A stretch of DNA of 64,000 nucleotides from Acidobacteriota bacterium (lineage in GTDB: Bacteria > Acidobacteriota > Vicinamibacteria > Vicinamibacterales > SCN-69-37). Below, in pieces: positions 1 to 64,000 of this stretch (position 1 is the first letter of the stretch; each line of letters opens with the position of its first letter). Made by a program: the position numbers and the translations under genes. The stretch is taken from the NCBI GenBank assembly GCA_013203475.1, contig JABMNV010000189.1:19217-83216 (forward strand). The letters run 5' to 3'. The notes under the pieces are model-generated. The model worked only from the letters and a program-made list of their open reading frames with translations, was not told the origin of the DNA and ran no database searches.

Positions 1-887
1 TCGAGGAGCTACGCCCGACCGTTGGGGAGTGCCGGATCGTCTACGTCGACGATGGAAGCGTGGACGCGTCGCCGCGTTTGATGCACGCCCAAGCCGAGCG
101 GGACCCTCGCGTGCGCATCGTCACCTTGTCTCGGAATTTCGGTCATCAGGCCGCGATCATGGCCGGCTTGGCGGCGGCAGAAGGGGCGGCCGTCGTCATC
201 ATGGACGGGGATCTTCAGGATCCGCCAGAGGTGATTCCTGATCTGGTCGAGCGCTGGCGTGCTGGAGCCGTGGTGGTGAAAGCCGAGCGACGGAGTCGTC
301 AGGACCGGGGGTGGCGCAGACTCGCGTTCGGCGTCTTTCACCGCGCGTTTTCCTGGATCAGTGACCTGCCGATGAATGGGGACATCGGCGTCTTCAGCCT
401 GCTCGATCGGCGCGCAGTCGACGAAGTGCTGCTCCTCCCCGAAAGGAACCGGTTTCTGCCCGGGCTGCGGACCTGGATCGGTTTCGATCAGCAGACCGTC
501 CTGTATGACCGGCACGCTCGCGCTGGAGGCAATCCGAAGCAGACGCTGACGCGCCTCGTCAGGTATGCCGCCGACGCGGTCTTCAGTTTTTCCTACAAGC
601 CGCTGCGAGTCATGGTGACTCTGGGGATTGTGATCTGCGCCGTCGGTTTTGTGCTGGCGAGCGTGTACATCAGCAAACGGCTCCTGGGTATCGAAACGGC
701 GCAGACCGGATTCACCACGCTGGTGACGGTCGTCCTGTTTCTCGGCGGCATTCAACTCGTCGCCATCGGACTGCTCGGCGAATACCTCGGCCGAATTTAC
801 GACGAGGTCAAGCGTCGGCCCCTCTACCTTGTCAAAGACGCCGCTCGTCGCGAGCCGTCTCGCAGGGACGAGACGCCGGAGCAATGA
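1..887 (+). CDS. Family 2 glycosyltransferase, polyprenyl-phosphate sugar transferase type (ArnC/DPM1-like); 5' end lies outside the window
   Basis: The frame is open from nt 3 (EELRPTVGECRIVYVDDGSVD...), so track ORF 60..887 is only the distal part. Motifs RIVTLSRNFGHQAAIMAGL and IMDGDLQDPPE (DxD), plus C-terminal TM helices. The stop overlaps the next start (ATGA, 884-887). Confidence 0.85.
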   Translation, partial: EELRPTVGECRIVYVDDGSVDASPRLMHAQAERDPRVRIVTLSRNFGHQAAIMAGLAAAEGAAVVIMDGDLQDPPEVIPDLVERWRAGAVVVKAERRSRQDRGWRRLAFGVFHRAFSWISDLPMNGDIGVFSLLDRRAVDEVLLLPERNRFLPGLRTWIGFDQQTVLYDRHARAGGNPKQTLTRLVRYAADAVFSFSYKPLRVMVTLGIVICAVGFVLASVYISKRLLGIETAQTGFTTLVTVVLFLGGIQLVAIGLLGEYLGRIYDEVKRRPLYLVKDAARREPSRRDETPEQ

Positions 888-2806
888 CGCTGGCGATCAG
901 GGTGGGCCGCCGGGCCGAGTGGGCGCTCGTCGCCTGCGCGTTGGTGACCTATGCCGCATTGGCGGTTTCAGGCGTGAAGGACAAGAGCAATACGTTCGAC
1001 GAGATCGCTCATCTCACGGCCGGTTACTCCTATTGGACGTTCGGCGACTATCGGCTGCAGCCGGAGAATGGCAACTGGCCACAGCGGCTTGTCGCCGTGC
1101 CGGCGGTACTGCGAGGTGCCACGTTCGCTTCGCGTGATACCGAAGCCTGGCGCGGGTCTGATATCTGGACCGTGGGCGATGAGTTCTTCTTTGATCGCGG
1201 AAACGACATCGATCGATTGCTTCTCGAAGGGCGAGCTCTTGTCGCGCTGCTGGGAATGGCGCTGGGGGGCCTCGTGTTTGCGTGGGCGCGTCGGCTGACA
1301 GGAGCTGCCGGCGCCTGGTTGGCGCTCCTGCTGTTTGTGGCCTCTCCCACGATGCTCGCGCACGGGGCGCTGACCACATCTGACATGGCCGCGGCGCTGG
1401 GATTCCTGGCTGCCGTTGGTGCGCTGTGGCGGGTGCTGCACCGGGTCACGCCCGCGACAGTCCTGATGAGTGCCGTGGCCATGTCGGCATTGCTGCTTGC
1501 CAAGTACTCTGGCGTGTTGATCGCGCCGATCGGCGTCGCGCTGGTGGGAGTTCGCCTGTTTCTGGCGCGGCCACTGATTTGGAGACGGCGGAAAGGTGAC
1601 CCCTGGCGCATCGAGTACGGAATGTCGAGACAGGCCGCCATCATCGCCGCGGTGGCGGCGGCTCACCTGGCGGTGGTGGTCCTGATGATCTGGGCTTCGT
1701 ACGGGTTTCGCTATTCGGCCTTTTCCGGAGCGTCAGCGGGTCAGCATTTTTATGTGGACTGGCCACGGGTGCTGGGCGGGGGCGATAGCCTGATCGCTCA
1801 GGTGGTGGAATGGGCGAGGTCCTGGCGTGCCCTGCCGGAAGCCTATCTGTACGGTTTGAGTCACACGATCACGTTTGCTCAAACCAGAATGTCGTTTCTC
1901 AATGGCGTGGTCAGCAACACCGGAAGCGTGGCGTTTTTCCCATACGCGTTCGCGACAAAATCGACGCTGCCGTTCCTCCTGTTCTGCGCTGCCGGAATCG
2001 CTGTCTGGATTCGGGGATCCGTGTTGCCGCGACAGCGGTACCAGCTCATGCCTCTGCTTGCCCTCCTGGTGGTCTATGGCGGTGCGGCGCTGACGAGTAA
2101 TCTCAATATTGGCCATCGCCACTTGCTGCCCCTCTACCCGGTCTTGATGATCATGGCCGGGGCGTGTGCATGGTGGGTGGCGCGGTCGTCCATCTTGCAC
2201 GGGCGCCGACGGAGCATCGCCGTGGTCGCCGTGGTGGTGCTGGCCGCGTGGCACGTTGGAGAGAGCGCCGCAGTTCGGCCGCACTACCTGACCTACTTCA
2301 ATCAACTGGCTGGCGGGCCTTCACAGGGGTATCGCCACCTGGTCGAGAGCTCACTTGATTGGGGACAGGACCTTCCAGCGCTGAAGGTGTGGCTGGACGA
2401 GCATCGGCAGAGCCGCGAAGAACCAGTGTTTCTGTCCTACTTCGGCACCTCGCGCCCGTTGCATTTTGGCATCGACGTCAACCTGTTGCCTGGGTTCATT
2501 AACCGACGACGCGGGACTGTGGGTGCCCCGTGGACGGCCGGGCTGTACGTGTTTGGGGCCACCATGTTGACTGGCGTCTATTCGCCGACCCGAGGGGAGT
2601 GGACGCCCGCCATGGAGGCGCAGTACCAGGAAGTTCGCCGGATGCCGGCCCAGGCGCAGGCCGAGCTTGGAGACGTGCTTGAGCAGCTCAGCTTCGGTCG
2701 TCTAAGTGCCTTTCTGCGCCGGCGGGATCCAACCGCCCAGGTCGCCAATTCTCTGCTTGTCTTCCGCCTGAGCGCCGAGGACCTTGCCGAAGCCCTGGAT
2801 CGATAG
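884..2806 (+). CDS. Polytopic membrane glycosyltransferase, GT-C fold (ArnT/PMT-like)
   Basis: 640 aa with more than 10 predicted TM helices and a soluble C-terminal domain. Translationally coupled to the GT2 gene, the classic polyprenyl-P-sugar synthase plus GT-C pairing. Ends in TAG at 2804-2806. Confidence 0.7.
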   Translation: MTLAIRVGRRAEWALVACALVTYAALAVSGVKDKSNTFDEIAHLTAGYSYWTFGDYRLQPENGNWPQRLVAVPAVLRGATFASRDTEAWRGSDIWTVGDEFFFDRGNDIDRLLLEGRALVALLGMALGGLVFAWARRLTGAAGAWLALLLFVASPTMLAHGALTTSDMAAALGFLAAVGALWRVLHRVTPATVLMSAVAMSALLLAKYSGVLIAPIGVALVGVRLFLARPLIWRRRKGDPWRIEYGMSRQAAIIAAVAAAHLAVVVLMIWASYGFRYSAFSGASAGQHFYVDWPRVLGGGDSLIAQVVEWARSWRALPEAYLYGLSHTITFAQTRMSFLNGVVSNTGSVAFFPYAFATKSTLPFLLFCAAGIAVWIRGSVLPRQRYQLMPLLALLVVYGGAALTSNLNIGHRHLLPLYPVLMIMAGACAWWVARSSILHGRRRSIAVVAVVVLAAWHVGESAAVRPHYLTYFNQLAGGPSQGYRHLVESSLDWGQDLPALKVWLDEHRQSREEPVFLSYFGTSRPLHFGIDVNLLPGFINRRRGTVGAPWTAGLYVFGATMLTGVYSPTRGEWTPAMEAQYQEVRRMPAQAQAELGDVLEQLSFGRLSAFLRRRDPTAQVANSLLVFRLSAEDLAEALDR

Positions 2807-3036
2807 GGCCGATACGACCGATCGCCTTATGTTTGACGGGCACTAGCTGTTGGCGCGCCACGGTCTGTGCGCGGTGTCGCGGTGTCGCGGCGTTGGGGCC
2901 GCGGGCGGGGCTGTCGGTGCGGCGACACGGTCACGGCACCCAACGCGACTGGAACACGTGATTGGCACGCTCGAGTGCAGGGGTTCGATCTGCATGCGGG
3001 GACTGCGGTCCCGGTTGGGGCGCGCGAGCGGATTCA

Positions 3037-3121
3037 CCGAAGGGCACTTGACTTGACGTAGTGAAATGCCTCGCCGAGAGGGCGAGGCGCGAGGATACTA
3101 CGCCAAGTCAAGTGCCTTCGG
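3037..3121. repeat. Nested inverted repeat: 18-bp outer stem with one bulge, enclosing a perfect 8-bp hairpin
   Basis: ccgaagggcacttgacttg (3037-3055) pairs with caagtcaagtgccttcgg (3104-3121). The inner pair is gcctcgcc (3068-3075) and ggcgaggc (3081-3088). It sits exactly at the 5' truncation point of the IS91 fragment. Confidence 0.6.
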
Positions 3122-3644
3122 GGCTTTGGAGCGTTTGTGTCGGTATGCCTTGCGTCCGGCGGTGGGGCAGCAGCGCCTGCGTATCAGTCCTGATGGGCAG
3201 GTGGTCCTCAAGTTGCGCCGCCGGTGGGCGAACGGGACGACGCACCTGATGTTTGACCCGGTGGAACTGCTCGAACGCCTGGCGGCGCTGGTGCCACGAC
3301 CCCGGATCAATCTGGTGCTCTACCACGGCGTTCTGGCACCGCGCGCCGCCTGGCGCAGTTCGATTGTTCCGGTGCAGACGGCGGACGACCGCAACGAATC
3401 GGGGACGGCGGGCGAGTGCCGGCACGAGCGGGTCGGGCGCCGACCCAACTGGGACTGGGCGGAACTGATGGAGCGCAGCTTTGGGTTCGATGTGCTGGCG
3501 TGTCCGCAGTGCTCGGGGCGGATGACGCTGGTGGCCCTGATCCGGGACCCCGCGGTCGTCGCGCGGATCCTGCGGCATCTGCATTTACCAGACGCGGCGC
3601 CGGTGATGCGTCCTGCGCGCGAGCCGCCGTTGCCCTTGGATTGA
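3066..3644 (+). pseudogene. IS91-family (rolling-circle, Y2) transposase, C-terminal fragment only
   Basis: LERLCRYALRPAVGQQRLRISPDGQVVLKLRRRWANGTTHLMFDPVELLERLAALVPRPRINLVLYHGVLAPRAAWR and CPQCSGRM match the conserved C-terminal third of IS91/IS801 transposases. The N-terminal two thirds are absent. Confidence 0.8.
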
Positions 3645-4004
3645 TCCCGTGTGGGCGAGCAGCGGCTGACGCGAGTCCAGGACAGACACGCTGACGGCCA
3701 ATCCGGTGCCTTCGGGGTGCTGATTGGCCGGAGGTGTGTACGTGGCCTCTCCGGGGCCGAGTCGCAGCCGAGTCGCCTTGCCCGATTGCGCTTGAATTGG
3801 CCGATGGACTATCCTGCCCGTGGATTTTTGGTGCGTGATCCGCGCTTGACTAATGTGCCCCAAGGTCTGATGCAAGGTCTGATAGCGGACGGTATGTCTT
3901 GGAGCAGCCACTTTATATGGCCTATCGGCTCAGCTTCACAAGACCACTGTTGCCGGCGATATTGCGCGGACGGCCATTGAACGGTCCCGGATCTCGGGCG
4001 AATG

Positions 4005-4277
4005 TCACGTGACCCAACCTTCCTGTTCAGGCCTCGGCTCAGTTCCAGTTTCGAAGGCCGCCATAGCCAGCCGACCGCCGGAGAGTTCGGGGACGCTCTT
4101 GGCGAACACCCGCCTGATGGCCGCGACGATCTCTGTCGGGATGGGTTCACCTGTATCCTCGATGACGGTCCTGAGATAGAAGCTGGGCGCGACGGTCCAA
4201 GTGTTGGTCGGCTGCGGAAAGCCGGCTGGAGCTCGAAGTGCGGCGCGGGCGAACTCACGATAGCAGTTGATCGTCAT
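4005..4277 (-). CDS. Hypothetical protein (90 aa), possibly part of a frameshifted gene with ORF 4255..4467
   Basis: ORF only, with no motif I recognise. Divergent from the ATPase gene. Confidence 0.25.
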   Translation of the reverse strand: MTINCYREFARAALRAPAGFPQPTNTWTVAPSFYLRTVIEDTGEPIPTEIVAAIRRVFAKSVPELSGGRLAMAAFETGTEPRPEQEGWVT

Positions 4278-4506
4278 GCGAGGTCGTGATGTTCATCGTG
4301 AAGGAATGCACCAAGGAGTCATCCGGCACGGCGTCAGGGATGAATGACCGTGACGGAAAACGCGACCGGTCGGAAACCCTGCCGGACAGGTGCGGCGACC
4401 GTGAAGAGTCGTGATGGAAGGCTGACGAAGCAGTGAAAAGACCGACTCCGGATCCTGATGACGTCAATCGACACCATGAATATCAGACGCTGAATATTCT
4501 ATTTTC

Positions 4507-5700
4507 ATGGTATTGTCGACCATGCTTCTCCGGTCCAAATGGCAGGCGGAGATTCGTGCCGCGCTCAAACGAAGCCGCGTGGTGGCGTTGGTCGGGCCCC
4601 GGCAGTCGGGCAAGACATCGCTCGCCCGAGAGGTCGTAAGCCCGGGCTCACCCAGGTATTTCGACCTTGAGGATCCGGCCAGTCTTGCCCAACTGGACGA
4701 ACCCATGACCGCGCTCGCCCCGTTGCGAGGCATCGTCGTGATCGATGAAATTCAACGACGACCCGATCTGTTCCCGGTGTTGCGCGTGCTGGCTGACCGC
4801 CGTCCCCTTCCCGCGAAGTTCCTCATCCTGGGTAGCGCCAGTCCCGACTTACTCCGCCAGTCGTCGGAGAGTCTGGCGGGACGCATTGAAACCATCACAC
4901 TTGATGGGCTGGGTCTCGACGAGATTGGGCCTGGCACGGCGACCGTACGGCGACGCTGGCGTCGCGGCGGCTTTCCCTTGTCCTATCTCGCCCGATCCGA
5001 AACGGCCAGCGCGGTCTGGCGGCAGCAGTTCATCAGAACGTATCTGGAACGCGACCTGCCACAGCTGGGGATCACGATTTCCGCCACGACACTGACTCGC
5101 TTCTGGACCATGTTGGCGCACTATCACGGTGGGGTGTGGAACGCGGCCGAAGCCGCTCGATCGCTGGGGACATCTGAGCCAACCGCTCGACGGTACCTCG
5201 ACCTGTTGTCCGGGCTCTACCTGATTCGACAACTGCAACCCTGGCACGAGAACTTGAAGAAGCGGCAAGTCAAGTCGCCGAAGGTGTACGTCCGTGACAG
5301 CGGCCTGCTCCATACGTTGCTGGGGCTGGCCGACGAGCCTGCCCTGCAGAGCCATCTCAAGGTGGGCGCGTCCTGGGAGGGGTTTGCGATCGAGGAAGTG
5401 CTTCGAGTCGTGCGACCAGATGCCGCCCATTTTTGGGCGACACATACCGGCGCCGAATTGGATCTGCTGCTGCTGGTTCAGGGGCGTCGCTACGGTGTCG
5501 AGGTCAAGTTTCAAGACGCGCCCACGCTGACTCCGTCGATGCGGATCGCGCTCGACGACCTGCACCTCGAGCGGATCACGGTGCTGTACCCGGGCGATCG
5601 ACAGTACGACCTGCACCGTCAAGTGACGGTGGTACCCATGGCCACACTCGCCGAGCGCGGCAGGCTCGCCGTGCTCCGCCCCCGTCCCGCGTCGCGATAA
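4507..5700 (+). CDS. AAA+ ATPase with DUF4143 C-terminal domain (COG1373 family)
   Basis: Walker A VALVGPRQSGKTSLAREV and Walker B-like GIVVIDEIQRRPDLF, with family-typical length and C-terminal region. An AT-rich upstream region (4440-4506) contains the direct repeat tgaatat twice. Confidence 0.85.
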   Translation: MVLSTMLLRSKWQAEIRAALKRSRVVALVGPRQSGKTSLAREVVSPGSPRYFDLEDPASLAQLDEPMTALAPLRGIVVIDEIQRRPDLFPVLRVLADRRPLPAKFLILGSASPDLLRQSSESLAGRIETITLDGLGLDEIGPGTATVRRRWRRGGFPLSYLARSETASAVWRQQFIRTYLERDLPQLGITISATTLTRFWTMLAHYHGGVWNAAEAARSLGTSEPTARRYLDLLSGLYLIRQLQPWHENLKKRQVKSPKVYVRDSGLLHTLLGLADEPALQSHLKVGASWEGFAIEEVLRVVRPDAAHFWATHTGAELDLLLLVQGRRYGVEVKFQDAPTLTPSMRIALDDLHLERITVLYPGDRQYDLHRQVTVVPMATLAERGRLAVLRPRPASR

Positions 5701-5755
5701 CGAGTCGGACAGCCGGTCCCATCGTCGAACACCGCCATGGTGCTGCCCATCAGTG

Positions 5756-5876
5756 CCGGCAGACCGAGCGGCCTGAGGAACTCCTCACGCAGCATCTCGC
5801 CGGGGTGAATCATCGGCCCAATCACGCCGGGATCGCGCAGCAAGGGCCGCAGTGATGGGCGATCAGCGATCGTCAT
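5756..5876 (-). pseudogene. HigA-like antitoxin, N-terminal fragment
   Basis: MTIADRPSLRPLLRDPGVIGPMIHPGEMLREEFLRPLGL parallels the intact HigA (PTHPGEMLLEEFLKPLGV). The HTH and C-terminus are missing. It ends ~56 nt from the ATPase stop. Confidence 0.5.
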
Positions 5877-6058
5877 GGCGCCTCGGGCGGTGAGTTCTTC
5901 CTTGAGCTGACGCCCGTTCGTCGTCTCGATAAAGGCCAGGTGCTCATTGACCGTGATCTTTGAATTGGCTTGGTCGGGATACAGCAGCACCTTCAACCCG
6001 ACGGGACCGGAGCGCTCGTCGCGACACTGCAAGAAGACTTAGCACGTCACCTGTTATA

Positions 6059-6361
6059 ATGGGCTCCGTGATACGGTCGTTTGCCAACGCGGCCACCGAG
6101 GACCTTTTCAACGGCGTCGACAGTCGCCGCGCGCGGGCTGCATGCCCTTCGGCGCTGTGGCCGGTCGTGCGACGGAAGTTGACCCAGCTCAACCGGGTCA
6201 GAGACCTTCGGGAACTGTCGGTGCCTCCAGGCAATCGGCTGGAAGCCCTGCGCGGGGACCGGGCAGGACAACACAGCATCCGGGTCAATCAGCAATATCG
6301 CGTGTGTTTTCAATGGGAGGACGGCAATGCGGACGCAGTCGAAGTCACGGACTACCACTAA
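6059..6361 (+). CDS. higB: HigB toxin (RelE/ParE superfamily, plasmid-maintenance killer type)
   Basis: ATG at 6059 (MGSVIRSFANAATEDLFNG...). C-terminus GNRLEALRGDRAGQHSIRVNQQYRVCFQWEDGNADAVEVTDYH is the canonical HigB ending. Confidence 0.85.
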   Translation: MGSVIRSFANAATEDLFNGVDSRRARAACPSALWPVVRRKLTQLNRVRDLRELSVPPGNRLEALRGDRAGQHSIRVNQQYRVCFQWEDGNADAVEVTDYH

Positions 6362-6701
6362 GGCCAAAACGGCAGCGCCGCCGCTGGTGAGCCGACGATT
6401 GCCGACAGAGGTGCCGCCGACGCATCCGGGAGAGATGCTGCTTGAGGAGTTTCTCAAGCCCCTCGGCGTGACACAGTCGGCGTGTGCGGTGCAGCTTGGC
6501 GTATCGTTCCCGCGACTGAACGAGATCGTACGAGGGAAGCGGAGCGTCACGGCTGACACTGCCCTGCGGCTGGCTCAAGTCACAGGAATGAGTGCAGACT
6601 TCTGGCTCGGCCTGCAACTGGACTGGGACCTCTGGCACGCGCTGCGTTCGGACAGCGCGGCACGTATTGGTGTGCTCGAGCCACTACGTCGCACCGGATG
6701 A
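6327..6701 (+). CDS. higA: HigA antitoxin (XRE-type HTH)
   Basis: THPGEMLLEEFLKPLGVTQSACAVQLGVSFPRLNEIVRGKRSVTADTALRLAQVTGMSADFWLGLQLDWDLW. Overlaps the higB 3' end. Confidence 0.85.
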   Translation: MRTQSKSRTTTKAKTAAPPLVSRRLPTEVPPTHPGEMLLEEFLKPLGVTQSACAVQLGVSFPRLNEIVRGKRSVTADTALRLAQVTGMSADFWLGLQLDWDLWHALRSDSAARIGVLEPLRRTG

Positions 6702-6798
6702 TCGGCCATTTTCCATCACCGCCCCCATCAGACCGTGCCACTCTCGAATCAGCGAGGCATCCATTCCCGCTTCGAGGGAGACTTGATCCTCCAGGTCG

Positions 6799-6894
6799 AC
6801 CGGGATACCCGCGCGCTTCTGGCTGCACCTGCAGGCGGACTACGACCTCCAGATCGCGCGCGACGCCACGTCGGCGCACCGGCGTCCTCGATAG
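6799..6894 (+). pseudogene. HigA C-terminal remnant
   Basis: Frame reads TGIPARFWLHLQADYDLQIARDATSAHRRPR*, matching the FWLxLQxxYDL antitoxin C-terminus. No N-terminal part is present. Confidence 0.5.
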
Positions 6895-6992
6895 GTCGTA
6901 GGCATCGTGTCCTTCCCATCGGAACGTGATTCGGTATTGATCATTCACCTCGATCGCATGTCGACCGACCTGGTCACCTTTGAGCGCGTGGA
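6895..6992 (-). pseudogene. HigB C-terminal remnant
   Basis: The minus frame directly after the M28 stop reads LKGDQVGRHAIEVNDQYRITFRWEGHDAYDL (compare intact LRGDRAGQHSIRVNQQYRVCFQWEDGNADAV). It abuts the HigA remnant head to head. Confidence 0.55.
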
Positions 6993-8597
6993 CTAGCGCG
7001 TTGGCTTGCGCGGCACGCGCGTCTCGCTCATCGCGGCGTGGTACGCGAACGACGCCATGATGACCGCGTTCTTCATCAGGTCGTCTGGCGGCAGCGTTTC
7101 AATGAAATCGAGATTGGTGTGGCCGCCCGTGCCACCCACGCGATCCTGCAGAAACTGAAAGCCCGGCAGCCCGACGCGATCAAAAGAAATGTGGTCTGTG
7201 CTGCCCACGCCACGCACTGAGACGGCAGTCATACCCAAATCATGGAACGGTGATGTCCAGGCGGTCATCATCTGACGTGCACGCTCGTTGCCTTGCAGGT
7301 AGATGCCGCGGTACTGGCCGGGGCCGTAGTCCTGATTGAAGTACGCCGACAGCTTTTCATATTGCGGCGTGACGCCCGCGGCCGAGGCCGGGTCGCCGAA
7401 GTGCTTCAGCACGTACTCGCGAGAGCCGTTGAGTCCCTGCTCTTCACCGGCCCACAGCGCTGCCCGGATCGTGCGGCGTGGCGTGGCGCCGACTGCCTTG
7501 AGGATACGCATCGCTTCAAGCACAACGGCGACGCCTGACGTGTTGTCGCTGGCGTTCGGACTGGCGTGCCACGTATCGAGGTGCGCGCCGATCATGACGA
7601 CTTCGTCCTTCAGGTCGGTGCCGACAATTTCTCCGGTGATGTTGCTGGCCTGCTCCACCTGTTCGCCCACCCGGTTGCGGATTTCGATCTCGATCGTGAC
7701 CGGAACCTCCCGCTGCCGCAGGCGGTACATCCGGTTGTAGTGCTCAGGTGTGATGGCCACGATTGGTGGAGAGGCGAGTGTCTCAGCGCGAGCCCAGCCG
7801 TCGGCCCCAGCGCCCGGTCGAGCGAAGCCGCGAACCGCGCCAGGCCATCCGCTTGCCGATTGCAGAACAGCGACCACGCCCTCTGCCTTGTAGAACGCCA
7901 TCTGTTCAGCCGCTCGTACCACATCCGGATTCGGGCGGGCCGGTGTGGCTGCCGTCGGAGCCTGCGCTCCTGGTGCCTGCAGCACCGGAGGCATCTCACG
8001 TTCGAGTTCTTTCAACTGATCGTCCGTGTATCGTGCGACCCCCGTGCTGAACCGGTTGCGATCGACGACGGCCGGTGGGGTGGAGAGCACGGAGACACCG
8101 CGGAGGGTGCCCGTGAGTCGAGCCAGATCGGCCCGTGTCCGAATCTCGGCGTTCACCACGCGGCTGGTCTGTTTGCCGTTGGTGCTGGGCGTGTGTGACA
8201 GCGGGTATCCGACCATCGGTTGGTAGTCGGGTTCCATCAAATGCAGCGAGACGTATTCGTTGTCCCACCGGACGCCATAGTCCATGAACGGTTCGATCTC
8301 GACATTATCGAGTCCCGTTTCCCTCATATGCGCCGCCACCCATTGCTGGGCCCGGGCCATGTCATCCGAGAGCGTCAGCCTCGCACCGAGCACGTCTGTG
8401 ATGTACGACACCACATCCATCAATTGCGAGCGCTGCAAACCCTCTTCGCGGATGCGTGCCACCATCGGCCAGTCGACCTTCGGTGCTGTGTCCTGGGCGA
8501 TGACGATGGGAGGCAGGGTGCCTGTGAGGAGGAGGGCGGTGACCAGCCCGGTGATGGAGAGGCGCGGAGCGCGACCGGCAAAACGGATGCGAGACAT
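6993..8597 (-). CDS. Secreted M28-family metallo-aminopeptidase
   Basis: N-terminal signal peptide (LSITGLVTALLLTGTLPPIVIAQ). The M28 core GAHLDTWHASPNASDNTSGVAVVLEAMRIL and WAGEEQGLNGS is present. Confidence 0.85.
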   Translation of the reverse strand: MSRIRFAGRAPRLSITGLVTALLLTGTLPPIVIAQDTAPKVDWPMVARIREEGLQRSQLMDVVSYITDVLGARLTLSDDMARAQQWVAAHMRETGLDNVEIEPFMDYGVRWDNEYVSLHLMEPDYQPMVGYPLSHTPSTNGKQTSRVVNAEIRTRADLARLTGTLRGVSVLSTPPAVVDRNRFSTGVARYTDDQLKELEREMPPVLQAPGAQAPTAATPARPNPDVVRAAEQMAFYKAEGVVAVLQSASGWPGAVRGFARPGAGADGWARAETLASPPIVAITPEHYNRMYRLRQREVPVTIEIEIRNRVGEQVEQASNITGEIVGTDLKDEVVMIGAHLDTWHASPNASDNTSGVAVVLEAMRILKAVGATPRRTIRAALWAGEEQGLNGSREYVLKHFGDPASAAGVTPQYEKLSAYFNQDYGPGQYRGIYLQGNERARQMMTAWTSPFHDLGMTAVSVRGVGSTDHISFDRVGLPGFQFLQDRVGGTGGHTNLDFIETLPPDDLMKNAVIMASFAYHAAMSETRVPRKPTR

Positions 8598-8719
8598 GGG
8601 TGCATTCTACGGTACCGAGCGCCGCCATGATCGCGCCGTCGCCGTCGCGGCGCTCACAGTCGAGCGAGGTCAGCACGCACCACCAATCTGAAAGCGATCC
8701 AGCAGACACCCTTACGATC

Positions 8720-8805
8720 ATGTCGCACACACTCCACGTCGTGGATGCGTTTACCGAGACGCCGCTCAAAGGAAATCCAGCCGCTGTCTCTCTAACCAAG
8801 CGTCC
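8720..8805 (+). pseudogene. PhzF-family isomerase, N-terminal stub truncated by an IS3 fragment
   Basis: MSHTLHVVDAFTETPLKGNPAAVSL is a typical PhzF start. The frame then runs directly into transposase sequence. Confidence 0.55.
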
Positions 8806-9130
8806 GGAAGACGTGGTGATGGACCTATTCTCGCGCAAGGTGGTGGGCTGGGCCGTCGCGCCAACAATCCGGCGGGAGCTGGTGCTCGATGCCGTGCTGA
8901 AGGCCCGTCAAGCGAGGAACCCGCGCGGCACCCTCATCCACTCGGACCAAGGCTCACAGTTTGGCAGTGACGCCTGGCGGAGGTTCTACCGCACCAATGG
9001 CCTAGAGCCGAGCATGAGTCGCCCGATATTTGGCCACCGATGACATCGCGGGCTACATTGCGTTCTACAATGGCACCAGACGTCACAGCCACCTCAGTGG
9101 GCTGAGTCCAGAGCGGTATGAGGCGCAGGA
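8806..9130 (+). mobile_element. IS3-family transposase (OrfB, DDE core) fragment with an internal frameshift or deletion
   Basis: MDLFSRKVVGWAV...LIHSDQGSQFGSDAWRRFYRTNGLEPSMSR is followed, in another frame, by IAGYIAFYNGTRRHSHLSGLSPERYE. The N-terminal HTH, OrfA and terminal IRs are absent. Confidence 0.75.
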
Positions 9131-9153
9131 GCCGCACCCGGAAGGAGCCAAAT

Positions 9154-9546
9154 ATGACACGTCGACTGTCGACCATCGTCGCCATCGCAGTTGTAGGAAT
9201 CTCGACCTTGCCGTCTCAGGCGGACGCGCAGAATTCGGCGCCGATTCAGCCTTTACCCCTGACGCTTCTTCCCCCGCATACGCGCCAACCGACCGTGCAC
9301 TTTGGTTTGGCGGAGGCACTTAAGACCCTGCCGGCGACTCAGCGGCTCCTCGTCAAGCCGAAACTCAAACACGAAATCCCGTTTGGGCTGACAGGCCAGA
9401 CGGTCGTGGCGCCCGGACCCATCGATTGCGAACTGATCAAACCGCTCAAGCACGAGCGCCTTCTCAAGATTCGAACGATCACGCCACCCTTAGCGACGAA
9501 GCATACGCTCCGGACGATTCCGATACCGCCCTGCCCGTCTCGGTAG
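9154..9546 (+). CDS. Hypothetical exported protein
   Basis: ATG at 9154 is preceded by GGAAGGAG (9141-9148). Signal-peptide-like MTRRLSTIVAIAVVGISTLPSQADA. No recognisable domain. Confidence 0.5.
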   Translation: MTRRLSTIVAIAVVGISTLPSQADAQNSAPIQPLPLTLLPPHTRQPTVHFGLAEALKTLPATQRLLVKPKLKHEIPFGLTGQTVVAPGPIDCELIKPLKHERLLKIRTITPPLATKHTLRTIPIPPCPSR

Positions 9547-9565
9547 GTCTGGTGCGCGACCTCCG

Positions 9566-9990
9566 CTAGACCACCACGACGGTGGCGGCCGCTTTGTCGT
9601 GCCAGCCCTGTCGGCGGTCGTCCCAGGTGAGCGAGACGTACGTGAGCAATGTGCCGATCCATCCGATAAAGGGAATCAGGCCGAGCAGCATCGGTAGCGC
9701 CCAGCGGCCGGCTGACTTGCCCCACCCTGGCAACTCCCCATTGTCGGCCCGCGTTACGTGAATTCCCATCGCCATCTTGCCGAGGGTCTGCCCTTTGATG
9801 GCGATCAAGGTGACTTCGTAGGCAATCGACAGGATGACGATCGTGAAGAACGTGGCCACAAACGCACTGACCATCGCCGCCAATCCCAAGTCAGTGCCGG
9901 TCGCTCCGGCCGCGAAGCCGCTACCAAAGCCGAGCATGGCAACCATCATCGATCCGGCCGACAGGATCGCCCAATCAATGATTCTGGCTA
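9566..9990 (-). pseudogene. RDD-family membrane protein, 5' end interrupted by IS630
   Basis: The frame stays open upstream of the listed ATG (9949) as LARIIDWAILSAGS (RDD-type R..D motif), right up to the IS boundary at 9990/9991. C-terminus GWHDKAAATVVV is typical of the family. Confidence 0.65.
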
Positions 9991-11149
9991 GTGTAGTGCG
10001 GCAAACAGATCACCGTTTATCGAGCACGATGCGCGCGCGGGCGACCTTGGCCAGGATGTCGGAGGCCGTGGCGGTCCAGATGAACGGCTTGGGCTGTTGG
10101 TTGTGACGGTCGATATAGGTGCCGATCGCCGTGGTGAGTTCCTCGACGTCGTGAGACACGCCGCGGCGGAGCTGGTGTTGCGTCAAGTCCCGAAAGAACC
10201 GTTCGACCATGTTGAGCCACGAACTCCTGGTGGGCGTGAAATACACATGGAAGCGCGGATGTCGTTTGAGCCACCGTTGGACCTTCGGGTGCTTGTGCGT
10301 CGCGTCGTTATCGACGATGAGGTACAGGGCCTTGTCCGGTGGCGTCGCGTCATCGATGACGCGCAGGAACTTGAGCCACTCCTGATGGCGGTGCCGGTCG
10401 TCGCGCATGCTGATGACGGTGCCGTCCAGGGTATTGAGGGCCGCGAACAAGGTCGCGGTGCCATTCCGCTTGTAGTCATGGGTGACGGTGCTGCAGCGGT
10501 CACGCGTCAGCGGGAGGCTGGGCTGCGTCCGGTCGAGGGCTTGAATCTGGCTCTTCTCGTCGACGCACAACACCAGCGCATGCGCCGGCGGATCGAGATA
10601 CAAGCCGACGATCGCCTCCAATTTCTCGGCCAACGCGGGGTCACGGCTCAGCTTAAACGTGCGCGTGAAGTGTGGCTTCAGGCCATGCTGCTGCCAGATC
10701 CGTCGCACGGTGCGTTCACTGTGGCCCGAGGCCGCGGCCATGGTGCGCGTACTCCAATGCAGGGGGGGGCTCCTGCGTCGTCAGGTGGACCACGCGGCGC
10801 ACGTCGGCCGCCGTGATCGTGCGCGGGCGGCCGGGCCGCGGCGCATCGTGCTCGAGCGCGGCCACCCCCCGGTCAGAAACCGCGGCCGCCACCGCGCGAC
10901 TTTCTCGGGGGTGACCCGCATCTGCGCCGCGATCTCCCGATTCTGCCACCCGGCGGCCGCCAACAGCACAATCTGGGCCCGTTCCACGCTCCGCGCCGAG
11001 GCTCGGCGCGCGCGGCCCCGCGCCTCCAACACCTCGCGCTGCTCGTCACTCAACGCGACGAGTGGGGCTACGCGCATCGTCTCTCCATCATCATGCTTAG
11101 GGAGTACGACGCACACCCGATACTCGTTACGACTTCAGGCGCAGTACAC
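9991..11149 (-). mobile_element. IS630-family insertion sequence (1159 bp) with TA target duplication
   Basis: Imperfect terminal IRs: GTGTAGTGCGGC (9991-) versus the reverse complement of the right end, GTGTACTGCGCC (-11149). Flanking TA at 9989-9990 and 11150-11151. A DDE transposase lies inside. Confidence 0.85.
10010..11116 (-). pseudogene. IS630 transposase, split into three frames by two homopolymer tracts
   Basis: HTH part MRVAPLVALSDEQREVLE...VTPEKVARWR (10781..11116), middle [34 protein letters not shown] in a shifted frame, and DDE part [30 protein letters not shown]... (10010..10741). The shifts occur at C6 (10865-10870) and G8 (10762-10769). Confidence 0.8.
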
Positions 11150-11310
11150 TAGCAGGGCTTGCTGGGCGACACCAGTGTGCGCACCTGCCCATTGCCCAGC
11201 GTGGCCTGGCCGGTCATCGCAGCGGGAGCCGATGTATTTTCATTCATGGGCCGGAAGGGTAGCGCGTGCGGTGCTGGATCGGCAACTTCGACTGTGGCCG
11301 ATCACTGCTG

Positions 11311-12957
11311 CTACCTGATTGCCAAGACCAGCAGGTTGCCGTCAGTCACTTCTTGCACCAGGCTCGGTGATGCCGCAATCTCCGCCCGCACCTGCTCGGA
11401 CATGTTGCGGCTGTCCACCAGCGCGTGGGTCACACCGACTGCCTTTAGATAGTCAATGGACGCCGCGGAGGGAAAGTCGCGAAGCGCACGGTCGTGCTTC
11501 ACCGTTGATGCCGGCATGAAGCCCGAATACCCGTTCAGCATCGGCTTGAAGTGGGCCGTGGACTGCAACATATAGCGCGCGTTCAACATGTGCTCGCCGC
11601 CGGGTGAGTAGAACGGAAAGATCACAATCGCCTTGACGTCGTCTCGATTGAGCGTCGCAAAGATTGGCGCCACCTCGGTAAACGCATTGCATCGCCCGGT
11701 GGGAGTGCCGCAGTAACCGATGGGCGCGCGCCAGCCTTCCGCGTTGACGGCGACGATGGCGACGATGCCGACAACGAGGGCGGCCTGACGGCGCAGCCGC
11801 GTCGTCAGCCACGCCAAACCAAAGCCCGCCAGAATCGCGATGGCCGCCAACGCCATCTGACCGAACCGTGCGGCACCGCGAATGGCTTGAAGCGGTGGGA
11901 ACGCGTCGTACAGGAATGAGTAGAGAGGGAACGCAGGCCCGAAGGACAACGCGAACGACACCAGACCAAACCCGAGCGCCATTCTGGCGCGTCTGTCACG
12001 AACGGCCGTGAACGACCCCACCGCGACCAGGGTCAACGCCAGCGCCGTGAATCCTGGGAACAGATAGTCGGCAGACGCGTAGCCGGCGCTCCAGCCGATC
12101 GTCTGCAGATGGAGTGTGCCGGCGGCGGCGAGATAGTTCGCCCAGTGCGCCGAATACCGCGCCACTTCCGGCAGCGCGCGCGTGAACCCCTCCTGTTCAA
12201 TACTCGCCTGGTAGTACGGCAGCAAGAACGGCGTCAGCAAGACCAGCGCGACCCCCGAGGCGAGCCCGGCATTCTTGAAGAATGCTCGTCGGTTCTCACG
12301 GAGCCACTCGCGCGGACGCACAGCCACAGCCGCGACGACCGCGATCGCCGTGAACACCATGAAATAGACCGACGTCAACGCCTGAAGCACAAACGACCCT
12401 GCCAATATCAACGCCGCCCTTGCACGCGGCCGCGAGAGCAGTTGGTCGAGCGCGAGCAGCACGATCGGGAAAAACTCGAGATGCTGCGCCTGAATGTGCA
12501 CCAGGCGCGTGAGCGTATTCGCGTTGAACGCGATCAGACAGCCGCTCGTGATCGCCGCGGTCCACACGCCGGTCCATCGGTGAACGACCAGCGTCGTGGT
12601 CCAACCCGTCAGCGTGAGCCCAACCAGAAGAATGATATTGAACGCCGTCACAGGCGACGCGCCGGCCCAGTAGAGTGGCATCGCCATAACGCCCTGGACG
12701 AAGAGGTGTTCCGAGAATGCCAGTGTCCGCGGTTCGGGATAGAAGATCGGCGCGTCAAAGAGGTGCACCGGATCTCTGACCACCTGGTGCGCAACCCACG
12801 CCATCGTCCACTCGTTGAGCTGCGCGTCCATGTTGTCGTGGCGCGAGTACTCTCCCGGCGCAGCAGCGAGTGGCCACGTGTGCGCGACGGCGAGCACCGC
12901 GAACAGCGCGAGCGCCAGCCCACGCTGACGCCACTCCGACAAGAACACCCGAGTCAT
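11311..12957 (-). CDS. Polytopic membrane protein, putative GT-C-type glycosyltransferase (uncharacterised family)
   Basis: Start chosen at ATG 12957 (MTRVFLSEW...), which overlaps the upstream stop (ATGA, 12954-12957). About 12 TM helices. Conserved N-terminal loop DNMDAQLNEWTMAWVAHQV...FDAPIFYPEP and a soluble C-terminal domain. Confidence 0.65.
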   Translation of the reverse strand: MTRVFLSEWRQRGLALALFAVLAVAHTWPLAAAPGEYSRHDNMDAQLNEWTMAWVAHQVVRDPVHLFDAPIFYPEPRTLAFSEHLFVQGVMAMPLYWAGASPVTAFNIILLVGLTLTGWTTTLVVHRWTGVWTAAITSGCLIAFNANTLTRLVHIQAQHLEFFPIVLLALDQLLSRPRARAALILAGSFVLQALTSVYFMVFTAIAVVAAVAVRPREWLRENRRAFFKNAGLASGVALVLLTPFLLPYYQASIEQEGFTRALPEVARYSAHWANYLAAAGTLHLQTIGWSAGYASADYLFPGFTALALTLVAVGSFTAVRDRRARMALGFGLVSFALSFGPAFPLYSFLYDAFPPLQAIRGAARFGQMALAAIAILAGFGLAWLTTRLRRQAALVVGIVAIVAVNAEGWRAPIGYCGTPTGRCNAFTEVAPIFATLNRDDVKAIVIFPFYSPGGEHMLNARYMLQSTAHFKPMLNGYSGFMPASTVKHDRALRDFPSAASIDYLKAVGVTHALVDSRNMSEQVRAEIAASPSLVQEVTDGNLLVLAIR

Positions 12958-15611
12958 CGGCCTCCGCTTGGTCCTGGTTCCGCTGCTTGTGGGGTTAGGC
13001 GAATCTGCCTGACCGCCAGGCCGAGAAGCCGTGTGTCGCTGCTGCCATCGAAGTCCGCCGGGCGCGCACGATCCGAGACACCGAGCCAGACCCGGTTCAT
13101 CCCGGCGCGCCAGCTCTCTGCCGGCACCTCCCAACGGTACTCACGCTGGGCTGCGTCCATCACCACTGGAGCGAACACGGTCTCGTTTACCTGCAGTGTC
13201 AACGTCGTGCCCTGCCCCGCGATGGGCCGCGCGGCTATCGCAACGGTGATTCTCTCAGCCCGATCCAGCGGCAGCAGGAGTTCGGCACGAGGCGCCCGTG
13301 TCCATCGAAATCTGCTGCCGCCCCCGCGTTCCACCTCAGCCCACCCGAACACGAACAGGTCATGGCGTCCGAGGTCGACATCAGGATCCACAGGGGAGCT
13401 CATCGCCGAACAGAGCGTCAGCGGCGTTGCGGTGGGGCCGCCGCCAGCACGCGCGAGCGCGAGCGTGGGAAACCCGCCCAACTCGAGGGCGATCTGTTGG
13501 CGACCTGTTTGAGCGGCGTCAGCGTGAATCCGATAGACGTACGGCTGGCCCTCGATTTCGGGCGCTCGTGTGTCAAGGCCGTCGACCCGAAGAAGATCAC
13601 GCAAGGCTGAGAGGCGTGTTTCGGACGCGGTAGCAAAAGCCGTCACGTCGAGGGTTGCTGTCGTCGGGCGTCGCAGGCGAGTGGCCCGTGGGGTCAGGGG
13701 ATGATCGGCTGCCACATACACCGTCAGGTCCTGGCCCGGATCGGTCAGTGTTCCGAGTGACGCGCGCCCGGCGATGTCTGACACGTCGGTCCAGAGTCCG
13801 GGTTGTGTGTCGACGCAGGGTTCGCGGCCGGTCACCAGGCCCGGCAGCAGCGTGGTCGGGTTCACAGTAATCCCGCGGTTCTGACTCAAATCCGCATCAT
13901 AGGCCGCCGCGAACGTGCCCGACGGTGAGATGACGGCTAAGGCGATTCCGTGCTCCGAGTACGCCACCTGATCGCCGAGATACTCGACGATGGTGGCCTC
14001 GCCGAGGCTACGGGCCCTGAGCGCCCCTGGGGAACGAACGAAAGGCGTGATCGACTCGGCCCCGCGAACGCTGACTTCGACCTCGCCCGCCTCGCTGCGC
14101 TCGAGTAGCGCCTGATCGCTGCCCTTGACCCCGATCAGGCTGTAGTGCCATCGCGACTTGCCGAATAGATCCTGCGTGCCTCCAATGGCACCAAACGTCG
14201 GGCCCTCATTAGGGGGGATCCTCCGGAAGAATTCGTGGCCGGCGGCGACGGCCACGAGCCAGCCGTCCGGCACGGTCTCAAGGAACTCACGGACCGTCAT
14301 CAGCACACCGGACGAGTCGATCGTCTCGAACCTGAAGCCCAGCGCGCGCAGATTCTCCCGCGCATTGGCGAACCCCACGACCGGTCTGGACTCCAGGAGT
14401 GCTTGGGTTACGGCCAGGGGAGTCTGTGGGATCCGCCCAAAGGCCGCTTCGGGCTGTCGGCGTGCGTGCTCGGCAAGACGACGACCGAGCAGACCACCCT
14501 CCGCCAGAACGACGGCGCCGGGCGGCACTACGGCTTCAAGTTGATCGAGGTACTGATCGGTGAAGAGCGTGGCGCCTCGCGCCCCTGCGCCGATGTCAAA
14601 GTGCGCGGTCAGGCTCATCGCCGGCAGCAGTACGATCAGGGCCGCGACTCCAAGCCGGGCCGATTTTGTCTCAACAAGGGTGCCCGCCCACTGCATGCCG
14701 ACACCGACCAGCAGCCACAGCGGCGCAAAAGCCAACAACAATGAGTTCTGCCACGCGGGCGCGCCCCAGACCAGGGCCCACGCTCCTACGCCGGCGGCGC
14801 CGCCGACGAGCAGCACGAATCGATCGAACCGCGCGGCCAACCGGACGCACCCGATCGCCAGCAAGGCGACGCCCAGGATGCCAAAGTCGCCCACGACCAT
14901 TCCGGCGACCTCACCCACCCGCGCGCCAATCGTTCCGAGGGCATCCGGCGCGAACCAGTCGACTGGTGAGGTTCCGCTTCCCATGGTCCACCAGAGTCCA
15001 GCCGCTCCCACAGCCGCACCGGTGGTCATCGCCGCCAAGGCTACGATGCTGGGGGCGACCATCCACATCACCGCCGGCAGCGCACCGAGCGCGGCTGGAT
15101 GACCAACGACCGCAAGCGCGTAGGCCACCGCTGCCACGATCAGTGGGAGCGTTCGACGGGAGTCGCGCCACACCAACAATCCACCCGTTGTTCCCAGGAA
15201 GAAGAGCACGGCCGTGACCACCGGCTCGTCGGCCGATATCCGGCCCCAGATTGAGGCGCTCGATGACAATGCCAGCGCCGCGGCTGTCGCCGCCAACAGG
15301 TTGCATCCAAGATGTCGCAGCAGTGCAAAGGTCAGCAGCGTGGCCGCCGCTCCTGCGAGCCAGGTTGGGGCCCATGCGACCACATGGCCGACCGTTGGCC
15401 AGACGAGCTGGAGGTTGGCTGGATCGACCGGAGAGATGCCGGCATCGGTTCCAAACAGCGGATACCAGATGGCATCGGGCGTGGCGGCGAGGCTCACGAC
15501 AAGAGTTACTACCGCGATCAGCCCCATGGCCAGGGCGGCCAGCCAACGTCGGCGTGTCTCAGTGGAAGTGGATGGCAGTGAGGGGAGCCGGGGCATGTTC
15601 AGAAGGGCCAT
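12954..15611 (-). CDS. Large membrane protein: N-terminal multi-TM GT-C-like module plus a ~480-aa soluble C-terminal region
   Basis: Start chosen at ATG 15611 (MALLNMPRLPS...). The longer 15716 start would overlap the divergent gene. About 11 TM helices, then a non-membrane region with no motif I recognise. Confidence 0.65.
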   Translation of the reverse strand: MALLNMPRLPSLPSTSTETRRRWLAALAMGLIAVVTLVVSLAATPDAIWYPLFGTDAGISPVDPANLQLVWPTVGHVVAWAPTWLAGAAATLLTFALLRHLGCNLLAATAAALALSSSASIWGRISADEPVVTAVLFFLGTTGGLLVWRDSRRTLPLIVAAVAYALAVVGHPAALGALPAVMWMVAPSIVALAAMTTGAAVGAAGLWWTMGSGTSPVDWFAPDALGTIGARVGEVAGMVVGDFGILGVALLAIGCVRLAARFDRFVLLVGGAAGVGAWALVWGAPAWQNSLLLAFAPLWLLVGVGMQWAGTLVETKSARLGVAALIVLLPAMSLTAHFDIGAGARGATLFTDQYLDQLEAVVPPGAVVLAEGGLLGRRLAEHARRQPEAAFGRIPQTPLAVTQALLESRPVVGFANARENLRALGFRFETIDSSGVLMTVREFLETVPDGWLVAVAAGHEFFRRIPPNEGPTFGAIGGTQDLFGKSRWHYSLIGVKGSDQALLERSEAGEVEVSVRGAESITPFVRSPGALRARSLGEATIVEYLGDQVAYSEHGIALAVISPSGTFAAAYDADLSQNRGITVNPTTLLPGLVTGREPCVDTQPGLWTDVSDIAGRASLGTLTDPGQDLTVYVAADHPLTPRATRLRRPTTATLDVTAFATASETRLSALRDLLRVDGLDTRAPEIEGQPYVYRIHADAAQTGRQQIALELGGFPTLALARAGGGPTATPLTLCSAMSSPVDPDVDLGRHDLFVFGWAEVERGGGSRFRWTRAPRAELLLPLDRAERITVAIAARPIAGQGTTLTLQVNETVFAPVVMDAAQREYRWEVPAESWRAGMNRVWLGVSDRARPADFDGSSDTRLLGLAVRQIRLTPQAAEPGPSGGR

Positions 15612-15655
15612 AGTATAGTCTCGTCGGCGACGGCTCCTTCGTTGCTCCCCATCAA

Positions 15656-17197
15656 ATGGCTGACGGTTCGAGTCTCCTCCCCGCCGCAGAATCGGCGCTC
15701 TCGCGTTCCTACTCACGCGAACGCGTAGCCGTGATGACGTTGCTAATCGCGCTGACCGTGGCCAGAAGTGCCGTCTTTGTGGTCTTCGAAGGCTCGAATT
15801 TCGACTCCGATCAGGCGCTGCTCGGCCTCATGTCCAAGCACCTCATCGAGGGGCGGGCATTTCCGGTCTTCACGTATCTTCAGCCGTACATGCTGGGGGT
15901 TGAGGCGTGGATGGCGGTGCCCTTCATGCTGGTCGGCGGCATCACCGTGCCGATGCTCAAGTTGCCGCTGGCGTTGATGAATGTGGCTGTGACCGTTGTG
16001 CTGTTCAGGGCGTTGGAGCGATCGGGTGGATTGCGACCTCTGTTGGCCGCCGTCCCGGCACTGTTCTTCGCGCTGGCGTCGCCAGGCACGTCGACGCTGT
16101 TTCTTGAGACCAGCGGCGGCAATGTCGCCCCGCTCCTGATGGTTGTGCTCCTGTGGATGGCGCGCCGCAAACCGCTGATATTCGGTGCGCTTCTGGCCTT
16201 CGGCGTGCTCCAGCGGGAGTTCGCCATTTATGGCTTTGGCGCGTTTGTAGCGCTTCGATTGCTCGACGGCTCATTCAGGCGCGCCGAGAATTGGCGTCCA
16301 GTCGCGCTCGGTGCCTTGTCCTTTGGAGCGGTGTGGCAGGCCGTCTACCTCGCCAAACAATTCTCCAGTATCGACGGGCCGGGCACGTATGCGGGCTGGT
16401 CCCTCGCCGGCGCCGGCGCCAACGTGTCAGCCCTGCTCAACCGCGTCTGCATCGATACCAACCAACTCGTCTACGGCGTGCAGGCCGTGTTCACCAGCCA
16501 CTTTGGCACGCTCATGGGAGCCAACCCGCGGCCATTGACTGACTTTGGCATCAACAGCCTGCTTTCTCAGGGCGTCTGGTGGATGTGGCCCCTTGTGGGA
16601 GGCAGTTTTGTTCTCATGCTCGGTCGCCTTGCCTGGCTGATGTCCCGTCGGGCCATTCGGCCGTGGGACCCTGCCGTGGAGTTCGCAACGTACCTCTTCC
16701 TGGTCGGTCTGCAGTCCCTCATCGTCTATGCGCTGCTCCGCTGCGGCGTCATTGCTGTGGGAACGATGCGCTACGCGCTTCTCGGACTGTTCGTGGGCGT
16801 GGGAATTGTCACGGCGTTCCTCAAGCTCGAACCGGTGAAGCTGCTGCGCGGTGCTGCGGTCGGCGTGGTCCTCGTGTGGGCGACATTCACGGCGAGCGAC
16901 CACGCGCGACTGGCCTGGCAGTACACGTTTGACCAGCCCGTGAACGGCCGACGGTTGCTGGCCGACCGACTGATCAAAGAAGGCATCAAGTTCGCCTACG
17001 CCGACTTCTGGGACTCACTCAGCATCGTCTATCTGACCAACGAACAGGTCATTGTGGCGTCGACCACCGTCGTGTTCCTTGAGGAATACCAGTGGCTGGT
17101 GGCCGCACGCTCGGAAGAGGCCGTGTGGATCAAGCGAGAACCCTGCCCCGACGGCATTACCGTCGTCGAGGGGCTCTATATCTGCCCGTCGTCTTGA
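15656..17197 (+). CDS. Polytopic membrane protein, GT-C-like (uncharacterised)
   Basis: 513-aa ORF, with an alternative start at 15734 (MTLLIALTV...). More than 10 TM helices and a short soluble C-terminus. Divergent from 12954..15611. Confidence 0.6.
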   Translation: MADGSSLLPAAESALSRSYSRERVAVMTLLIALTVARSAVFVVFEGSNFDSDQALLGLMSKHLIEGRAFPVFTYLQPYMLGVEAWMAVPFMLVGGITVPMLKLPLALMNVAVTVVLFRALERSGGLRPLLAAVPALFFALASPGTSTLFLETSGGNVAPLLMVVLLWMARRKPLIFGALLAFGVLQREFAIYGFGAFVALRLLDGSFRRAENWRPVALGALSFGAVWQAVYLAKQFSSIDGPGTYAGWSLAGAGANVSALLNRVCIDTNQLVYGVQAVFTSHFGTLMGANPRPLTDFGINSLLSQGVWWMWPLVGGSFVLMLGRLAWLMSRRAIRPWDPAVEFATYLFLVGLQSLIVYALLRCGVIAVGTMRYALLGLFVGVGIVTAFLKLEPVKLLRGAAVGVVLVWATFTASDHARLAWQYTFDQPVNGRRLLADRLIKEGIKFAYADFWDSLSIVYLTNEQVIVASTTVVFLEEYQWLVAARSEEAVWIKREPCPDGITVVEGLYICPSS

Positions 17198-17344
17198 CAC
17201 CGCGATCTCTGTGCTTCGGCGAACGGGTGAACTGCTCGACTTGTTCACCGAGCTGTGGGACCACCCGCTTGAACCGCCTGGTCGCACTGGGGCTCACGGC
17301 CGCCCATTTAAGCCTGATCGGCGTGATGTTGTAGGATCCGGCCT

Positions 17345-17818
17345 ATGACCATCAAACCCATTGCCCTCGCTTCAGTCGTCGTCGTTGCATTTGCCGCCGG
17401 AGCGGCCGTGAGCCTGACCACCCCTCTGACGGCGCAGTCGGGGCGGAGCTATTTCACACCGCGCAGTCCGGGCGACCCGGCCGTGACGCCCTTCAGTGGC
17501 GCCGTGCTCGCCGGAGGCACGTTGTACCTGTCAGGCACGTTGGGCCTGGGGCCGAACCGCACTGTGCCAGCGACTGCGGAAGAAGAAGCCACGAACGTGC
17601 TCAACGCGATTCAGGCCCAGCTCAAGGAAGCGGGGATGACGATGGACGACCTCGTGACCATCCAGGTGTTCTCGCCGAACGCGACCAACTACGATGCGTT
17701 CAATAGCGTGTATCGAGGGTATTTCACCAAGGAGTTCCCGGCGCGCGCGTTTGTGGGATCCGGCACGCTGTTGTTCGGAGCACGGTTCGAAGTGTTGGGT
17801 ATCGCGGTCAAGCGATAG
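17345..17818 (+). CDS. RidA/YjgF-family protein with an N-terminal signal or anchor sequence
   Basis: LYLSGTLGL...EEEATNVLNAIQAQLKEAGMTMDDLVTIQVF...FPARAFVGSGTLLFGARFEVLGIAVK matches the RidA fold signature. The N-terminal 28 aa are hydrophobic. Confidence 0.8.
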   Translation: MTIKPIALASVVVVAFAAGAAVSLTTPLTAQSGRSYFTPRSPGDPAVTPFSGAVLAGGTLYLSGTLGLGPNRTVPATAEEEATNVLNAIQAQLKEAGMTMDDLVTIQVFSPNATNYDAFNSVYRGYFTKEFPARAFVGSGTLLFGARFEVLGIAVKR

Positions 17819-17933
17819 TGGTAATGCGAAACGCGTTCCGTGCGCTCGTCTTTGGCCTGACCGGACGATGACGGCAGCGGTGTGCCAGGCAAGGCACTGA
17901 CCGCCCATCCGTCAGAGTCATCCTAGGGTGAGG

Positions 17934-18014
17934 TTCAGTCCTTTATGCGTGCGGCGGCACGCGCTAGGGCGGCGTCGAGCGTCACCAGTTCTGCGTCGTG
18001 GACCAGCGCCAACC
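17934..18014 (-). pseudogene. Possible PIN-domain (VapC-like) C-terminal remnant
   Basis: The frame immediately after the mazF stop reads WLALVHDAELVTLDAALARAAARIKD*, resembling VapC C-termini (A..h.a.LvT.D..f). It is only 26 aa, so this is tentative. Confidence 0.35.
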
Positions 18015-18016
18015 AC

Positions 18017-18352
18017 CTATCCGACCAACTCAAAAAGCCCTTCAAGCACCTCGATGAGTTCCTCGTCCGAGACTCGGCCCAGGCGGCGACCGATGCGCAC
18101 GGTCGAGAGCGTTCGCACTTGGCCGATTTTCACCCACGACCGTTTTGGGAGCTTGGCCGCTCGCAGTTCCAGGGTCAACGGAAACTGCGCCCGAGGTTTT
18201 TGGCTTGTCAGAGCAACGGCAATCACTGTGCCCGATCGCTCGTTGAAGACATCATGGCTTAGCACCAAGACCGGCCGTGCGCCTGCCTGCTCGTGCCCGC
18301 GCACCGGGTTCAGGTCGGCCCAACGGACCTCACCTCTCAGTATTCGGGCCAT
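18017..18352 (-). CDS. mazF: MazF/PemK-family toxin endoribonuclease
   Basis: MARILRGEVRWADLNPVRGHEQAGARPVLVLSHDVFNERSGTVIAVALTSQ...KIGQVRTLS is canonical PemK/MazF. Confidence 0.9.
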   Translation of the reverse strand: MARILRGEVRWADLNPVRGHEQAGARPVLVLSHDVFNERSGTVIAVALTSQKPRAQFPLTLELRAAKLPKRSWVKIGQVRTLSTVRIGRRLGRVSDEELIEVLEGLFELVG

Positions 18353-18576
18353 GCGGTCTCGGATCCGAACGGCTCATCGGCGAGCTGACGCTCTTCGGCC
18401 GGATCGAGTTTGGCGCATTCTTCGGCCAAGCGCGTGCGGGCCAGCCGAGCGAGTTTCTCAGCCAGTGCCGTCTCGATCGCTTGGCTGCGGTTGCGGAATC
18501 GGGCGCGCGCGACAAGGTCGTCAACTCGGTCCAACAAGGTCGAGTCGAGAGTCAGAGCAACTTTGGTCTTCGGCAT
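18337..18576 (-). CDS. mazE: Ribbon-helix-helix (CopG/MazE-type) antitoxin
   Basis: ATG at 18576 (MPKTKVALTLDSTLLDRVDDLVARARFRNRSQAIETALAE...). Overlaps the mazF start by 16 nt. Confidence 0.75.
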   Translation of the reverse strand: MPKTKVALTLDSTLLDRVDDLVARARFRNRSQAIETALAEKLARLARTRLAEECAKLDPAEERQLADEPFGSETAWPEY

Positions 18577-18595
18577 AACGGTATGACAAATCATA

Positions 18596-19927
18596 CTACC
18601 ATCCACCGGCGCGGCGTTTCTCCTGAAACAGTCTGGCCGCAGCCACCGGGTCGAGCGCGACACCGGCCAACTGTGCGGCATGCGACATGACAGGGTCGCG
18701 ACCCGCTGCGAGGTCTTCGCCCGTGGGCAGTAGCACGGTGTCTGGCGTCACGCCGATACCTTCCAGGCTCACACCGTCTCGCATGAGCAGGTCTGCGCTC
18801 GTCACAGAGGCGCCGTAGGTGATGATCACCTCCGTGCCCTGAAAGAACGGAAAGAAACGCGCCTCTCTGACGGCTCCGGCGGACCGGTCACCGAGCACCT
18901 CTCCTCGTCCCTCCAGTTGCACGACTCGCGCAAACAGTTCCGCCGATGATCCCGACGCGCTGTCGATCAGGACGATGAGCCGACCGGTGAAGGCGCGGTC
19001 GCCGCGCGTGGGTGCCGACAGGCGACTGCGACCTTTCCGCGTCAGGCGGGTGCCAATCATCTGGTTCTCGCCAAACACGCTGCCCACCAGCCGTTTGAGC
19101 GTCTCGACATAGCCGCCAGGGTTGCCTCGCAAATCGAGAATCAGGGTCTTGTGTTCTCTGGCCATCGAAATGGTGCTGTCGATATCTGATGGCTCCACCA
19201 TGAACGATGGCATCCTCCAGATCAGGATGTCGCCCATTTCGACTGAACGCTGCCGGTTCTCGTACTCGGCCGACTCCATGTCCCGGACGAGATCGTTGAG
19301 GAGTATTGAGGTGCCAGAGCCCCCCAACTCCATGAGCGCACGTCCGTTCGTGACCGTCGATTCCACGACTTCTTCGCGCTCCTGACCATTGGGTGCGCGG
19401 ACCGCGACCGTTGTCGTGATCTGGGGCGACAGGAGGTGCAGGATGTACTGCATCCGGACGAAACTCTCGCGGTTGATCTGATTGCCATTGAGGCCGAGGA
19501 TGCGATCGCCGGGTTGGAGTTTGGACGCGGCATCCGAACCCGGTCTGACCTTCAAGACGTAAGGGGCGTCACCGACGATACCTACGCTGTAGCCGTAGTC
19601 CACGCGCTTTGACCACGAGGGCGGCTGAAAGTAGGTGTGTGAGTCTTTCAGGCCGTCGACGAATCCGGCGACCACCCCGACGCCTGCGCCAAGCGATGGG
19701 GCCGCGTCCACTTTGTCGCGATATTCCTGATACCGGGCGTCCCAATCAAGCCCCTGCAGCGTCGGGTCGTAGTAGTTCTTCTTGATTGCCTCGTAGGTGT
19801 CTTTCAGCATGCCTTTGACACGGCCAGCATCGTTCGAGCTGATGCCCTGCGCCGACAGGATCGCGAGCGGCCACGCTGCACAAACGAGCAGGGCCGACAG
19901 GGACAGCTTCGTCAGGGACAGCTTCAT
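18596..19927 (-). CDS. Secreted S41-family (C-terminal processing/tail-specific) peptidase with a PDZ domain
   Basis: Signal peptide MKLSLTKLSLSALLVCAAWPLAILSA. PDZ-like region LQPGDRILGLNGNQI. S41 core LILDLRGNPGGY and LIDSASGSSAELFA. Confidence 0.85.
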   Translation of the reverse strand: MKLSLTKLSLSALLVCAAWPLAILSAQGISSNDAGRVKGMLKDTYEAIKKNYYDPTLQGLDWDARYQEYRDKVDAAPSLGAGVGVVAGFVDGLKDSHTYFQPPSWSKRVDYGYSVGIVGDAPYVLKVRPGSDAASKLQPGDRILGLNGNQINRESFVRMQYILHLLSPQITTTVAVRAPNGQEREEVVESTVTNGRALMELGGSGTSILLNDLVRDMESAEYENRQRSVEMGDILIWRMPSFMVEPSDIDSTISMAREHKTLILDLRGNPGGYVETLKRLVGSVFGENQMIGTRLTRKGRSRLSAPTRGDRAFTGRLIVLIDSASGSSAELFARVVQLEGRGEVLGDRSAGAVREARFFPFFQGTEVIITYGASVTSADLLMRDGVSLEGIGVTPDTVLLPTGEDLAAGRDPVMSHAAQLAGVALDPVAAARLFQEKRRAGGW

Positions 19928-19985
19928 GATGTATTGACATCATTGTAGGGGACCGAGACCCTGCGCGTCTGATAGCCTTCGCTGC

Positions 19986-21077
19986 ATGCGAATCCGAATC
20001 CCCGGCCTGGTTGGTGTGCTTCTGGTTATCGGCGTTCTCACCGGCGTGCCAACCGCTCAGGCACCAGTTCTGTCGCAGAACGTGGTCGTCATCACGATCG
20101 ACGGGTATCGGTGGCAGGAGATGTTTTCTGGTGCAGCCCTGGAATATTTCAAGCGAGACTCCAACGATCGGCCTGGCGCAATGGAACAGCGGTTCTGGCG
20201 GTCAAGCCCCCATGAGCGACGGGCGGTCCTGACGCCATTCCTGTGGAACGACGTGGCCACCACGGGTCAGATTTTTGGCGACCCCGGTGCTGGCAGTCGT
20301 GCCCACGTGACGAACGGACTGTGGTTTTCGTATCCCGGCTACAACGAGATGTTCGCCGGTGTGGCTGATTCGCGTATCGACAGCAACCGCAAGCTGCCCA
20401 ATCCCAACATCACGGTCCTTGAGTGGCTCAATTCCCGTCCAGGACTGAAGGGCAAAGTCGCCGCGTTTGGTGCGTGGGATGTGCTGCCGTTCATTCTGAA
20501 CACTGAGCGCAGTGGCATTCCTGTCGGGACGGGCTTCAAGCCGGTGCCCGCGCCTTCGACTGATCGCGAGCGGGCGATCAACGAGTTGGCGACTGACCTG
20601 CCGCCGTACTGGGGCTACGGCACTCTTGATGCGCCCATGGTCTACGCGTCGATTGAAGCGCTTCGGACGAGCCAGCCCCGAGTGCTCTACCTCATGCTTG
20701 GCGAAGGTGACGAGTGGGCGCACGAGAACAAGTACGATTTCTACCTCGAGTCGGCGCATCGATCTGACCAGTTCATCAGGCGGATCTGGGACACCCTGCA
20801 ATCGCTGCCCGCCTATGCCGGCAAGACAACCTTGCTGGTGACAACCGATCATGGTCGTGGCGCGACGGTGAAAGACTGGTCCGACCACGGGCGCGACGTG
20901 CCGGCCGCGGAGAACACCTGGTTTGCGGCCATCGGGCCGTCTGTGCCCGCGCTGGGCGTGCGACGCGATGTGACAGTGACGACCGCTCAGTTGGCCGCCA
21001 CGATTGCCGCCGTGATCGGCGAAGACTTCTCGGCCGTCGCGCCCAAGGCCGCGCCGCCTCTGCCGTTGCGCCGCTAG
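19986..21077 (+). CDS. Secreted alkaline-phosphatase-superfamily metalloenzyme
   Basis: Signal peptide, N-terminal VVVITIDGYRWQEMF (metal/nucleophile region) and C-terminal LLVTTDHGRG, both typical of the AP/sulfatase superfamily. Substrate is unknown. Confidence 0.65.
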   Translation: MRIRIPGLVGVLLVIGVLTGVPTAQAPVLSQNVVVITIDGYRWQEMFSGAALEYFKRDSNDRPGAMEQRFWRSSPHERRAVLTPFLWNDVATTGQIFGDPGAGSRAHVTNGLWFSYPGYNEMFAGVADSRIDSNRKLPNPNITVLEWLNSRPGLKGKVAAFGAWDVLPFILNTERSGIPVGTGFKPVPAPSTDRERAINELATDLPPYWGYGTLDAPMVYASIEALRTSQPRVLYLMLGEGDEWAHENKYDFYLESAHRSDQFIRRIWDTLQSLPAYAGKTTLLVTTDHGRGATVKDWSDHGRDVPAAENTWFAAIGPSVPALGVRRDVTVTTAQLAATIAAVIGEDFSAVAPKAAPPLPLRR

Positions 21078-21875
21078 ATGGGGCTTGACCTACAATCACC
21101 GATGATGACTCCTCGCTCTCACGGACGCCTATCGGACAAAATCGCCGTTGTCACCGGAGGCTCCCGTGGAATCGGTCGCGCGATCGTCGACAAATTCGCC
21201 GCAGAAGGTGCCACGGTCGTGAACCTGGACCTTGGCGAACCTGCGCCTGATCTTCCTGCGCTCGCTCTCTCCACGTTCATCCGAACCGACGTCACGAAGG
21301 AAGTCGAGGTGCAGTCGGCGATGGCGGCTGTCGTCGAGGCGCATGGCCGCATCGACATTTTGGTGAACAACGCAGGCGTCAACGCGTACTTCGACGCAGT
21401 CACCATGACTGAGGCGCAGTGGGACAGTGTGTTTGCCGTCGACCTCAAAGGCGCGTGGCTGTGCGCCAAACATGTGTTGCCCAACATGAAGGAACGCCGC
21501 GCGGGTTCGATCGTGAACATTGCGTCCATTCACGCGTCATTGACGATGGCCGGGATGTTTCCGTATGCGGCCGCCAAGTCTGGACTGGTGGGACTGACGC
21601 GCAGCCTGGCGCTCGACTATGCCCCTTTGGGTATTCGTGTGAATGCGGTGTCACCCGGTTGGACGCGGACCCATCTGGTTGAGGAGTGGTTCAGCCTGCA
21701 GCCCGATCCGGCGGCCGCTGAATCCAGCATCATGACTGCCCATCCGATGGGCCGAATCGCGACGCCGGACGAAGTGGCGAACCTCGTCGCATTTGTCGCT
21801 TCCGACGAAGCGTCGGCCATGACCGGCGCGTCTCTGGCTGCCGATTGCGGTCTCGGCATCCAGTTCGCAACGTAA
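21078..21875 (+). CDS. Short-chain dehydrogenase/reductase (SDR)
   Basis: TGGSRGIGRAI (cofactor-binding), NNAG, and YAAAK (catalytic YxxxK). Alternative start at 21102. Confidence 0.85.
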   Translation: MGLDLQSPMMTPRSHGRLSDKIAVVTGGSRGIGRAIVDKFAAEGATVVNLDLGEPAPDLPALALSTFIRTDVTKEVEVQSAMAAVVEAHGRIDILVNNAGVNAYFDAVTMTEAQWDSVFAVDLKGAWLCAKHVLPNMKERRAGSIVNIASIHASLTMAGMFPYAAAKSGLVGLTRSLALDYAPLGIRVNAVSPGWTRTHLVEEWFSLQPDPAAAESSIMTAHPMGRIATPDEVANLVAFVASDEASAMTGASLAADCGLGIQFAT

Positions 21876-21896
21876 ACCCTGATACGGTGATCCCCT

Positions 21897-22808
21897 ATGT
21901 CGAACGCGGAATCTATCCTGACAAAACAATCGCTTCCCACTCGTGACGCCCACGACCACCCATCGTCGACCAAACGGTTTGACGACGGTGGCCAATATCG
22001 CGTTGAGATTCCGTCATGTGAAGGGCCGGCTGCGATGCAGGCCGTGATCAGCGAGGCGGCTGTTCGGCAGGTGCCCGTGCATCGCGTGAGCCAGGGCAGC
22101 GGCATCATGCTGCAGACGGACCACGAAATCAGTGAGATGTTGGCGCTCGGTCGGGAACACGGTATCGAGGTCTGTCTGTTCGTCGGCCCTCGAGCCAGTT
22201 GGGATACGGGCGCGCAAGCCGTGTCGAGCGCTGGTCGTGTACTGGGCGCCTCGCTTCGTGGCGCTGATCAACTCGGCTACGGCATTGATGATGTCTTGCA
22301 TGGTGTGAAATTGGGGCTCAAGTCGATCCTGGTTGGCGATCTTGGTCACCTCAAAGTGCTCGGCGACATGAAACGGGCCGGCGACTTGCCGAAGGAATTC
22401 GTCCTGAAAACCTCCGTCACAATCGCGGCGGCCAATCCCGCCTCGGCCCGGGTGCTCGAGGATCTTGGCGCGACGTCGATCAACTTGCCGGTTGACCTGT
22501 CGATCGCCCAGATCGCGGCGATTCGGCAGGCCATTGATACGCCCATCGATTTCTACGTCGAAAGCCCCGATGACTTTGGCGGCGGTGTGCGGCACTACGA
22601 GGCCCCGGCGCTGGTTCGCGTGGCCGCACCCATCTATTTGAAATACGGCATTCGGAATTCGCCGGGTTTGTATCCCAGCGGTATGCATATCGAGGGGATG
22701 GTTGTGAATTTGTCCAAAGAACGCGTCAGGCGCGCCGCGATCAGCCTGGCGCTGCTCAAGCGATACATGCCCGACGCCGTCGCCTCACCCTATGGAGTAC
22801 GCAGCTAG
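21897..22808 (+). CDS. Uncharacterised conserved-looking protein (303 aa) embedded in the SDR/ALDH operon
   Basis: Clean ORF with good codon bias, 21 nt after the SDR stop. Its TAG shares a G with the GTG start of the ALDH gene (TAGTG, 22806-22810). An alternating beta/alpha pattern suggests a TIM-barrel-like fold. No family motif recognised. Confidence 0.6.
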   Translation: MSNAESILTKQSLPTRDAHDHPSSTKRFDDGGQYRVEIPSCEGPAAMQAVISEAAVRQVPVHRVSQGSGIMLQTDHEISEMLALGREHGIEVCLFVGPRASWDTGAQAVSSAGRVLGASLRGADQLGYGIDDVLHGVKLGLKSILVGDLGHLKVLGDMKRAGDLPKEFVLKTSVTIAAANPASARVLEDLGATSINLPVDLSIAQIAAIRQAIDTPIDFYVESPDDFGGGVRHYEAPALVRVAAPIYLKYGIRNSPGLYPSGMHIEGMVVNLSKERVRRAAISLALLKRYMPDAVASPYGVRS

Positions 22809-24271
22809 TGATTCATTCAATTAATCCGCGGACCGGAGACCAACGTCAGCCTGTTCAGGAATCGTCGCCCCTGGACGTTCACGCCGCAGTCGAACGCGCA
22901 GAGGCAGCCGCGCGGGGCTATGCCCAGTTGCCGTTAGCCACACGTGCGGCGTTTCTCAGAGCCGCGGCCGACGCCCTCGAGGCGAATCGTGTCGCCATCG
23001 TCGAGACCGCCGACTTCGAGACAGGCCTTGGGCCTGCTCGGTTCAATAGCGAATTAGGCCGAACGACGGGCCAGCTTCGGGCGTTTGCCGACGTGGTGGA
23101 AAAGGGGAGTTTTCAGGGTGTCATCCACACGCCCGCGGATCCGGCTGCCACGCCTCCGTGTCCAGACCTCCGGCGTCTGCTCATTCCCATTGGGCCCGTC
23201 GGCGTCTTTACGCCCAGCAACTTTCCACTCGCGTTCGGCGTGGCCGGTGGCGATACGGCGTCGGCGCTGGCCGCAGGATGCACGGTCGTCGTGAAGGGCC
23301 ATCCGTCTCACCCCAATTCGTCGGCCCTGACCGCGCAGGCGTTTGTTGCCGCTGCCACACAGGTGGGAGCGCCCGATGACACGTTGACGCTGGTGCAGGG
23401 ACGTGCGCCCGAAGTGTCTCAGGCTCTGGTGAATGCCCCGGGCATCCGTGCGATTGCGTTCACCGGATCTGAGAGGGTTGGACGACTGCTGTACGACCTG
23501 GCCGCCGCGCGCGCAGAGCCAGTGCCGTTTTACGGCGAGCTGGGTAGTCTCAATCCGGTGTTCGTTGGAGCTGCGGCCGCGTCGGCGCGAGGTGCTGACA
23601 TTGCCAAGGGACTTGTCGCATCAATGACGTTGGGTTCGGGCCAGTTCTGTACAAAGCCCGGCGTCGTGTTTGTGCCGACCGGTCCGACAGGCGACGCGGT
23701 GGTGGCGTCGATGGTCGCCGCCGTCGCGACGCTTGAGCCTGCCGTCCTGCTCAACGAAGGCCTGCAGACCTCGCTCAACTCAAAGATCGCCGCCAGTCGC
23801 GGCGTCAGCGGTGTGAGCGAGTCGGTGGCCACAGTCCAGGTGCCGGACGCAGGATGCTTTGCTGCGCCACGGATGTTTGTTGTGGACGTGCGAACCTTCT
23901 TCGCGAGCCCGGCCCTTCGCGAAGAACACTTCGGTCCGGTCTCAATCGTCGTCCGATGCCATGCCGACGAAATGGCCGTCGCGGCGACCAACTTTGATGG
24001 CCAGTTGACCGCCACCATTCATGCCGACGCCGGCGATCTTGAGTGGGCGACCAAACTGCTTCCGGTGCTGGTGGACAAGGCCGGACGGATTGTCTGGAAC
24101 GGATATCCGACTGGCGTCTCGGTCGTGCCGGCCATGCACCATGGCGGTCCGTATCCGGCCAGCACCAACTCGTTGCACACGTCGGTGGGGACGACGGCCA
24201 TTCGGCGGTTCTTGCGGCCGGTCACGTTTCAGGACGTTCCGGAGGCGCTGCTGCCGTCCGCGCTCACCTAG
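22808..24271 (+). CDS. NAD(P)+-dependent aldehyde dehydrogenase, alpha-ketoglutaric semialdehyde dehydrogenase-like
   Basis: 487 aa. Catalytic Glu in YGELGSLNP and Cys in GSGQFCTKPG, with the KGHPSHP motif. Length and N-terminus are typical of the KGSADH subgroup. Confidence 0.85.
   Translation: MIHSINPRTGDQRQPVQESSPLDVHAAVERAEAAARGYAQLPLATRAAFLRAAADALEANRVAIVETADFETGLGPARFNSELGRTTGQLRAFADVVEKGSFQGVIHTPADPAATPPCPDLRRLLIPIGPVGVFTPSNFPLAFGVAGGDTASALAAGCTVVVKGHPSHPNSSALTAQAFVAAATQVGAPDDTLTLVQGRAPEVSQALVNAPGIRAIAFTGSERVGRLLYDLAAARAEPVPFYGELGSLNPVFVGAAAASARGADIAKGLVASMTLGSGQFCTKPGVVFVPTGPTGDAVVASMVAAVATLEPAVLLNEGLQTSLNSKIAASRGVSGVSESVATVQVPDAGCFAAPRMFVVDVRTFFASPALREEHFGPVSIVVRCHADEMAVAATNFDGQLTATIHADAGDLEWATKLLPVLVDKAGRIVWNGYPTGVSVVPAMHHGGPYPASTNSLHTSVGTTAIRRFLRPVTFQDVPEALLPSALT
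23325..23376 (+). repeat. Source copy of a 52-nt perfect direct repeat (inside the ALDH gene)
   Basis: ccctgaccgcgcaggcgtttgttgccgctgccacacaggtgggagcgcccga is identical to 25389-25440. It encodes LTAQAFVAAATQVGAP in both places. Confidence 0.95.
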
Positions 24272-24275
24272 ACAG

Positions 24276-26316
24276 ATGGCCCGCACAAGAACTGCTTGGG
24301 TGTGGTTCGCGCCGCTGATGCTCGTGCCGGGGCTCGCTGCGCAGCAGGACGCCGGTCCAGGGACCGGAGTGATTCTGGGCAAGGTCATTAATGCGGAGAC
24401 CAAGTCGCCGCTGTCTGGGGTCTTGGTTGAGGTTGGGCCAGGGCGACGCCTCCGCGCCCTGACCGACAGCGAGGGACGCTATGTGTTCCGCCTGCTGCCA
24501 CCGGGTACCTAGTCGATTGCCGCCTCAACGGGCGGGAACGGCTTTGAGCCGTCCGGGTTTCTGCCGGCCAGCGCCGCGCCAACGGTCCGCTCCAGGATCT
24601 GACACTTCCCGCCGGTGGCGTCGTCGCCGATGCTGTGATTTCGCTCTGGAAGGGCGCCACGTTCGATGGAACGGTCTTCGACGAACGCAATGAACCGGTC
24701 GTCGGCATGGTTGTGTCCGCCGTACGACGGACGAGTGATGGCGTGTTGACCAGCGGTCCGACGACGCGCACGGATGATCGCGGTGCGTTCCACATCAGTG
24801 CGTTGTCGCCTGGTGCGTCTGTCGTGGTCGTGCCTCAAACCCAGGTGCTGCTCCCGGCCTCCACCGCGATCAGCCCCACATCCGATCCGCTGTTGAGCCG
24901 ACAGCTCGCAGCTGCAGGGGCGCCACCGCCCAGCCAGTCGGGCGTGGTCTTCGGGGGAGTGGTGTCGTCATCGACTGCCCCGGTGGCGGGCAATGCCCTG
25001 CAGGCAGCCAGTCAGAGTCGACATGTCTACCAATCGACATTTCATCCTGCCGCCACCACTCTTGAGAAGGCCAGGGTCGTCATGGTGACGAGCGGCGAGG
25101 CTGTGACCGGTGTCGATGTTCAGTTGGCGCCGGTCTCAGCGGTATCGGTCAGCGGAACGTTGCTGGACGTCGGCATGCCGGTCGCGAACTTCGGTGTGCG
25201 ACTGCTGCCGGCTGATACCAAGGACGGGTCAGAGGTGCTGGAGGTCTCGTGGACCGCGACCGATGTCTTGGGCAAATTCACCTTCCCGCTTGTGCCTGAG
25301 GGGCAGTATCGACTCTCTGCGCAACGACGGACGCGGGTGCCGTCGGCCGTGGCACCAAACGGCGCGGTGACGTATGCCGACCCGCCGTCCCTGACCGCGC
25401 AGGCGTTTGTTGCCGCTGCCACACAGGTGGGAGCGCCCGAAGTCGGTTCGACGATCAATCCCAAGGCCCCGGAGGTCAACCACTGACGAACGTTATGATT
25501 TCGGTGGTGAATACCCGCACGCGAAGCACGTGGACCAGCCCCGGCATGGTGCGCCCTGACGCCAATGGACACTTCAGCCTGTCGTCGTTTCCCGAAGGCG
25601 AGTACGCCTTCATTGGTCGCGGCACCGACAGCACCACTCCGGGCACGCGCGACATGCCCCTGTACGCTGAAGCACGGTTCATCATGGCTGGCGACGACCT
25701 GTCCGGCATCATCATTCAGTTCGAACAAGGTGTCTCGGTCGGAGGTCAGGTCGTCGTCGCCGAGGGCGACCCCGTTCCCAACGGCATGCAACTGCGCTTG
25801 ATGCCCGTCGGCAGCATTCCTGGATCGGCCGCCCCACCTGCCTCTCAGAGTGTACGCGATGATGGATCCTTCGAGTTCACGGGCGTGGCACCTGGGCGTT
25901 ATCGCCTGACGGCGATCGGGACCACCAATCTCACGCTCCGTTCAGCGCTCATCGGTGACACCGACACGCTTGATGACGCCTCCGAGGTGATTCCGCGCGG
26001 CGACGTGACCGGCATGCGCGTGGTGCTCACCTCGCGTCCGACGCAGATTGCGGGCACGTTGTTCGATGGCCTGGGCCGACCGGCGCCCGAGTACGCCGTG
26101 GTCGTCTTTTCGACCGACCGGGCACATTGGGCCAACGCTCCCCGGCGTATGACCGGCCTGGTGAAGTTGGACTCGCGTGGGCAATACCGCATCACAGGGC
26201 TGCCCGCGGGCACGTACTACTTGGCCGCCGTCACCGACGCAGAGCCGGCGGAGTTGTCCGATCCGCTGTTCCTTGAGCAACTGGCCACCGCCGCCGAGGT
26301 CAGTGACAGTCAGTAG
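24276..26316 (+). pseudogene. Carboxypeptidase-regulatory-like (CarboxypepD_reg) multi-domain secreted protein, with multiple lesions
   Basis: Signal peptide plus VILGKVINAETKSPLSGVLVEV...TDSEGRYVFRLLPPGT. Lesions in order: in-frame TAG (24510-12), frameshift (~24550-24566), ORF 24635..25486, a 52/59-nt ectopic insert, then ORF 25495..26316 with further GxYxL domains. Confidence 0.75.
25389..25440 (+). repeat. Ectopic copy of the 52-nt ALDH gene segment, inserted in the CarboxypepD_reg pseudogene
   Basis: Perfect identity to 23325-23376. The 7 nt to the left are 4/7 identical. Confidence 0.95.
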
Positions 26317-26360
26317 ATCACGACCTACCAGATGTGGATGCGTGCCGTGGGCGACGCCGC

Positions 26361-26441
26361 ATGACCGAGCGCGCCGCGCAACTGGTCGAGTCTGTGTTTC
26401 CTGATGTGCCTGTCCATGGCGAATTGGTAAAACATCAATGA
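26361..26441 (+). mobile_element. IS91-family transposase internal fragment
   Basis: MTERAAQLVESVFPDVPV matches the conserved (E)RAAHLVDxVxPxVPVRQWV block of IS91 transposases. Similarity ends after PV. Confidence 0.5.
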
Positions 26442-26499
26442 ATCGCTCTGATGTTCTCGTCGGCTGAGCCGGTCGTTTGTGAGACAGCAACGGTCGCGG

Positions 26500-26646
26500 G
26501 CTCGACCGTTTGCGCGACCGATTCAGGATCAGCAACTGGTGCTTGACCAAGAGAGATTCGGCCATCACTGAACGCAGACCGTCGGGCCCCAGAAGCCGCG
26601 CCAGCGTCGACAACATGTGAACCAGCAGAATCGTCAAGTCGCGCAT
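26500..26646 (-). mobile_element. Transposase/integrase N-terminal fragment (family uncertain, IS481/IS3-like)
   Basis: MRDLTILLVHMLSTLARLLGPDGLRSVMAESLLVKHQLLILNRSRKR is a recurrent N-terminal leader of integrase-core transposases. The catalytic domain is absent. Confidence 0.5.
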
Positions 26647-26795
26647 GGGGCAAGTCTAGCGATCAGGTCCAGGACCACGACACTTGAAATATCATCGAAT
26701 TACGCGGCAGATAGTAATTCGCCACCCACAGGCGTCCGTGTACTACGGCGCGGCCGTGTTTCTCCGCGACATGGACCTGAATCGTGAAGTCGCAC

Positions 26796-27086
26796 TCAGG
26801 TGAGATACCGCTCAATCTCGAGCGCGCCGTGCAACACCCCGAGCACATCGATGTCGCGACTTGGCCTGATGAGATATGCGATGCGGTAATGACCGTAGAG
26901 CAGAATCCGAATATCACGATCGTCTCGGTAGCGATGACCGACCTCCGGGAAGGTCAACAGGATCTGGGCTCGCTGGTGAATGGCAGTCACGATCCGGTGG
27001 GCGGCGTCCGCATTGTTGGTTGCGATGTACTCGTGAATATCCTTCAACCAGCGCTGGGCTTCAGCCGTCCAGACTATTTCCGCCAC
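26796..27086 (-). CDS. parE: ParE/RelE-family toxin
   Basis: MAEIVWTAEAQRWLKDIHEYIATNNADAAHRIVTAIHQRAQILLTFPEVGHRYRDDRDIRILLYGHYRIAYLI...IDVLGVLHGALEIERYL. Confidence 0.85.
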   Translation of the reverse strand: MAEIVWTAEAQRWLKDIHEYIATNNADAAHRIVTAIHQRAQILLTFPEVGHRYRDDRDIRILLYGHYRIAYLIRPSRDIDVLGVLHGALEIERYLT

Positions 27087-27271
27087 GACTCGATGGTCCG
27101 CTTCATCGTGTCGTGCGACACCGTCCGACCGGCGTCGGCGTCCGCGAGCCCGCGGTCGACCATTCGGGCGAAGGCCAGTTCGCGAAGCAATTCATCGTAC
27201 GAACTGTCATCGGGTTGTTTGTCGATCAGTTCGATCATCTGGGCTTTCGGGGTGGCTACCTGTCCGCTCAT
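27074..27271 (-). CDS. Cognate antitoxin (65 aa)
   Basis: ATG at 27271 (MSGQVATPKAQMIELIDKQPDDSSYDELLRELAFARMVDRGLADADAGRTVSHDTMKRTIESWRK). Overlaps the parE start by 13 nt. Confidence 0.65.
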   Translation of the reverse strand: MSGQVATPKAQMIELIDKQPDDSSYDELLRELAFARMVDRGLADADAGRTVSHDTMKRTIESWRK

Positions 27272-27351
27272 GCCGACATTGTAGCCCGCACCACGACTCA
27301 GCGCAGGCCCCCCAAGGGTCGAAGAAAGGCACCGAATTCCAAGGCTGTACC

Positions 27352-27480
27352 GGTGCTCCCCCGCGATCTGCAACCCGCGAATATCAAGGTCCGAGCCGAT
27401 GGCACCGTCGACAAGCGCAGCGACTTGTGGGCATTCGCCGTCGTGCTGCTCGAGATGCTGACGGGCCGTCGCGTCGTCGA
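27352..27480 (+). pseudogene. Ser/Thr protein kinase remnant (catalytic loop to helix F, internally deleted)
   Basis: VLPRDLQPANIKVRADGTV (HRDLKPxN-type loop) is joined directly to SDLWAFAVVLLEMLTGRR. The DFG...APE segment is missing, with no N- or C-terminal parts. Confidence 0.5.
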
Positions 27481-27503
27481 CGTGCCCGTCGGTCAACCGC
27501 CCG

Positions 27504-29351
27504 TCACCGACCGTGCGAGATCCGCTTGGACTGCACGTTGCCCCCGTCCAGGTCGCCGCTCACCTGAGCGACGACCTGACCGGCTGCATCACGAATCACA
27601 ATAGACACCGACTCGCGATGGCGACCCGGTTCACCTTCGTCGGATGCAAACACCTCAAACGTGTAGCCCGACTGGCCGTTCCACTGACCATTCCCCGAGA
27701 ACAGCACGGTGTCAATCTGCGGCGTCTGTCGCGACCGGTCACGGCCCGGCTGAATCGTCGCGTCGTCGCTGAAAGCCACAAACGTCACCGCCGTTGACCG
27801 GAACTTGTCGTCCTTCGGCTTCTGCTTCGACGACTTGCCCTTATCTGAATCCTTCGAGCTCTTCGAGTTCTTCGCGCTCTTGGAACTCTTATTGGACGAC
27901 GACCCGCCCTTGGAGGACACGTCGCCGTAGTCCACCGTCAGCGACAGGCTGCCGCGTTCGTCGCCCGACGCGCGTTCCCGCACATCGAACTTGAAGTCGT
28001 ACTTGTCGGCGCTATTCTTGATAAAGCCGTCGCCATGCATCTCACCTGGCGTCGTCACATCGGTGACCGTCACCGAAAACATCGACGTCGCCGTGTTGCC
28101 GGCGGCATCCGTCGCCGAGCACGTCACGGTCGATACACCAATCGGGAACGTCTCCCCCGACACCGGGCTGCACGTCGCCACACCCGCGCCATCGATCACA
28201 TCGTCAGTGACCGGTGCGTCGTAGCTCACCGCGACCCCGGCCGCACTGACCGCTTCCCCACCCGCAACATCAGCGTGAGCCGCAATGGTCGGTGCGGTTG
28301 TGTCGGCCACCGTGACCGTAAACATCGTTGACGACGAGTTGCCGGCGTTGTCGGTCGCCACGCAGGTCACCACATGCGCGCCCATGGCAAGTGCTGTCCC
28401 GGACACCGGGCTGCAGGCGATCGACAAGACACCAGAGTCGTCATCCACGGCCGTCGGCATCTGGCAACTGACCAGCGTCAGTGCACCGGTCGCCTCGACC
28501 GAGGACGACGCCGGCATGCCGCTGATGACTGGGCCGACAGAGTCAAACCCCTTGGTGTCGTCAGTCGGAAAGCGATCGTCGCCATCGAGCACGCCGTCGC
28601 CATCGGCGTTGAAGGGGTCCAGGCCCGCCGCCACTTCTTCCTCATTAGCGAGGCCATCGCCATCGGCGTCAGCATCAATACAGTCCGGCGTGCCGTCGTG
28701 GTCGAGGTCGGCGGCCAACCCCGTGACCGGATCCACCGAGCACAGCGCCTGCAGGTGGTCGAGCTGGCCGTCGTTGCCGATGTCGCCGTCGCACGCGTCG
28801 CCGATTCCATCCGCGTCCACATCCACCTGATCCGGGTTCTTGATGAAGTGACAGTTGTCCGTCACATCAAGGACCCCATCGTGGTCATCGTCATCGGACA
28901 GCGAGTCGTCGATGCCGTCACCATTGTCATCCGCATCACAGACATCGCCCAGGCCGTCGCGGTCGAAGTCGCCCTGGTCGGGGTTGGCGATCGCCGGGCA
29001 GTTATCGAACAGGTCACGCACGTCGTCCTGATCCTGATCCGGCGGCGACACGACCGTCACCTCGATGGGCTGGCCAACCGTCACCGTCTGTGTCCCCGAC
29101 GCACCCGTCACGGTGACGCTGCCCGTGTCGGACTCATTGACGATGCTGTAGGTGGTCATCCCGTTGGCGGTCGACACTTCGTCAAGGACGACCTGGCCGC
29201 CGTTCGAGATGGTCAAGAACGACGTACCGTCTTCGGTCAGACGCACCCGCACCTCGCCTTCTTTCGCACGAAGATGCAGCGACCCGCAGAAGAACGAGTA
29301 CGAGCCCGCCTCCGAGTCGACCACGTAGCGGCCACACGCCATGATGGTCAA
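27504..29351 (-). CDS. Adhesin segment E: TSP3 repeat array, two HYR domains, Lys/Ser-rich tract, C-terminal beta domain
   Basis: More than 10 DxDxDGxxDxxD units. Two HYR units (...VVTCVATDNAGNSSSTMFTVTV and ...TVTCSATDAAGNTATSMFSVTV). SSKGGSSSNKSSKSAKNSKSSKDSDKGKSSKQKPKDDK at ~27800-27925. Terminates in TGA. Confidence 0.7.
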   Translation of the reverse strand: MTIMACGRYVVDSEAGSYSFFCGSLHLRAKEGEVRVRLTEDGTSFLTISNGGQVVLDEVSTANGMTTYSIVNESDTGSVTVTGASGTQTVTVGQPIEVTVVSPPDQDQDDVRDLFDNCPAIANPDQGDFDRDGLGDVCDADDNGDGIDDSLSDDDDHDGVLDVTDNCHFIKNPDQVDVDADGIGDACDGDIGNDGQLDHLQALCSVDPVTGLAADLDHDGTPDCIDADADGDGLANEEEVAAGLDPFNADGDGVLDGDDRFPTDDTKGFDSVGPVISGMPASSSVEATGALTLVSCQMPTAVDDDSGVLSIACSPVSGTALAMGAHVVTCVATDNAGNSSSTMFTVTVADTTAPTIAAHADVAGGEAVSAAGVAVSYDAPVTDDVIDGAGVATCSPVSGETFPIGVSTVTCSATDAAGNTATSMFSVTVTDVTTPGEMHGDGFIKNSADKYDFKFDVRERASGDERGSLSLTVDYGDVSSKGGSSSNKSSKSAKNSKSSKDSDKGKSSKQKPKDDKFRSTAVTFVAFSDDATIQPGRDRSRQTPQIDTVLFSGNGQWNGQSGYTFEVFASDEGEPGRHRESVSIVIRDAAGQVVAQVSGDLDGGNVQSKRISHGR

Positions 29352-29366
29352 CGGGTCACTTGAGCC

Positions 29367-30302
29367 CTAGGCCACCGACACGTTGGTGTATCCGGGCTCG
29401 TCGACGTAGGTGTACCCGTTGCAACCACCCCAGACGCTCTTGTTGGAACAGTAGCGGTACGAGTAGGGCTCGGTGTTGTAGAGCCGGTAGAGCGACGTCC
29501 TGGCGCCGAACATGACTTCTCCGTTGACACTGATGCCTCTGGTGCCCCACTTGGCGCAGTAGGTCACGGTGTAGTACACGCGGCTCCATCCCCTGGTGTA
29601 GTACGTCTGGTAGCTGCGCCACGAGGTGCACGCGGTCTCGGTGCCGTAGCCGCTGAAGCGCGTATCCAGATTGGATCGCGGATTCCAGTCGATCGCGTTG
29701 TCGATGTGGTCACCGTCAATATCCGGATCGTTTACGTCCAGGAACCAGTCATTATCGTCGTTTGTGTCGTCGCAGTCAGCCCACCCGTCGCCGTCGTCAT
29801 CGTCGTCGCAGAGGTTGCCGAGGCCGTCACTGTCGGTGTCGAGCTGATCAGCGTTGGCGATCGCCGGACAATTGTCGACCGGGTCGATCGTGCAGTCGCC
29901 GTCCGTATCGGGCGGCGTGACCGTCACGGTGAAGGTCGCTGATGCGCTGTTGAGCGCCTCGTCCTGCGCCGTGCACGTGACGAGCGTGACCCCCACCGGG
30001 AAGAGGCTTCCTGATGCGGGCGCGCAAGTCACCGGTGCCGGCCCACTGAGGTCATCAACAGCCGACGGCGTGGAGAATGCGACCTCCACGCCTGCGGACG
30101 TCGGGGCGACCACGACCACATCGGTCGTGGCCTCAAACACCGGCGGCGTCGAGTCGGCCACGCACACCGTGTCGGTGGTCGATGTGGCCGACGCGGCAGT
30201 GAAGTAGCCTGCGTCGCAGACCGAGGCGACCGTGCAGGACGTGGCGCCTTCGGTAGAGCTGAACGTGCCGGCTTCGCAGACTGTGGCGGCGGCCGCGCCC
30301 AC
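29367..30302 (-). CDS. Adhesin segment D: Cys-rich repeats, one HYR domain, TSP type-3 Ca-binding repeats, Tyr/Trp-rich beta domain
   Basis: VCEAGTFSSTEGATSC, the HYR-like stretch VAFSTPSAVDDLSGPAPVTCAPASGSLFPVGVTLVTCTAQDEALNSASATFTVTV, and DNCPAIANADQLDTDSDGLGNLCDDDDDGDG. Ends at TAG 29367-69. Confidence 0.7.
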   Translation of the reverse strand: MGAAAATVCEAGTFSSTEGATSCTVASVCDAGYFTAASATSTTDTVCVADSTPPVFEATTDVVVVAPTSAGVEVAFSTPSAVDDLSGPAPVTCAPASGSLFPVGVTLVTCTAQDEALNSASATFTVTVTPPDTDGDCTIDPVDNCPAIANADQLDTDSDGLGNLCDDDDDGDGWADCDDTNDDNDWFLDVNDPDIDGDHIDNAIDWNPRSNLDTRFSGYGTETACTSWRSYQTYYTRGWSRVYYTVTYCAKWGTRGISVNGEVMFGARTSLYRLYNTEPYSYRYCSNKSVWGGCNGYTYVDEPGYTNVSVA

Positions 30303-31751
30303 CTAAGCCACGTAGGTGCCAGCCGGCGCCAGCAGACATGACGTCTGCCCCTGGTTCGGCTGATACGTCCCGAGAGCACAGGCACTGGCAGTTGCCGCGC
30401 CTTCGATATCCACGTAGGTACCGGCCGACGAGGGCTGACAGGCCGCCGCACCGTGGATATCCGAGAACGTGCCCACCGCGCAGGCGATGGCTTCGGTCGC
30501 GCCAGCCACAGGCACGTAGGTGCCCGGCGACGCGGGCGTGCACTCGGTGTCGGAGGGTGACGCGAGGAACGTCCCGGCGGGGCAGTGGACCGCAGGTGCG
30601 GTCGTGTCCACGAATCCGTCGATGTGAATGTCGTCGACCATCACGAAGGCCGAACCCGTATTGAACGGCGGCATGAGCACAAGGCGCACAGGCCCGGCCG
30701 CGACCAGATAGGGCGTGGCAGACAAGTCAAACGACCGGTCACAGTCGGGATAGGTCGTGCAATTGGACACAACGGTTCCAACACGTGTCGAAACACCGCC
30801 CTGGACGGCGATGACGTCCACTGGCAGATTCGCGTAGTCGTTATTGAGAATTCGAACCGAGAATCCGGTCATCGACCAGGCAGACGACGAGTTCAGATCG
30901 ACAAACAGCTGGGTCAGGCCGGGCGCGCCGATTGGACCGAGGCCACGAGAGATGAAGACGTTGGTCGACCACAGCTGCACGCCGTGGTCTCCGAAACCGC
31001 CAACAATGCCATCGGCGTCCGTCCATCCGAAGGTTCCGGACATGAAGGCCTCCTGCAGCGTGGAGGCGGGCGCCGAGAGCGGCCCTACCCACCCATTCGT
31101 CTGAGCCATGACGTTCTCAAAGTCGAACTCGGCCAGTCGCCGCACAAGCGGGACACACGCGGCCGCACCTTCGATGGACGTGAAGCCCTCCGGGCAGGAA
31201 ATCGGCTCCGTCGCTCCCCCTTCCGGAACGTATGTACCCGCTGGCGCTGGCGTGCACGCCAGGTCGCCCGGGTTAGCCAGGTAGGAACCCGGGTCACACA
31301 CTGGCGTCACGTTGATTGTGACCGTTGCGTCCTGGCTGCTCGCCGCGCCGTCGAAGGCCCGATAGATAAATGAATCGGTGCCCGAGAAGCCAGCGGTCGG
31401 TGTGTAGACGAACCCGCCATCGGACGACACCGAGACGGTGCCGTGCTGCGGGTCGGTCATCTTCACTGCCGTCAACGGCCCGCCGGAGGTCGAGACGTCG
31501 TTGAGCAGCACGCCGTGTGTCGCTGCGAGCGCCGCCACTTCATCAGCACTCAACGCGGCATCGTAGATGCGCACTTCGTCGAGGAGACCTTCAAAGTCGC
31601 CCGAGCCACCCGGGTGGCGACCGAGGGTGATATCTGCACTTCCCAGTTCCGGCTGGTAGGTCACGTCGGCCGAATTCACCAGCACGCCATCGGCGTAGGT
31701 GTTGGCTGTGGTGCCGTCGTACGTCATGGCCACGTGCATCCAGCGGCCCAC
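30303..31751 (-). CDS. Adhesin segment C: end of the LamG domain, cadherin/Ig-like module, beta-rich domain, Cys-rich ephrin-receptor-like (CxxGTY) repeats
   Basis: GRWMHVAMTYDGTTANTYADGVLV...LDEVRIYDAALSADEVAAL, GFSGTDSFIYRAFDG, and repeats such as CTPAPAGTYVPEGGATEPISCPEGF. Ends at TAG 30303-05 inside a repeat unit. Confidence 0.7.
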   Translation of the reverse strand: MGRWMHVAMTYDGTTANTYADGVLVNSADVTYQPELGSADITLGRHPGGSGDFEGLLDEVRIYDAALSADEVAALAATHGVLLNDVSTSGGPLTAVKMTDPQHGTVSVSSDGGFVYTPTAGFSGTDSFIYRAFDGAASSQDATVTINVTPVCDPGSYLANPGDLACTPAPAGTYVPEGGATEPISCPEGFTSIEGAAACVPLVRRLAEFDFENVMAQTNGWVGPLSAPASTLQEAFMSGTFGWTDADGIVGGFGDHGVQLWSTNVFISRGLGPIGAPGLTQLFVDLNSSSAWSMTGFSVRILNNDYANLPVDVIAVQGGVSTRVGTVVSNCTTYPDCDRSFDLSATPYLVAAGPVRLVLMPPFNTGSAFVMVDDIHIDGFVDTTAPAVHCPAGTFLASPSDTECTPASPGTYVPVAGATEAIACAVGTFSDIHGAAACQPSSAGTYVDIEGAATASACALGTYQPNQGQTSCLLAPAGTYVA

Positions 31752-31895
31752 CGGATCCGGTGTCAGGGCCGGCGAGTACCAGCAGTCACCCTGTGCCTGA
31801 CCACTCAGTAAGCAGAGCTGGGTGTTCTGCCCCTGGCCACTGCCAAAGCTCGTGACGCTCGACTGCCACGCGTCACCCGCGCCGCTCGCACTGTG

Positions 31896-33020
31896 CTAGG
31901 TGACGATGACCGGATTCTGGGGCACGGTGAGCTTGGTCCAGTACGCCACCGTGAACTGGTGCGTCTGCAGACTGGCGCTGTTGGAAATGGTGATGAAGTT
32001 GCCGCCACCGCGCAGGTCCAGACCGCGTCCCAGCACGCCGTCCACGATCGCGCCGCCGGTCGGCACACCATGGTTGTCGTAGCCCGAGCTATCTCGCGCC
32101 GTGCCATCGTCGAAGTTCCAGTGGCCCACCAGGTTATTGGTGGCCGTGGGCGTTACTACCGACAGCGCCGCGAGGTCCGAGGCCGTCAGCACGCGGTTGT
32201 AGATACGCGCTTCGTCGATGTGCGCGTCGAGGCTGCCGAACGCCGCGTGACGCGGCCCGAATTTGGCGATCACGCCGTGGTTCCACGTGTGCATATTGCC
32301 GCTGGTGGAGTCGCCGATCTGGATGCCGTCGCGATACCCACGAATGCGCACGAGGCCGCCACCGAGGTCTTCATAGGTGATGGCCACCTGCACCAACTCG
32401 CCGGTCGTCGACTCCTGGAAGCCCGGGTTGAAGTCTTGCGTTCGGTTGAAGAAGTCGCTGCTGGCCATCCACCGATGCGACTGGCGCTCACCGTAGACGA
32501 TGGCATCGAAGCCGTGGACATCGACCTGCTCGATGGAGAGCGGGCTGCCGGTCTGCACATCGAGGTTGTCGAGGCGCAGCCACGCGACCATTGTCTTGCT
32601 GCCAAGCGCCGGACCCGCGTACGCGCCGCTCAGGGCCGCCTGCCCGGCGTCGAGGTTCAACGAACCGTTGACCACGCTGGCGCCGTTCTGCAGGGTGAGG
32701 TCACCGAAATGGCCGGTCAGGTCGCGCACTTCCGCGCCCGACTCGAACGTCCACTGGCCAACCAGGCCACCCAACTCGGGCTGGATGTGGTGGTGATGCG
32801 CACGCGGCGGGCCGTCTGCGGTGCGGCAAATGCGTGGTCCAGCCATTGATAGTCCGAGGTGTTGCCTGACCACGTAAAGGCCAGGATACCGTCGAGCGAG
32901 ACCTGATGAACGGTGTTCCCAGCCGGCGACTGCGACACCAGCGCGTGGATGCCCGACAGCTCCTGCGGGCTGCCGAAATCCACCTCGATCCAGTGAATCG
33001 GGTGTGCTCCGGCGTTCCAC
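31896..33020 (-). CDS. Adhesin segment B: two LamG/ConA-like lectin domains (real part starts ~32765)
   Basis: LVGQWTFESGAEVRDLTGHFGDLTLQNGA...AHIDEARIYNRVLTASDLAALS, then LVGHWNFDDGTARDSSGYDNHG...FTVAYWTKL. Ends at TAG 31896-98 in mid-domain. Confidence 0.7.
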   Translation of the reverse strand: MERRSTPDSLDRGGFRQPAGAVGHPRAGVAVAGWEHRSSGLARRYPGLYVVRQHLGLSMAGPRICRTADGPPRAHHHHIQPELGGLVGQWTFESGAEVRDLTGHFGDLTLQNGASVVNGSLNLDAGQAALSGAYAGPALGSKTMVAWLRLDNLDVQTGSPLSIEQVDVHGFDAIVYGERQSHRWMASSDFFNRTQDFNPGFQESTTGELVQVAITYEDLGGGLVRIRGYRDGIQIGDSTSGNMHTWNHGVIAKFGPRHAAFGSLDAHIDEARIYNRVLTASDLAALSVVTPTATNNLVGHWNFDDGTARDSSGYDNHGVPTGGAIVDGVLGRGLDLRGGGNFITISNSASLQTHQFTVAYWTKLTVPQNPVIVT

Positions 33021-33238
33021 AACGTGGCCGGATTACCGTCAAAGGCCATCGCCGGACCTGCACCCGCATAGCTGGAACTGGCACTAAAGGTGGTCCCAGC
33101 CGGCAATGTGAGGGTCGTCGACTTGGTCGCGACAGTCGGCGTGGTGGCCAGTAGAAACCCTGTCACCAGGATTAGAACGGGCAGATTCGCAATTGGCTTC
33201 AGGTCTTTCCGCAGGTTTTTCAGTAGCTGAGTGTTCAT
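32717..33238 (-). CDS. Adhesin segment A: signal peptide plus F5/8 type C (discoidin) domain
   Basis: MNTQLLKNLRKDLKPIANLPVLILVTGFLLA, then AFDGNPATLWNAG..HWIEVDFG...ARRVRITTTSSPSWVAW. After W the true frame switches (-1) into segment B. Confidence 0.7.
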   Translation of the reverse strand: MNTQLLKNLRKDLKPIANLPVLILVTGFLLATTPTVATKSTTLTLPAGTTFSASSSYAGAGPAMAFDGNPATLWNAGAHPIHWIEVDFGSPQELSGIHALVSQSPAGNTVHQVSLDGILAFTWSGNTSDYQWLDHAFAAPQTARRVRITTTSSPSWVAWLASGRSSRARKCAT

Positions 33239-33367
33239 AAAGTCGCTCCCATTACAGGAAGCGACATTGGCCGACGAAAAGGTTCAGCCCTGAGAAGAGG
33301 ACGCCCGCACACGGCGAGTTGGTATCGATGATCAGCGGCGCCTTCAGTCGTCCATGGCGGGCGCCGA

Positions 33368-33496
33368 TTGAGTCAACAGGACGGCGAACGCGAGAAGATG
33401 GCGCCGGTGTGCGAGGAGTTCGGGATTTCGCGCAAGACCGGGTACAAGATCTTCGAACGATACAAGGACACCGGCGTCCGGGGGCCTGCATCGTGA
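33368..33496 (+). mobile_element. IS481/IS3-like transposase N-terminal HTH fragment
   Basis: LSQQDGEREKMAPVCEEFGISRKTGYKIFERYKDTGVRG matches the CxEFGISRKTGYKW(L)xRY HTH block. It stops after 42 codons with no catalytic domain. Confidence 0.5.
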
Positions 33497-33503
33497 TCGG
33501 AAC

Positions 33504-34100
33504 CTACTGCCCGACGCCAGTCGTCACGACTATGGCGGCGCAGGGAAGGTCGCCCAGGCGGCGATAACCGTGTGGCCGGGTGGCGTCGAAATACATCGAG
33601 TCGCCCTCGGCTAACTCGTGATCCTCTCCTTCGTGGTTGATCGCCACGCGACCACGCAGGACATAAATGACTTCAGCACCAGGGTGGGCGTGTTGTGGTA
33701 TCTGTCCCTCCTGCACAGGTTCAAACTCCACGTAGTACGCGCTCATCTTCCGCTCAGGTGCTGGATAGTCGAGGCACTCGAACGAGAATGACGACGGTGC
33801 GCCATCCGGATGTTCGGGGAAGCGGACGCGATCGGCTTTGCGCACCACCGCCACGACTGGTTTTTCTCGAGCGTCGGTGAAGAAGTACTCCAGGCCAACA
33901 CCGAATACGAGCGAAATTCGGAGCAGCGTTGGCAGGGTGGGAAACAACTTGCCGCGTTCCACCTTCGACAACAGCGCGGCAGACAGTCCCGTGTGTTTGC
34001 CGAGCTGGACCAGCCCCATCTTCTTCTTGATTCGAAGTCCGCGAAGTTTTGGCCCGATTTCATAGCGTTCCAAGCCTTCCGTCAGTGTGGGAGACAACAC
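33504..34100 (-). CDS. XRE-family HTH transcriptional regulator with a C-terminal cupin domain
   Basis: IGPKLRGLRIKKKMGLVQLGKHTGLSAALLSKVERGKLFPTLPTLLRISLVFGVGLEYFF, plus cupin motifs HAHPGAEVIYVLRG...GDSMYFDATRPHGY. Confidence 0.85.
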   Translation of the reverse strand: MLSPTLTEGLERYEIGPKLRGLRIKKKMGLVQLGKHTGLSAALLSKVERGKLFPTLPTLLRISLVFGVGLEYFFTDAREKPVVAVVRKADRVRFPEHPDGAPSSFSFECLDYPAPERKMSAYYVEFEPVQEGQIPQHAHPGAEVIYVLRGRVAINHEGEDHELAEGDSMYFDATRPHGYRRLGDLPCAAIVVTTGVGQ

Positions 34101-34286
34101 AACAACACCTCGTTTTCGTTCCGTTCACGAATAACCATAATATTTTCTTGTGACTCAATTAACTTGCTTGCGAAGCGCATCGTTTATCTAGATGCAAACG
34201 TATTCAACTAATAGTAAAACAGTCGAGACGGCAGGTCGAGACCACAACACAACAGAGAGTCCGAGTTACTGGAGAAGAGACACATT

Positions 34287-34790
34287 ATGAAAAAGCAGAT
34301 TATTCGTGCAACGTTGACCGCAGTTGCGGTCCTGGCATTGGTGGCGGGTTCGACGGCTCTGCGTGCGCAGCAGCCCAAGGACATCGTCGATACCGCCGTG
34401 GCGGCGGGTTCGTTCAAGACTCTGGCGGCGGCCCTGACGGCAGCCGGTCTGATTGACACGCTCAAGGGCGACGGCCCGTTCACGGTCTTCGCGCCGACCG
34501 ACGCGGCGTTCGCGAAGTTGCCCGCCGGCACCGTTGAAATGTTGCTCAAGCCCGAGAACAAGGCCAAGTTGACGGCCATCCTGACCTACCACGTGGTAGC
34601 CGGCAACGTGATGGCGGCAAAGGTCGTGACGATGAATGGCCAGGAAGTGAAGACCGTGAATGGCCAGTCGATCAAGATCATGGTGAGCGGTGGCAAAGTG
34701 ATGGTGGATGGCGCGAACGTGGTGACCACAGACATCAAGGCGTCCAACGGCGTGATTCACGTGATCGACTCAGTGATTCTTCCCAAGTAA
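34287..34790 (+). CDS. Secreted fasciclin (FAS1) domain protein
   Basis: Signal peptide [68 protein letters not shown]...[13 protein letters not shown]. An SD-like GGAGAAG lies upstream. Confidence 0.9.
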
Positions 34791-34835
34791 CTCGGGATGA
34801 ACGAAGGCGGACCCTCGGGTTCGTCTGCAAGGCGG

Positions 34836-34872
34836 GGCGGACGGAGGAACAACTCCGTCCGCCTCTTTTTTT
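34836..34872 (+). terminator. Rho-independent terminator downstream of the fasciclin gene
   Basis: Perfect 11-bp stem ggcggacggag (34836-46) / ctccgtccgcc (34853-63), 6-nt loop, then tcttttttt (34864-72). Confidence 0.8.
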
Positions 34873-35100
34873 ACCCGATCAGGGATCTACCCTGACGGAC
34901 GAGTGCGGTCACGTTCTGGACTCCGGCAAAAAGGACGAACGGTCGTTGGGAGCCAAACGTTCGTTGCATTCGCACGGTAGACACCGGGTAGTCGCGATAT
35001 CTCTTGTAGTAGCCCGCCAGCGTCATACGCACCGAATCGGCGGGCAGGTACGTGACGCCAGACACGACGTGGTAGAAAGTCGTTGGTGCCGATGACCACG
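34871..35100 (-). pseudogene. Possible outer-membrane beta-barrel (TonB-dependent-receptor-like) C-terminal remnant
   Basis: LAGYYKRYRDYPVSTVRMQRTFGSQRPFVLFAGVQNVTALV resembles terminal strands of OM barrels. There is no upstream gene body. Weak call. Confidence 0.25.
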
Positions 35101-35240
35101 CCCGGCAGGGTTTGGAGGTATCGCGACACATCCTGGAGTGCGGCCGCGCTTTCCTGAATCTGGACTGGGCGTACCAGGTAGCGCCCAGGCCGGAGTGGCC
35201 AGGACCATCAGGCCGATCAGCCACGTGATCCGCCAGCCAG

Positions 35241-36167
35241 TTACGGCCATCGCGGACCAATACCCGGACCGGTGTTCGGCGCCGATCCGGGTGCTTTCGA
35301 CAGCAAGCGGTTCTTCACTACGTGCCACAGCGCAGGCCCCGGCGGACCGTCGACAAACTCGCCGAGAAAAAACGTCACATCGTCGTGCGCCAGTTCGTTC
35401 GTGTCCGCGTGAGCGTGGAGAGCATCCAGGAGTCGATCGGCGATCTCCTCGCAGGTTCCCGAAGTGGCTTGGAGCACGCGCTCAATGCCATGCCGGTCAA
35501 ACTGCTGGTCGTCTAGTGACGACGTCTCGAGCACTCCATCGGTCACCAGCAGGAGTCGATCACCGGGGGTGACGGTGAAGCGGTGCCGATTGAACTGCGG
35601 AGCCAGGCCGGTGCCCAGCGGGATGTCCACGAACGCCGGCCGGTGCGTTGGCGCCGGCATCTCGACGGCGAGGGGCAGCCAACGGTTGGCGCTGGCACGA
35701 TAGATCCATCCGAACGGATGCCCGGCATAACAGACCGTCAGCCGCCTGCGCGGCGGGTAGTAGGTGGCGAGAACGGCCGTCGTCATGGCGCGGACGTGCC
35801 GTGCTTCGAGTCGGTCGTTGAACCGGGACAGCACCTTCCGTTCGTCGATGACATCGACACTGCGACGAAGGTGATCGTGAATCTCGGTTCCAACAGTCGC
35901 CACCACCTCCCCATGGCCTGCGACATCGGCCAGGCAGACGCGCGACATCAAGCCTGACCCGCACACCGACAGGTAGTGGATATCTCCGCCGTGTGGGCCC
36001 GTGCATGGGCGCGAATACAGGACTCCGCGCAGGCCTGGCAACTCAACGAGATGGTGGCTGACACCGTTGCCGCCGCGCACTTCTCCGCAGGCAAACGTCG
36101 CGCTCCACGAGAGTTCACGATCAGTCATCGGGGCGCTTTTCCGAACAGATAGTGAGAGACAAGCCAC
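35241..36167 (-). CDS. PP2C-type protein phosphatase (SpoIIE family)
   Basis: GGDIHYLSVCGSGLMSRVCLADVAGHGEVVA, TTAVLATYYPP...LTVCYAGHP and GDRLLLVTDGVLE...DDVTFFLGEF are SpoIIE/PP2C blocks. Possible internal start at 36128. Confidence 0.8.
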   Translation of the reverse strand: MACLSLSVRKSAPMTDRELSWSATFACGEVRGGNGVSHHLVELPGLRGVLYSRPCTGPHGGDIHYLSVCGSGLMSRVCLADVAGHGEVVATVGTEIHDHLRRSVDVIDERKVLSRFNDRLEARHVRAMTTAVLATYYPPRRRLTVCYAGHPFGWIYRASANRWLPLAVEMPAPTHRPAFVDIPLGTGLAPQFNRHRFTVTPGDRLLLVTDGVLETSSLDDQQFDRHGIERVLQATSGTCEEIADRLLDALHAHADTNELAHDDVTFFLGEFVDGPPGPALWHVVKNRLLSKAPGSAPNTGPGIGPRWP

Positions 36168-36358
36168 TCTTCGCCTTCGCGGAACCCCATGACTCGGCAG
36201 TCAACAGAGGGAGTGCCGCGAGGACCGCCATACTCGTCCACATGCTGTGTGCCGATGTGTGTCTCGAGCCGCTTGCGCGCTCTCTTGACCGTATCGCAAT
36301 TCTTGATGCCGTACATCGTGACCATTCGTGACTCCTTGCGCTGTGACCGTATGATCAC
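36125..36358 (-). pseudogene. Mosaic ORF: ArsC/Spx-family N-terminal stub fused to a cfa-like methyltransferase C-terminal stub
   Basis: MVTMYGIKNCDTVKRARKRLETH (ArsC/YffB-type start), then GFREGEEWLVSHYLFGKAPR*, which parallels the C-terminus [17 protein letters not shown] of gene 41472..42581. Confidence 0.45.
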
Positions 36359-37614
36359 GGCGCCGATGATTCACGCTGGTACTCGGCGTGGCCCTTGCGC
36401 GATGGCGATGACTCGATATGTCCATGGCGAGCTCCGGCCTTGGTGAGCATCAACTGCACATCGCTGATGTGTCGCTCGCGAAACGCTCCTTCGCAGTAAG
36501 CCAGGTAGTAGTCCCACAGTCGACAGAATCGATCGTCGAATCCCAGTCGGTTCACCGCATCAGCAGACTCATGGAACCGTCGTCGCCACTCGGCCAGCGT
36601 GGCCGCGTAGTGGAGGCCGATGTCTTCAAGGTGGAACACGGATAGCTTCGTGGCCCGTGCCAGAGACCCCTGAATCTCCAGGAGAGAGGCCAGCTCAGAG
36701 CCGGGGAAGATGCGCCGCTGAATCCAGTCGCTCTGGCGTCGATACGCCTTGAATTTCTGTTCGTTCATCGTGATGGCCTGCATGACCATCGCGCCATCAG
36801 GAGCCAGCAGACGATCGCAGGCGGAGAAGAACGTATCGTAGAACTCGAACCCGACCGCCTCGAACATTTCGATGCTGACAATCTTGCTGAAGGTACCCGT
36901 CAGCTTCCGATAGTCATCCAGGAGCAGGGTAATGCGCGCGCCAGCGTCGCCCGAACTCGCAAACAACTGTTGTGCCGCGCCATGCTGTTCGCGACTGATG
37001 GTGGTGGTTGTCACCTGGCAGCCGTAGTGCTGAGAGGCGTGCAGCGCGAACGCGCCCCAGCCTGTGCCGATCTCCAGCACATGGTCGTTCGGACGCAGTT
37101 CAAGCTTTCGGCAGATGCGGTCGAGTTTCTCGACTTGCGCATCCTCAAGTGAGGTGCCGGCATCCCGATAGACCGCACTTGAATACACCATGCGCTCGTC
37201 GAGGAAGAGGCGGAAGAAGTCGTTGCTCAGGTCGTAGTGCGCATGAATATTCAGGCGGCTCCCAGTCTCGGTATTGCGATTCGTCCAGTGGCGGACGCGA
37301 TGGAAGAGGCGACTGCCTGATTGCAGCAGGGGGTGGCCCCCTTCGAGTGTGTCGAGATTGCGCGCCGCCAGGCGTACCACCGCGACCAGATCCGGTGATG
37401 ACCAATCGCCATCGACGTAGGCATCCCCGGCGGCGTCGTCTCCTCCGAGCAGCATGCGGGTAAAGAATCGTTCGTCGTGTACCGCGATGCAGGCACGCAG
37501 GTCCGATGACGGAGGGCCGAAAGTGAACGACCGGTCAGGACAGACCACTTCCAGCGACCCCTGGGTAAGCTGGTTCAGCATGCGGAACACTGCGCGTCTG
37601 GCGAATGAGGTCAT
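36355..37614 (-). CDS. cfa: Cyclopropane-fatty-acyl-phospholipid synthase family SAM methyltransferase
   Basis: Start ATG 37614 overlaps the upstream stop (ATGA). HYDLSNDFFRLFLD, VLEIGTGWGAFALHA (SAM site), FEAVGFEFYDTFF, and YLAYCEGAFRERHISDVQL. Confidence 0.85.
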   Translation of the reverse strand: MTSFARRAVFRMLNQLTQGSLEVVCPDRSFTFGPPSSDLRACIAVHDERFFTRMLLGGDDAAGDAYVDGDWSSPDLVAVVRLAARNLDTLEGGHPLLQSGSRLFHRVRHWTNRNTETGSRLNIHAHYDLSNDFFRLFLDERMVYSSAVYRDAGTSLEDAQVEKLDRICRKLELRPNDHVLEIGTGWGAFALHASQHYGCQVTTTTISREQHGAAQQLFASSGDAGARITLLLDDYRKLTGTFSKIVSIEMFEAVGFEFYDTFFSACDRLLAPDGAMVMQAITMNEQKFKAYRRQSDWIQRRIFPGSELASLLEIQGSLARATKLSVFHLEDIGLHYAATLAEWRRRFHESADAVNRLGFDDRFCRLWDYYLAYCEGAFRERHISDVQLMLTKAGARHGHIESSPSRKGHAEYQRESSAP

Positions 37615-38405
37615 CGTGATCCTTCGTTGTGTTTCGGTGCAGGTTGCACGTGGGCTGGATGGGTGAATACCGGCACGCGCTTGATGAGCAGGCGGAAGGC
37701 CTGCCAGTGAATGGCTGCAATCACCTTGATGGTCATCCACGGGTGCCGCAGAAGGGCCATGCGAATCGCGTGTGGTGTCCACGGGCGATGCGCCAGGGTC
37801 ATCGTGGCGTCAAACAGCGGCGGTGATTCCAGGTGGCGGTCGTGGGTGGCCATGTGCACCACGAGCGCCTCGCCGGGCTCTGACAAGACAAACTCGTAGT
37901 CGAGATCCATCGGCATGAACGGCGAGACGTGCAGGTCCTTCGCGCAGCGGTAACGATAGTCCGCGCGACCCGCTTGTCGGTTGTCCGCCCAGAGCCAATA
38001 GGTCCGGCGCTCGCCAAATGTATTGTTGACCTCGGCAAGGACGGCCTGGAGGGTGTGCGTCGCGTCGTAGCAGAAGAACAACGAGATGGGGTTGAAGCAG
38101 TAGCCGAGGTATCGGAGGTGCGTGAGGAGATAGATCGGCCCGCGCTCGAGCGACACCCCGTGCGCCCTGGCGTCGGTCGTGACGCGTTCGCGCAGAGATT
38201 CGGACGGCGCACCGAGATGGTCGCGGTCATCGTAGCTGGCCCAGTTAAAACGGTTGAATCCGGTCAACCGCGATCGCGCCATGACGTCTGGAATCCGGTC
38301 GACATCGAGCCAGGCCATGAACAGTTCGTACGAGAACGCATGCGCGCGCGGGCGGTAGCGTCGATGGCGGAGCGTGCCCGTGTAGAGGCCGGGCTCGGGA
38401 ATCAC
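37611..38405 (-). CDS. DUF1365-family protein
   Basis: LYTGTLRHRRYRPRAHAFSYELFMAWLDVD...YLGYCFNPISLFFCY is the DUF1365 signature. GTGA overlap with the upstream gene. Confidence 0.85.
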   Translation of the reverse strand: MIPEPGLYTGTLRHRRYRPRAHAFSYELFMAWLDVDRIPDVMARSRLTGFNRFNWASYDDRDHLGAPSESLRERVTTDARAHGVSLERGPIYLLTHLRYLGYCFNPISLFFCYDATHTLQAVLAEVNNTFGERRTYWLWADNRQAGRADYRYRCAKDLHVSPFMPMDLDYEFVLSEPGEALVVHMATHDRHLESPPLFDATMTLAHRPWTPHAIRMALLRHPWMTIKVIAAIHWQAFRLLIKRVPVFTHPAHVQPAPKHNEGSR

Positions 38406-39667
38406 GTCGCCACTCCGTCGGGGTCGGACACGCCGAGTGCGTCCGCCACGCGCCGGCCGCTGCGCACACCGTCCTCGTGGAAACCGTAGAACCAGTACGC
38501 GCCACAGAAGTGCGTGTGGTGGCGACCGCTGATCTCTGACCAGCGCTCCTGCGCCCGGATCGCCGCATGGGTGTAAAGCGGATGCGCATACGTCAGTCGC
38601 CGAAGCACGGTGGCCGGGTCGATGGCGTCGCCACCGTTGAGCGTCACACAGTAGTCTTCGGGTGTCGTCAACGACTGCAGTCGGTTCATGTGATACGTCA
38701 CGGCCACGGCATGTCGGTCACCGAGCCGATAGTTCCATGAGGCTCGGGCGGACTCTCGGCGCGGCAGGAGTGACGTATCGGTGTGCAGGCACACCTCGTT
38801 GCGCGTGGTCTGGAAGCTGCTCAGAATCTCGCGTTCGCTGTCAGTCGGCCGCTCGAGCAACGGCAGAATCTGGTCGCCGTGACAGGCAAAGACCACCTCG
38901 TCAAAGTGTTCGTCGGCGCGGCCCGCACAGCGCAAGGTGACGCCATCAGCTGAGCGCGAGACTGACGTGATCGTCACGCCGGTGAGGATGCGGTCACGAA
39001 ACGGCGCCGTCAGCGGTGCCAGATACGTGTGGCTGCCGCCGCGAATGACCCTCCACTGAGGATGGGTGGTCAGTCCCAGCATCCCGTGGTGGTGCATGAA
39101 GCGCACGAGAGTCACCACCGGGAAGCCGCGCATCGCGGTGGGGGACATGGACCAGATGGCCCCCGCCATCGGTATCAGATACCGCTCTTCGAAGACCGCC
39201 GAGTACCGCCCGTGCTCCAGGAAGTCTCCAAGTGTCCACTGCCGGCGTGTGGGATCATCCAACACGGCTGGTGCCGCACGGTTGAACCGGATGATATCGA
39301 GGAGCAACTGATGATGTCGAAGCGAGGCGAGATTCCTGCGCTGCGCGAAGAAGCCACCCAGACCGCGACTCGAGTACTCAAAGTCGCCATCCGGTGTGCT
39401 CACGCCGAATGACATGTCGCTCGGCTGAGTGTCAACGCCCAACTCGTCCATGAGCCTGCAGAAGCGCGGATACGTGCGGGAGTTGTGGACGATGAACCCG
39501 GTGTCGACTGGGACGGGGCCTGCGGCCGAGTCAACCACCACGGTGTGGGTGTGGCCGCCAATTCGTGTGTCCCGCTCGAACACGACGACCTCATAGGCGC
39601 GACTCAAGTAGAACGCGGCCGAGAGTCCGGCGATGCCGGACCCGATGACGGCCAGTCGCTTCATCAC
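38402..39667 (-). CDS. NAD/FAD-binding oxidoreductase (amine-oxidase-like, COG2907)
   Basis: KRLAVIGSGIAGLSAAFYL...VVFERDTRIGGHTHT is a dinucleotide-binding start. The length and C-terminus (FCGAYWFYGFHEDG) are typical of the family that accompanies cfa and DUF1365. Confidence 0.85.
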   Translation of the reverse strand: MMKRLAVIGSGIAGLSAAFYLSRAYEVVVFERDTRIGGHTHTVVVDSAAGPVPVDTGFIVHNSRTYPRFCRLMDELGVDTQPSDMSFGVSTPDGDFEYSSRGLGGFFAQRRNLASLRHHQLLLDIIRFNRAAPAVLDDPTRRQWTLGDFLEHGRYSAVFEERYLIPMAGAIWSMSPTAMRGFPVVTLVRFMHHHGMLGLTTHPQWRVIRGGSHTYLAPLTAPFRDRILTGVTITSVSRSADGVTLRCAGRADEHFDEVVFACHGDQILPLLERPTDSEREILSSFQTTRNEVCLHTDTSLLPRRESARASWNYRLGDRHAVAVTYHMNRLQSLTTPEDYCVTLNGGDAIDPATVLRRLTYAHPLYTHAAIRAQERWSEISGRHHTHFCGAYWFYGFHEDGVRSGRRVADALGVSDPDGVAT

Positions 39668-40473
39668 AACGCGGTCCTGGTCTTGCGCGGGGAACGCAGA
39701 TTGCCCGCGATCCCCACCCAGCTCAGGGCCTTGAGCACGAGGTACGTCACGTCAATCTCCCACCAGCGGTGTCCCTGACGACAACTGCCCGGCGAATGGT
39801 GGTGGTTGTTATGCCATCCTTCGCCCAGCGTGATGATGGCCAGCCACCAGTTGTTGCGGCTCTCGTCCCGCGTCTCGAATCGTCGCGTGCCAAACAGATG
39901 CGCCAGCGAATTGATCGCAAACGTGCAGTGATACAAGACGACCGTTGACACAACGTATCCCCACACAAACGCCGGCCAGCCGCCAATGATGGCCACCGCC
40001 GATCCGAACACGACGGTCGACACCCAATGGTGTCGATCCAGCCACACCAACTCCGGATACCGGCGCAAGTCGCGCACAGCCTCCGGGTCGTACTCGTCGA
40101 AGTCGTTCGACAGGACCCATCCGACATGCGCCCACCAGAATCCCCGCCGGTGTGGGGAGTGGACATCCGCCTCCTGATCCGACTCGCGATGGTGCAGGCG
40201 ATGGTGCGCCGCCCACCAGAGCACGCCCTTTTGCGCCGAGGTCTGCGCCAGAAAGGCCATCAGGAACTGGCCGGTGCGGCTCAATGTGTAGCTGCGATGC
40301 CCGAAGTACCGGTGATATCCAGCGGTCACGCCGAACATCCGGAGCAGGTAGGTGCCGAGCAGCCACGCCAGCAGCGCTCCTGTTGGAGGCGCCCACCACA
40401 CGGCCACTACGCCGACATGCAACAGGAGAAAGAACAACACGGCGCCGAACTGGTAGCCTCTGAGTCGTGACAT
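39664..40473 (-). CDS. Membrane acyl-CoA/acyl-lipid (delta-9-type) fatty-acid desaturase
   Basis: Three His boxes: HRYFGHRS, HHRLHHRESD and HNNHHHSP. Start chosen at ATG 40473 (MSRLRGYQ...). Confidence 0.85.
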   Translation of the reverse strand: MSRLRGYQFGAVLFFLLLHVGVVAVWWAPPTGALLAWLLGTYLLRMFGVTAGYHRYFGHRSYTLSRTGQFLMAFLAQTSAQKGVLWWAAHHRLHHRESDQEADVHSPHRRGFWWAHVGWVLSNDFDEYDPEAVRDLRRYPELVWLDRHHWVSTVVFGSAVAIIGGWPAFVWGYVVSTVVLYHCTFAINSLAHLFGTRRFETRDESRNNWWLAIITLGEGWHNNHHHSPGSCRQGHRWWEIDVTYLVLKALSWVGIAGNLRSPRKTRTAL

Positions 40474-40545
40474 GGCCCCATGTTCCTCGTCCTGCCTGTG
40501 TTTGTCAAGCATTTGTCCATTACAAATCATTGACAAGCATTAGAC
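40474..40545. promoter_or_regulatory. Divergent promoter region with a candidate CarH/LitR operator
   Basis: AT-rich island in a GC-rich genome. ttgtcaagcat (40502-12) and ttgacaagcat (40530-40) flank the palindrome tttgtccattacaaa (40512-26). Confidence 0.45.
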
Positions 40546-41475
40546 ATGGAGATAGTGTTGGTCCAGATGGCAGCGTATTACCCCATTCGAGCCGTGTCGA
40601 AGCTCACCGGCATCAGCCCAGACACCCTGCGTGCCTGGGAGCGCCGCTATCAGGCCGTCCAGCCAGACCGATCCGGGCGAGGCCGCAGGTACGGCGAGCA
40701 GGAAGTGGCGCGATTGCGGCGCCTCAATCAGCTGGTTCATCGCGGTCACGCCATCGGCGGCATTGCCGTGCTGAGCGACGATGCGCTGGATGAACTGCTG
40801 GCAACGCCGGCAGCGCCGACAGAAGTTGACAAGCGTGGGACAGCGCTCCCTACTGACCTGCTGGCGGGGGTCTTGTCGGCGATTACCGACTTTGACTCCG
40901 CGCGTGCCAACGACGAGCTGACGCGGTTGGCCGCCGTGCTGGCTCCAAAGGACTTCGTCTATCAGGCTGTGCTGCCGCTCATGCGGGAGGTCGGCACGCG
41001 CTGGCACGACGGACGATTGACAGTGGCTCAGGAACACCTGGTGTCGCAAATGCTCCGCAATCTGTTGGGCAGCCTCATGCGCCTCTATCGTTCTTCAACG
41101 TCGTCGCGCCGCATGATTGTTGCGACGCCGGCCGGTGAGTCACATGAGTTCGGCGCTCTGGCGGCGTCCATGCTCGCCGCGATTGCCGGTATCGACGTGC
41201 TGTGCCTCGGCGCCGATCTTCCGGCGGAGGAGACCGCCCGGGCCGCCCGCAGGAGTGCGGCGTCGGTCGTCCTGTACGGCATCACCGTCGTGAACGACCG
41301 GACACTTGACGAGGTGGAGTCGCTTGCGCGCGCGATGCCCGAGACCACCACGCTGTGGCTGGGGGGCGCCGGGGTGGCGTCTCTCGATCTGTCTGCATTA
41401 GAGCGCCCCGCTGTTGTGCTTCGCGATCTCTCCGAGTTCGAAGACGAGTGTCGGCGATGGAGTCTTGTGAGATGA
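40546..41475 (+). CDS. MerR-family regulator with a C-terminal B12-binding domain (CarH/LitR-type light sensor), paralog 1
   Basis: Mer[28 protein letters not shown]. Wx9EH motif in [17 protein letters not shown]. Lower-ligand motif ESHEFG (ExHxxG). Probable true start ATG 40567. Confidence 0.8.
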
Positions 41476-42581
41476 CGACATCCGCGGCAGACGCCGCCCT
41501 GCATCGTGACGCTGCGTGGTATGAGTCGCTGGTCGATCGCGACCTGGTACCTGACTGGATTTTACGCGTCGGAATCCGCCGACTGCTTCGCGCCAGGCTG
41601 CGCGAGGAAGACCGTGGGTCGCTAGAGACGCAGCGGACGCATCTCCTTGAGCATGTCGCGCGGCTGAAGGCCAGTCCCATCGCAATTCAGACCGCCGCTG
41701 CCAATCAACAGCACTACGAGGTGCCGGCCGAGTTCTTCACCTACGTCTTGGGCGAGCACCAGAAGTACAGCTGTGGTCTCTGGCAGGAGGGCGACACGCT
41801 TGATGATGCCGAGTTGCGCATGCTTGATCTGACGGCGGAGCGGGCGCGACTGACCAACGGACAGCGGGTGCTGGACCTTGGGTGCGGCTGGGGCGCGTTT
41901 GCCCTGTACGCCGCGGCCCGCTTCCCTGACAGCCGAATCACCGGTGTGTCCAACTCGCATTCTCAGCGACGATTCATTGAGGAGCGGGCTCGCGAGCGCG
42001 GGCTGACGAATCTCGACATCGTGACGGCAGATATCAATACCTTCGACGCCGGCCCTGGCTTTGACCGCATCGTGTCGGTCGAGATGATGGAACATCTGCG
42101 AAACTACCAGCAGCTGTTTGCCAACGCGGCGACGTGGCTCAAGCCGGACGGCTTGCTGTTCACGCACATCTTCACCCATCGGCGATTCGCCTATCCCTAC
42201 GAGGTGAAGGACTCCGGCGACTGGATGGCGGAACACTTCTTCACCGGCGGCCAGATGCCCAGCGACAGTCTGCTCTTGTACTTCCAGGACGATCTGCACA
42301 TTCGCCAGCACTGGGTGGTCAATGGCCGGCACTATCACCACACGGCCGAAGCCTGGCTGGCGAGGATGGACCAGCGGCGTTCCGAGGTGCTCGCCCTGTT
42401 CGCAGACGTCTACGGGGCTGCCGAGGCGCGACGATGGTTCGTGCGATGGCGGATCTTCTTCATGGCGTGCGCCGAGCTCTGGGGCTATCGACACGGTGAG
42501 GAGTGGGTGGTCTCGCACTATCTCTTCGAGCGGGAGCGGGGCCCCGGAGAAGCCGTCGGATCTGTGGTGTCCGGTGGGTGA
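41472..42581 (+). CDS. SAM-dependent methyltransferase, cyclopropane/mycolic-acid synthase family (second cfa-like gene)
   Basis: ATGA overlap with the regulator stop. [49 protein letters not shown] and [10 protein letters not shown]. Confidence 0.85.
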
Positions 42582-42585
42582 CTCC

Positions 42586-42837
42586 ATGAAGTACGCCCTC
42601 GTCGGTGTGTTTCTGCTGTACGGCGTGCCGCTCTTTCGCCTGCGCTACCGATGGCGTGCCACGGTGTATCGTAGAGACGACTGGAAGATCAACGTGCTGC
42701 CCTGGTTTGGGCACGACATCGCGGCGCTATTCACGAATCGCTATTTTCATACTCCGGAGGAACGCGCCATGGCCCGCCGCTTCCGTCTCTATCTTGCCGG
42801 GTACTGCGCGTTGCTTGCACTGGTGATCACCACATGA
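42586..42837 (+). CDS. Small membrane protein (83 aa), unknown function
   Basis: MKYALVGVFLLYGVPLF...LYLAGYCALLALVITT gives two TM helices. The stop overlaps the next start (ATGA, 42834-37). Confidence 0.5.
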   Translation: MKYALVGVFLLYGVPLFRLRYRWRATVYRRDDWKINVLPWFGHDIAALFTNRYFHTPEERAMARRFRLYLAGYCALLALVITT

Positions 42838-43622
42838 TGGTTGTCGAGTCGATGTGGTCGAACGTCTGGATGACGCTGTGGGTGAGCCTGCTCATTCAGG
42901 CGGTGTTCTTCGCCTTTGCCGCCACGTTTCGCACCGACAAGGTGACGGACCTGTCGTACGGGCTGACCTTTATCATTCTTGCGGTCGTCCTGCTGACCCA
43001 GAGTGATACGGCGGGCCTGGCCGGAATAGTGTTGGCCGGGATGGTGGTGCTCTGGGGGGTGCGCCTGGCGGGCTACCTGCTGTCTCGTATCCTCGCGATC
43101 GGTCGTGACGCACGGTTCGATGGTGTACGCGAACGGTTCTGGCCCTTCTTCCTCTTCTGGCTGGGGCAGGGCGTCGCCGTGTGGGTCATCATGTTGCCTG
43201 TCACGATGTGGTTTTCCCGCCCGGGGCCCTGGACGACGTGGATGTGGGTGGGTGGGGCGATCTGGGCGCTTGGCCTGGTGATCGAAACCATTTCCGACGC
43301 ACAGAAGTTCGTCGCCAAACAGGCGCCCGGCGGCAACGATCGCTGGATGACCACTGGTTTGTGGAAGTACAGTCGGCATCCGAACTACTTCGGCGAGTTG
43401 CTGTGTTGGTGGGGCGTGTTCGTGTTCGCGGCGGGCAGCTATGCTGGCGCGGCCTGGATCGGCGTGACCGGTCCGGTCGCGATCACCTGGATCCTGTTAC
43501 GCGTGACGGGTATTCCGACACTTGAGGCCAGTGCGGCGAAGAAGTGGGGGACCAGCGAGGGCTATCAGGCACACGTCCAGCGCACGAGCCGCCTGATCCC
43601 CTGGCCCCCGCGGGCGCACTAG
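42834..43622 (+). CDS. DUF1295-family membrane protein (steroid-5-alpha-reductase/ICMT-like fold)
   Basis: Multi-TM, with LWKYSRHPNYFGELLCWWGVF as the family signature. Confidence 0.85.
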   Translation: MMVVESMWSNVWMTLWVSLLIQAVFFAFAATFRTDKVTDLSYGLTFIILAVVLLTQSDTAGLAGIVLAGMVVLWGVRLAGYLLSRILAIGRDARFDGVRERFWPFFLFWLGQGVAVWVIMLPVTMWFSRPGPWTTWMWVGGAIWALGLVIETISDAQKFVAKQAPGGNDRWMTTGLWKYSRHPNYFGELLCWWGVFVFAAGSYAGAAWIGVTGPVAITWILLRVTGIPTLEASAAKKWGTSEGYQAHVQRTSRLIPWPPRAH

Positions 43623-45112
43623 TTCGTCCCAGAAATGGGTTCGTAGCTCCACTCCGCCAGATACCGCTTCATCCGCAACTTGCGGACGGTGTTGTCGGTA
43701 CTCATGTAGCGGATGGTTCCGAAGATGGGGCGCTCGGGGCCCCACGGGCGGTCGTAACGCCCCAGCGTCCAGCAGTAGCCCGAATAGGAATTGGGATTCC
43801 GGCCATCCAGCGCCAGCCGGTCCATGATGGCCTTCATCGTCTCCAACGCCTCTTCCGGCGAACGCGTCCACTCCAGAATCTTCTTTCCCCAGACCATGCG
43901 CAGGTAGTTGTCACACGTGCCCGTGGCAGCCAGTTGCCGCTGCGCCGCGTTCCACACGCGGTCGTGCGTTCCCGCTGCCATGAAGGTGTCGAGGTCGTAG
44001 GTGTAGGCGCGTTCGTCACTTGCATGCGCATCGAGCGTGGCCCGCGCCCAGGCCGGCAACGACGAGTACTTGTCGTAGTCATCAGGCCGCAACGCACACA
44101 TGTTGAACCCGAGCTCCCGCCACGTGATGAGCTGATCAAGAAAACCCTCCGCCGACGCGGACGCGCCCCACCATCCGGCACGCTGGCCCTTCTTGCCTGG
44201 CCCCAAGCGTCGGCTGGTCCAGCGCTCGGCGGTCATGACGGCCTCAAAGACCGCGTGCGACGTAATGTGCCCGAAGTGCAGATATGGCGACAACCCGCTG
44301 GCCATCTCATCGTCTGGATGCGAATGTCCGTCGGCGTAGTGCGGGAGTCGTTCGCGAATGAAGCGATCAAGCGTCTGCTGCGCGGCCTTCGGGCCACCTT
44401 TGATCGGCGCCACTCCGACGGAATGATCGAGCGGCAGCGAAGCCAAAAGCGCGGCTGGGTTGTCAAGCGTCGCAAGCGTTGTCGACGGCCAGCGGTCGAT
44501 CACATCCTGCCGCAGCGCCTTGAGGCGCGGCAGGCCGGTCCAGTCGATGACAGACGCCGGCCAGTCCGACAAATGATCGCGGAAGGAACCCTGCAGATAG
44601 GAACGGAACGAATAGGCGGTGAGGAAGACCTTCGTCGTGGCGCGCATCGGCAGGACGCCATTGGAATCGACGGCATCCAGGCGAACGTCCAGTGCCTGAA
44701 GCCGACGACCGGCCGCCGCCACCATCCGCGGCAGGAAGAATGACGGGAAGTCGTCTGTCACCACCAGACACGCGTCGGCCGCCAGCGCTTCCAGCAACCC
44801 CTTCCCTGCTCCTCGCGCCGGCTCCACATAGGGGATATAGGTGACGTTTGTTCCTTCCAGTGCACGCGCGTGATCGGCCATGCCATCGATGACGAATCGA
44901 TGGAGCCTGTCGCTCGCCCACGGATAGTCGCACCGGAGCGCTTCGAGAATGACCAGCGGCTTGCCCCACGCACACGCCTGTTCCACAGCATGCTGGAGCG
45001 CGAAGTTGGACGACACGCGCCGGTACGCCGTCATCCAATAGAGGACGAACGCCTCGTCTGGACGAGCCGATGCGGTGTTGACCGGACGGATGCGAACGAC
45101 AGGTACAGGCAT
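43619..45112 (-). CDS. phr: Class II CPD photolyase (deoxyribodipyrimidine photo-lyase)
   Basis: N-terminus FVLYWMTAYRRVSSNFALQHA (the YWMxxxxRxxxNxAL class II hallmark). C-terminus MVWGKKILEWTRSPEEALETMKAIMDRLALDGRNPNSYSGYCWTLG..DRPWGPERPIFGTIRYMS. Confidence 0.85.
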   Translation of the reverse strand: MPVPVVRIRPVNTASARPDEAFVLYWMTAYRRVSSNFALQHAVEQACAWGKPLVILEALRCDYPWASDRLHRFVIDGMADHARALEGTNVTYIPYVEPARGAGKGLLEALAADACLVVTDDFPSFFLPRMVAAAGRRLQALDVRLDAVDSNGVLPMRATTKVFLTAYSFRSYLQGSFRDHLSDWPASVIDWTGLPRLKALRQDVIDRWPSTTLATLDNPAALLASLPLDHSVGVAPIKGGPKAAQQTLDRFIRERLPHYADGHSHPDDEMASGLSPYLHFGHITSHAVFEAVMTAERWTSRRLGPGKKGQRAGWWGASASAEGFLDQLITWRELGFNMCALRPDDYDKYSSLPAWARATLDAHASDERAYTYDLDTFMAAGTHDRVWNAAQRQLAATGTCDNYLRMVWGKKILEWTRSPEEALETMKAIMDRLALDGRNPNSYSGYCWTLGRYDRPWGPERPIFGTIRYMSTDNTVRKLRMKRYLAEWSYEPISGTN

Positions 45113-45124
45113 GTCTGTCAGCGC

Positions 45125-45754
45125 CTACCCCAGCGGCAGCCACATCAGGATGAGCACATCCCACAGCAGATGCGCGACCAGCGCCGGCGCCACACTGCCG
45201 GTCACCGCCCTCAGCGCGCTCCAGACAAGACCGCAACCAAACGCCACCAGCACCAGCACCGGTGACCCAATCGGCGCGTGCGCCAGGGCGTAGACCACGG
45301 CGATGGCCACCACACCGACCAGCATTCCTGGCCACGACCGATCCGCGAATCTCAGCCGATCGGCGATCGCGCCCTGCACAACACCACGCCACACCAGTTC
45401 CTCGCCGATAACCACGGGGACGAACGCGATCCACGTCACGACCGCCGCCGGCGCGCGGAATGACGCGTAGAGACTGGCCGTATCGGACGCAATCGAGGGC
45501 ACGGCGCTGAGCACCATCGGATAGAGCACATACGTGGCCGCACTCATGGCGCCGCCAACCGCAAGGCCAATCGCCACCAGCGACATCGTCGGCCGCAACG
45601 CGCTCCGCACTCCCGAAAGGTCCCTCGCCGCGATGAGCACTCCCAGGATGACCGCCACACTGCCAACGGCCACCCAGATGCCAAACGTCCCGCTGAGCGC
45701 CGCCGCCGCGGTCCACGCCACGACGCAGATGACGGCAAGCATCGTGGACTTCAT
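45125..45754 (-). CDS. CPBP-family intramembrane glutamic endopeptidase (CAAX-protease-like)
   Basis: EELVWRGVVQ, YALAHAP and VAHLLWDVL motifs in a 6-TM protein. Start ATG 45754 overlaps the upstream stop. Confidence 0.8.
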   Translation of the reverse strand: MKSTMLAVICVVAWTAAAALSGTFGIWVAVGSVAVILGVLIAARDLSGVRSALRPTMSLVAIGLAVGGAMSAATYVLYPMVLSAVPSIASDTASLYASFRAPAAVVTWIAFVPVVIGEELVWRGVVQGAIADRLRFADRSWPGMLVGVVAIAVVYALAHAPIGSPVLVLVAFGCGLVWSALRAVTGSVAPALVAHLLWDVLILMWLPLG

Positions 45755-46722
45755 CGCGAGGCCTTCAGTCTCTTGCGCGCACGTTCCACCCAGCCCCACG
45801 GCCCGGGTACCGGGCCCTCAGTGCGCTCCGCATCCAGCGCCAGCCGGGCCCCTTCGGCAAACGTCAGGCGCCGTGGATGGCCGATGAGGTCCCAGAAGTG
45901 TTGGTCACGCGCCAGCAAGTCATCCGTCAGGCCCACAACCACCTCGCGCGCCACTGACCACTTTGCGCGCGTGACAAACCGCACCCAGTGCGACGACAGC
46001 CGGGGCGTCAGCAGCGGCACCTCCACCATCCACGGCAGTCCCAGGCCCATGACACGCGTGGTCTGCTCAAGAATCGCTTTGCCCGACAAGATGTCCGGCC
46101 CGGGAATATCAAACCACCCACTCCCGCCAGTCGGCATGTCCAGCGCCCGCTCCAGTGCCAACACCACATCGTCTATCGCCACCGGCTGCGTGCGCGACTT
46201 CAGCCAGCGCGGCAACACCATCACAGGCAACCGTGCGGCCAGGTCTCGGACAATGAGCCAGCTGAGACTGCCGTTGCCCACAATCATGCTGGCGCGAAGT
46301 TCAATGGTGGTGACACTGCCGGCGCGCAGTGCCTCACCCACGTCCAGGCGGCTGCGCAAGTGGTCTGAGCCACCGTGCGCCGGCGCCACTCCACCGAGAT
46401 AGACGATGCGCCGGATGTTGGCGGCGGACGCCTCGCGGGCAAACGTCTCGGCGGCGCGGACTTCCTGCTGATGATAGTCGGCGTCTTCGCCGATCCCGTG
46501 CACCAGATACAAGGCGGCGTCGCAGTCCTCCAGCGCGCGGGCGCATGACGCCGCGTCGGCGACGTCACCCTGGACCCAATCGAGCGCGGGCTCACGGCGC
46601 TGGGCTTTTGCGGCGTCGCGGGTCAGACAACGCACCTGCCAGCCGCCGGCCTCCAGCGCGGGACGGACGGCCCGGCCCACAAAGCCGGTGGCGCCGGTCA
46701 AGAGCACGCGGCGTGCGCTCAT
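45751..46722 (-). CDS. NAD(P)H-binding atypical SDR / NmrA-like protein
   Basis: RVLLTGATGFVGRAVRPALEAGGWQVRCLTRD Rossmann start, followed by a C-terminal extension domain. Confidence 0.8.
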   Translation of the reverse strand: MSARRVLLTGATGFVGRAVRPALEAGGWQVRCLTRDAAKAQRREPALDWVQGDVADAASCARALEDCDAALYLVHGIGEDADYHQQEVRAAETFAREASAANIRRIVYLGGVAPAHGGSDHLRSRLDVGEALRAGSVTTIELRASMIVGNGSLSWLIVRDLAARLPVMVLPRWLKSRTQPVAIDDVVLALERALDMPTGGSGWFDIPGPDILSGKAILEQTTRVMGLGLPWMVEVPLLTPRLSSHWVRFVTRAKWSVAREVVVGLTDDLLARDQHFWDLIGHPRRLTFAEGARLALDAERTEGPVPGPWGWVERARKRLKASR

Positions 46723-47675
46723 CGGGGACTCAGCGCTTTCGGGTACGGCTGGAAGTAGACCTGGTTGTCCAGCCAGTCGCCCACATCGTGTGTGCGCAGG
46801 TAGTGGACCAGCAGCGTGAGCGGTGCGATCACGCCATGGAGTCCGGTGCGGTAGTCATCAATCAGCACCAGCAGTTCCTGTTTCTCGGCCGGCGTCAGCG
46901 CATCCTTGAAGTAGCCCATGATGTGCTGCAGAACGTTGGCCTGTTTGCCAGGCGTGGCGCGGTCACCCAGGGCGGCCATCGCCAGCGCCGTATACTCGCG
47001 CAGCGTCTCGGTCAGCGGCCGGTCGGCCACGCCCGCCACCAACCGGCCCAGTTGCCGGTACTTCACCGGACTGTGTGCCATGTAGAGCAGCTTGTGCGCC
47101 GAGTGAAAGGCGATCAGGTTGCCGCGCGACGGAGCGTTCAGCAGCGATGTCCGCATCCGATGGTGGGTGAAGATGCGGTCGAGGAAGCACTCGCGCAATC
47201 CCGCATCCACCAGCCAGCCCTCTTCGGCCAATGGCAACGCCGGCAGCCGATCGCGCAAGTGCGCCGCGAACAGGCCGGTGCCATCGCGACCCGGGGGACC
47301 GGCGTCGCCCTCCTTGTAGACACGTACGCGCGCCAGCCCGCAACTGGGAGAGTCCTTCTTCAGGACGAAGCCATCGAGATCGGCGGCGGCCAACTCGGCC
47401 ACGCGTGCGGCGGAGTAGGTCGACATGCTCTCTGTGCTGTCCTTGCCACTCTTGTTGCCGACGAGCTTCAGGCCCAATGGCCCCGTGATGAGGCGCAGGG
47501 ATTCACGCGGCACCGGCATGCCGGATTCAAGTTCGGGACATACAGGAACAAATTCGACGAACCGGCTCAGGGTGTCGTGCACGAAGTCGTGTTTCTTGTG
47601 CCCGCCGTCGAACCGGACCTGGCGGCCGAGCAGGCACGCGCTGACGCCGATGCGCGGACGAGATTCCGTCGTCAT
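46719..47675 (-). CDS. DUF523 plus DUF1722 protein (YbgA-like)
   Basis: Start ATG 47675 (MTTESRPRIGVSACLLGRQVRFDGGHK...). The C-terminal half carries LIAFHSAHKLLYMAHS...HIMGYFK, typical of DUF1722. E. coli ybgA is the gene upstream of phr. Confidence 0.8.
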   Translation of the reverse strand: MTTESRPRIGVSACLLGRQVRFDGGHKKHDFVHDTLSRFVEFVPVCPELESGMPVPRESLRLITGPLGLKLVGNKSGKDSTESMSTYSAARVAELAAADLDGFVLKKDSPSCGLARVRVYKEGDAGPPGRDGTGLFAAHLRDRLPALPLAEEGWLVDAGLRECFLDRIFTHHRMRTSLLNAPSRGNLIAFHSAHKLLYMAHSPVKYRQLGRLVAGVADRPLTETLREYTALAMAALGDRATPGKQANVLQHIMGYFKDALTPAEKQELLVLIDDYRTGLHGVIAPLTLLVHYLRTHDVGDWLDNQVYFQPYPKALSPR

Positions 47676-48478
47676 GCCGCCACCTCGGTGAGGTACTGAT
47701 GGAACCGGGCGAACGACGTCAGTCGAACGCCGTACGACAGCGTCTCCGGCCATGCGCCGTTGCCCCCCAGCACCAGGCGCACGTTGTGGGCACGGCACGC
47801 CGCGCCCAGGTCATCGGCCAACTGGGCCAGGTCTGCCTGGTTCGTCAGGGCAACGGAGGCTGACACCACCACCAGGTCCACGTCACCCTCCCCTACCAGC
47901 CGACTCACTTCAGCCACCGGCGTGCGACGCCCCAGCCACACTGGACTCACGCCCACTTCGCGCAAGCAGAGTTCTGCCAGCGACAGCCCCAGTGTATGGT
48001 CATCGTCTCCCGCGCACACAATCAGGGACCGCTTCCCACCCAGGCGCACCGGCAAGGTGTCGCCAATGCGCGTCAACGACCGAAGCAACGCATCGGAGGC
48101 CACATGTTCTTCGGCGATGGTGAGCTGACCGGACACCCATCGACGCCCCATCTCAGCGAGCACACCGCCAATTTCATCGGCCACCCGGAACCAACCGCCG
48201 AGCCGGCCGCGGGCTTCCAGCAAACGACTGTCGATGTCGTAGCGCTGGCCGTGGGTCAGGACCCGAATCCACGAGTCACTCGGCGAAGCGTCTCCGGATG
48301 ACGCCCGAGCCTGGCCGCGCACGTATTCCTCAATCGCAAATCGCTCAAACCGCCGATGGCCACCGGCGGTGCGGGAAAACGGCAAAATGCCCTCGTCTGC
48401 CCAACGCTTGATGGTGGACGGAGCCACGGCCGCCAGCTTGGCCGCCTCGGTCGTGGTGAGCATCGAGTCCGATGTCAT
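47672..48478 (-). CDS. MerR-family regulator with a B12-binding domain (CarH/LitR-type light sensor), paralog 2
   Basis: Start ATG 48478 (MTSDSMLTTTEAAKLAAVAPSTIKRWADEG). Wx9EH in RWVSGQLTIAEEHVASD. Canonical DDHTLG (DxHxxG). Confidence 0.8.
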   Translation of the reverse strand: MTSDSMLTTTEAAKLAAVAPSTIKRWADEGILPFSRTAGGHRRFERFAIEEYVRGQARASSGDASPSDSWIRVLTHGQRYDIDSRLLEARGRLGGWFRVADEIGGVLAEMGRRWVSGQLTIAEEHVASDALLRSLTRIGDTLPVRLGGKRSLIVCAGDDDHTLGLSLAELCLREVGVSPVWLGRRTPVAEVSRLVGEGDVDLVVVSASVALTNQADLAQLADDLGAACRAHNVRLVLGGNGAWPETLSYGVRLTSFARFHQYLTEVAA

Positions 48479-48561
48479 GAGTCCATGATAGTATGTTTTG
48501 GACGATTTTAATATTATATAACGGTCAAATCGACCTTTACAGTTGCAAGAACAGAATTCAT
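48479..48561. promoter_or_regulatory. AT-rich divergent promoter region between litR/carH paralog 2 and the SRPBCC gene
   Basis: gatagtatgttttggacgattttaatattatataacggtcaaatcgacctttacagttgcaagaacag. The element gAccTttACAg (within ~48530-48542) fits the nAnnTnnACAn CarH half-site pattern. Only one clear copy was seen. Confidence 0.4.
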
Positions 48562-49008
48562 ATGCATACGCTCTCCCGTTCTCAAGTTGTCGCCAGGCCG
48601 TTGGACCAGGTCTTCGCGTTCTTTTCGGACGCGGCCAACCTGCAGGCGCTGACGCCGTCATTTCTCAACTTCCGCATCCTGACGCCCATGCCGATCGAGA
48701 TGCGCACCGGCGCGGTCATCGACTATCAGTTGTCGCTGTTTGGAATCCCGCAGCGGTGGCGCACGCGGATCACGGACTGGCAGCCAGGCGTGCAGTTTGT
48801 CGACGAGCAGGAGTCAGGGCCATACACGCTCTGGCGCCACACTCACAGGTTCGAGCCACAGGGCGAGTCAACCATCATCCATGACACGGTCGAATACCAG
48901 GAACCACTGGGCCCGCTCGGCCAGGTGGCGCATGTCCTGTTTGTGAAGCGCACGCTCGACCGGGTCTTCGACTTCAGGCGCAACGCCACAGATCGACTCC
49001 TGGGCTGA
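48562..49008 (+). CDS. SRPBCC-superfamily (cyclase/dehydrase-like) protein
   Basis: Start ATG 48562 (MHTLSRSQVVARPLDQVFAFFSDAANLQALTP...). WRTRITDWQPGVQFVDEQESGPYTLWRHTHRF is typical of COG4276-type SRPBCC proteins. Confidence 0.7.
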   Translation: MHTLSRSQVVARPLDQVFAFFSDAANLQALTPSFLNFRILTPMPIEMRTGAVIDYQLSLFGIPQRWRTRITDWQPGVQFVDEQESGPYTLWRHTHRFEPQGESTIIHDTVEYQEPLGPLGQVAHVLFVKRTLDRVFDFRRNATDRLLG

Positions 49009-49110
49009 TGGCAGGCCTGTGTCATATCACCCATGCGGCGCGCGCGATTCGAGCGCGAGGCGAAAGCCATCGCGTTCGTCGTTATTAAAGGATTGCGCCT
49101 CGCAGGCGTG

Positions 49111-50013
49111 TTACTTCAACAACTCCGCGAGTGTGCCGCTGACGGCCTGGCCCCAGATGCCGTAGCCCTTGGCGACCGGGTGCAGGTTGTCGGGCCGGAA
49201 GGTGTCGGGCAGGAAGAAGCCGTTGCCATCCAGAAACGCGGCGCCAATGTCCAGGTAGAAGACGTGTTCCTGATCGTCGAGTCTTGAGATGATCGAGTTG
49301 ACCTCTGCGATCTGGTCGCGCACGGGGTCGCGTGGCACGCTGCGCGGAAAAATGGCGACCAGCAGGATCTTCGCGTTGGGGAAGTTCCGGCGTAGTTCAA
49401 GGACGACCGCACCAATGCCCTCTGCGATTTCGGGTGCCGTGTTCGTTCGACTGTTGTTGGTGCCAATCATCACCATGACGGCCTTGGGCTGAAAGCCCTG
49501 CCCCTCGCCATTCCGCAAGCCCCAGAGCACGCCCTGGGTCGTATCTCCGGCAATGGCGAAGTTGGCCGTACGGATACTGCCGAAGTACTTCTCGAACATG
49601 GCCGTGTTGTCGTCGCCCTGCACCCACCAGTCGGTGATGGAGTCACCGTGCAGCAACAAATCGATGTTCCCCTGCTGCGCACGCTCAACGAAGCCGAGAT
49701 GCCGCGGCCCCTGGCGCTGCCGGGTCTGGGTGAAAGTGGCAGCCACGTTGAACGGCTGCGGCTTGAGCAGCAGCCGCGACTCGAACTTCTTCAGGAGTGG
49801 AGCCGTCGGTGATGTGTCCGAGCCGATGAACTGCTGCACAGCACCGTTCACCTGCGCCAATTCAGCTGGCGTGGGACGTGGGATGGCGACCGCGTCCGGC
49901 ACCGGAGCCGATGGACCGATGTTCACCGTGGCAGGGTTCTGCATCCCCGACACCGAGGCCCACGTGCCGAGTGTGATCGCGACGCCGACGATGATGGAGA
50001 TCGGTCGCTTCAT
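49111..50013 (-). CDS. Secreted SGNH/GDSL-family hydrolase
   Basis: Signal peptide. Block I LLHGDSITDWW, block III VMIGTNN, block V DNLHPVAKGY. Confidence 0.8.
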   Translation of the reverse strand: MKRPISIIVGVAITLGTWASVSGMQNPATVNIGPSAPVPDAVAIPRPTPAELAQVNGAVQQFIGSDTSPTAPLLKKFESRLLLKPQPFNVAATFTQTRQRQGPRHLGFVERAQQGNIDLLLHGDSITDWWVQGDDNTAMFEKYFGSIRTANFAIAGDTTQGVLWGLRNGEGQGFQPKAVMVMIGTNNSRTNTAPEIAEGIGAVVLELRRNFPNAKILLVAIFPRSVPRDPVRDQIAEVNSIISRLDDQEHVFYLDIGAAFLDGNGFFLPDTFRPDNLHPVAKGYGIWGQAVSGTLAELLK

Positions 50014-50127
50014 AAGCCTGTCCTTTGGTTGAGCGTGGCCGGTCGCTAGCGAACTTGTACTGAAACGACCGGAGTCTACCCGAATTCTCCTTGGCGTTGA
50101 ATCGGGTGCGGATGACCACGTCCTGGC

Positions 50128-52170
50128 CTACCAGATGTGGATGCGCGCCTCGGGTGCCAGATAGAGCGCGTCGCCTTCTTTGACGTCGAACGCGGCGTAC
50201 CAGGCGTCCACGTTACGGACAATGCCGTTCACGCGGAAGTAGGGCGGACTGTGGGGGTCGGTCAGCAGGCGCTGCCGCATCGCGCCCTCGCGGGTCTTCG
50301 ACTGCCACGCCTGCGCAAAGGCCAGGAAGAAGCGCTGGTCGCCTGTCAGTCCGTCGATGACGGGTGCCGCACCGTGCTTGGCCTGGTAACGCTGATAGGC
50401 CGCATACGCCATCTCCACGCCACCCAAGTCCCCGATGTTCTCGCCCATGGTCAGCGCGCCGTTGATCTTCACGCCAGGAATCGGCTCGTACGCGTTGTAC
50501 TGATAGCCGAGCGAAGACGTGCGCTGGGCGAACGCTTCCTTGGCGGCGGGCGTCCACCAGTTGGTGTATTTGCCGCTGCCGTCGAACTGGCTGCCCTGAT
50601 CATCGAAGCCGTGACCGATTTCGTGGCCGATGACGGCACCGATCGCGCCGTAGTTCACGGCCGGATCCGCCTTCGGATCGAAGAACGGCGGCTGCAGGAT
50701 GGCCGCCGGGAACGTGATCTGGTTCAGCAGCGGGTTGTAGTACGCGTTCACCGTTTGCGGCGTCATGTCCCAGAGCGACCGGTCCACCGTCTTGCCGAGC
50801 CGCGAGAGTTGAAGGTGCCACTCGAATTCGCCGGAGCGCGTCGCGTTGCCGAGCGGGTCGGCGCGATCGACCGTCAACGACGAATAGTCAATGTACGTGT
50901 CCGGATGACCGATGCGCGGATCGAAGGCGATGAGCTTGGCGAGCGCCTTCTCTTTGGTCGAGTCATCCATCCAGCTGTTGGCGGTCAGGCGCTCTTCAAG
51001 TGCGCCTCGCAGGTCAGTGATGAGCTCGGCCATCTGGGCCTGGCTCTCTGCCGGATAGTGTCGCGCCACATAGATTTCACCGACGGCTTCGCCCAGCGCG
51101 CCATTGACGAACTGCACGCCACGCTTCCAGCGTTCGCGCTGCTCCGGCACGTCATTCAACGTCTTGGAGAAGAAGGCGAAGCTCGCTTCGTCAAACGCCT
51201 TCGGCAGCACGTTGGCGTGGTCGCTGACAAAGCGGAAGGCCACCCAGTCTTTCCAGGTCTGCAGCGGCGTCGAGGTCAGCATCTTCCCGGTCGCGGTGAT
51301 GGCCGTGGTCTCGGCCATGATCACGGTCGGAATGTCGCCCAGGCCGAGCTCGTTCATGATCAGGTTCCAGTCGAACTGGGGCGCCAGCTTCGCCATTTGC
51401 GCCCGGTCCATGGGGTTGTAGATGGCCTGAATGTCCCGCGAGCGCTCCGGCGCCCAATGCTCCTTCGCCAACGCGGTTTCAAGCGCGACGATGGCGTCGG
51501 CCTTGGTCGCGGCGTCAGGGATGCCGGCTAACTCCTGAATGTGGACGGCATAGTCGCGATAGGCTTTGCGAAACGCGTCATATTTCTCACCCTCCAACAG
51601 GTAGTAATCGCGACCACCCATGGTCAAACCGTCCTGGAAGGCGGCGGCGATGTAGCGTGTCGGATCAGCAAAGTCGGGCAGGATTCCAATGCCCAAGGGT
51701 GCCGCGTACCCCACGGTGGCGAAGAGCACCTGCAGGTCGGTGAGATCCTTCACGGCGGCGATCTTCGCGAGATGTGGTTCGAGAGAAGTGGTGCCGCGGG
51801 CCTCGATGGCTGCCTCGTCCATCCAACTCGCGTACATGTCGCCAATCTGCTTGCCGCTGGCGCCATAGAGATCCGGCTTTGCCGCCAGGTCTGTCATCAG
51901 ATCGCGGACCTGCTGTTCAGCCTGGTCTGCCAGGATGACGCCGACGCCGGCGGATGTGCGGTCAGCGGCGATCTCCGTGCGGTCGTTCCAGGCGCCGTTG
52001 GCGAATGTCCAGAAATCGTCGCCCGGCTTGGTGTCGGCCTTCTGGGCCGTCAGATCGACGCCGAACGCGCCGTAGCGCGGTCCCTCCGCCGGGGCCTCCT
52101 GGGCGCACGCCGTGATGGCGCACGCAAGTGTCATGGCGGTCGACAGGCGAACGAGAATTCCGACTTTCAT
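50128..52170 (-). CDS. pepO: M13-family zinc metallo-endopeptidase (PepO / endothelin-converting-enzyme-like), lipoprotein or secreted
   Basis: VIGHEIGHGFDDQG (HExxH), ENIGDLGG (ExxxD), and the C-terminal W. N-terminus LACAITAC is a lipobox-like signal. Confidence 0.9.
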   Translation of the reverse strand: MKVGILVRLSTAMTLACAITACAQEAPAEGPRYGAFGVDLTAQKADTKPGDDFWTFANGAWNDRTEIAADRTSAGVGVILADQAEQQVRDLMTDLAAKPDLYGASGKQIGDMYASWMDEAAIEARGTTSLEPHLAKIAAVKDLTDLQVLFATVGYAAPLGIGILPDFADPTRYIAAAFQDGLTMGGRDYYLLEGEKYDAFRKAYRDYAVHIQELAGIPDAATKADAIVALETALAKEHWAPERSRDIQAIYNPMDRAQMAKLAPQFDWNLIMNELGLGDIPTVIMAETTAITATGKMLTSTPLQTWKDWVAFRFVSDHANVLPKAFDEASFAFFSKTLNDVPEQRERWKRGVQFVNGALGEAVGEIYVARHYPAESQAQMAELITDLRGALEERLTANSWMDDSTKEKALAKLIAFDPRIGHPDTYIDYSSLTVDRADPLGNATRSGEFEWHLQLSRLGKTVDRSLWDMTPQTVNAYYNPLLNQITFPAAILQPPFFDPKADPAVNYGAIGAVIGHEIGHGFDDQGSQFDGSGKYTNWWTPAAKEAFAQRTSSLGYQYNAYEPIPGVKINGALTMGENIGDLGGVEMAYAAYQRYQAKHGAAPVIDGLTGDQRFFLAFAQAWQSKTREGAMRQRLLTDPHSPPYFRVNGIVRNVDAWYAAFDVKEGDALYLAPEARIHIW

Positions 52171-52499
52171 CCGTCTCTCCTCAGGTCGGTGGTGCGACGA
52201 ACCACTACCTTAGGTGGGCCTTTCGGGGGATGTCAACGTTGACTCGTGGGTGGTGTAAGATGCCGGACTATGAGAGGGTCCCAGCGTCAGATGGATGGGG
52301 CGGCCCCGTCCGGTTCCTACACACCGGGCGACCTGGAGGTCGAGGCCTTGATCCTTGCTGCAACGAACCACCCCTTGGGCACACAGTTCCTGATTGGAGG
52401 CTGCCTGGGTACGGTGGCCATCACGTTTCATGTGCATTCGTTCACAGTCGAGGCGGCGCGACGGCGCCTCTGTGCACACACGGAGGGTCACTAGACACG

Positions 52500-53483
52500 A
52501 TGACGCTTCCGATGTCAGTGATCACCTGTGAATGCTGGGCGCGAGATGGGTTGCAGTCGATGCCCATGCTCGTCTCGACCGATCACAAAGTCGAGATGAT
52601 CAATCGTGTCATCGGGGCCGGCTTCAAGAAGCTCGAAATCACGTCGTTCTCTCATCCGAAACTCCTGCCGCAGTTTGCCGACGCGGTGGAGGTCCTCAAA
52701 CGCATCGATCGGCGTCCGGACGTCTCGTACGTCGTCCTCATGCCCAACACCAAGGGATTCAACCGACTGGAAGTCTGCCAGAAGGAAGGCTACGGGGCGA
52801 CCGAGATCATCCTCATGATTTCGTCCAGCGAAGCGCACAACCTGCTGAACTTCCGGATGACTCACGCGCAGGCGATGGCCGAACACGCGGCGATCATGGC
52901 GCGCGCGCACGCACTGGGCATTCGTGTCATCGGGTGCGCGGGTACCGTGTTCGGCTGTCCCGTTCAGGGTGATTTGACGACGGCCGATGTGGCCAAGATC
53001 GTGAAGTTCTATCTTGACGAGGGCGCGCAGTCCATCATGTTGGGCGACACCACCGGGGTCGCGAATCCTCGGTTGGTGCGTGAGCGGGTCGGCGAGTTGA
53101 TGGCCCAGTTCCCAGCTGCGGAGTTCATCGCCCACTTCCACAATACGCGCGGCACAGGCATGGCCAACACGCTGGCGATGCTTGAGCTTGGCGTACGTTA
53201 CGTTGACGGCTCGATTGGTGCGATTGGCGGCCAACCGGCCACCGGCGCGGCGAAATACTCGGCCGGGTTCACGGGCAATACGTGCACCGAAGATCTCATC
53301 GCGATGCTGGCTGAAATGGGCGTGGACACTGGCGTCGATCTGCCGAAGTTGCTTGAGGCGGGCGGTCGGGCCGAAGCTATTCTCGGTCAGCGCCTTCGCT
53401 CGAATACCCTCCGCAGCGGACCAGCGATTCACGTTCCGTCGGCGGCGGACAAGGAAACCGACGCCGCGATCGAGACGCGCTGA
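52500..53483 (+). CDS. HMG-CoA-lyase-like (HMGL/DRE-TIM) family lyase
   Basis: Start ATG 52500 (MTLPMSVITCECWARDGLQS...). ITSFSHPK, LGDTTGVANP and FIAHFHNTRGTGMAN are metal/substrate blocks. Confidence 0.8.
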   Translation: MTLPMSVITCECWARDGLQSMPMLVSTDHKVEMINRVIGAGFKKLEITSFSHPKLLPQFADAVEVLKRIDRRPDVSYVVLMPNTKGFNRLEVCQKEGYGATEIILMISSSEAHNLLNFRMTHAQAMAEHAAIMARAHALGIRVIGCAGTVFGCPVQGDLTTADVAKIVKFYLDEGAQSIMLGDTTGVANPRLVRERVGELMAQFPAAEFIAHFHNTRGTGMANTLAMLELGVRYVDGSIGAIGGQPATGAAKYSAGFTGNTCTEDLIAMLAEMGVDTGVDLPKLLEAGGRAEAILGQRLRSNTLRSGPAIHVPSAADKETDAAIETR

Positions 53484-53507
53484 CCCCGTGTTAGCATCGA
53501 CGCCAGA

Positions 53508-53936
53508 ATGGGACAAACCTACCAGTCAATCGTTATCAACGCTCCCGTCGACGACGTGTGGAATCGTCTCAAGGATTTCCACGACTTGTCCTGGGCGCCC
53601 AACGTCATCACGAGCGTCGATAAGGTCGGTGACAAGAACGGCACCGATATCGGTGCCAAGCGCATACTCAACGGCGCCTTTCACGAGACCCTGCTCGAGT
53701 TGCACGACGACAGCCACACCCAGGTCTATAGCATCGACGACGGCCCGCCTCCCGTGTCGAAGGCCGATGTCGTGAACTACGTCGGCCGCGTCGAGTGTCA
53801 CGCGGAGACAGAAGGCGGCGGTACGTTCGTGGCGTGGTCCTCCAAGTGGGACAATGCCGACGGAGGCGCGGCTGATTTCTGTCACAACGTGTGCGTGGCC
53901 CTCCTTGGGGACCTCAAGAAGTCGCTTGAGCCGTGA
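53508..53936 (+). CDS. SRPBCC-superfamily small protein
   Basis: SIVINAPVDDVWNRLKDFHDLSWAP... shows the Bet v1-like pattern. The stop overlaps the next start (GTGA, 53933-36). Confidence 0.7.
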   Translation: MGQTYQSIVINAPVDDVWNRLKDFHDLSWAPNVITSVDKVGDKNGTDIGAKRILNGAFHETLLELHDDSHTQVYSIDDGPPPVSKADVVNYVGRVECHAETEGGGTFVAWSSKWDNADGGAADFCHNVCVALLGDLKKSLEP

Positions 53937-55084
53937 AGATCCTCCGTGCTCGCACTACGGTCGTGGGCACGCCGTGGCGGGAGCTTGTCTTTCTAGAGCT
54001 CGAATCTGACACGGGCCTGATCGGCACCAGCGAAGTGCGCATGGTCAGCCGCACCGACACGCTGCTGGCGTGTATTGACGAGTTGGCACCGCGCCACGTC
54101 ATTGGGGCTGACCCGTTCGATGTCGAGCGGTTGGCGTGGAACATCCAGCGCGCGGAGTACGACCGGCCTGGAGAAGTCTCGCAGTCGGCGCTGGCGTGTT
54201 TCGACGTGGCCTGCTGGGACCTCATGGGCCAGTCGCTCGGCGTGCCTGTCTGGAAGTTGCTCGGTGGCAAATTCCACGAGCGTGTGCCTGCCTATGCCAA
54301 CGGCTGGTATCAGGCCGAGCGCGATCCGTCGGCGATCGCCGCGCTCGCCACCGCCGTCGTCGCGAAGGGCTACCGAGGCCTGAAGCTGGATCCCTTCGGG
54401 CATGCCAGCGCCGAACTGTCCTCGGCCGACCGTCGACATGCGATGGCGATCGTGGGTGCCGTGCGCGACGCGGTTGGGCCGGATGTGCAGCTCATGCTGG
54501 AGATGCACGGCCGGTTTACGCCATCGACGGCGGCGATTGTGGCGAAGGCGTTGGAGCCCTTTGAGCCGGAGTGGATCGAAGAGCCCACGCCGCCTGAAAA
54601 CGCCCTCGCGTATCGCGCGGTGCGCAACGCGACTCATCTGCCGATTGCCACGGGCGAGCGCGCGCATGTGATGGAAGACATGCGCGGGTTTATTGAGGGT
54701 GGTTTGGTTGACATCGTGCAGGTGGACCTGACGCATTTTGGTGGATTCCTGCCGATGAAACGCCTCGCCGGGTGGGCCGATCTGTACGCGCTGAACCTGG
54801 CACCCCACAACGTGTGCGGCCCGGTTGGCACGATGGCGAACCTGCACTTTGCCGTGGCAACGCCCAACTACAAGGTGCTGGAACATTTCAACGACTTCGC
54901 TGATTCCTGGGTGCACGAATTGGTGGACCACTCACCGCGTATTGATCCTGCCGACGGCTGTTTTGTCGCGCCCGATCGGCCAGGGCTGGGCCTCGCTCTC
55001 AATCATGAGGCGTGCGCTCGTCATCCCCGCACGGGCGGCCGCATCAAACTGTTTGAAGAGGGCTGGGAGCGACGACAGGAGTAG
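53933..55084 (+). CDS. Enolase-superfamily dehydratase (mandelate racemase/muconate lactonizing enzyme family; sugar-acid dehydratase-like)
   Basis: ACFDVACWDLMGQSLGVPVWKLLGG, GYRGLKLDPFG, LMLEMHGRF, WIEEP, IATGER and VDIVQVD are metal-ligand and catalytic blocks. Confidence 0.85.
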   Translation: MKILRARTTVVGTPWRELVFLELESDTGLIGTSEVRMVSRTDTLLACIDELAPRHVIGADPFDVERLAWNIQRAEYDRPGEVSQSALACFDVACWDLMGQSLGVPVWKLLGGKFHERVPAYANGWYQAERDPSAIAALATAVVAKGYRGLKLDPFGHASAELSSADRRHAMAIVGAVRDAVGPDVQLMLEMHGRFTPSTAAIVAKALEPFEPEWIEEPTPPENALAYRAVRNATHLPIATGERAHVMEDMRGFIEGGLVDIVQVDLTHFGGFLPMKRLAGWADLYALNLAPHNVCGPVGTMANLHFAVATPNYKVLEHFNDFADSWVHELVDHSPRIDPADGCFVAPDRPGLGLALNHEACARHPRTGGRIKLFEEGWERRQE

Positions 55085-55088
55085 TCCG

Positions 55089-55970
55089 TTGGACGTTGAA
55101 CTCGCACTCGACATCAGAACCGAACTGGGTGAAGGCCCGCTGTGGGACGACCAACGACAGCGCCTGTTGTTTGTCGACATCATGCAGGGCCACGTGCATG
55201 AGTTCGATCCCGTGACGGGCGCTCATCGCACAGTCGCGTTCCCCTGGTCCGTTGGTGCGGTGGCGCTCTGCGCAGATGGTGGGTGGTTGCTCGCGGCTGC
55301 CGACGGGTTCTATCGCGCCGATCCGAACACGGGCGCGACGAGCCTGGTGGCGGCGGTGGAAGCAGCCTTGCCCGGCAACCGCATGAATGATGGCTACGTG
55401 GACTCGCGTGGTCGCTTCTGGGCCGGCACCATGGGGATGACCACGATAGGTATGAAAAAAGTGCGCAATGCCGGCACACTCTATCGCCTGGATTCTGACA
55501 CCTCGGTTCATGCGATGGTGACCGAGGTGTCCACGTCCAACGGGATCGACTGGAGCCTCGACAACCGAACGGCCTATTACATCGACACGCCAACCGGACG
55601 CGTCGATCAGTTCGACTTTGATCTGGACGCGGGCACAGTGTCCAACCGTCGCCCCTTTGCTGAGATCGCCCCAGACGATGGCTCCCCAGATGGCCTCATC
55701 GTTGATGCGGAAGGATTCGTCTGGGTCTGCCTGTGGCGAGGGAGTGCCGTACGTCGGTACGCACCTGACGGCCGGCTGGACATGGTCATTGCCATCCCTG
55801 CGGCGCAAACGACCAAGTGTGCCTTTGGTGGTCCTGATTTGGATGAGTTGTTCATTACTTCCGCGTGGATTGGATTGACCGACCAGGAACGCGCGGCCCA
55901 GCCTCTGGCCGGCGGTCTGTTTCGTTGTCGGCCCGGCGTCAAAGGCCGGGTACCGAACCGATGGTCATAA
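55089..55970 (+). CDS. SMP-30/gluconolactonase/LRE-family lactonase
   Basis: ELGEGPLWDDQRQRLLFVDI, NRMNDGYVDSRGRFWAGTM, SNGIDWS and PDGLIVDAEGFVWVC. The start is uncertain: TTG 55089 is the first candidate after the upstream stop. Confidence 0.8.
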   Translation: MDVELALDIRTELGEGPLWDDQRQRLLFVDIMQGHVHEFDPVTGAHRTVAFPWSVGAVALCADGGWLLAAADGFYRADPNTGATSLVAAVEAALPGNRMNDGYVDSRGRFWAGTMGMTTIGMKKVRNAGTLYRLDSDTSVHAMVTEVSTSNGIDWSLDNRTAYYIDTPTGRVDQFDFDLDAGTVSNRRPFAEIAPDDGSPDGLIVDAEGFVWVCLWRGSAVRRYAPDGRLDMVIAIPAAQTTKCAFGGPDLDELFITSAWIGLTDQERAAQPLAGGLFRCRPGVKGRVPNRWS

Positions 55971-56088
55971 CGCGCCTTATTGGGCGGTGAGCCGACGCGC
56001 ATGGTCGGCGGCGACCTGACGAAGGTCATCAGCCACCCGCACGCGGCGTTCCGGTGAGAAACACGACGTTGTATTGTTAATGAAACAA

Positions 56089-57597
56089 TTACTTGCTCGC
56101 CGTGGCCGATCGAATAAATGACACAAGGTCCTTCTTCAGGGCCGCGTGTGCCGACGGGCGGATGTACATCATGTGTCCGCCTTCGTAGTAGCCGTACGAC
56201 ACACGGTCGGTGATCTGGCGGTCATAGGCCAGGTGCGTGAGGTTGAACTCGGCGCCACCGACGTACGTGGCCATGTCGTAGTACCCACTCACCAACATCA
56301 ACTTCAGGAACGGATTAATTGCCATGGTTTGGCGCAGTGCGTCCGTGGTGTCCATGTAGCGGTTCTGGACGTAGGTCCATGGCCGCACGTCGCCCGACGT
56401 CGGATACCGCAAGTCTGAATCCCACTTCAGTTCGTTCTTGATGTAGTCCTGGAACATCGCCACGTAGGCGCCCTTGAGCGCCGTGTTCGACGGATCGAAT
56501 TCCTGACTCTCGCCGGCCGCATCCAGATCGAGGGCGGTAAACCGGCTGTCGAGTCGCCCGACGACCAGGCGCTGGTCGCGCAGCAGTTCTTTGCGGAACC
56601 GCCCAGAACTCACTCTGAGGTTCGCCGAGAGGATGAACTCGGACGACAAGCCGGTGAATTCCGCCAGCCGTCCCGCCATCACGCGGCGCTCCGCGTCAGT
56701 CAGCGTATTCCCTTTGGTGAGCGCCAGCATGTAGTCGCCCAGCGCGAAAACTTTGGCCTCAGCGACCACGTCCTTGAGCGCCTTTTGTTGCAGCTCAGGG
56801 CCGAGCTTCTTGTGATACCACGCCGTCGCCGCAAAGGTCTGGATCTGCACCGCCCAGGCGATGTCGTTGTTCGGTGCCGGGGACAACGTCTGGTACGTCA
56901 ACAGCGCAGACAACAGCACGACGCCATTCAGTTCGACGCCATGTCTGGCCTGCAGGTCCTGGGCGAGCCCACCAGACCGAATCGTCCCGTAGCTTTCGCC
57001 GATCAGGAATTTCGGCGACGGCCAACGGTTGTACGCCTTGAGATAGCCCGCGATGAAATCGCCAAACGCGGTGATGTCGCCGTCCTGACCATGGAACTGG
57101 GCATTGTCAGTGCCCGCCGTGGCACGGCTGTAGCCGGTGTCGATAGCGTCCACGAACACCAGGTCCGACTCGTCGATCAATGAGTTGGGATTGTCGACTA
57201 ACTGATACGGTGGCGCCGGCTGAAAGCCTTCGTCCGCCATCTTGACGACGCGCGGGGCAAAGGATCCCATGTGCAGCCACACTGACGCTGACCCCGGACC
57301 GCCGTTGAAGAGGAATGAGACCGGCCGCGTGGCCGGGTCTGCGTCGTCTCTGGTATACGCGACAAAGAACATGCGTGCCGCCACGTCTCCACCGACCGAC
57401 CGGATCGGAATCGTTCCCGCAGTGGCCGTGTAGGCAATGTCCTGACCACCAAGGCGCATTGTGTGTGACGTTGCGGATGCTGGCGTATCGTCGGCGGCTG
57501 CCACTTCGTGTCGCGCGGCCGGTGCTTGTTGCGCGGTGAGCGAGGGCACGAGCGCCGTGATTGCGACGACGGCGGCAGCGAAGAATCGTTTCATCAT
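56089..57597 (-). CDS. Secreted S10-family serine carboxypeptidase
   Basis: Signal peptide. FLFNGGPGSASVWLHMG and FLIGESYGT (nucleophile Ser), with a C-terminal GGHMMY. Confidence 0.85.
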   Translation of the reverse strand: MMKRFFAAAVVAITALVPSLTAQQAPAARHEVAAADDTPASATSHTMRLGGQDIAYTATAGTIPIRSVGGDVAARMFFVAYTRDDADPATRPVSFLFNGGPGSASVWLHMGSFAPRVVKMADEGFQPAPPYQLVDNPNSLIDESDLVFVDAIDTGYSRATAGTDNAQFHGQDGDITAFGDFIAGYLKAYNRWPSPKFLIGESYGTIRSGGLAQDLQARHGVELNGVVLLSALLTYQTLSPAPNNDIAWAVQIQTFAATAWYHKKLGPELQQKALKDVVAEAKVFALGDYMLALTKGNTLTDAERRVMAGRLAEFTGLSSEFILSANLRVSSGRFRKELLRDQRLVVGRLDSRFTALDLDAAGESQEFDPSNTALKGAYVAMFQDYIKNELKWDSDLRYPTSGDVRPWTYVQNRYMDTTDALRQTMAINPFLKLMLVSGYYDMATYVGGAEFNLTHLAYDRQITDRVSYGYYEGGHMMYIRPSAHAALKKDLVSFIRSATASK

Positions 57598-58571
57598 GGC
57601 GGGTCTCCTTGTGTTGATGGCGTGGTGTCGAGCGTGTTGCGAATCGCGGTGTAAAACGTCTCGCCGATGAGGCGAAGGCCTTCCTCGGTTGGATGGAGGT
57701 CGTCGGCGCCGACGTATCGATCGATGTCGGCATTCATCGCCGAGAAGACGTCAACCAGCGTGGCGCCTCGTCGATCGGCGAGCGACCGGATCTCGTCGTT
57801 GAACCGGGGAATCCTCTCGGCGTTGTCGCCGTACGCGCCGCCCGCTCTGGCGGGAGAGATCGTAGCCAGAAAGACCACGACGCCCTGGCTCTGGGCGAGG
57901 CGAACCATGTCGTCGAGGCCGTCGATGGCCCGCACCCGATCAGCCGAGGTTCCAGCGACATCGTTCGTCCCTTCCATCAGCAACAGAACTTGTGGACGCT
58001 CGGAGGACAGCAATTCCGCCAACCGACTGAGTCCGTCTGCGGCTCTCTCTCCGTTCACCCCCTGAGTACTCACGGTGAACGTCTGAGCGGTGTATCGAGC
58101 GCTCAGGAGCTCTCCGAGACGCTCGGTGTACGGCGGACACGTGGTTGGCGACAGGCCGCAGCGGCCGAACGTAATGCTGTCACCAAAGGCGAGAAACGAG
58201 GTCTTCGAGATGCGAGGTGCGATGGAAACGGTGACGTTGAAGTTGCACGTCGCCTGACGGACCAGCGCGTCTGTAGCCGTGCATGTCACAACCGTGGATC
58301 CAACCGGGAAGTTCGCGCCCGGCGCTGCGGAACACGTCACCGCAACCGGCGCCTGGCCGCCGCTGGCGGCCGGCACGGCAAACGTCACCGGCACAGACAG
58401 GCCATCGAGTGAGGCGGCCTGCACAGAGGCGGGGCACGACACCGCGGGCGCTGCCGGGGTCGGCGGCGCGGGCGTTGTGGGAGACGACGAGCCGCACGCG
58501 GCCATCGCCATCACGCTGATTGAGAGAAAAAGTCGTTGAAATGTCCGCACAATATGAATCCGCGCGGCCAA
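57594..58571 (-). CDS. Lipoprotein: HYR/Ig-like N-terminal domain plus SGNH hydrolase domain (paralog 2)
   Basis: Lipobox SVMAMAAC. VSCPASVQAASLDGLSVPVTFAVPAASGG...VVTCTATDALVRQATCNFNVTV. FLAFGDSITFG, LLMEGTND and DDLHPTEEG. Confidence 0.8.
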   Translation of the reverse strand: MAARIHIVRTFQRLFLSISVMAMAACGSSSPTTPAPPTPAAPAVSCPASVQAASLDGLSVPVTFAVPAASGGQAPVAVTCSAAPGANFPVGSTVVTCTATDALVRQATCNFNVTVSIAPRISKTSFLAFGDSITFGRCGLSPTTCPPYTERLGELLSARYTAQTFTVSTQGVNGERAADGLSRLAELLSSERPQVLLLMEGTNDVAGTSADRVRAIDGLDDMVRLAQSQGVVVFLATISPARAGGAYGDNAERIPRFNDEIRSLADRRGATLVDVFSAMNADIDRYVGADDLHPTEEGLRLIGETFYTAIRNTLDTTPSTQGDPP

Positions 58572-58579
58572 TTCTATAG

Positions 58580-59608
58580 TCAGTCGCGGCCCAGCGCCTC
58601 CCCAGTGGGCGTATTGTCGAGGGCGTTGCGAATCGCGGCGTAAAAAATCTCGCCCATCCGACGCAGTCCCTCCTCGGTGGGGTGGAGATTGTCGGCGCCG
58701 ATGAGGGAGGGAATATCCGTCACCATCGCCGCGTAGACATCGACGAGCGTGGCGCCACGGCTGGCAGCGATTGCCCGGATGCCGTCGTTGAAACTGGGGA
58801 TCAGGCCGGCCACCACATCGCGGTTCGGTGTGCCCGCCGGTGCGGGAGATCGCTGCGGCGGAATCGTGGCCAGAAACACGATCACACCTTGGGCCTGCGC
58901 CGCTGTCGCCATACGGTCGAGGGCGCCGAGGGCGTGCTGGAAGGTCAGCGTCGGCGTCAGTGCGCCAAAAAAGAGGTCGTTCGCGCCTTCCATCAGGAGA
59001 AGCACCTCGGGCGAGTACCGCGCGAGCTCACTCGGAAGCCGATCTTGCCCCGCCAACCGGCCCAGCGGAATCGCAATATCGTCAGCGGCAATTTCTCCAG
59101 GAATCCCTACGTTCGTGATCGTAAACGTCTGGCTCGCATACCTGGCTTCAAGCAATTCGCGCAGGCGGACGGTGTAGGGCGGACACTCCGCAGGCGCGAT
59201 GTTGCAGCGACCAAATGTCAGGCTGTCACCGAATGCCAGGAACTTGGTCTTCAGGATGCTCGGCCGCGTCGCCACCGTCACAGTGAAACTGCAGACACCC
59301 TGCCGCTGAAACCCATCAGTGGCGGTGCAGGTGACGATCGTCGAGCCGAGAGGAAAAGTCGCACCGGGCTGTGCCGTGCACGTGACCGCCGAGACCGGCG
59401 CCTCTCCGCCTACCGCGGTCGGTACCGTGAATGTGACCGGGAGCGCGGCGCCAGTGACTGACTCCACCGTGATTGAGGCAGGACAGGACAGCGCGGGAGA
59501 GTTGGCCTGGACCAACGGGCCTGTCGGCTTCGATCCGCAGCTCGCCACGGCCAACAGGCTCAGCAACACGAATATGCGACAGGTGCAACGGGTGGTAGGC
59601 AATGGCAC
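58580..59608 (-). CDS. Lipoprotein: HYR/Ig-like N-terminal domain plus SGNH hydrolase domain (paralog 1)
   Basis: Lipobox LLAVASC. LSCPASITVESVTGAALPVTFTVPTAVGG...IVTCTATDGFQRQGVCSFTVTV. FLAFGDSLTFG, LLMEGAND and DNLHPTEEG. Confidence 0.8.
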   Translation of the reverse strand: MPLPTTRCTCRIFVLLSLLAVASCGSKPTGPLVQANSPALSCPASITVESVTGAALPVTFTVPTAVGGEAPVSAVTCTAQPGATFPLGSTIVTCTATDGFQRQGVCSFTVTVATRPSILKTKFLAFGDSLTFGRCNIAPAECPPYTVRLRELLEARYASQTFTITNVGIPGEIAADDIAIPLGRLAGQDRLPSELARYSPEVLLLMEGANDLFFGALTPTLTFQHALGALDRMATAAQAQGVIVFLATIPPQRSPAPAGTPNRDVVAGLIPSFNDGIRAIAASRGATLVDVYAAMVTDIPSLIGADNLHPTEEGLRRMGEIFYAAIRNALDNTPTGEALGRD

Positions 59609-59617
59609 AGCAAACTA

Positions 59618-60229
59618 TCAAAGACGACGGTCATCGGCAACTGAGTTTACGTCCATCCAGTCACGCACAGCATCGATGACGAGCCCAGAGACCGGCTTGT
59701 TTCGGGTCGCGACCAGAGAGTGATCGCCGCGCTCAACGAGCGACAGCGTTGACGTGGGCAGCTCATCAATCAAGTCCCGCATCTCCTCGCGCGTGCCGAA
59801 CGGATCTCGGGTGCCGTGGAGAAACAACATGGGGACGCCAATCAGCGGCAAGTGCCGATCGCGCCGCTGTTCGGGCTTGCCGGGCGGATGCAGGGGATAG
59901 CCGAAGAAGATGAGACCGGTCGGGATGGGATCAAAGCCGCCCTTGGCAGCGACCTGTGAGGCAATTCGGCCACCCATTGACTTGCCGCCCGCATACATCG
60001 GGCCAGTCGTGGTCGCGGCCACCTGGGCCCACTGTTCGGCGAACGCAGCTTCAAGGACAGGGCCCTTGTCGGGCAGTCGGCGTCCGCTGAACATATAGGG
60101 GAAGTCGAATCTCACCACGCGCACACCGCGGGATTCAAGCGCGGACGCCACGTGACTCATCCACGGATGCGCTGAGCCGGCGCCCGCTCCATGGGCCAGG
60201 ACGAGTGTCGGGTCAGCCATCAGGGCCAT
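59618..60229 (-). CDS. Alpha/beta-fold hydrolase (KANL3/Tex30-like small hydrolase family)
   Basis: LVLAHGAGAGSAHPWM, nucleophile elbow GGKSMGGR, and LFLHGTRDPFG...GDHSL. Confidence 0.75.
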   Translation of the reverse strand: MALMADPTLVLAHGAGAGSAHPWMSHVASALESRGVRVVRFDFPYMFSGRRLPDKGPVLEAAFAEQWAQVAATTTGPMYAGGKSMGGRIASQVAAKGGFDPIPTGLIFFGYPLHPPGKPEQRRDRHLPLIGVPMLFLHGTRDPFGTREEMRDLIDELPTSTLSLVERGDHSLVATRNKPVSGLVIDAVRDWMDVNSVADDRRL

Positions 60230-60255
60230 AAGAATATCAGCCGTCGCAGGGCTGG

Positions 60256-60272
60256 TTGATTTATGGAATCAA
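60256..60272. promoter_or_regulatory. Palindrome upstream of the ArsR-family gene (candidate autoregulatory operator)
   Basis: ttgatt-tatgg-aatcaa (60256-60272), with the direct repeat gatttatgga at 60258-67 and 60281-90. The second copy contains the ATG. Confidence 0.3.
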
Positions 60273-60285
60273 TGAATGTAGATTT

Positions 60286-61227
60286 ATGGATGTGAAAGAA
60301 GCATCTGCCCTCATGCGCCTGCTTGGCGACGAAGCCCGTCTGCGACTCTTGCGACTGCTGGCTCGTGAGGCCCTGAACGTCACTGAACTCACGGCGGTGA
60401 TGGGGTTGGCCCAGTCCGGGGTCTCACGGCACCTGGGCCTCCTCAAAGAGGCCAAGCTCGTCACCGAGGAGCGATCCGGCAACTTCACCTGGTACCGACT
60501 GAATTCCGACGTGCAGGCTGACGCTGGCGCCTACACCACCGTCTGGCCCTGGCTCAGCGCCACGTTTGACGCCGCCACCGCAGCGACGCGTGCAGACGAT
60601 GCCAGGCTGGAGGAAGTGCGACGACTGCGGCGAGAGAACTTCGACCAGCACGGGGGAGGCGACGAACGCAGCCAACTCGTGCCGGGCCGGAGTTGGGTGG
60701 CCTGGTCCCGCGCGCTGGGCTTGCTCCTGCCGGCCGTCGACGTGGCCGACCTGGGATGCGGAAGTGGGTACCTGACGATCGAAGCGGCGCACTGGGCCCG
60801 TCGGGTCTACGCTGTCGATCGGTCTGCGGATGTCCTGGCCCGCGCCAAACAGATGGCTCTGCGCCGCAAGGTGAAGAACATCACCTGGAAGCGCGGCGAA
60901 CTGGAAAAAGTGCCACTGGCAGACGAGTCGATCGACATCGCCATCGCGTCGCAGGCACTGCACCACGCACAAGAGCCCGAGACGGCCTTGTCCGAAGCCC
61001 TGCGAATTTTGCGGCCTGGTGGCCGACTGCTGGTGCTTGACCTCAGACAACACGACGAAGCCTGGGTGCAAGACACGCTTGGCGACCAATGGCTCGGCTT
61101 CAGCGCAAGCCAACTCGAAGCGCTCATCACGGCCGCGGGTTTTGAGAAGGTGACCGTACGCAGCGGCACCAAGAAGGCCGGCGACCCATTCGTCGTCTTA
61201 ATCGCGGCAGGAACACGACCATCATGA
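60286..61227 (+). CDS. ArsR-family HTH regulator fused to a class I SAM-dependent methyltransferase domain
   Basis: [59 protein letters not shown] (ArsR wHTH), plus [12 protein letters not shown]...[11 protein letters not shown] (MTase motifs I and post-I). The stop overlaps the metH start (ATGA, 61224-27). Confidence 0.8.
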
Positions 61228-64000
61228 CCACACTCGATCAATTGTTACGGGAACGTATCCTCGTGCTCGACGGCGCGATGGGCACGATGATTCAGCGTCG
61301 CAAGCTGACTGAAGCAGATTTTCGTGGCACTCGTTTTGCCTCCCACCCGCAGGACCTCAGGGGTAATAACGACGTCCTCACGCTGACACGGCCCGACGTG
61401 ATCGGCGCTATCCATCGCGAATACCTCGAGGCCGGTGCCGACATTATCGAGACCAACACGTTCAGTTCGAACGTCGTGTCGCAGCGCGACTACGGCCTCG
61501 AGTCTGCGGTCTACGACCTGAATCTGGAAGGCGCGCGTTTGGCCCGTGAGGCGGCCGACGAACTGACGGCGACGAACCCGTCAAAGCCACGCTTGGTGGC
61601 CGGCTCCATCGGGCCCACCACCTGCACATTGTCAATCTCGCCAGACGTCAACAGTCCCGCCTACCGCGCGCTGACGTTTGATCAACTCAAGGCCGGCTAC
61701 CTGGACCAGATTCGCGGCCTGATCGACGGCGGTGTCGACTTCCTTCTGGTTGAGACGGTCATCGACACGCTGAGCGTGAAGGCCGCGATCGTGGCCATCG
61801 AGGAAATTCAGGAAGAAAAGGGCGTCCGCCTGCCGCTCATGATCTCGGTCACTGTGACGGACCGCAGTGGCCGGACATTGTCCGGGCAGACCATCGACGC
61901 GTTCTACGTGTCCATCGAACATGCCCGCCCCTGGTGTGTGGGCATCAACTGCGCGCTGGGCGCCGCCGACATGCGTCCCTATCTCGAGGAACTCTCGCGG
62001 CAGGCCGAGTGCTGGGTGCACGCGTATCCCAACGCCGGCCTCCCCAACGCCTTCGGTGAATACGACGAACAACCGGAAGAGACCGGTCGGCTGCTGCGCG
62101 ACTTCGCCCAGAGTGGTTTCGCCAATATTCTCGGCGGCTGTTGCGGCACCACGCCCGAACACATCAGGGCCATTGCGAAGGCGGTCGATGGGCTTGCGCC
62201 GCGGCCCCGTCCGGAGCCAGCGCCAGCCGGTCATCTGACCCGTCTGGCTGGCCTTGAGCCGTTGGTCATTCGTCCCGACAGCAACTTTCAGATGGTCGGA
62301 GAACGGACAAACGTCACCGGTTCGAAGAAGTTTGCCCGCCTGATCAAAGACGACAACTGGACCGAGGCCGCGGCTGTCGCCGTTGAACAGGTCCGCGGTG
62401 GCGCGAATCTGATCGACGTGAACATGGACGAGGGCATGCTCGACTCGGAGCAGGCGATGACCACGTTCCTGAACTACATCGCGACGGAACCGGAAATCGC
62501 CCGTGTGCCTATCATGATCGACAGTTCGAAGTGGTCGGTCATCCAGGCTGGACTTCGCTGCGTCCAGGGCAAGTCCGTCGTCAACTCCATCTCGTTGAAA
62601 GAAGGGGAGGCCGACTTTCTGGAGAAGGCCAAAATCGTCAAACGTTTCGGCGCGGCGGCGGTCGTCATGGCCTTTGACGAGACCGGACAGGCAGATACCA
62701 CTGCACGGAAGGTGGCGATCTGCCAGCGCGCCTACAAGATCCTGACCGAGCAGGCCGGCTTTGATCCGTCCGACATCATCTTCGACCCGAACATTCTGGC
62801 GATCGCGACGGGCCTGGAAGAACACAACCGTTACGCCATCAATTTCATCGAAGCCACGCGCATCATCAAAGAGACGTGTCCCGGCGTGAAGATCAGCGGC
62901 GGCGTGAGCAACCTGTCGTTCTCGTTTCGCGGCAACGACGTGGTCCGCGAGGCCATTCACTCGGCGTTTCTGTTCCACGCGATCAAGGCCGGCCTCGATA
63001 TGGGCATCGTCAATGCCGGCCAGTTGATTGTCTACGAGGACATTCCCGCCGACCTCCTTGCACACGTTGAAGACATCCTCTTCGACAGACGCCCCGACTC
63101 AACCGAGCGGATGGTGACCTTCGCCGAGAGCGTGAGGGGTTCGGGCACCAAGCGGGAAACCGATCTGAAGTGGCGCGAGCAGCCGGTCGACAAACGCCTG
63201 GCCTACGCGCTGGTTCACGGTGTGGTCGACTTCATCGAGGTCGATACCGAAGAAGCCAGACAAACCTTCGCGCGTCCGCTGGAGGTCATCGAGGGGCCGC
63301 TCATGGACGGCATGAAAATCGTCGGCGACCTGTTTGGGGCGGGCAAGATGTTCCTGCCCCAAGTGGTCAAGAGTGCCCGAGCGATGAAGCGCGCCGTGGC
63401 CTACCTTGAGCCCTATATGGAGGCCGAGAAGGCCGCACATGTGGCGGCGGGTCATACGCTCAAGGCCCAGGGACGGGTCCTGATGGCCACGGTCAAAGGC
63501 GACGTGCTCGACATCGGCAAGAACATCGTTGGCGTCGTTCTCGGTTGCAACAACTACGAAGTGGTGGACCTGGGCGTGATGGTGTCCACCGACAAGATTC
63601 TGTCGACTGCAGTTGAGAAGAAGGTTGACATCGTTGGTGTCAGCGGCCTGATCACCCCGTCACTGGACGAGATGGTGTTTGTGGCCAAGGAGATGGAACG
63701 ACGCGGCATGACCCTGCCTCTGCTCATTGGTGGAGCGACCACCAGCCGTCAACACACGGCTGTCAAGATTGCGCCTGAGTACTCGGGCCCGGTCGTGCAT
63801 GTGCTCGACGCCTCGCGCGCAGTGGGCGTGGTGTCGAGTCTACTCAGTGACAGCAAGCGCGACGAGTACATCGCCGCCGTTCGAGTGGACCAGGCGGAGC
63901 TCCGTGAGAAGTACGCCACGCGGTCTCAACGGGCGTTGCTGACGTATGAGGAGGCCAGCAACAATCCGCTGACGACCGACTGGGATGTGGCCGAAGTTCC
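61224..64000 (+). CDS. metH: Cobalamin-dependent methionine synthase MetH, 3'-partial (runs off the window); absent from the supplied ORF track
   Basis: [24 protein letters not shown]..., [10 protein letters not shown], Zn site GINCALG and [12 protein letters not shown], pterin domain [10 protein letters not shown]..., cap EWR-type region, and the B12 domain [33 protein letters not shown]...LLIGGATTS. The frame is open from 61224 to 64000. Confidence 0.9.

Follow-up and report, generated by a model that had tools for sequence, protein, structure and literature searches.

A 52-nt copy of aldehyde dehydrogenase coding DNA at a deletion junction between two decayed CarboxypepD_reg paralogs in an Acidobacteriota bacterium

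Templated insertions in eukaryotes have been tied experimentally to Pol theta. They are mostly <25 bp long, are copied from sequence flanking the break and can form 'patchwork' junctions (PMC12426944). Long-distance template switching found its first basis in the junctions of lac amplifications in E. coli, which lie in G-rich microhomologies of 4–15 nt, 27/31 of them containing CTG or its complement (PMC1428787). In bacterial pseudogenes 43% of small deletions occurred between microhomologies of 2–11 nt (PMC6054270), and breaks repaired by NHEJ can take up foreign fragments (PMC6379672). The bacterial literature that we found consists of laboratory studies of template switching and NHEJ together with one survey of pseudogene indels (PMC1428787, PMC6379672, PMC6054270). 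Templated insertions were described almost only from eukaryotes in the literature searched, and no natural case in a bacterial chromosome was found there.

The locus described here lies in a 64,000-nt stretch of Acidobacteriota DNA, hereafter the window, to which all positions refer. An exact 52-nt copy of the interior of an aldehyde dehydrogenase (ALDH) gene sits between the remains of two CarboxypepD_reg genes. The locus shares with Pol theta-mediated end joining and SD-MMEJ of animals and plants a copy of a nearby template at a deletion junction, probably minimal homology at the left switch point, and adjacent bases with no assignable source, much like those of 'patchwork' junctions (PMC12426944). 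It differs from them in that the copied segment is long at 52 nt, the template is 2 kb away rather than immediately flanking, and the host is a bacterium. Bacteria are not known to have Pol theta.

The resemblance to FoSTeS/MMBIR events is that both are bacterial, with switches that span kilobases and a junction of the CTG type, which here would be CCCTG. The E. coli events are simple duplication joins, with one complex amplicon reported (PMC1428787), while the present structure needs two consecutive switches and combines a net deletion with a short copied insert. It is also a fixed natural allele, in contrast to an event selected in the laboratory. Scars of bacterial NHEJ or A-EJ and the deletions of pseudogenes likewise have a non-homologous junction and loss of DNA in a decaying gene, but the scars in the NHEJ and pseudogene papers are small untemplated additions or captured cassettes that had been supplied. 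An endogenous 52-nt copy from a neighboring gene is described neither in PMC6054270 nor in PMC6379672. We therefore place the locus in a known class of scar, poorly documented in bacteria, as a new natural member and not as a new kind of element.

Positions 23325–23376, within the ALDH gene, and 25389–25440, within the pseudogene region, are identical at 52/52 nt, and outward extension fails at the first base on each side. Both copies are in codon phase 1 and encode LTAQAFVAAATQVGAP. They lie in direct orientation, and the spacing from the ALDH copy to the pseudogene copy is 2,064 nt. Outside the 52 nt the copies agree at 4/7 positions to the left and 7/13 to the right. The original prediction had reported the identity, the shared reading frame and the 4/7 count, and direct comparison gave the same values. 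When the 64-kb window was compared with itself, no other exact direct repeat longer than 19 nt was detected, and the chance expectation for such 52-nt pairs in the window is about 2e-21. Taken together the flanks agree at 11/20 positions, where a null matched for codon phase gives a mean of 5.8 (P about 0.014, for a flank window chosen post hoc). This agreement is a weak hint that imperfect homology beyond the 52 nt may have guided a switch.

The ALDH gene (22808–24271, plus strand) is intact and encodes an NADP-type enzyme of 487 aa (Pfam Aldedh, E = 3e-55). Its orthologs (75–78% identity) are of equal length and collinear with it, with no indel in the segment at 23325–23376 (plus strand), which is thus native ALDH coding sequence and reads ...(A)LTAQAFVAAATQVGAP(D)... 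in protein. Where the window ALDH has SSALTAQAFVAAATQVGAPDDTL, the orthologs read SSELTAKAFRAAAAKVGAPADTL. The nucleotide identity of the 52-nt segment to the ortholog in contig L087 is 67%, ordinary for a gene whose mean is 70%. The pattern TS..a......GaP.g..L..G is common to about 30 more distant ALDHs. The peptide is absent from all 17 CarboxypepD_reg homologs that were aligned. Because the segment is conserved in ALDHs and absent from CarboxypepD_reg homologs, the ALDH gene is the template and the pseudogene copy is derived, so that coding DNA of ALDH was copied to an ectopic site from a template, as originally proposed. The reverse direction, with ALDH as the recipient, is ruled out by the collinear, conserved segment in orthologs and distant ALDHs. 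That the peptide is native to CarboxypepD_reg proteins is ruled out by its occurrence in 0/17 of the aligned homologs.

The recipient (24276–26316) was found to combine the 5' ~60% of one CarboxypepD_reg gene with the middle and 3' part of a second, paralogous one. A homolog search with the reconstructed recipient protein returned proteins of about 640 aa, some of them labelled Vicinamibacterales. The upstream part of the recipient aligns with one type of homolog (P0001–P0018, referred to as A) through ...VTYADPPSL, where the homologs read ...VTYAEPRTL. From GPGGQPLTNVMISVVNTRTRS onward it aligns with a second type (P0019/P0021, referred to as B), starting near B residue ~290. The B-type part duplicates a domain already present in the A fragment, such that a transthyretin-like domain occurs twice and out of register.

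The gene A fragment (24276–25393, plus strand) is a CarboxypepD_reg pseudogene that covers residues 1 to ~396 of ~640. In tblastn with the 640-aa A protein of contig L002, residues 13–100 matched 24333–24563 and residues 105–400 matched 24503–25405, with 53–61% identity. The BLASTP alignment of the fragment to P0015 stops at AEPRTL/ADPPSL. The fragment carries two further lesions, a TAC>TAG nonsense codon at 24510–24512 and the loss of 46 nt, joined at about 24564–24565, which shifts the frame. The gene B fragment (25462–26298, plus strand), also a CarboxypepD_reg pseudogene, was delimited by tblastn and by alignment with P0019 and P0021 and covers residues ~289–566 of 584. Residues 289–566 of the 584-aa B protein of L002 matched 25459–26295 (65.6% identity, E = 3e-117), and the last ~18 aa of B are missing. 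A hypothetical read-through product would join A residues 1 to ~396 to B residues ~289–566 out of domain register.

Full-length A followed by full-length B, on the same strand and with overlapping stop and start codons, was found in four relatives (L001, L002, L089 and a JGI contig). Because A and B are full-length direct neighbors in these relatives, the window lacks ~1.6 kb across the A/B boundary. Gene A has lost about 240–244 codons at its C-terminal end, and gene B about 288 at its N-terminal end. The A/B junction is confined to about 25394–25458, that is within about 65 nt, and the 52-nt copy (25389–25440, plus strand; also present in contigs L003 and L004) sits there.

At the left junction the window reads GAC CCG CCG TCC CTG / ACC GCG..., and the ALDH gene reads TCG TCG GCC CTG ACC GCG.... 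In protein the window has D-P-P-S-L here, aligned with E-P-R-T-L of the gene A homologs. Since the homologs have E-P-R-T-L there, TCC CTG is probably native to gene A as well as identical to ALDH. From this protein alignment we infer a 5-nt overlap, CCCTG (25389–25393, plus strand), as microhomology at the left switch point. It lies inside a 9/11 match between CGCCGTCCCTG and CGTCGGCCCTG. At the right junction the copy ends with ...GCGCCCGA and is followed by 21 nt, AGTCGGTTCGACGATCAATCC (25441–25461, plus strand), before the gene B fragment. Compared with gene B of relatives, the nucleotide identity of this stretch is about 29%, and that of the next 21 nt about 76% (hand count); no source for it occurs elsewhere in the window even at 3 mismatches. 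It could be linker sequence of gene B that has diverged, or else a second filler, taken either from the DNA that was lost or from beyond the window. No microhomology could be demonstrated at the right junction.

We lean towards the interpretation that the patch is a microhomology-primed templated insertion made during formation of the ~1.6 kb deletion, in a single event. The ancestor would have carried, downstream of ALDH, the tandem paralogs A and B, whose secreted products of ~640 and ~584 aa contain CarboxypepD_reg repeats. One illegitimate event would then have deleted the interval between A codon ~397 and B codon ~288, about 1.6 kb in length. In the course of this event a 3' end in gene A that was either free or nascent, ...CCGTCCCTG, may have annealed to the near-identical ...CGGCCCTG in ALDH, 2,064 nt upstream on the same strand. 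The annealed end would have been extended by about 47 nt of ALDH sequence, then would have dissociated, after which either end joining to gene B or renewed synthesis there would have closed the gap. The template switch could have been replicative (FoSTeS/MMBIR-like) or could have occurred by synthesis-dependent end joining, and both fit the data equally. The E. coli amplification junctions provide a bacterial precedent for long-distance switching at microhomology (PMC1428787). The resulting deletion-insertion allele would have become fixed in the sampled population, where it would drift neutrally.

A short exact copy at a deletion junction, in direct orientation, with its template 2 kb upstream and a probable start in microhomology, is the signature of a templated insertion. 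The insert is identical to a template in the same genome and is sited at a breakpoint where original sequence was lost, two marks of filler DNA. The suggestion that this is filler DNA from illegitimate repair or replication remains the best reading. Some points count against its origin in one event. Microhomology could be demonstrated only on the left, and there by alignment, while the right junction contains 21 nt with no match in the window; the same final structure can be reached in two ordinary steps. No pre-event allele or close relative was found in the collections, so that the breakpoints, the microhomology and the single event rest on inference. Furthermore, the experimental link of such insertions is to Pol theta in eukaryotes (PMC12426944).

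The patch is a mutational scar with no apparent function. No Rfam match was obtained between 20 and 30 kb in the window, and neither repeat copy folds as DNA beyond shuffled controls (z = -1.2 and +0.3). The locus also encodes no intact gene product, and taken together these results imply no function.

The allele belongs to a wild freshwater population of Acidobacteria and was found in many assemblies. The exact U32-like protein encoded beside ALDH is on record in 17 contigs. A 71.6-kb ENA scaffold (L003) is 99.91% identical to the window without gaps and has both copies and the junction; an 18-kb JGI contig (L004) is 99.88% identical without gaps and has the junction. The 283-aa ORF that reads through the patch occurs as seven sequence variants in at least 23 contigs from NCBI, ENA and JGI. 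The patch peptide is present in 7/7 variants, two of which have a T>N change due to a C>A SNP at 25395. This SNP, found in L004, P0247 and P0249, is confined to the pseudogene copy. One contig carrying the allele comes from an ENA run labelled aquatic metagenome. SNPs between populations look neutral in this region: 8/24 sites fall in 24272–26795, which makes up 12% of the compared span (P = 0.0055), and such enrichment is expected of non-functional DNA.

Exact-protein look-ups of the window ALDH, SDR and 283-aa ORF gave no match, while the U32-like protein did match contigs. A scan of genome contigs with ALDH found no close genome, the best being 62% identical. Metagenome-contig scans for the pre-deletion allele, with a 28-mer from the left flank and with the gene A fragment protein, were both empty. 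The nearest relatives in the collections are about 60% identical in gene A and about 65% identical in gene B.

An 832-nt MEGAHIT contig (L090) has the 5' part of ALDH, then a single patch copy, then a fragment of gene B. This structure is the exact product of recombination between the two 52-nt repeats, and L090 may be a real deletion variant or a low-coverage chimera. The repeat is in this respect a trap for short-read assemblers.

The genes that come after ALDH in relatives, MR_MLE and gluconolactonase (SGL), are at 53933–55964 in the window. A conserved operon is thus interrupted by a 29.7-kb block (24272–53932), at whose left edge the decayed A/B pair lies. Downstream of the B fragment, a 28-nt piece at 26324–26351 resembles the 3' end of an M13 peptidase gene with three differences, one of them synonymous, and the match starts 1 nt past the stop codon. 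The piece could be a second filler, but the start and the synonymous pattern favor a paralog remnant. NCBIfam and Pfam gave no match for a putative transposase-like stub at 26500–26646 (minus strand) or for a 140-aa ORF beside ParE.

Several other origins of the patch were considered. An assembly chimera had been offered as the alternative to filler DNA. L090 shows that aberrant joins can arise from this repeat or at least fall together with it. A chimera is nevertheless refuted by the recurrence of both junctions in the window, L003 and L004, with differing SNPs and no gaps, and in all seven ORF variants across the three databases. One SNP is private to the pseudogene copy, and two chimeric joins within 52 nt would be needed with no shared k-mer beyond the repeat. 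As independent assemblies that differ in SNP haplotype share this junction, we consider an artefact effectively excluded. The original prediction also held that the patch had broken one previously intact CarboxypepD_reg gene, since deletion of 59 nt (25382–25440) fuses ORF 24635–25486 to ORF 25495–26316 without a stop. The fusion is correct and yields one open frame of 540 aa, while the conclusion drawn from it does not hold. Excision of 53 nt (25388–25440) opens the frame equally, and excisions of 52 and 55 nt do not. The downstream ORF is in another frame than the upstream one, and its frame is free of stops from about 25300, so that removal of any 3n+2 nt should join the two. With so many lengths sufficient, restoration of the frame carries no weight for a former intact gene and is accidental; an open frame after in silico excision is no proof that an insertion broke a gene. 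The flanks are instead parts of two different paralogs that are tandem neighbors in four relatives, the upstream part A type and the downstream part B type with the doubled domain out of register. The end of A (about 240 codons) and the start of B (about 288 codons) are gone, the patch is at the junction of this ~1.6 kb deletion, and the A fragment bears other inactivating lesions. None of 112 matches natively has the fused A/B architecture. Insertion of 52–59 nt into a single intact gene is accordingly very improbable. A mobile or repeated element (MITE, REP or IS end) was rejected on the basis of only two copies in 64 kb, a donor that is conserved ALDH coding sequence, and the lack of a fold or Rfam match. 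Gene conversion between homologs was rejected since the ALDH and CarboxypepD_reg genes are unrelated and identity falls to the flank values given above outside the 52 nt.

An origin in two steps, while unlikely, is a serious contender. A 2,064-bp tandem duplication of 23325–25388, joined at CCCTG, would have been followed by a ~3.7 kb deletion into gene B that spared only the first 52 nt of the second duplication copy. The direct orientation and local source fit this sequence of events. The copy spacing equals the proposed duplication unit, and the left join 25388|23325 is an exact tandem duplication join. Such a join is what a duplication remnant predicts, yet it is equally compatible with one step. 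Duplications joined at microhomology are documented in E. coli (PMC1428787) and a deletion bias with microhomology in bacterial pseudogenes (PMC6054270), and the locus has at least one further deletion, that of 46 nt. Two independent rare events at one site are required, however, and the deletion would have had to strike before the duplication was lost. A 2-kb tandem duplication is quickly lost by homologous recombination unless it is selected. No intermediate was present among the at least 23 contigs, where all seven ORF variants encode the same 283-aa product and hence have the same structure; it is possible that the intermediate is extinct. Alternatively, end joining (Ku/LigD NHEJ or Ku-independent A-EJ) might have captured a free ~52-bp ALDH fragment, for example a degradation product of the sister chromosome, which would be ligated and not copied. 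The patch is at a junction with flanking DNA lost, and NHEJ captures DNA fragments into chromosomal breaks in Sinorhizobium meliloti, although the errors of NHEJ reported there add just a few nucleotides (PMC6379672). Capture gives no reason for a source 2 kb away, for direct orientation or for a start in the 9/11 match, which is a weak test in a single case. Neither Ku nor LigD was present among the roughly 16 ORFs of the 64-kb window that were scanned against Pfam. We regard capture as quite doubtful.

A templated insertion formed together with the deletion is the reading that we favor. It is conceivable, if rather improbable, that the patch is one visible segment of a bacterial multi-switch replicative rearrangement (MMBIR or chromoanasynthesis-like). 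The pieces of 24272–26800 would then be, in order, the A fragment, 52 nt of ALDH, the 21 nt, the B fragment, about 25 nt, the 28-nt M13-like piece and the putative transposase-like stub. If this were true, bacteria without Pol theta would have a pathway that, in the repair of breaks or forks, copies tens of nt from ectopic templates at kilobase distances, and such scars would be minable genome-wide in pseudogenes.

The locus is a clean natural case, with donor and recipient both visible 2 kb apart, an unambiguous direction of copying, and an allele present in many independent metagenome assemblies. It provides a search image for surveys, namely an exact patch of 20–100 nt at the junction of pseudogene fragments. 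Recombination between the two direct 52-nt repeats could also now delete 2,064 bp and so destroy the ALDH gene. As the locus shows, an uncultured lineage of Acidobacteria undergoes complex deletion-insertion events, and these can go to fixation.

In three relatives (loci L086, L087 and L088), the MR_MLE and SGL genes directly follow the aldehyde dehydrogenase gene (ALDH). The orthologs of these two genes in the window are located at 53933-55075 (MR_MLE, 91% amino acid identity) and 55095-55964 (SGL, 75% amino acid identity). Because MR_MLE and SGL adjoin ALDH in the relatives and lie at 53933-55964 here, a conserved sugar-acid operon has been split by a 29.7-kb block (24272-53932). Both edges of the block are tight gene boundaries: only 4 nt separate ALDH from the block, and at the other end a GTGA stop/start overlap leads into MR_MLE. 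The left edge is the site of the decayed gene A/gene B pair, the two CarboxypepD_reg paralogs. Further downstream, two tandem paralogous GDSL-lipase genes on the minus strand (57519-59554) correspond to the GDSL pair downstream of the ALDH operon in L087, and explain the direct-repeat family D2 (81% identity, 94 nt).

The gene A fragment carries further inactivating lesions. A TAC codon is changed to the nonsense codon TAG at 24510-24512, and a 46-nt frameshifting deletion at about 24564-24565 takes out the conserved VTGxGHLIAPYLNGGF segment. Both lesions are common to the two near-identical contigs that contain the same junction, L003 (ENA) and L004 (JGI).

Just beyond the truncated end of gene B is a 28-nt piece (26324-26351, minus-strand sense) that matches the last codons and stop of an M13 peptidase gene (50128-52170, minus strand) at 25/28 positions, including a 19-nt exact core. 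At the peptide level, the comparison is PTARIHIW* versus PEARIHIW*. This piece could be a second filler or the remnant of a paralog. Since the match begins 1 nt past the stop codon and includes a synonymous difference, the sequence comparison favors the paralog remnant as the more likely origin. A minus-strand ORF start at about 26500-26646, reading MRDLTILLVHMLSTLARLLGPDGLRSVMAESLLVKHQLLILNRSRKR, may resemble the N-terminal part of integrase-type transposases. The remainder of the putative transposase-like gene is absent, and the stub had no match in Pfam or NCBIfam.

Two toxin-antitoxin-like pairs were observed near the scar, both on the minus strand. One (26796-27496) consists of ParE (96 aa) and an upstream 140-aa ORF with no family match. 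The other (about 18017-18576) consists of a PemK-type toxin and an RHH antitoxin, and appears among the genes called on L003 and L004.

Population SNPs are enriched in the pseudogene/junk stretch, which makes up 12% of the span compared and contains 8/24 sites (24662, 25275, 25395, 25494, 25566, 25746, 26446 and 26763). The C>A change at 25395 (T>N) falls within the patch copy of the 52-mer only; the ALDH copy is unchanged in L004. The change is carried by L004 and by two protein records of the ORF that reads through the patch, P0247 (NCBI) and P0249 (JGI), the latter on an 18,136-nt contig, the same size as that of L004.

In the 832-nt contig L090 (ENA ERZ964670, ERR2206771, contig k127_61156), window positions 22723-23376 are joined to 25389-25618. 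The 52-mer is present once, bridging the 5' part of ALDH and the gene B fragment that follows the patch, and the fusion product (P0238, 204 aa) comprises ALDH residues 1-189 followed by EVGSTINPKAPEVNH. This structure matches exactly the 2,064-bp deletion predicted for recombination between the two direct repeats. L090 is either a chimera produced by a short-read assembler at the repeat under low coverage, or a real variant in which ALDH is killed.

Follow-up and report, generated by a model that had tools for sequence, protein, structure and literature searches.

A very probable young pseudogene of a giant secreted multi-domain surface protein, interrupted by three amber codons, in an uncultured Acidobacteriota population

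Reading frame and domain architecture

The locus lies in a 64-kb stretch of DNA from an uncultured Acidobacteriota bacterium, which we analysed as a whole and refer to as the window. Translation of the minus-strand frame 27504..33032 met three internal stops and no more, each of them TAG, before a terminal TGA, as the original prediction had described (one frame, three TAG junctions, no other stop). This frame contains a 5'-truncated, adhesin-like remnant (27504..32768), a single frame of ~1,755 codons (5.3 kb) that includes the three TAGs and from which both an own start codon and a signal peptide are absent. Upstream of it, and in a different frame, is a discoidin ORF, for which the signal peptide and good Shine-Dalgarno sequence reported earlier were borne out. 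The features, all on the minus strand, are the following:

32717..33238 (-), discoidin (F5/8 type C) ORF of 173 aa, with ATG start, GGGAG Shine-Dalgarno sequence, signal peptide and Pfam match F5_F8_type_C
27504..32768 (-), adhesin-like remnant of the giant secreted multi-domain type, 5'-truncated, recognized by translation and by the uninterrupted homologues P0001, P0002 and P0226
32760..32768 (-), deletion or recombination junction with the 9-nt microhomology GGCCTGGTT, located by comparison with contig L031
32160..32768 (-), LamG domain 1 (Pfam Laminin_G_3)
32592..32640 (-), 49-bp stretch inside LamG domain 1 deleted, with a frameshift, in one strain (contig L025, JGI 3300074305), found by contig comparison
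31521..32138 (-), LamG domain 2, cut by TAG1 (Pfam Laminin_G_3 2-151/151, 100.6 bits, on the bridged sequence)
31896..31898 (-), TAG1, nonsense codon within LamG domain 2; AAG (Lys) in P0002, Lys in P0001; TAG in 8/8 covering contigs
31302..31508 (-), Big_9 / cadherin-like Ig domain (Pfam)
31149..31301 (-), shorter block of ephrin-receptor-like/TNFR-like Cys-rich repeats, from the sequence
30609..31139 (-), conserved domain of ~177 aa (RLAEFDFENV...IDG) without Pfam match, common to P0001 and P0002
30153..30590 (-), ephrin-receptor-like / TNFR-like Cys-rich repeats, cut by TAG2 (Ephrin_rec_like 1-48/48 across TAG2)
30303..30305 (-), TAG2, nonsense codon within an ephrin-receptor-like Cys-rich repeat, followed by GTG; TAG in 9/9 covering contigs
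29910..30152 (-), HYR domain 1 (Pfam)
28542..29909 (-), TSP3-type Ca-binding repeats in two blocks, 29679-29909 and 28542-29039 (Pfam TSP_3 and motifs)
29040..29678 (-), region between the TSP3 blocks without Pfam match, containing TAG3
29367..29369 (-), TAG3, nonsense codon between Cys/Trp/Tyr-rich and beta-rich segments; TAG in 10/10 covering contigs
28053..28541 (-), HYR domains 2 and 3 (Pfam)
27507..28052 (-), conserved C-terminal domain, common to P0135 and P0226
27804..27920 (-), Lys/Ser-rich insertion inside the conserved C-terminal domain, from the sequence
27504..27506 (-), native TGA stop of the ancestral gene, where the C-terminal domain ends in P0135

The domain list proposed for this locus was recovered by Pfam (F5_F8_type_C, two Laminin_G_3, Big_9/cadherin-like, Ephrin_rec_like, three HYR and TSP_3), and the Lys/Ser-rich tract is visible; more than 15 TSP3 repeats had been claimed, and a motif count gives only ~9–13. 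Domains do continue across the stops, given that on the bridged sequence one Laminin_G_3 match spans TAG1 and one Ephrin_rec_like match spans TAG2. The GTG directly after TAG2 is likewise as described.

The homologues P0001 (from a Vicinamibacterales MAG, the nearest homologue source) and P0002 are uninterrupted across TAG1 and TAG2, and P0226 and P0227 across TAG3. Sense codons stand in homologues at the stop positions, where the original prediction had proposed to look: Lys at TAG1, Thr, Leu or Ser at TAG2, which is a variable position in homologous repeats, and Pro at TAG3 in P0226. The segments either side of TAG3 are contiguous in both P0226 and P0227. At the C-terminal end, P0135 (...SGNIQSERIHH) stops at the same place as the remnant and P0226 (...GNVQSTRIPHERGVAGRG) a few residues later. 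Scans of genome contigs and metagenome contigs retrieved no closer orthologues, only distant LamG relatives. GC3 (0.76–0.84), codon usage and amino-acid conservation at the locus remain typical of a functional gene. A promoter and terminator scan of the region gave counts no higher than in shuffled sequence. Dcm-type CCWGG deamination was considered as the origin of TAG3 (GCC CAG GGC to GCC TAG GGC), an idea to which the sequence context would be suited; TAG1 and TAG2 do not agree with it.

Independent contigs and the 5' junction

The fragment pattern of 173, 292, 478, 311 and 612 aa recurs across independent contigs. The last fragment (612 aa) was found in 21 contigs from at least 8 samples at 99.8–100% identity, the 173-aa discoidin ORF in at least 22 contigs, and the junction between the two frames in every contig covering the join except L031. 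That the source is a metagenome-assembled genome could favor an explanation that puts both the stops and the frame change down to errors in a single MAG, but the same lesions are present in independently assembled contigs from at least 8 samples, which come from different pipelines (ENA, JGI, Logan and NCBI) and carry SNPs relative to the window elsewhere. This refutes the artefact explanation, whose probability we regard as practically nil, and provides assembly-level support for the TAGs and the junction, where a check of read support had been called for. The lesions are real and not sequencing errors. A query bridging TAG1, searched against 5.8 billion proteins, revealed no intact near-identical allele among the matches listed, a result in which partial short alleles could be missed; the sole high-identity match listed was the 478-aa fragment, and the 292-aa fragment, although present in the collection, was not listed.

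The discoidin ORF is native up to ...SPSWVAW, after which 14 out-of-frame residues (LASGRSSRARKCAT), contributed by the adhesin remnant, form its tail. Its discoidin domain covers positions 2-122/127 of the Pfam profile, as opposed to 2-127/127 in the intact allele P0199, indicating loss of the last beta-strand. P0199 is encoded on L031 (from ERZ1283804), a strain variant in which discoidin is a complete stand-alone gene of 167 aa with its own TGA stop and a GC-rich hairpin, and ends ...SPSWVAWFEIQILGC*. L031 shares 99.6% identity with the window between 34276 and 32760 and is unrelated past the latter position, so that divergence sets in exactly at GGCCTGGTT, a stretch in which the discoidin 3' end (GTG GCC TGG TTc) equals the first codons of LamG domain 1 (GGC CTG GTT). 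The 220-bp tail of L031 past the junction had no match among the sequences compared, and the window's version of the L031 neighbour gene is carried by L028 only. In P0001 and P0003, a signal peptide directly precedes the G/E-LVGHWTF motif (P0001 DNA at GLVGHW: GGCCTGGTC), and this motif is the first homologous residue in the remnant; therefore, the start codon and signal peptide of the adhesin are gone. In the window, the truncated discoidin end runs into the first residue of LamG domain 1 in a different frame.

These comparisons revise the original prediction, which had placed a -1 frameshift here within one gene. The offset is formally -1, but 32760-32768 is a deletion or illegitimate-recombination junction and not a one-base slip. 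The predicted product of ~1,900 aa including the discoidin domain is also wrong for this species, given that discoidin is a separate 167-aa gene in L031 and the 5' end of the adhesin has been lost. Programmed -1 ribosomal frameshifting was rejected: no slippery heptamer (X XXY YYZ) occurs at the junction, which reads G GCC TGG TTG, and in L031 the upstream ORF is an independent gene that ends at a stop of its own.

The locus thus shows four fixed lesions. The first is the product of illegitimate recombination or deletion at the 9-nt microhomology, which left the two remnants joined out of frame and took away the last 8 codons, stop and terminator of the upstream stand-alone discoidin gene as well as the start codon and signal peptide of the adhesin with its promoter-proximal region. 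The other three are independent nonsense substitutions to TAG, which probably came after this loss of the start and export signal. The 49-bp frameshifting deletion is a fifth lesion, present in one strain. No full-length product would then be made, and any fragments translated would be cytoplasmic and partly misfolded.

Pseudogenization, amber suppression and modular expression

Three estimates address the selective regime downstream of the lesions or along the lineage, all with low power for a young pseudogene. None of them discriminates between the readings, and the lack of any positive sign of relaxed constraint counts against a pseudogene: dN/dS relative to the intact orthologue P0002 is 0.18 downstream of TAG1, a relative-rate test gives the window lineage no surplus of amino-acid changes (11 vs 21), and population pN/pS is 0.60 vs 0.54 in flanking genes, which we take as the same. 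Because dN/dS downstream of TAG1 is still 0.18, the inactivation is probably recent, and the intactness of the rest of the frame probably reflects this young age. The 49-bp deletion in one strain points to continuing decay. Apart from the 5' junction, no fixed frameshifting indel was found inside the 5.3-kb frame, which stands in mild tension with a pseudogene, though numbers are small. Three nonsense hits correspond to ~2% neutral divergence on average, at which some frameshifting indels in 5.3 kb might be expected.

The original prediction took the amber-only pattern as a reason to check for read-through or suppression. According to a codon census of the gene, 59–64% of single-base nonsense paths lead to TAG, and the chance that three of three stops are TAG is therefore P = 0.21–0.26. 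Given that ~60% of nonsense paths reach TAG, the all-amber pattern argues only weakly for recoding, and the abundance of such paths in a GC3-rich gene is the likely reason why all three stops are amber. The accompanying statement that all premature stops found in the window are amber holds trivially; no other window gene is interrupted by an in-frame stop of any kind. TAG is a normal terminator here, ending 11 of 36 neighbouring genes (31%), including an M13 peptidase ending ...IHIW, and in-frame TAG within window genes is restricted to the adhesin locus. A survey of all long window frames opened by decoding TAG, TGA or TAA as an amino acid likewise led us to reject window-wide recoding: the members of the other TAG-joined pairs, at 43619-45817, 49111-52209, 19938-21875 and 15218-17197, are distinct genes, each of which has a start of its own and a native C-terminus.

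For Acidobacteria, allo-tRNAs acting as nonsense suppressors have been proposed, often adjoining toxin-antitoxin loci (Mukai et al., 2017; PMC5389517), and the adhesin remnant is closely followed on its downstream side by a gene for a ParE toxin. Together with the amber-only stops in a frame otherwise open over 5.3 kb and the lack of detectable acceleration in amino-acid change, this suggests that a suppressor tRNA (either tRNA-Pyl or an acidobacterial allo-tRNA whose anticodon is CUA or UUA) could read the three TAGs and yield a long product, perhaps conditionally. Such a suppressor, if it exists, would account for a frame of this length without other decay. However, ARAGORN and Rfam detected no tRNA or tRNA-like RNA in the 64-kb window, and no CUA tRNA, allo-tRNA or pylTSBCD was found there; together with the frequency of TAG among normal terminators, this speaks against the read-through or suppression that had been raised. 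The residues found in homologues also differ by site (Lys, Thr/Leu/Ser and Pro), and consequently no single inserted amino acid would restore all three. One strain carries an additional frameshifting deletion. Furthermore, after the junction the frame has neither a start codon nor a signal peptide, and the discoidin ORF upstream is out of frame and was once a separate gene; suppression cannot cure the locus because the gene also lacks a start. We therefore consider amber suppression or recoding very unlikely, and we give equally little credence to the variant in which the three ambers are tolerated or used by way of a conditional allo-tRNA-type suppressor, with long products sometimes made from an internal or upstream start.

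Deliberate modular expression, in which the fragments are separate proteins produced by termination-reinitiation at TAG2-GTG or from internal starts, had likewise been raised. Gene callers predict four to five ORFs, some of which are named in public annotation (NQW04968.1, NQW04971.1), and a GTG directly follows TAG2. Among the three TAGs, however, TAG2 is the only one with a start codon next to it; the first in-frame start after TAG1 is at least 48 codons downstream, and no internal start is preceded by a Shine-Dalgarno sequence. The fragments lack signal peptides even though all domains are of extracellular types, and since TAG1 and TAG2 cut the LamG and Cys-repeat domains, two of the pieces begin or end with half-domains. 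The same architecture was found only as single contiguous genes (P0001, P0002, P0135 and P0226). Modular expression is thus highly improbable.

We conclude with high confidence that the locus is a recently inactivated, population-fixed pseudogene of a giant secreted Ca-binding, lectin-type multi-domain surface protein in an uncultured Acidobacteriota host. This agrees with the recent pseudogenization that the original prediction had favored as the parsimonious reading, and it is supported by uninterrupted homologues, cut domains, reproducible lesions and an extra segregating lesion, with dN/dS of 0.18 in line with a recent date. The lesions destroy key parts, splitting a LamG domain and a Cys repeat and leaving the gene without start codon or export signal. 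Given that the start and export signal were lost by deletion and three real stops were then gained, we interpret the locus as an ordinary pseudogene and not as a case of read-through.

It follows that the four to five annotated genes, being pieces of one dead gene and a damaged neighbour, do not qualify as functional discoidin, LamG or HYR proteins. Gene loss in an uncultured Acidobacteriota population is seen here in a clean form that can be dated, with an ancestral-type upstream allele still segregating (L031). The locus also documents a microhomology-mediated deletion junction, and it can serve as a worked control where pseudogenes of GC-rich genomes carry only amber stops. Beyond correct annotation, its significance is small.

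Comparison with known systems

The ancestral protein would belong to a family of secreted multi-domain proteins with LamG-like jellyroll, HYR and TSP3 domains, present in Acidobacteriota and other phyla, whose function is predicted from sequence. The N-terminal half (LamG, LamG, Big_9, Cys repeats, RLAEF domain, Cys repeats) is shared with P0002 (70–79% identical) and P0001 (54%). P0226 shares the C-terminal module of TSP3, unknown domain, TSP3, HYR and C-terminal domain, and P0135 shares the HYR and C-terminal domains; no single protein among the matches listed carries both halves in the order of the locus. In P0001 the discoidin domain is internal, whereas in the window species it is, or formerly was, a separate small gene.

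Compared with the allo-tRNA systems of Acidobacteria (PMC5389517), the locus is similar in phylum, in having a toxin-antitoxin neighbour and in its amber-only stops, but differs in that the window contains no such tRNA, TAG is a frequent normal terminator and the start is missing. It also resembles the ordinary pseudogenes that arise in bacteria when nonsense substitutions and deletion inactivate large surface or adhesin genes, with which it shares several independent disabling lesions at sites where homologues are intact, truncated domains, a lost start and export signal, and fixed lesions alongside further decay that is still segregating. It differs from them in being very young, with the codon usage and GC3 of a working gene and, except for the 5' junction, no fixed internal frameshift.

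The adhesin frame and its homologues

Very probably, a giant gene for a LamG/HYR/TSP3 surface protein became a pseudogene at this locus a short time ago, with collateral damage to a discoidin gene. Translation of the minus strand from 33020 to 27504 yielded 1,839 codons in a single frame, with the three in-frame ambers and final TGA of the original prediction:

31896-31898, minus strand, TAG1, internal stop
30303-30305, minus strand, TAG2, internal stop with GTG directly 3', as predicted
29367-29369, minus strand, TAG3, internal stop
27504-27506, minus strand, terminal TGA, end of the adhesin frame

Each of the four segments had a GC3 of 0.76–0.84, as is usual for coding sequence at the window's GC content of 63%. 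Pfam detected two Laminin_G_3 domains (LamG1 and LamG2), a Big_9/cadherin-like domain, Ephrin_rec_like, three HYR domains and TSP_3 in these segments, and F5_F8_type_C in the adjoining 173-aa discoidin ORF, matching the predicted modules; the count of more than 15 TSP3 repeats was too high, as we found ∼9–13 motifs. With stops bridged, a single Laminin_G_3 match crossed TAG1 (profile 2–151 of 151, 100.6 bits) and a single Ephrin_rec_like match crossed TAG2 (profile 1–48 of 48), confirming that domains continue through both stops. HYR matches were also present in two adjacent GDSL-lipase genes (57594–59569, minus strand), so that the genome uses HYR modules in further secreted proteins besides the adhesin.

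The best adhesin homologues were single uninterrupted proteins, and none of the homologues listed had this architecture as separate genes, an arrangement that had been named as evidence against a broken gene. At the TAG1 counterpart, P0002 (1,097 aa, ended by a contig edge; 79% identity over 497 aa) has AAG (Lys), and P0001, a partial 1,718-aa protein from a Vicinamibacterales MAG (54% identity over 945 aligned residues), also has Lys. TAG2 corresponds to a variable repeat position occupied by Thr, Leu and Ser in homologues. No close orthologue of the C-terminal half was found; an exhaustive HMMER search with the region around TAG3 retrieved P0226 (1,689 aa) and P0227 (1,599 aa), both contiguous across TAG3. 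P0226 has Pro at the TAG3 position and shares the whole downstream module and C-terminal domain. Given that P0135, which shares the Cys repeats, one HYR domain and the C-terminal domain, terminates at an equivalent place, the adhesin's last TGA is the native gene end. A gene pair begins 8 bp past this TGA (26796–27496, minus strand): first a 140-aa ORF without Pfam match, which may encode an antitoxin, and then, overlapping it, the gene of a 96-aa ParE toxin.

The discoidin gene and the junction

32717..33238, minus strand, discoidin ORF of 173 aa with ATG start, GGGAG ribosome-binding site and signal-peptide-like N-terminus, in another frame than the adhesin

These features agree with the predicted signal-peptide and discoidin ORF with a good Shine-Dalgarno motif. 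The representative of its 90%-identity cluster, the 167-aa variant P0199, is identical to it as far as ...SPSWVAW and then ends with FEIQILGC and a stop. The P0199 contig (L031; ENA ERZ1283804) has the same upstream cupin/HTH gene and shares 99.6% identity with the window between 34276 and 32760. Past 32760 the contig has TGA, then a GC-rich hairpin, then DNA not in the window. The F5/8-C match is full to the profile end in P0199 (2–127 of 127) and reaches only 122 of 127 in the window. Given this complete domain and own stop, the discoidin ORF was once a complete stand-alone gene, rather than part of a single ∼1,900-aa product as had been proposed.

The window switches at GGCCTGGTT (32760–32768), nine bases that double as the discoidin ...V A W F end and the G L V codons of GLVGQWTF. 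The DNA of P0001 at this motif is GGCCTGGTC, and the motif comes within a few residues after the signal peptide in P0001 and the homologous P0003. The simplest reading of these sequences would be a microhomology-mediated deletion or other illegitimate recombination. Such a deletion would have taken the last eight codons, stop and terminator of the discoidin gene, the intervening DNA, and the start codon and signal peptide of the adhesin, rejoining the remnants one base out of register. No slippery heptamer was found at the junction. The predicted −1 frameshift near 32755–32770 therefore stands as a one-base offset, but L031 and P0199 mark a deletion junction instead of a slip within one gene.

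L031 (1518–1740) comprises the intact 167-aa gene, the hairpin and ∼200 bp without match in the window or other loci; the stretch beyond could hold an intact adhesin. A mid-protein discoidin domain of P0001 (contig L002) resembles the stand-alone one (window 32769–33238), with the same ...RVRITTTSSPSWVAW end, a likeness suggesting that modules have been shuffled between adhesins of this family and the small discoidin gene. A 42-aa ORF immediately upstream of that gene (33368–33496, plus strand), with only an HTH_23/HTH_28 transposase N-terminal domain (E 3e-5), looks like a transposase remnant, and it indicates earlier rearrangement of the neighbourhood. An IS630-family-like transposase (9566–11134, minus strand) consists of adjoining same-frame ORFs parted by TGA, and its N-terminal HTH part leads into out-of-frame-looking sequence, suggesting a frameshifted or programmed-frameshift transposase; its insertion may have truncated the RDD-like membrane protein ORF that comes immediately after it in the same frame. 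A 53–58-nt stretch encoding SLTAQAFVAAATQVGAP is near-identical, and in frame, at 23319–23376 and 25383–25440 (plus strand) in neighbouring aldehyde dehydrogenase and CarboxypepD_reg-like protein genes. It looks native to the former and copied into the latter, and strain L024 has both copies too.

Recurrence and age of the lesions

The exact 173-aa discoidin ORF, including its out-of-frame tail, is recorded on at least 22 contigs and the 612-aa last adhesin fragment on 21, from sources including ENA (ERZ23486318, ERZ23486328), JGI (3300032736, 3300074305, 3300078395), Logan (ERR2206758/59/76, SRR28106091, ERR13967255) and NCBI (GCA_041294365.1). Contigs were 99.8–100% identical to the window with scattered SNPs. 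All contigs covering each site kept the TAG (8/8 for TAG1, 9/9 for TAG2, 10/10 for TAG3), and every contig spanning the frame junction but one had it. The same lesions in independent contigs rule out sequencing error as the source of stops and junction, and within the population sampled these lesions have reached fixation. One strain (L025; JGI 3300074305) has a frameshifting 49-bp deletion inside LamG1 (window 32592–32640), which is further decay of the gene.

The inactivation is young. Over 528 nearly gapless codons past TAG1, comparison with P0002 gave dN 0.14, dS 0.80 and dN/dS 0.18, which does not display the neutral evolution anticipated for a dead gene and is compatible with recent death. 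When P0001 served as outgroup, amino-acid changes unique to the window lineage were not in surplus (11 vs 21), and population SNPs gave pN/pS of 0.60 in the adhesin remnant vs 0.54 in flanking genes; these three tests do not separate a gene that died recently from one still under constraint. On average, three nonsense hits imply ∼2% neutral divergence, and less was observed. This mild tension, based on small numbers, is the chief argument against a pseudogene. Homologues open at the TAGs, the lost 5' end and the recurring lesions nevertheless uphold recent pseudogenisation, and the phenomenon is ordinary.

Amber codons and alternative readings

The all-amber stops had been taken as a hint of recoding. 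In a codon census of the adhesin, 59–64% of single-base routes to a stop lead to TAG (main precursors TCG 77, CAG 57, TAC 40, GAG 29, TGG 27, AAG 25), so that P for three ambers out of three is 0.21–0.26. The 36 other genes at 22.8–61.2 kb end in TAG (11, among them an M13 peptidase ending ...IHIW), TGA (20) or TAA (5). The hint is therefore weak, and amber is not special in this genome. ARAGORN found no tRNA in the window. Rfam yielded no match at gathering thresholds, and in 22–36 kb even a cutoff of E ≤ 1 gave no tRNA-like hit. Other same-frame ORF pairs split by one TAG, considered as recoded genes, were unrelated genes with their own starts.

Deliberate expression of the pieces as separate modules by termination-reinitiation is unlikely: although a start codon adjoins TAG2, it does so there only, the earliest start after TAG1 lies at least 48 codons on, within LamG2, no internal start has a Shine-Dalgarno motif, and no fragment has a signal peptide despite all domains being of extracellular types. 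Equally at odds with pseudogenisation, and very improbable, is that a suppressor tRNA reads the TAGs as sense. Suppression could not repair the missing start and signal peptide, and both the 31% of neighbouring genes ending in TAG and the additional frameshift by deletion in strain L025 are hard to reconcile with it. In its favor, the adhesin locus is followed directly by the ParE toxin gene, and the allo-tRNAs reported in Acidobacteria, which may be missense or nonsense suppressors, often adjoin toxin-antitoxin loci (Mukai et al., PMC5389517).

Follow-up and report, generated by a model that had tools for sequence, protein, structure and literature searches.

Two separate light-derepressed photoprotection modules have probably been joined tail to tail in the genome of an uncultured freshwater acidobacterium. 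The window, that is, the whole 64-kb stretch of DNA analysed, contains 14 neighbouring genes for remodelling the lipids of the membrane and for photorepair of DNA. The initial annotation described these as a 13-gene supercluster; all of its genes are present and the count becomes 14 once the SRPBCC gene is included, but the single supercluster resolves into two older modules whose junction is found in this species only.

Organization of the two modules

Module 1 (36355-43622) consists of operons a (minus strand) and b (plus strand), divergent around the CarH-type regulator 1, and module 2 (43619-49008) of operon c (minus strand) and a divergent SRPBCC gene (plus strand), headed by the CtMerR-type regulator 2. 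The gene order is desaturase, UfaD-like, UfaO-like (DUF1365) and UfaM-like in operon a; regulator 1, cfa2, an 83-aa membrane protein and DUF1295 in operon b; and regulator 2, YbgA, NmrA-like, CPBP and class II photolyase in operon c. Translational coupling, as originally proposed, is borne out by eight 4-nt start/stop overlaps (GTGA twice and ATGA six times), the remaining two junctions being gaps of 4 and 12 nt. Operons b and c do converge as tightly as had been described, with both stop codons sharing the CTAG at 43619-43622, which leaves no space for a terminator; no terminator-like site and no notable RNA structure (fold z-score 0.08, both strands) was found at this junction. Genes outside the cluster, encoding a SpoIIE phosphatase, a GDSL lipase and an M13 peptidase, are unrelated, and therefore the boundaries first assigned to it are right.

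Downstream of regulator 2 on the minus strand, operon c encodes a YbgA-like protein (46719-47675; 2-thiouracil-desulfurase-like plus DUF1722; Pfam 2-thiour_desulf E 6e-39, DUF1722 E 2e-37), which also lies downstream of regulator 2-type genes at three other loci (L001, L106 and L108), an NAD(P)H-binding NmrA/atypical-SDR-like protein (45751-46722; Pfam NAD_binding_10, Epimerase, NmrA), and a member of the CPBP (Rce1-like) intramembrane glutamic protease family (45125-45754; Pfam Rce1-like E 1e-15). The CPBP start was set from the ATGA overlap and a 209-aa gene call in L111, a locus of this species; in L105 and L110 the protein is fused to the NmrA-like protein. The last gene encodes a class II CPD photolyase (43619-45112; best model NCBIfam phr2, E 3e-94), the best solved relatives of which are 8oet, 2xry and 3umv (E 2e-64 to 3e-49), the latter two of which we take to be class II CPD photolyases. 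Divergent from regulator 2 is the SRPBCC gene (48562-49008, plus strand; START/polyketide-cyclase-like lipid-binding fold; Pfam Polyketide_cyc, Polyketide_cyc2), found in the same divergent position beside the regulator in L001, L105 and L117, and in L107 as the second gene of the divergent operon.

The initial statement that this gene set recurs in light and singlet-oxygen regulons agrees with the literature, as the same families occur in the Pseudomonas putida, Vibrio cholerae, Chlamydomonas and Rhodobacter systems. LitRs of P. putida control phrB and ufaM, a MerR-like gene of V. cholerae is co-transcribed with phr, and the Chlamydomonas SAK1 regulon includes CFA1/2, DUF1365, DUF2177 and DUF1295. 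UfaD (FAD), UfaO (DUF1365), UfaM/cfa-like and photolyase outputs are common to our cluster and to the sigmaE-ChrR and furan-fatty-acid (FuFA) systems of Rhodobacter sphaeroides and Rhodopseudomonas palustris and the ChrR system of V. cholerae; in V. cholerae, two parallel regulators (ChrR and the MerR-like protein) split the blue-light response. In contrast to the sigmaE-ChrR regulon, no ECF sigma factor or ChrR is encoded in the cluster, and direct photoreception is predicted instead of singlet-oxygen sensing.

Lipid genes of module 1 and their predicted product

Operon a opens with a membrane fatty-acid desaturase (39664-40473, minus strand; Pfam FA_desaturase E 8e-20; NCBIfam DesA family) that is predicted to be leaderless and that is an addition relative to the Rhodobacter FuFA operon. 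It is followed on the same strand by an FAD amine-oxidase-like oxidoreductase resembling the fatty-acyl desaturase UfaD (38402-39667; Pfam Amino_oxidase E 8e-24, NAD_binding_8; GTGA overlap on each side), a UfaO-like DUF1365 protein that is a candidate furan-ring-forming oxygenase (37611-38405; Pfam DUF1365 E 2.2e-81), and a cfa/UfaM-like SAM methyltransferase of the CMAS family (36355-37614; Pfam CMAS E 6.5e-81) joined to DUF1365 by an ATGA overlap. In R. sphaeroides and R. palustris, UfaO belongs to the DUF1365 family, and R. palustris has the order ufaD-ufaO-ufaM and a second methylase, FufM, 26% identical, that makes the dimethyl form (PMC7380195). The ufa-like genes of operon a have this same order, making it, on sequence grounds, a probable furan-fatty-acid operon.

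Operon b contributes, on the plus strand, a second CMAS-like SAM methyltransferase, the FufM-like candidate cfa2 (41472-42581; Pfam CMAS E 1.3e-42). Its partners are the 83-aa protein (42586-42837), which has two predicted membrane helices and belongs to no Pfam family, and a DUF1295 membrane protein of the steroid-reductase/ICMT-like fold family (42834-43622; Pfam DUF1295 E 4e-62, with weaker Steroid_dh, PEMT and ICMT matches), for which no solved relative was found by sequence. In most loci, across three phyla, cfa2 adjoins the DUF1295 gene, and the 83-aa protein, 75-84% identical in L005-L009 and L082/83, is better conserved than the adjoining DUF1295.

The two CMAS methyltransferases are 27% identical, and both match NCBIfam cyclopropane-fatty-acid synthase models best, with scores under the equivalog cut-offs. 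Cyclopropane or methyl-branched products are therefore still candidates. That operon a and cfa2 yield cyclopropane or mid-chain methyl-branched fatty acids in place of furan ones is unlikely, though a serious alternative, and it gains some ground from the cfa-like gene of the Rhodobacter operon, RSP1089, which is dispensable for FuFA synthesis (PMC7380195). However, translational coupling links the methyltransferase to the UfaD-like and UfaO-like genes, which stand in the R. palustris order, and the four-gene unit is kept wherever a locus extends far enough to reveal it. To our knowledge, cyclopropanation requires neither an FAD desaturase nor a DUF1365 protein.

Two regulators with B12-binding domains and different predicted operators

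Regulator 1 (40567-41475, plus strand; Pfam MerR_1, B12-binding_2, B12-binding) is of the canonical CarH/LitR class I type. Its start was first placed at 40546, but the ATG at 40567 (MAAYYPIR) is the most likely one, because a conserved promoter (-35 TTGACA at 40530-35, -10 TAGTGT at 40553-58) lies across 40546 and the relatives start at the equivalent of 40567. The protein aligns full-length to Thermus thermophilus CarH (TtCarH; 5c8d, E 8e-26), with Wx9EH and ESHEFG (ExHxxG) in register with W131-x9-E141H142 and the His177 motif, and RxWERRY, W-H and ExHEFG are kept in its orthologues across L081-L104. The NCBIfam CarH model is its best match, yet far under the equivalog cut-off (118 versus 400 bits), and in the TtCarH alignment Gly replaces Ser of the classic B12 motif (SxT/V). 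Common to regulator 1 and the CarH/class I LitR proteins of T. thermophilus, Myxococcus xanthus and Bacillus megaterium are a MerR-type DNA-binding domain with RxWERRY, a four-helix bundle with W-H-x8-EH, a Rossmann domain with ExHxxG and, as predicted here, autoregulation from a divergent promoter region. Its predicted targets are lipid-modifying genes, whereas those of CarH are carotenoid genes.

Regulator 2 (47672-48478, minus strand; Pfam HTH_17, MerR, B12-binding, B12-binding_2; NCBIfam BldC-type HTH) is a predicted AdoCbl-binding protein of the CtMerR type with a BldC/excisionase-like HTH. Its best PDB match is CtMerR (8jbs, E 1.5e-19), a modest similarity in two segments. As the initial annotation stated, Wx9EH is present in this regulator too (RWVSGQLTIAEEH), and the lower-ligand motif differs, being DDHTLG; both align with the TtCarH motifs. 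Among its family, Wx9EH is found in 117/120 members and (D/E)xHxxG in 113/120, and the GxxH of CtMerR reads DDDH in regulator 2. CtMerR (8JBS/8JBT) binds AdoCbl, changes on green illumination from a dark tetramer to a monomer, and has no counterpart of His132; the report gives no target genes or operator (PMC11796333, FEBS J 2024). Regulator 2 likewise has a non-CarH HTH, Wx9EH, a His lower ligand and a GxxxP element, and likewise lacks a His after the Trp, and the operator and regulon given for it here are predictions. The missing His implies that its light state is not bis-His; as regulator 1 has this residue, photochemistry and resetting may not be the same in the two sensors. They do not form the twin pair first envisaged, since they are 26% identical over 88 residues and have different DNA-binding domains and operators.

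The predicted regulator 1 operator is a 33-bp palindrome, TGTCAAGCATTTGTCCATTACAAATCATTGACA (40503-40535), of the form TGTCAA-N3-TTTGTC-N-ATGACA-N5-TTGACA, between the desaturase and regulator 1. It comprises four TnnACA-like half-sites, two per arm with 11-bp spacing, the outer ones doubling as the -35 boxes of the two divergent promoters. One copy is present in the window (chance expectation 0), and 22 loci, among them the window and L111, have the palindrome at this intergenic position, with no copy at any other position in 1.53 Mb of sequence searched; the invariant columns of the intergenic region are limited to it. On both sides the -10 follows TTGACA by 17-18 bp and the start codon follows the -10 by 6-8 nt. 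The desaturase promoter has a -10-like GAACAT 17 nt after the left-arm TTGACA and the ATG 6 nt further, a geometry shared by its relatives, in which the -10 is TAATAT/TAATAA. The predicted regulator 2 operator is an inverted repeat, GGACGATTT-N18-AAATCGACC (plus strand, 48500-48535), with the consensus GGTCGATTT...AAATCGWCC and equivalents upstream of all 12 of the 12 regulator 2-type genes examined. On the regulator 2 strand it is closely followed by a TATCAT -10 and a leaderless ATG, and regulator 2-type genes have a TATCNT -10 about 7 nt ahead of the ATG. Its strict half-sites do not recur in the window. A convincing sigma-70 promoter was not found for the SRPBCC gene. Of the four transcripts, three seem to lack a leader.

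In the CarH occlusion model, the -35 TTGACA lies within a TnnACA repeat, and all CarH operators mapped to date are 3-4 tandem direct repeats (PMC9304148). The -35 overlap within a TnnACA repeat of 11-bp periodicity and spacers of 16-18 bp match this model, pointing to repression and not MerR-type activation. However, the operators here are 2+2 inverted repeats, that of regulator 1 serving two leaderless divergent promoters, and so the binding mode may differ. As each operator occurs just once in the window, we infer two separate light-derepressed circuits, which are probably orthogonal given the differences in operators and DNA-binding domains.

At the sequence level, both regulators have the typical features of AdoCbl photoreceptor repressors. 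In the literature, CarH is told apart from CarA by intact Wx9EH and His-ligand motifs (PMC9304148), and both proteins have them, as do all regulator 1 orthologues and nearly all of the regulator 2 family. Nevertheless, B12-independent paralogues are common, CarA retains a B12 motif yet is B12-independent, class II LitRs require a LOV partner, both regulators show small B12-motif deviations, and at the Gemmatimonadota loci Wx9EH is usually missing from one of the two photolyase-flanking regulators. One or both regulators could thus be B12-independent or not photoreceptors, whether CarA-like, class II-V LitR-like or sensors of B12 supply or redox, with induction following another signal such as singlet oxygen via a partner protein. 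We regard this as improbable, because the closest solved relatives of both (TtCarH and CtMerR) are experimentally AdoCbl-dependent and light-responsive, and neither the cluster nor the scanned flanking ORFs yielded a LOV, CarS-like or ECF-sigma/ChrR gene. The window showed neither genes for B12 synthesis or uptake nor a cobalamin riboswitch. PplR1-3 of P. putida and PmlR2 of P. mendocina offer a parallel, in which photolyase, a ufaM-type methylase and function-unassigned genes are under several LitR-family repressors, whose palindromic operators overlap the -35. Those are class II LitRs that lack the B12-binding Rossmann domain, work with a LOV partner and bind TGTACA-N12-TGTACA, whereas both regulators here retain complete AdoCbl motifs and have different predicted operators.

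Origin of the junction and proposed mechanism

In the closest relative of module 2 (L001, 83-91% identity), the 10 kb downstream of the photolyase contain no module 1 genes, module 2 is absent from the relatives of module 1 (L081-L104), and the CTAG junction is seen only in this species (L111). The pairing of regulator types is not unique to this locus, since in the acidobacterial loci L109 and L110 a distance of 3-7 kb separates a CarH-type gene from a CtMerR-type gene.

Sequence comparison indicates that accessory genes (SRPBCC, NmrA-like, DUF1295 and the 83-aa gene) move between modules in relatives. The SRPBCC and NmrA-like genes belong to the regulator 1 operon in L084-L102 and to the regulator 2 module here, and DUF1295 belongs to the regulator 2 divergon in L105 and L107 and to the regulator 1 operon here; the L105 copy follows an 85-aa gene that takes the place of the 83-aa gene (a correspondence of position only). 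In a planctomycete (L079), FADox-DUF1365-cfa-cfa2-DUF1295-phr all follow one regulator 2-like gene. That two unrelated operon sets abut by chance, with no common regulon, fits the separate places of the modules in the closest relatives, the differing operators without cross sites and the species-specific junction, but is very improbable given how repeatedly the same families recombine around either regulator type and the L109 and L110 pairs.

Under the reading of two joined light-derepressed modules, each regulator would in the dark bind AdoCbl, oligomerise and occupy the palindromic operator in the divergent intergenic region beside its own gene. Regulator 1 on 40503-40535 would cover the two TTGACA -35 boxes, keeping operons a and b off, and regulator 2 on 48500-48535 would cover its own operon c promoter and probably that of SRPBCC. 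Light from UV to green would cleave the Co-C bond, dissociate the oligomers and derepress all four transcription units. Module 1 would then remodel existing phospholipid acyl chains, desaturating and methylating them, desaturating them a second time and closing the furan ring in an O2-dependent step. The furan fatty acids so formed would scavenge singlet oxygen, and cfa2 and DUF1295 may carry out further methyl-lipid modification. Module 2 would supply CPD photorepair and accessory functions. This type of system is already known; the new detail is the pairing of two types of putative B12 light sensor, each with its own predicted DNA target.

Organization of the cluster into two modules

An ORF map and domain scans reproduced the arrangement of three operons and a divergent SRPBCC gene described in the initial annotation. 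Operon a, on the minus strand, begins with an FA_desaturase gene (39664-40473) and continues through genes for a FAD amine-oxidase-like protein (FADox, UfaD-like; 38402-39667) and a DUF1365 protein (UfaO-like; 37611-38405) to a CMAS/cfa methyltransferase (UfaM-like; 36355-37614). Operon b, on the plus strand, consists of regulator 1, with MerR and B12-binding domains (40567-41475), a second CMAS-like methyltransferase, cfa2 (41472-42581), an 83-aa ORF (42586-42837) and DUF1295 (42834-43622). Operon c returns to the minus strand and runs from regulator 2, with HTH_17 and B12-binding domains (47672-48478), through YbgA (2-thiouracil-desulfurase-like plus DUF1722; 46719-47675), an NmrA-like protein (45751-46722) and a CPBP protein (45125-45754) to a photolyase (43619-45112); the SRPBCC gene (48562-49008, plus strand) is divergent from it. 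Eight of the junctions are 4-nt start/stop overlaps (two GTGA and six ATGA) and at the other two the genes lie 4 and 12 nt apart. The start of regulator 1 given here is the most likely one and replaces the earlier choice of 40546, because the spacing from -10 to start is conserved among relatives and a start codon 6-8 nt past the -10 places the beginning of the gene at 40567.

As had been noted before, the stop codons of the convergent operons b and c share one CTAG (43619-43622), and neither a terminator-like site nor a structured RNA was detected there on either strand (fold z-score 0.08). Both operons are presumed to be light-induced, and read-through at this point would generate antisense RNA against DUF1295 and the photolyase, making transcriptional interference between them possible. 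The flanking SpoIIE phosphatase, GDSL lipase and M13 peptidase genes look unrelated, and therefore the limits originally drawn around the cluster are right. No cobalamin riboswitch, other Rfam family or tRNA was found across the 64-kb window.

What did not hold is the description of these genes as a single supercluster. Comparison with related loci fetched from genomes and metagenomes (identified by L numbers) indicates two modules, module 1 (operons a and b, around regulator 1) and module 2 (operon c and SRPBCC, around regulator 2), that are joined in this species only, as relatives at L001 and L081-L104 carry one each. In L001, the nearest relative of module 2, SRPBCC is divergent from a regulator 2 operon that continues in the same order with YbgA, NmrA, CPBP and photolyase, and the 10 kb downstream of the photolyase contain no module 1 gene. 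Module 2 is missing in turn from the relatives of module 1, and the CTAG junction is likewise confined to this species. At the same time, gene families cross from one module to the other. SRPBCC and NmrA-like genes, which belong to module 2 in the window, are part of the regulator 1 operon in L084-L102, and DUF1295 is in the regulator 2 divergon of L105 and L107, preceded in L105 by an 85-aa gene standing where the window has the 83-aa one. In a planctomycete (L079), a single regulator 2-like gene is followed by FADox, DUF1365, cfa, cfa2, DUF1295 and photolyase. CarH-type and CtMerR-type regulators are also paired 3-7 kb apart in L109 and L110. This exchange of gene families leads us to read modules 1 and 2 as one recurrent functional response, the physical fusion seen here being recent. 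Class II photolyase clusters of Gemmatimonadota (L018, L020, L027, L030, L036 and L061) are flanked by a MerR-B12-like regulator, either on one side or on both; L036 and L061 have two, and where both are seen, one carries Wx9EH and the other mostly does not, recalling the CarH/CarA pair of Myxococcus.

Two kinds of predicted B12 photoreceptor

Regulator 1 aligns over its full length with CarH of Thermus thermophilus (TtCarH; 5c8d, E 8e-26), and the Wx9EH and ExHxxG motifs of the two proteins fall in register. Its recognition helix, LRAWERRY, fits the RxWERRY motif (Pfam MerR_1, E 7e-16), a motif carried by 22 CarH-type ORFs of the related loci. ESHEFG aligns with the (D/E)xHxxG His-ligand motif of TtCarH, Wx9EH aligns with the four-helix-bundle motif, and both are kept in L081-L104. 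Regulator 1 also has a His immediately after the Trp, the residue that in TtCarH makes the bis-His light state (PMC9304148). All four features (RxWERRY, W-H, Wx9EH and ExHxxG; criteria from PMC9304148) are retained in orthologues; a small deviation is seen further downstream, where the SxT/V element has Gly at its Ser position. By these motif criteria regulator 1 is of the CarH, or class I LitR, type. AdoCbl binding, oligomerization in the dark and release from DNA in the light are predicted for it and for regulator 2 alike.

Regulator 2 is different. Its N-terminus is an HTH_17/BldC/excisionase-type HTH (IKRWADEG) and not an RxWERRY MerR-type DNA-binding domain, and for this reason we class it as CtMerR-type rather than as CarH proper. 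The best PDB match, and thus its closest solved relative, is CtMerR itself (8JBS), an AdoCbl-binding protein with an alternative DNA-binding domain and no His after the Trp, whose dark tetramers become monomers in green light (PMC11796333). The signature of the light-responsive cobalamin-binding domain of this type is GxxW, EH, GxxH and GxxxP together with the alternative DNA-binding domain (PMC11796333); regulator 2 has GRRW, EEH, GRRTP and the alternative domain, and reads DDDH at the GxxH position. This is a large lineage: 816 homologues fall at E <= 1e-10, and among the best 120 of these Wx9EH is kept in 117 and the His-ligand motif in 113. An identical regulator 2 sequence occurs on lake-metagenome contigs, including L111, which is from the same species as the window. 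Between the two regulators, identity is no more than 26% across 88 residues of the cobalamin-binding domain. Taken together, the DNA-binding domains, motifs and low identity indicate that what had been called twin sensors are two different kinds of predicted B12 photoreceptor.

Predicted operators and promoters

Regulator 1, used to scan metagenomes, matched 24 loci with 52-74% identity. In every locus long enough to show it, the divergent arrangement, with desaturase, FADox, DUF1365 and cfa reading away from regulator 1 and its operon, is kept, and the sole invariant intergenic element is TGTCAA-N3-TTTGTC-N-ATGACA-N-A-N3-TTGACA (predicted operator 1, 40503-40535). This palindrome is present in 22 loci, always between desaturase and regulator 1, with no other copy in 1.53 Mb of related loci; within the window it is unique, against a chance expectation of zero. 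The same-species locus L111 has the architecture of the window and differs in operator 1 by one base. Each arm comprises two TnnACA-like half-sites 11 bp apart, and the arms are inverted (2+2) and overlap both -35 boxes. Mapped CarH operators are composed of three to four tandem 11-bp direct repeats of nnnnTnnACAn overlapping the promoter (PMC9304148); operator 1 has the same repeat unit and periodicity, but its arms are inverted rather than tandem. A possible third tandem repeat for regulator 1 (TAGACA, 40541-46), which would give a TtCarH-like triple, was rejected, as it is absent from the conservation among relatives.

The outer half-sites of operator 1 read TTGACA on each strand and the -10 lies 17-18 bp further on, TATAGT-like for regulator 1 and TAATAT-like for the desaturase in relatives, and TAGTGT and GAACAT, respectively, in the window. 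At both divergent promoters the start codon lies 6-8 nt beyond the -10, so the regulator 1 and desaturase transcripts are predicted to be leaderless. The same spacing is seen at three of the four cluster promoters (40473, 40567 and 48478), in the window as well as in relatives, a few of them with GTG as the start codon. From such proximity, the mRNAs of the desaturase operon and of the two regulator operons would be leaderless.

For the predicted operator 2 (48500-48535, in the regulator 2/SRPBCC intergenic region), we surveyed the regions upstream of 12 regulator 2-type genes of 58-100% identity. In all 12, GGTCGATTT/AAATCGWCC is present as inverted repeats, which most relatives have as a perfect core, GGTCGATTTCAA/TTGAAATCGACC, with one extra half-site on either side. 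The repeats are followed by a TATCNT -10 and, approximately 7 nt on, by ATG. In the window, the arms of operator 2 are 18 bp wider apart than in relatives. Within the window, strict half-sites for regulator 2 are found in this intergenic region only; a looser pattern gives scattered one-strand matches that we regard as chance. Operator-2-like palindromes (GGTCGNTT...AANCGACC, on both strands) were also seen at L003 5822-5847, L055 5896-5915, L072 6285-6304 and L105 7111-7140, and may be further operators of related regulators. No convincing sigma-70 -35/-10 pair was found for SRPBCC.

Activation of the MerR type was rejected as the mode of control, because the promoter spacers are 16-18 bp, not 19-20 bp, and the operators overlap the -35. 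Both features agree with repression by occlusion. Each operator was also sought elsewhere in the window and in approximately 1.5 Mb of related loci. No cross sites were found in the window, from which we infer that modules 1 and 2 constitute two probably orthogonal autoregulated circuits.

Predicted outputs and relation to known light regulons

In bacteria, synthesis of 9M5-FuFA, a furan fatty acid (FuFA), requires UfaD (FAD), UfaO (DUF1365) and UfaM and needs nothing beyond these three, and Rhodopseudomonas palustris carries their genes in the order ufaD-ufaO-ufaM (RPA2571-2569), with a second methylase, FufM, 26% identical, giving the dimethyl form (PMC7380195). Operon a has the FAD amine-oxidase-like, DUF1365 and CMAS methylase genes translationally coupled in the same D-O-M order, and its methylase and cfa2 have 27% identity. 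The products of the pathway are 11Me-12t-18:1, 11Me-10t,12t-18:2 and 9M5-FuFA. Judged by gene content and order, operon a is a probable FuFA operon, in which the membrane desaturase at its head would provide the cis-monoene substrate.

The genes for cfa2 and DUF1295 are neighbors in most loci, across three phyla. DUF1295 weakly matches the steroid reductase, PEMT and ICMT families and has no solved relative by sequence. This adjacency and these weak matches suggest, speculatively, that cfa2 and DUF1295 carry out a joint lipid-modifying step. An analogue would be sterol C-24 methyltransferase with a membrane reductase acting after it, and by that analogy the two proteins, with a small membrane partner, may form an undescribed methylenation/reduction pathway for membrane lipids. 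The 83-aa ORF is a real gene, given that it is more conserved (75-84%) than its neighbors. In the more distant regulator 1 modules of L084-L099, its position in the gap between regulator 1 and the DUF1295-like gene is taken by an unrelated DUF1475 membrane protein of approximately 105 aa (for example, L086 ~2392-2720), indicating that a small membrane partner upstream of DUF1295 recurs as different proteins.

In module 2, the earlier assignment of the photolyase to class II, as opposed to class I or FeS-BCP, is borne out by its best NCBIfam model (TIGR00591 phr2, covering 7-487) and by full-length similarity to its best solved relatives 8oet, 2xry and 3umv (residues 5-489). Its closest genomic relatives, with up to 83% identity, are in Acidobacteriota MAGs, several of which carry the label Vicinamibacterales; together with the lake contigs that have an identical regulator 2, they make the source an uncultured freshwater acidobacterium. 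The NmrA-like and CPBP (Rce1-like) proteins are encoded by separate overlapping genes in the window (45125-46722) and are fused as 533-542 aa proteins in L105 (5311-6912) and L110 (8792-10420), which argues that they act together. Divergent from or downstream of regulator 2-type genes in L107 (3788-7928), L116 (6176-7837) and L109 (11113-12579) are DUF2177, DCC1-like, acyltransferase, SOUL haem-binding, DUF4397 and RPE65 carotenoid oxygenase genes, and these extra families widen the predicted CtMerR-type regulon.

Approximately 1.5 kb from the cluster, an XRE-HTH plus cupin regulator (33504-34100, minus strand) is divergent from a fasciclin-domain gene (34287-34790, plus strand). Such a pair directly adjoins the regulator 2 module in L105 (1491-2777), and fasciclin genes adjoin CarH-type regulators in L109 (398-934) and L110 (3087-3614). 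In Chlamydomonas, fasciclin-like FAS2 is strongly induced by singlet oxygen and light (PMC4067076). The pair may be an additional member of the light response.

The cluster is predicted to be of a known kind, a LitR/CarH-controlled photoprotection regulon. Neither an ECF sigma factor nor a ChrR anti-sigma factor was found among the 14 cluster proteins and the flanking ORFs scanned, the only trace of ChrR being a weak ChrR-cupin match (E 2.5e-4) in the XRE-cupin protein 2.3 kb away. Regulons of this kind are known from Vibrio, which combines ChrR with a MerR-like regulator, and from Thermus, Myxococcus and Bacillus, where the target is carotenoids. In Pseudomonas, class II LitRs control phrB and ufaM (PMC9758184). 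The singlet-oxygen regulon of Chlamydomonas includes DUF1295, DUF1365, DUF2177, CFA, SOUL and fasciclin-like genes (PMC4067076), families that also surround regulator 2-type genes in related loci. A literature search for CarH or LitR in Acidobacteria found no paper. New here are the occurrence next to each other of two different AdoCbl sensor types that both seem complete; a predicted CarH-type operator in which a 2+2 palindrome is shared by two predicted leaderless promoters; the prediction of an operator and a regulon for CtMerR-type regulators; and, in Acidobacteriota, a probable FuFA operon that a photoreceptor is predicted to control directly.

Tentatively, and with somewhat less than even confidence, we propose that Acidobacteriota carry two orthogonal B12 light switches side by side, one a canonical bis-His CarH and the other from a large, uncharacterized CtMerR-type lineage that lacks the His and has its own GGTCGATTTCAA/TTGAAATCGACC operator and conserved regulon (YbgA, lipocalin, the NmrA-CPBP unit, photolyase, SRPBCC, DCC1, DUF2177 and DUF1295). 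The photochemistry and reset of the two would not be the same, and lipid remodelling and DNA repair would in this way each have their own timing. The two compact repressor/operator pairs, predicted to respond to green light and probably free of cross-talk, may serve optogenetics. If the predictions are true, this would be the first predicted operator and regulon for CtMerR-type B12 photoreceptors, so far characterized photochemically only, and would extend the CarH operator design to a symmetric 2+2 palindrome with two leaderless divergent promoters. It would also establish a direct tie between a photoreceptor and FuFA biosynthesis in a phylum of fresh water and soil that is non-phototrophic and uncultured, and narrow the roles of DUF1295, the 83-aa protein, the NmrA-CPBP unit and SRPBCC to protection of the membrane against light and singlet oxygen.

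Follow-up and report, generated by a model that had tools for sequence, protein, structure and literature searches.

A leucine codon at the cobalt-ligand position of an acidobacterial metH: a probable assembly artefact or very recent mutation

We suggest that the metH gene at the end of the analysed stretch of acidobacterial DNA (64,000 nucleotides, referred to here as the window) is an ordinary His-on methionine synthase gene, and that the T at position 63508, which replaces the codon of the cobalt-ligating histidine by a leucine codon, is most likely a minority or erroneous read path in one long contig (probability about 0.6). Rather than marking a novel type of enzyme, the Leu codon most probably arose in assembly or by a very recent mutation. 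Even if the T is real, it is an unselected change without evolutionary depth and not an evolved His-off enzyme. As to its biology the gene is a textbook MetH, and the unusual residue is backed by a single contig only. The original prediction had offered three explanations for it. Two of them, a consensus error and a recent inactivation, are retained here. The third, a genuinely His-off MetH variant, is not borne out: every other assembly of the same population reads CAC at this codon, and His is kept in all 199 orthologues compared.

The metH gene, its ligand motif and its relatives

The part of the protein encoded in the window is 100% identical to P0001 (NQW05001.1, ‘methionine synthase’, 1225 aa), from an Acidobacteria MAG contig of 86,368 bp. 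P0001 is full length and carries the C-terminal AdoMet-binding activation domain (PF02965), which is located beyond the window; its residues 926–1225 are the same as in the conspecific proteins. The gene, from a Vicinamibacterales-like Acidobacteria MAG, encodes a canonical MetH that is complete, with 1225 aa and five domains. Apart from members of the same population, the nearest relatives of P0001 are Vicinamibacterales and other Acidobacteriota MetH proteins with 70–86% identity, all of them full length and with five domains. The coordinates of the domains, of the motif residues and of the neighbouring features are given in Table 1.

Table 1. Features of the metH region and related features of the window
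Feature	Position	Strand	Remark
MerR-family regulator with B12-binding domain (CarH-like)	40546–41475	+	ESHEFG
MerR-family regulator with B12-binding domain (CarH-like)	47672–48478	−	DDHTLG
ArsR-type HTH fused to SAM methyltransferase, upstream of metH	60286–61227	+	gene calls on conspecific contigs
metH, cobalamin-dependent methionine synthase	61224–64000	+	ORF from ATG at 61224; window ends inside the gene, with the first 925 of 1225 codons within
Homocysteine S-methyltransferase domain (S-methyl_trans, PF02574)	61260–62186	+	Pfam E = 1e-98
Pterin-binding (methyl-tetrahydrofolate) domain (Pterin_bind, PF00809)	62298–63014	+	Pfam E = 1.5e-61
B12 cap subdomain (B12-binding_2, PF02607)	63192–63410	+	Pfam E = 7.5e-24
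B12-binding Rossmann subdomain (PF02310)	63471–63743	+	Pfam E = 2.6e-16
Most conserved 38 nt of the gene	63492–63529	+	with the His allele an exact inter-species repeat; k-mer sharing with 80 other species
DxHxxG motif, read as D-V-L-D-I-G-K	63501–63521	+	gac gtg ctc gac atc ggc aag
Codon 762, CTC (Leu)	63507–63509	+	T at 63508 private to the window assembly; A (CAC, His) in all conspecific contigs
Ser813 codon tca, in ITPSLD (residues 810–815)	63660–63662	+	E. coli Ser810 of the His-Asp-Ser triad; intact
GG motif Gly836-Gly837, B12-binding fingerprint	63729–63734	+	intact

The order of the domains (Hcy, folate, cap, B12, activation) is the same as in E. coli MetH (1BMT, 3BUL, 3IV9), and the cap and B12 region aligns to it over 273 residues with E = 5e-103 (E = 3e-101 for 1BMT). 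The 19-residue core of the motif is identical in the two proteins apart from the ligand position. The Zn cysteines, which are Cys243 (INC), Cys306 and Cys307 (GGCCG) in the window protein, are conserved between them, as are the Asp, the Ser and the GG motif. At the ligand position E. coli MetH has His759, the window assembly has Leu and the conspecific alleles have His.

In both the methylcob(III)alamin and the cob(II)alamin state of MetH, cobalt has His759 as its lower ligand. In the phmmer alignment to the solved E. coli MetH fragments Leu762 falls exactly on this residue; at its column the chains of 1BMT and 3BUL read ‘vkgdvHdigkn’ and the engineered H759G chains of 1K7Y and 1K98 read ‘vkgdvGdigkn’. 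Thus, both the re-read codons and the alignment agree with the original prediction that the motif is DVLDIGK, with Leu in place of the cobalt-ligating His. The claim that the remaining ligand motifs of the B12 domain are intact holds for Asp760 and Ser813. It fails in the placement of the triad Ser within GGATTS, since the phmmer alignment to E. coli MetH puts this residue at Ser813 of ITPSLD.

The population to which the window belongs (≥99.9% nucleotide identity) was encountered in no fewer than 15 independent assemblies or runs, among them the ENA assemblies ERZ23486318, ERZ23486341, ERZ27051947, ERZ27052287, ERZ887845 and ERZ1283788, the NCBI and JGI assemblies GCA_041294345.1, GCA_041294365.1, 3300032736 and 3300074305, and the Logan runs SRR22440420, SRR28106091, ERR2206758, ERR2206759 and ERR13967255. 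This acidobacterial lineage is almost clonal and occurs widely.

In this population the codon was read base by base in seven contigs, and about 18 His-bearing contigs were counted via protein identity. Four of the seven (L081–L084, from ENA ERZ23486318, ERZ27051947 and ERZ887845 and from NCBI GCA_041294345.1) differ from window positions 51224–64000 by 4–5 mismatches in 12,777 nt (99.96–99.97% identity), and the change of T to A at 63508 is always among them; the other three (L085, L103 and L104) likewise have CAC. At the protein level the 90%-identity cluster of P0001 contains P0122 (1225 aa, 4 contigs), for which L762H is the sole difference from P0001, P0121 (10–11 contigs), which has L762H and P654L, and a JGI fragment, P0124, which starts with ‘VHDIGK’. 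The original prediction had named CAC in closely related genomes as an outcome that would refute it, and every other assembly of the population has CAC. The window protein is otherwise identical to a His-bearing allele over 1225 aa; hence nothing has co-evolved with the Leu and there is no compensatory change. The DxHxxG motif with His as the lower cobalt ligand is a mark of MetH proteins, and it is lost in the window contig. As the same gene reads DVHDIGK in all other assemblies of the population, this loss belongs to one contig and not to the lineage.

At position 63184, shortly ahead of the cap subdomain, metH is truly polymorphic in the population, with Pro654 in the window and in P0122 and Leu654 in P0121. 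Residue 654 is the only other polymorphic one seen in the metH of the population.

Outside the population the motif reads DVHDIGK in 119 of the 119 closest homologues of the window MetH, and the codon encodes His at all 80 loci from other species (79 CAC, one CAT). The alignment of orthologues proposed with the original prediction therefore gives His in every one of these 199 sequences, and among the sequences compared Leu is found in the window only. Scans of a metagenome contig collection with exact patterns around the codon (NNN at the codon itself) gave no match, and the population is absent from that collection.

The conserved 38 nt and the contig ends at the codon

With the His allele restored, exact 31-mers in common with many species are confined to positions 63492–63529 of metH, where up to 34 of the 80 species compared share a 31-mer; at k = 21 the number rises to 69. 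Across the codon itself, 34 of the 80 match exactly over 32 nt or more. The 21-mers that contain the T allele of 63508 are found in none of the 80 other species.

Three conspecific contigs end within 70 nt of the Leu codon, and all of them have CAC. L103 (JGI 3300032736, Ga0335110_1169283, 82.8 kb) ends at 63574 and L104 (Logan SRR28106091_22133) ends at 63527. The third, L085, is from the JGI sample that also gave L103; its start is at 63504, and the two contigs have an overlap of 71 nt. L103 and L104 represent the haplotypes closest to the window: the look-up of neighbouring proteins shows that they also have the Gly allele of the lipase at 57829, which is otherwise private to the window. 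A simple bubble of two alleles at 63508 was considered as a source of the three ends. Their offsets from this position are −4, +19 and +66, and not one nucleotide before or after the SNP as a bubble would give. An inter-species repeat would account for the ends better, as far as can be judged from the sequences, and the breaks at the codon apparently follow from nucleotide conservation, with k-mers shared across species.

We suggest the following route to the Leu codon, whose basis is the k-mer sharing with 80 reference species and not the real assembly graph. Being the same in the metH of many co-occurring species, the 38 nt about the His codon would form a shared hub in the de Bruijn graph of the metagenome, at which contigs would normally break. 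The T at 63508 would give k-mers that are absent from the other species and would thereby link the upstream and downstream flanks unambiguously. An assembler that takes the T path would then produce a long contig, which is easier to bin, and a sequencing error or a rare variant could in this way be promoted to the consensus of the very contig that crosses the break.

This bears on genome scans in general. The most conserved nucleotide stretches of universal genes are inter-species repeats in metagenome assemblies, and because such stretches act as repeats, private substitutions of catalytic residues in MAG contigs can be products of the assembler. Comparison with conspecific assemblies and with reads should come first when a singleton in an invariant catalytic position is to be given a functional reading.

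Readings in which the allele is real

The strongest rival of the read-path explanation, which we regard as possible and clearly less probable, is a real and very young loss-of-function or strongly hypomorphic allele that is fixed or at high frequency in the sampled strain. By analogy with E. coli H759G, the L762 protein would bind cobalamin base-off/His-off, would be biased to the reactivation conformation and would be nearly inactive, and the cell would live on another methionine source, for example MetE or uptake. Against this reading, a metE-type domain is found neither among the genes of the 64 kb window nor in the 10 kb that follow downstream on conspecific contigs.

Should the Leu be real, its phenotype is at present best predicted from the E. 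coli H759G variant (1K7Y, 1K98). There, as with Leu762, a residue that does not coordinate cobalt stands in for the ligand His while the rest of the protein is wild type; the variant differs in being a laboratory construct with Gly, whereas the residue of the window is a bulkier Leu that would lie beneath the corrin. It is reportedly essentially inactive in turnover; we found no quantitative activity of H759G in the open-access literature. According to PMC10293825 the variant is constitutively His-off, shows strong flavodoxin binding and is proteolysed along the pathway typical of the reactivation conformation; this fits the reading of L762 as a loss-of-function allele. The variant also serves as a spectral reference for base-off/His-off cobalamin (PMC9401015). 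Going by this analogy, a real L762 allele would most likely be null or a strong hypomorph, with B12 still bound. The strain would then be a natural metH-null or hypomorphic one and would be moderately interesting with regard to methionine and B12 auxotrophy among soil or freshwater Acidobacteria.

Other differences of the window contig lend this reading some weight. Conspecific contigs were compared over 62.2 kb of the window, and a SNP was called private when it was backed by at least two comparators. About 23 other private SNPs were found, of which 10 are nonsynonymous, 8 synonymous and 5 intergenic, with a transition to transversion ratio of 10:13. The differences among the other conspecific assemblies are alike (21 nonsynonymous vs 10 synonymous). 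As the divergence is tiny (about 0.05–0.1%), variation, whether real or artefactual, has scarcely been filtered by selection, so that a damaging change can show up without having a function.

The Logan contig L093 (SRR28106091) spans 15577–22909. It stops 1 nt before the private SNP at 22910 and begins 16 nt after the private SNP at 15561, as strain bubbles at these two sites in an independent assembly would have it. This suggests that both alleles co-occur as real strains in SRR28106091, that at least some of the private SNPs are real, and that SRR28106091 is close to the source sample. With real strains co-occurring, a private SNP of the window contig is probably real a priori. Against this stand the approximately 18 contigs of the same population that encode His, among them the two of the closest haplotype and contigs from what is apparently the same or a sister sample, and the location of the site on a putative assembly hub, where artefacts would be favoured.

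The only indel in the 62 kb compared is a private 8-nt deletion in the window at about 3642, where GTCGACGC is present in the conspecific contigs L099–L101; the site lies near the 3′ end of a Y2_Tnp transposase-like gene. Local assembly noise in the contigs of this population is exemplified by L089 (NCBI GCA_041294365.1), which in the part equivalent to window positions 19312–19336 has four substitutions in 25 nt, one of them to a stop, in a Peptidase_S41 gene. They occur in that conspecific assembly only.

Far less probable is a functional natural His-off MetH that turns over without a His lower ligand, like the CFeSP-type corrinoid proteins. The ORF is of full length, and the Zn cysteines, Asp760, Ser813, the GG motif and the activation domain are intact. 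Base-off/His-off methyl transfer does exist: CoFeSP, TsrM and QCMT perform methyl-Co(III)/Co(I) chemistry without a protein His ligand (PMC9401015). However, in these proteins the lack of His is conserved and stands in a different protein context, whereas the Leu of the window is a one-contig singleton in a His-invariant family. The absence of His that characterises natural His-off corrinoid methyltransferases is a trait of whole lineages, and here one Leu contig is set against about 18 His contigs of the same population. The allele thus has no evolutionary depth, its His-bearing counterpart differs at residue 762 alone, and the engineered H759G protein behaves as locked in the His-off state. 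We consider it similarly improbable that the T is real at high frequency and that the Leu762 enzyme is usefully active, either in slow His-off transfer or in a cobalamin-binding, reactivation-locked role. If it were, the allele would amount to a natural test of what the lower His ligand does in MetH.

Least probable of all is an older pseudogene that decays under relaxed selection in a lineage for which metH is dispensable: a catalytic residue is hit, but there are no frameshifts or stops, the intact 1225-aa ORF is 99.9% identical to the conspecific alleles, P654L is the one other polymorphic residue in the population, and the homologues with 70–86% identity are all full length. An ordinary pseudogene with a disrupted downstream part, an outcome allowed for in the original prediction, does not fit P0001 either, as this protein is intact to its end and differs from its His-bearing conspecific only at residue 762.

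Neighbourhood of metH and other features of the window

The upstream gene, which encodes the fusion of an ArsR-type HTH and a SAM methyltransferase, is translationally coupled with metH: its stop and the start of metH share 4 nt (ATGA). One of the nonsynonymous window-private SNPs, at 60505, lies inside this upstream gene. On the conspecific contigs another SAM methyltransferase, which is TehB-like, is encoded 144 nt downstream of metH (13822–14445 of L081). The surroundings of metH are a methyl-cycle-flavoured gene neighbourhood. A scan of the whole window against Rfam at the gathering threshold gave no RNA family, and thus no riboswitch upstream of metH.

Both CarH-type proteins of the window keep the His of their [DE]xHxxG motifs (Table 1), as had been predicted. 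They flank a cluster of two CMAS-type methyltransferases, a fatty-acid desaturase, an amino-oxidase/NAD-binding protein, DUF1365 and DUF1295, which is possibly a light- or B12-controlled lipid-modification cluster.

Contig ends of the population are found together at other places as well. At about 10,800–11,150 most conspecific contigs terminate beside IS-type genes (DDE_3, rve, HTH_23), and the window contig reads through. Another shared break point is at 49199, where both L096 and L097 end, with L104 starting at 49171.

Three toxin-antitoxin-like pairs are encoded in the window, at 18017–18576, 26796–27496 and about 6060–6700; according to Pfam and the gene calls on conspecific contigs they are PemK/RHH, ParE with its partner, and HigB/HTH_3.
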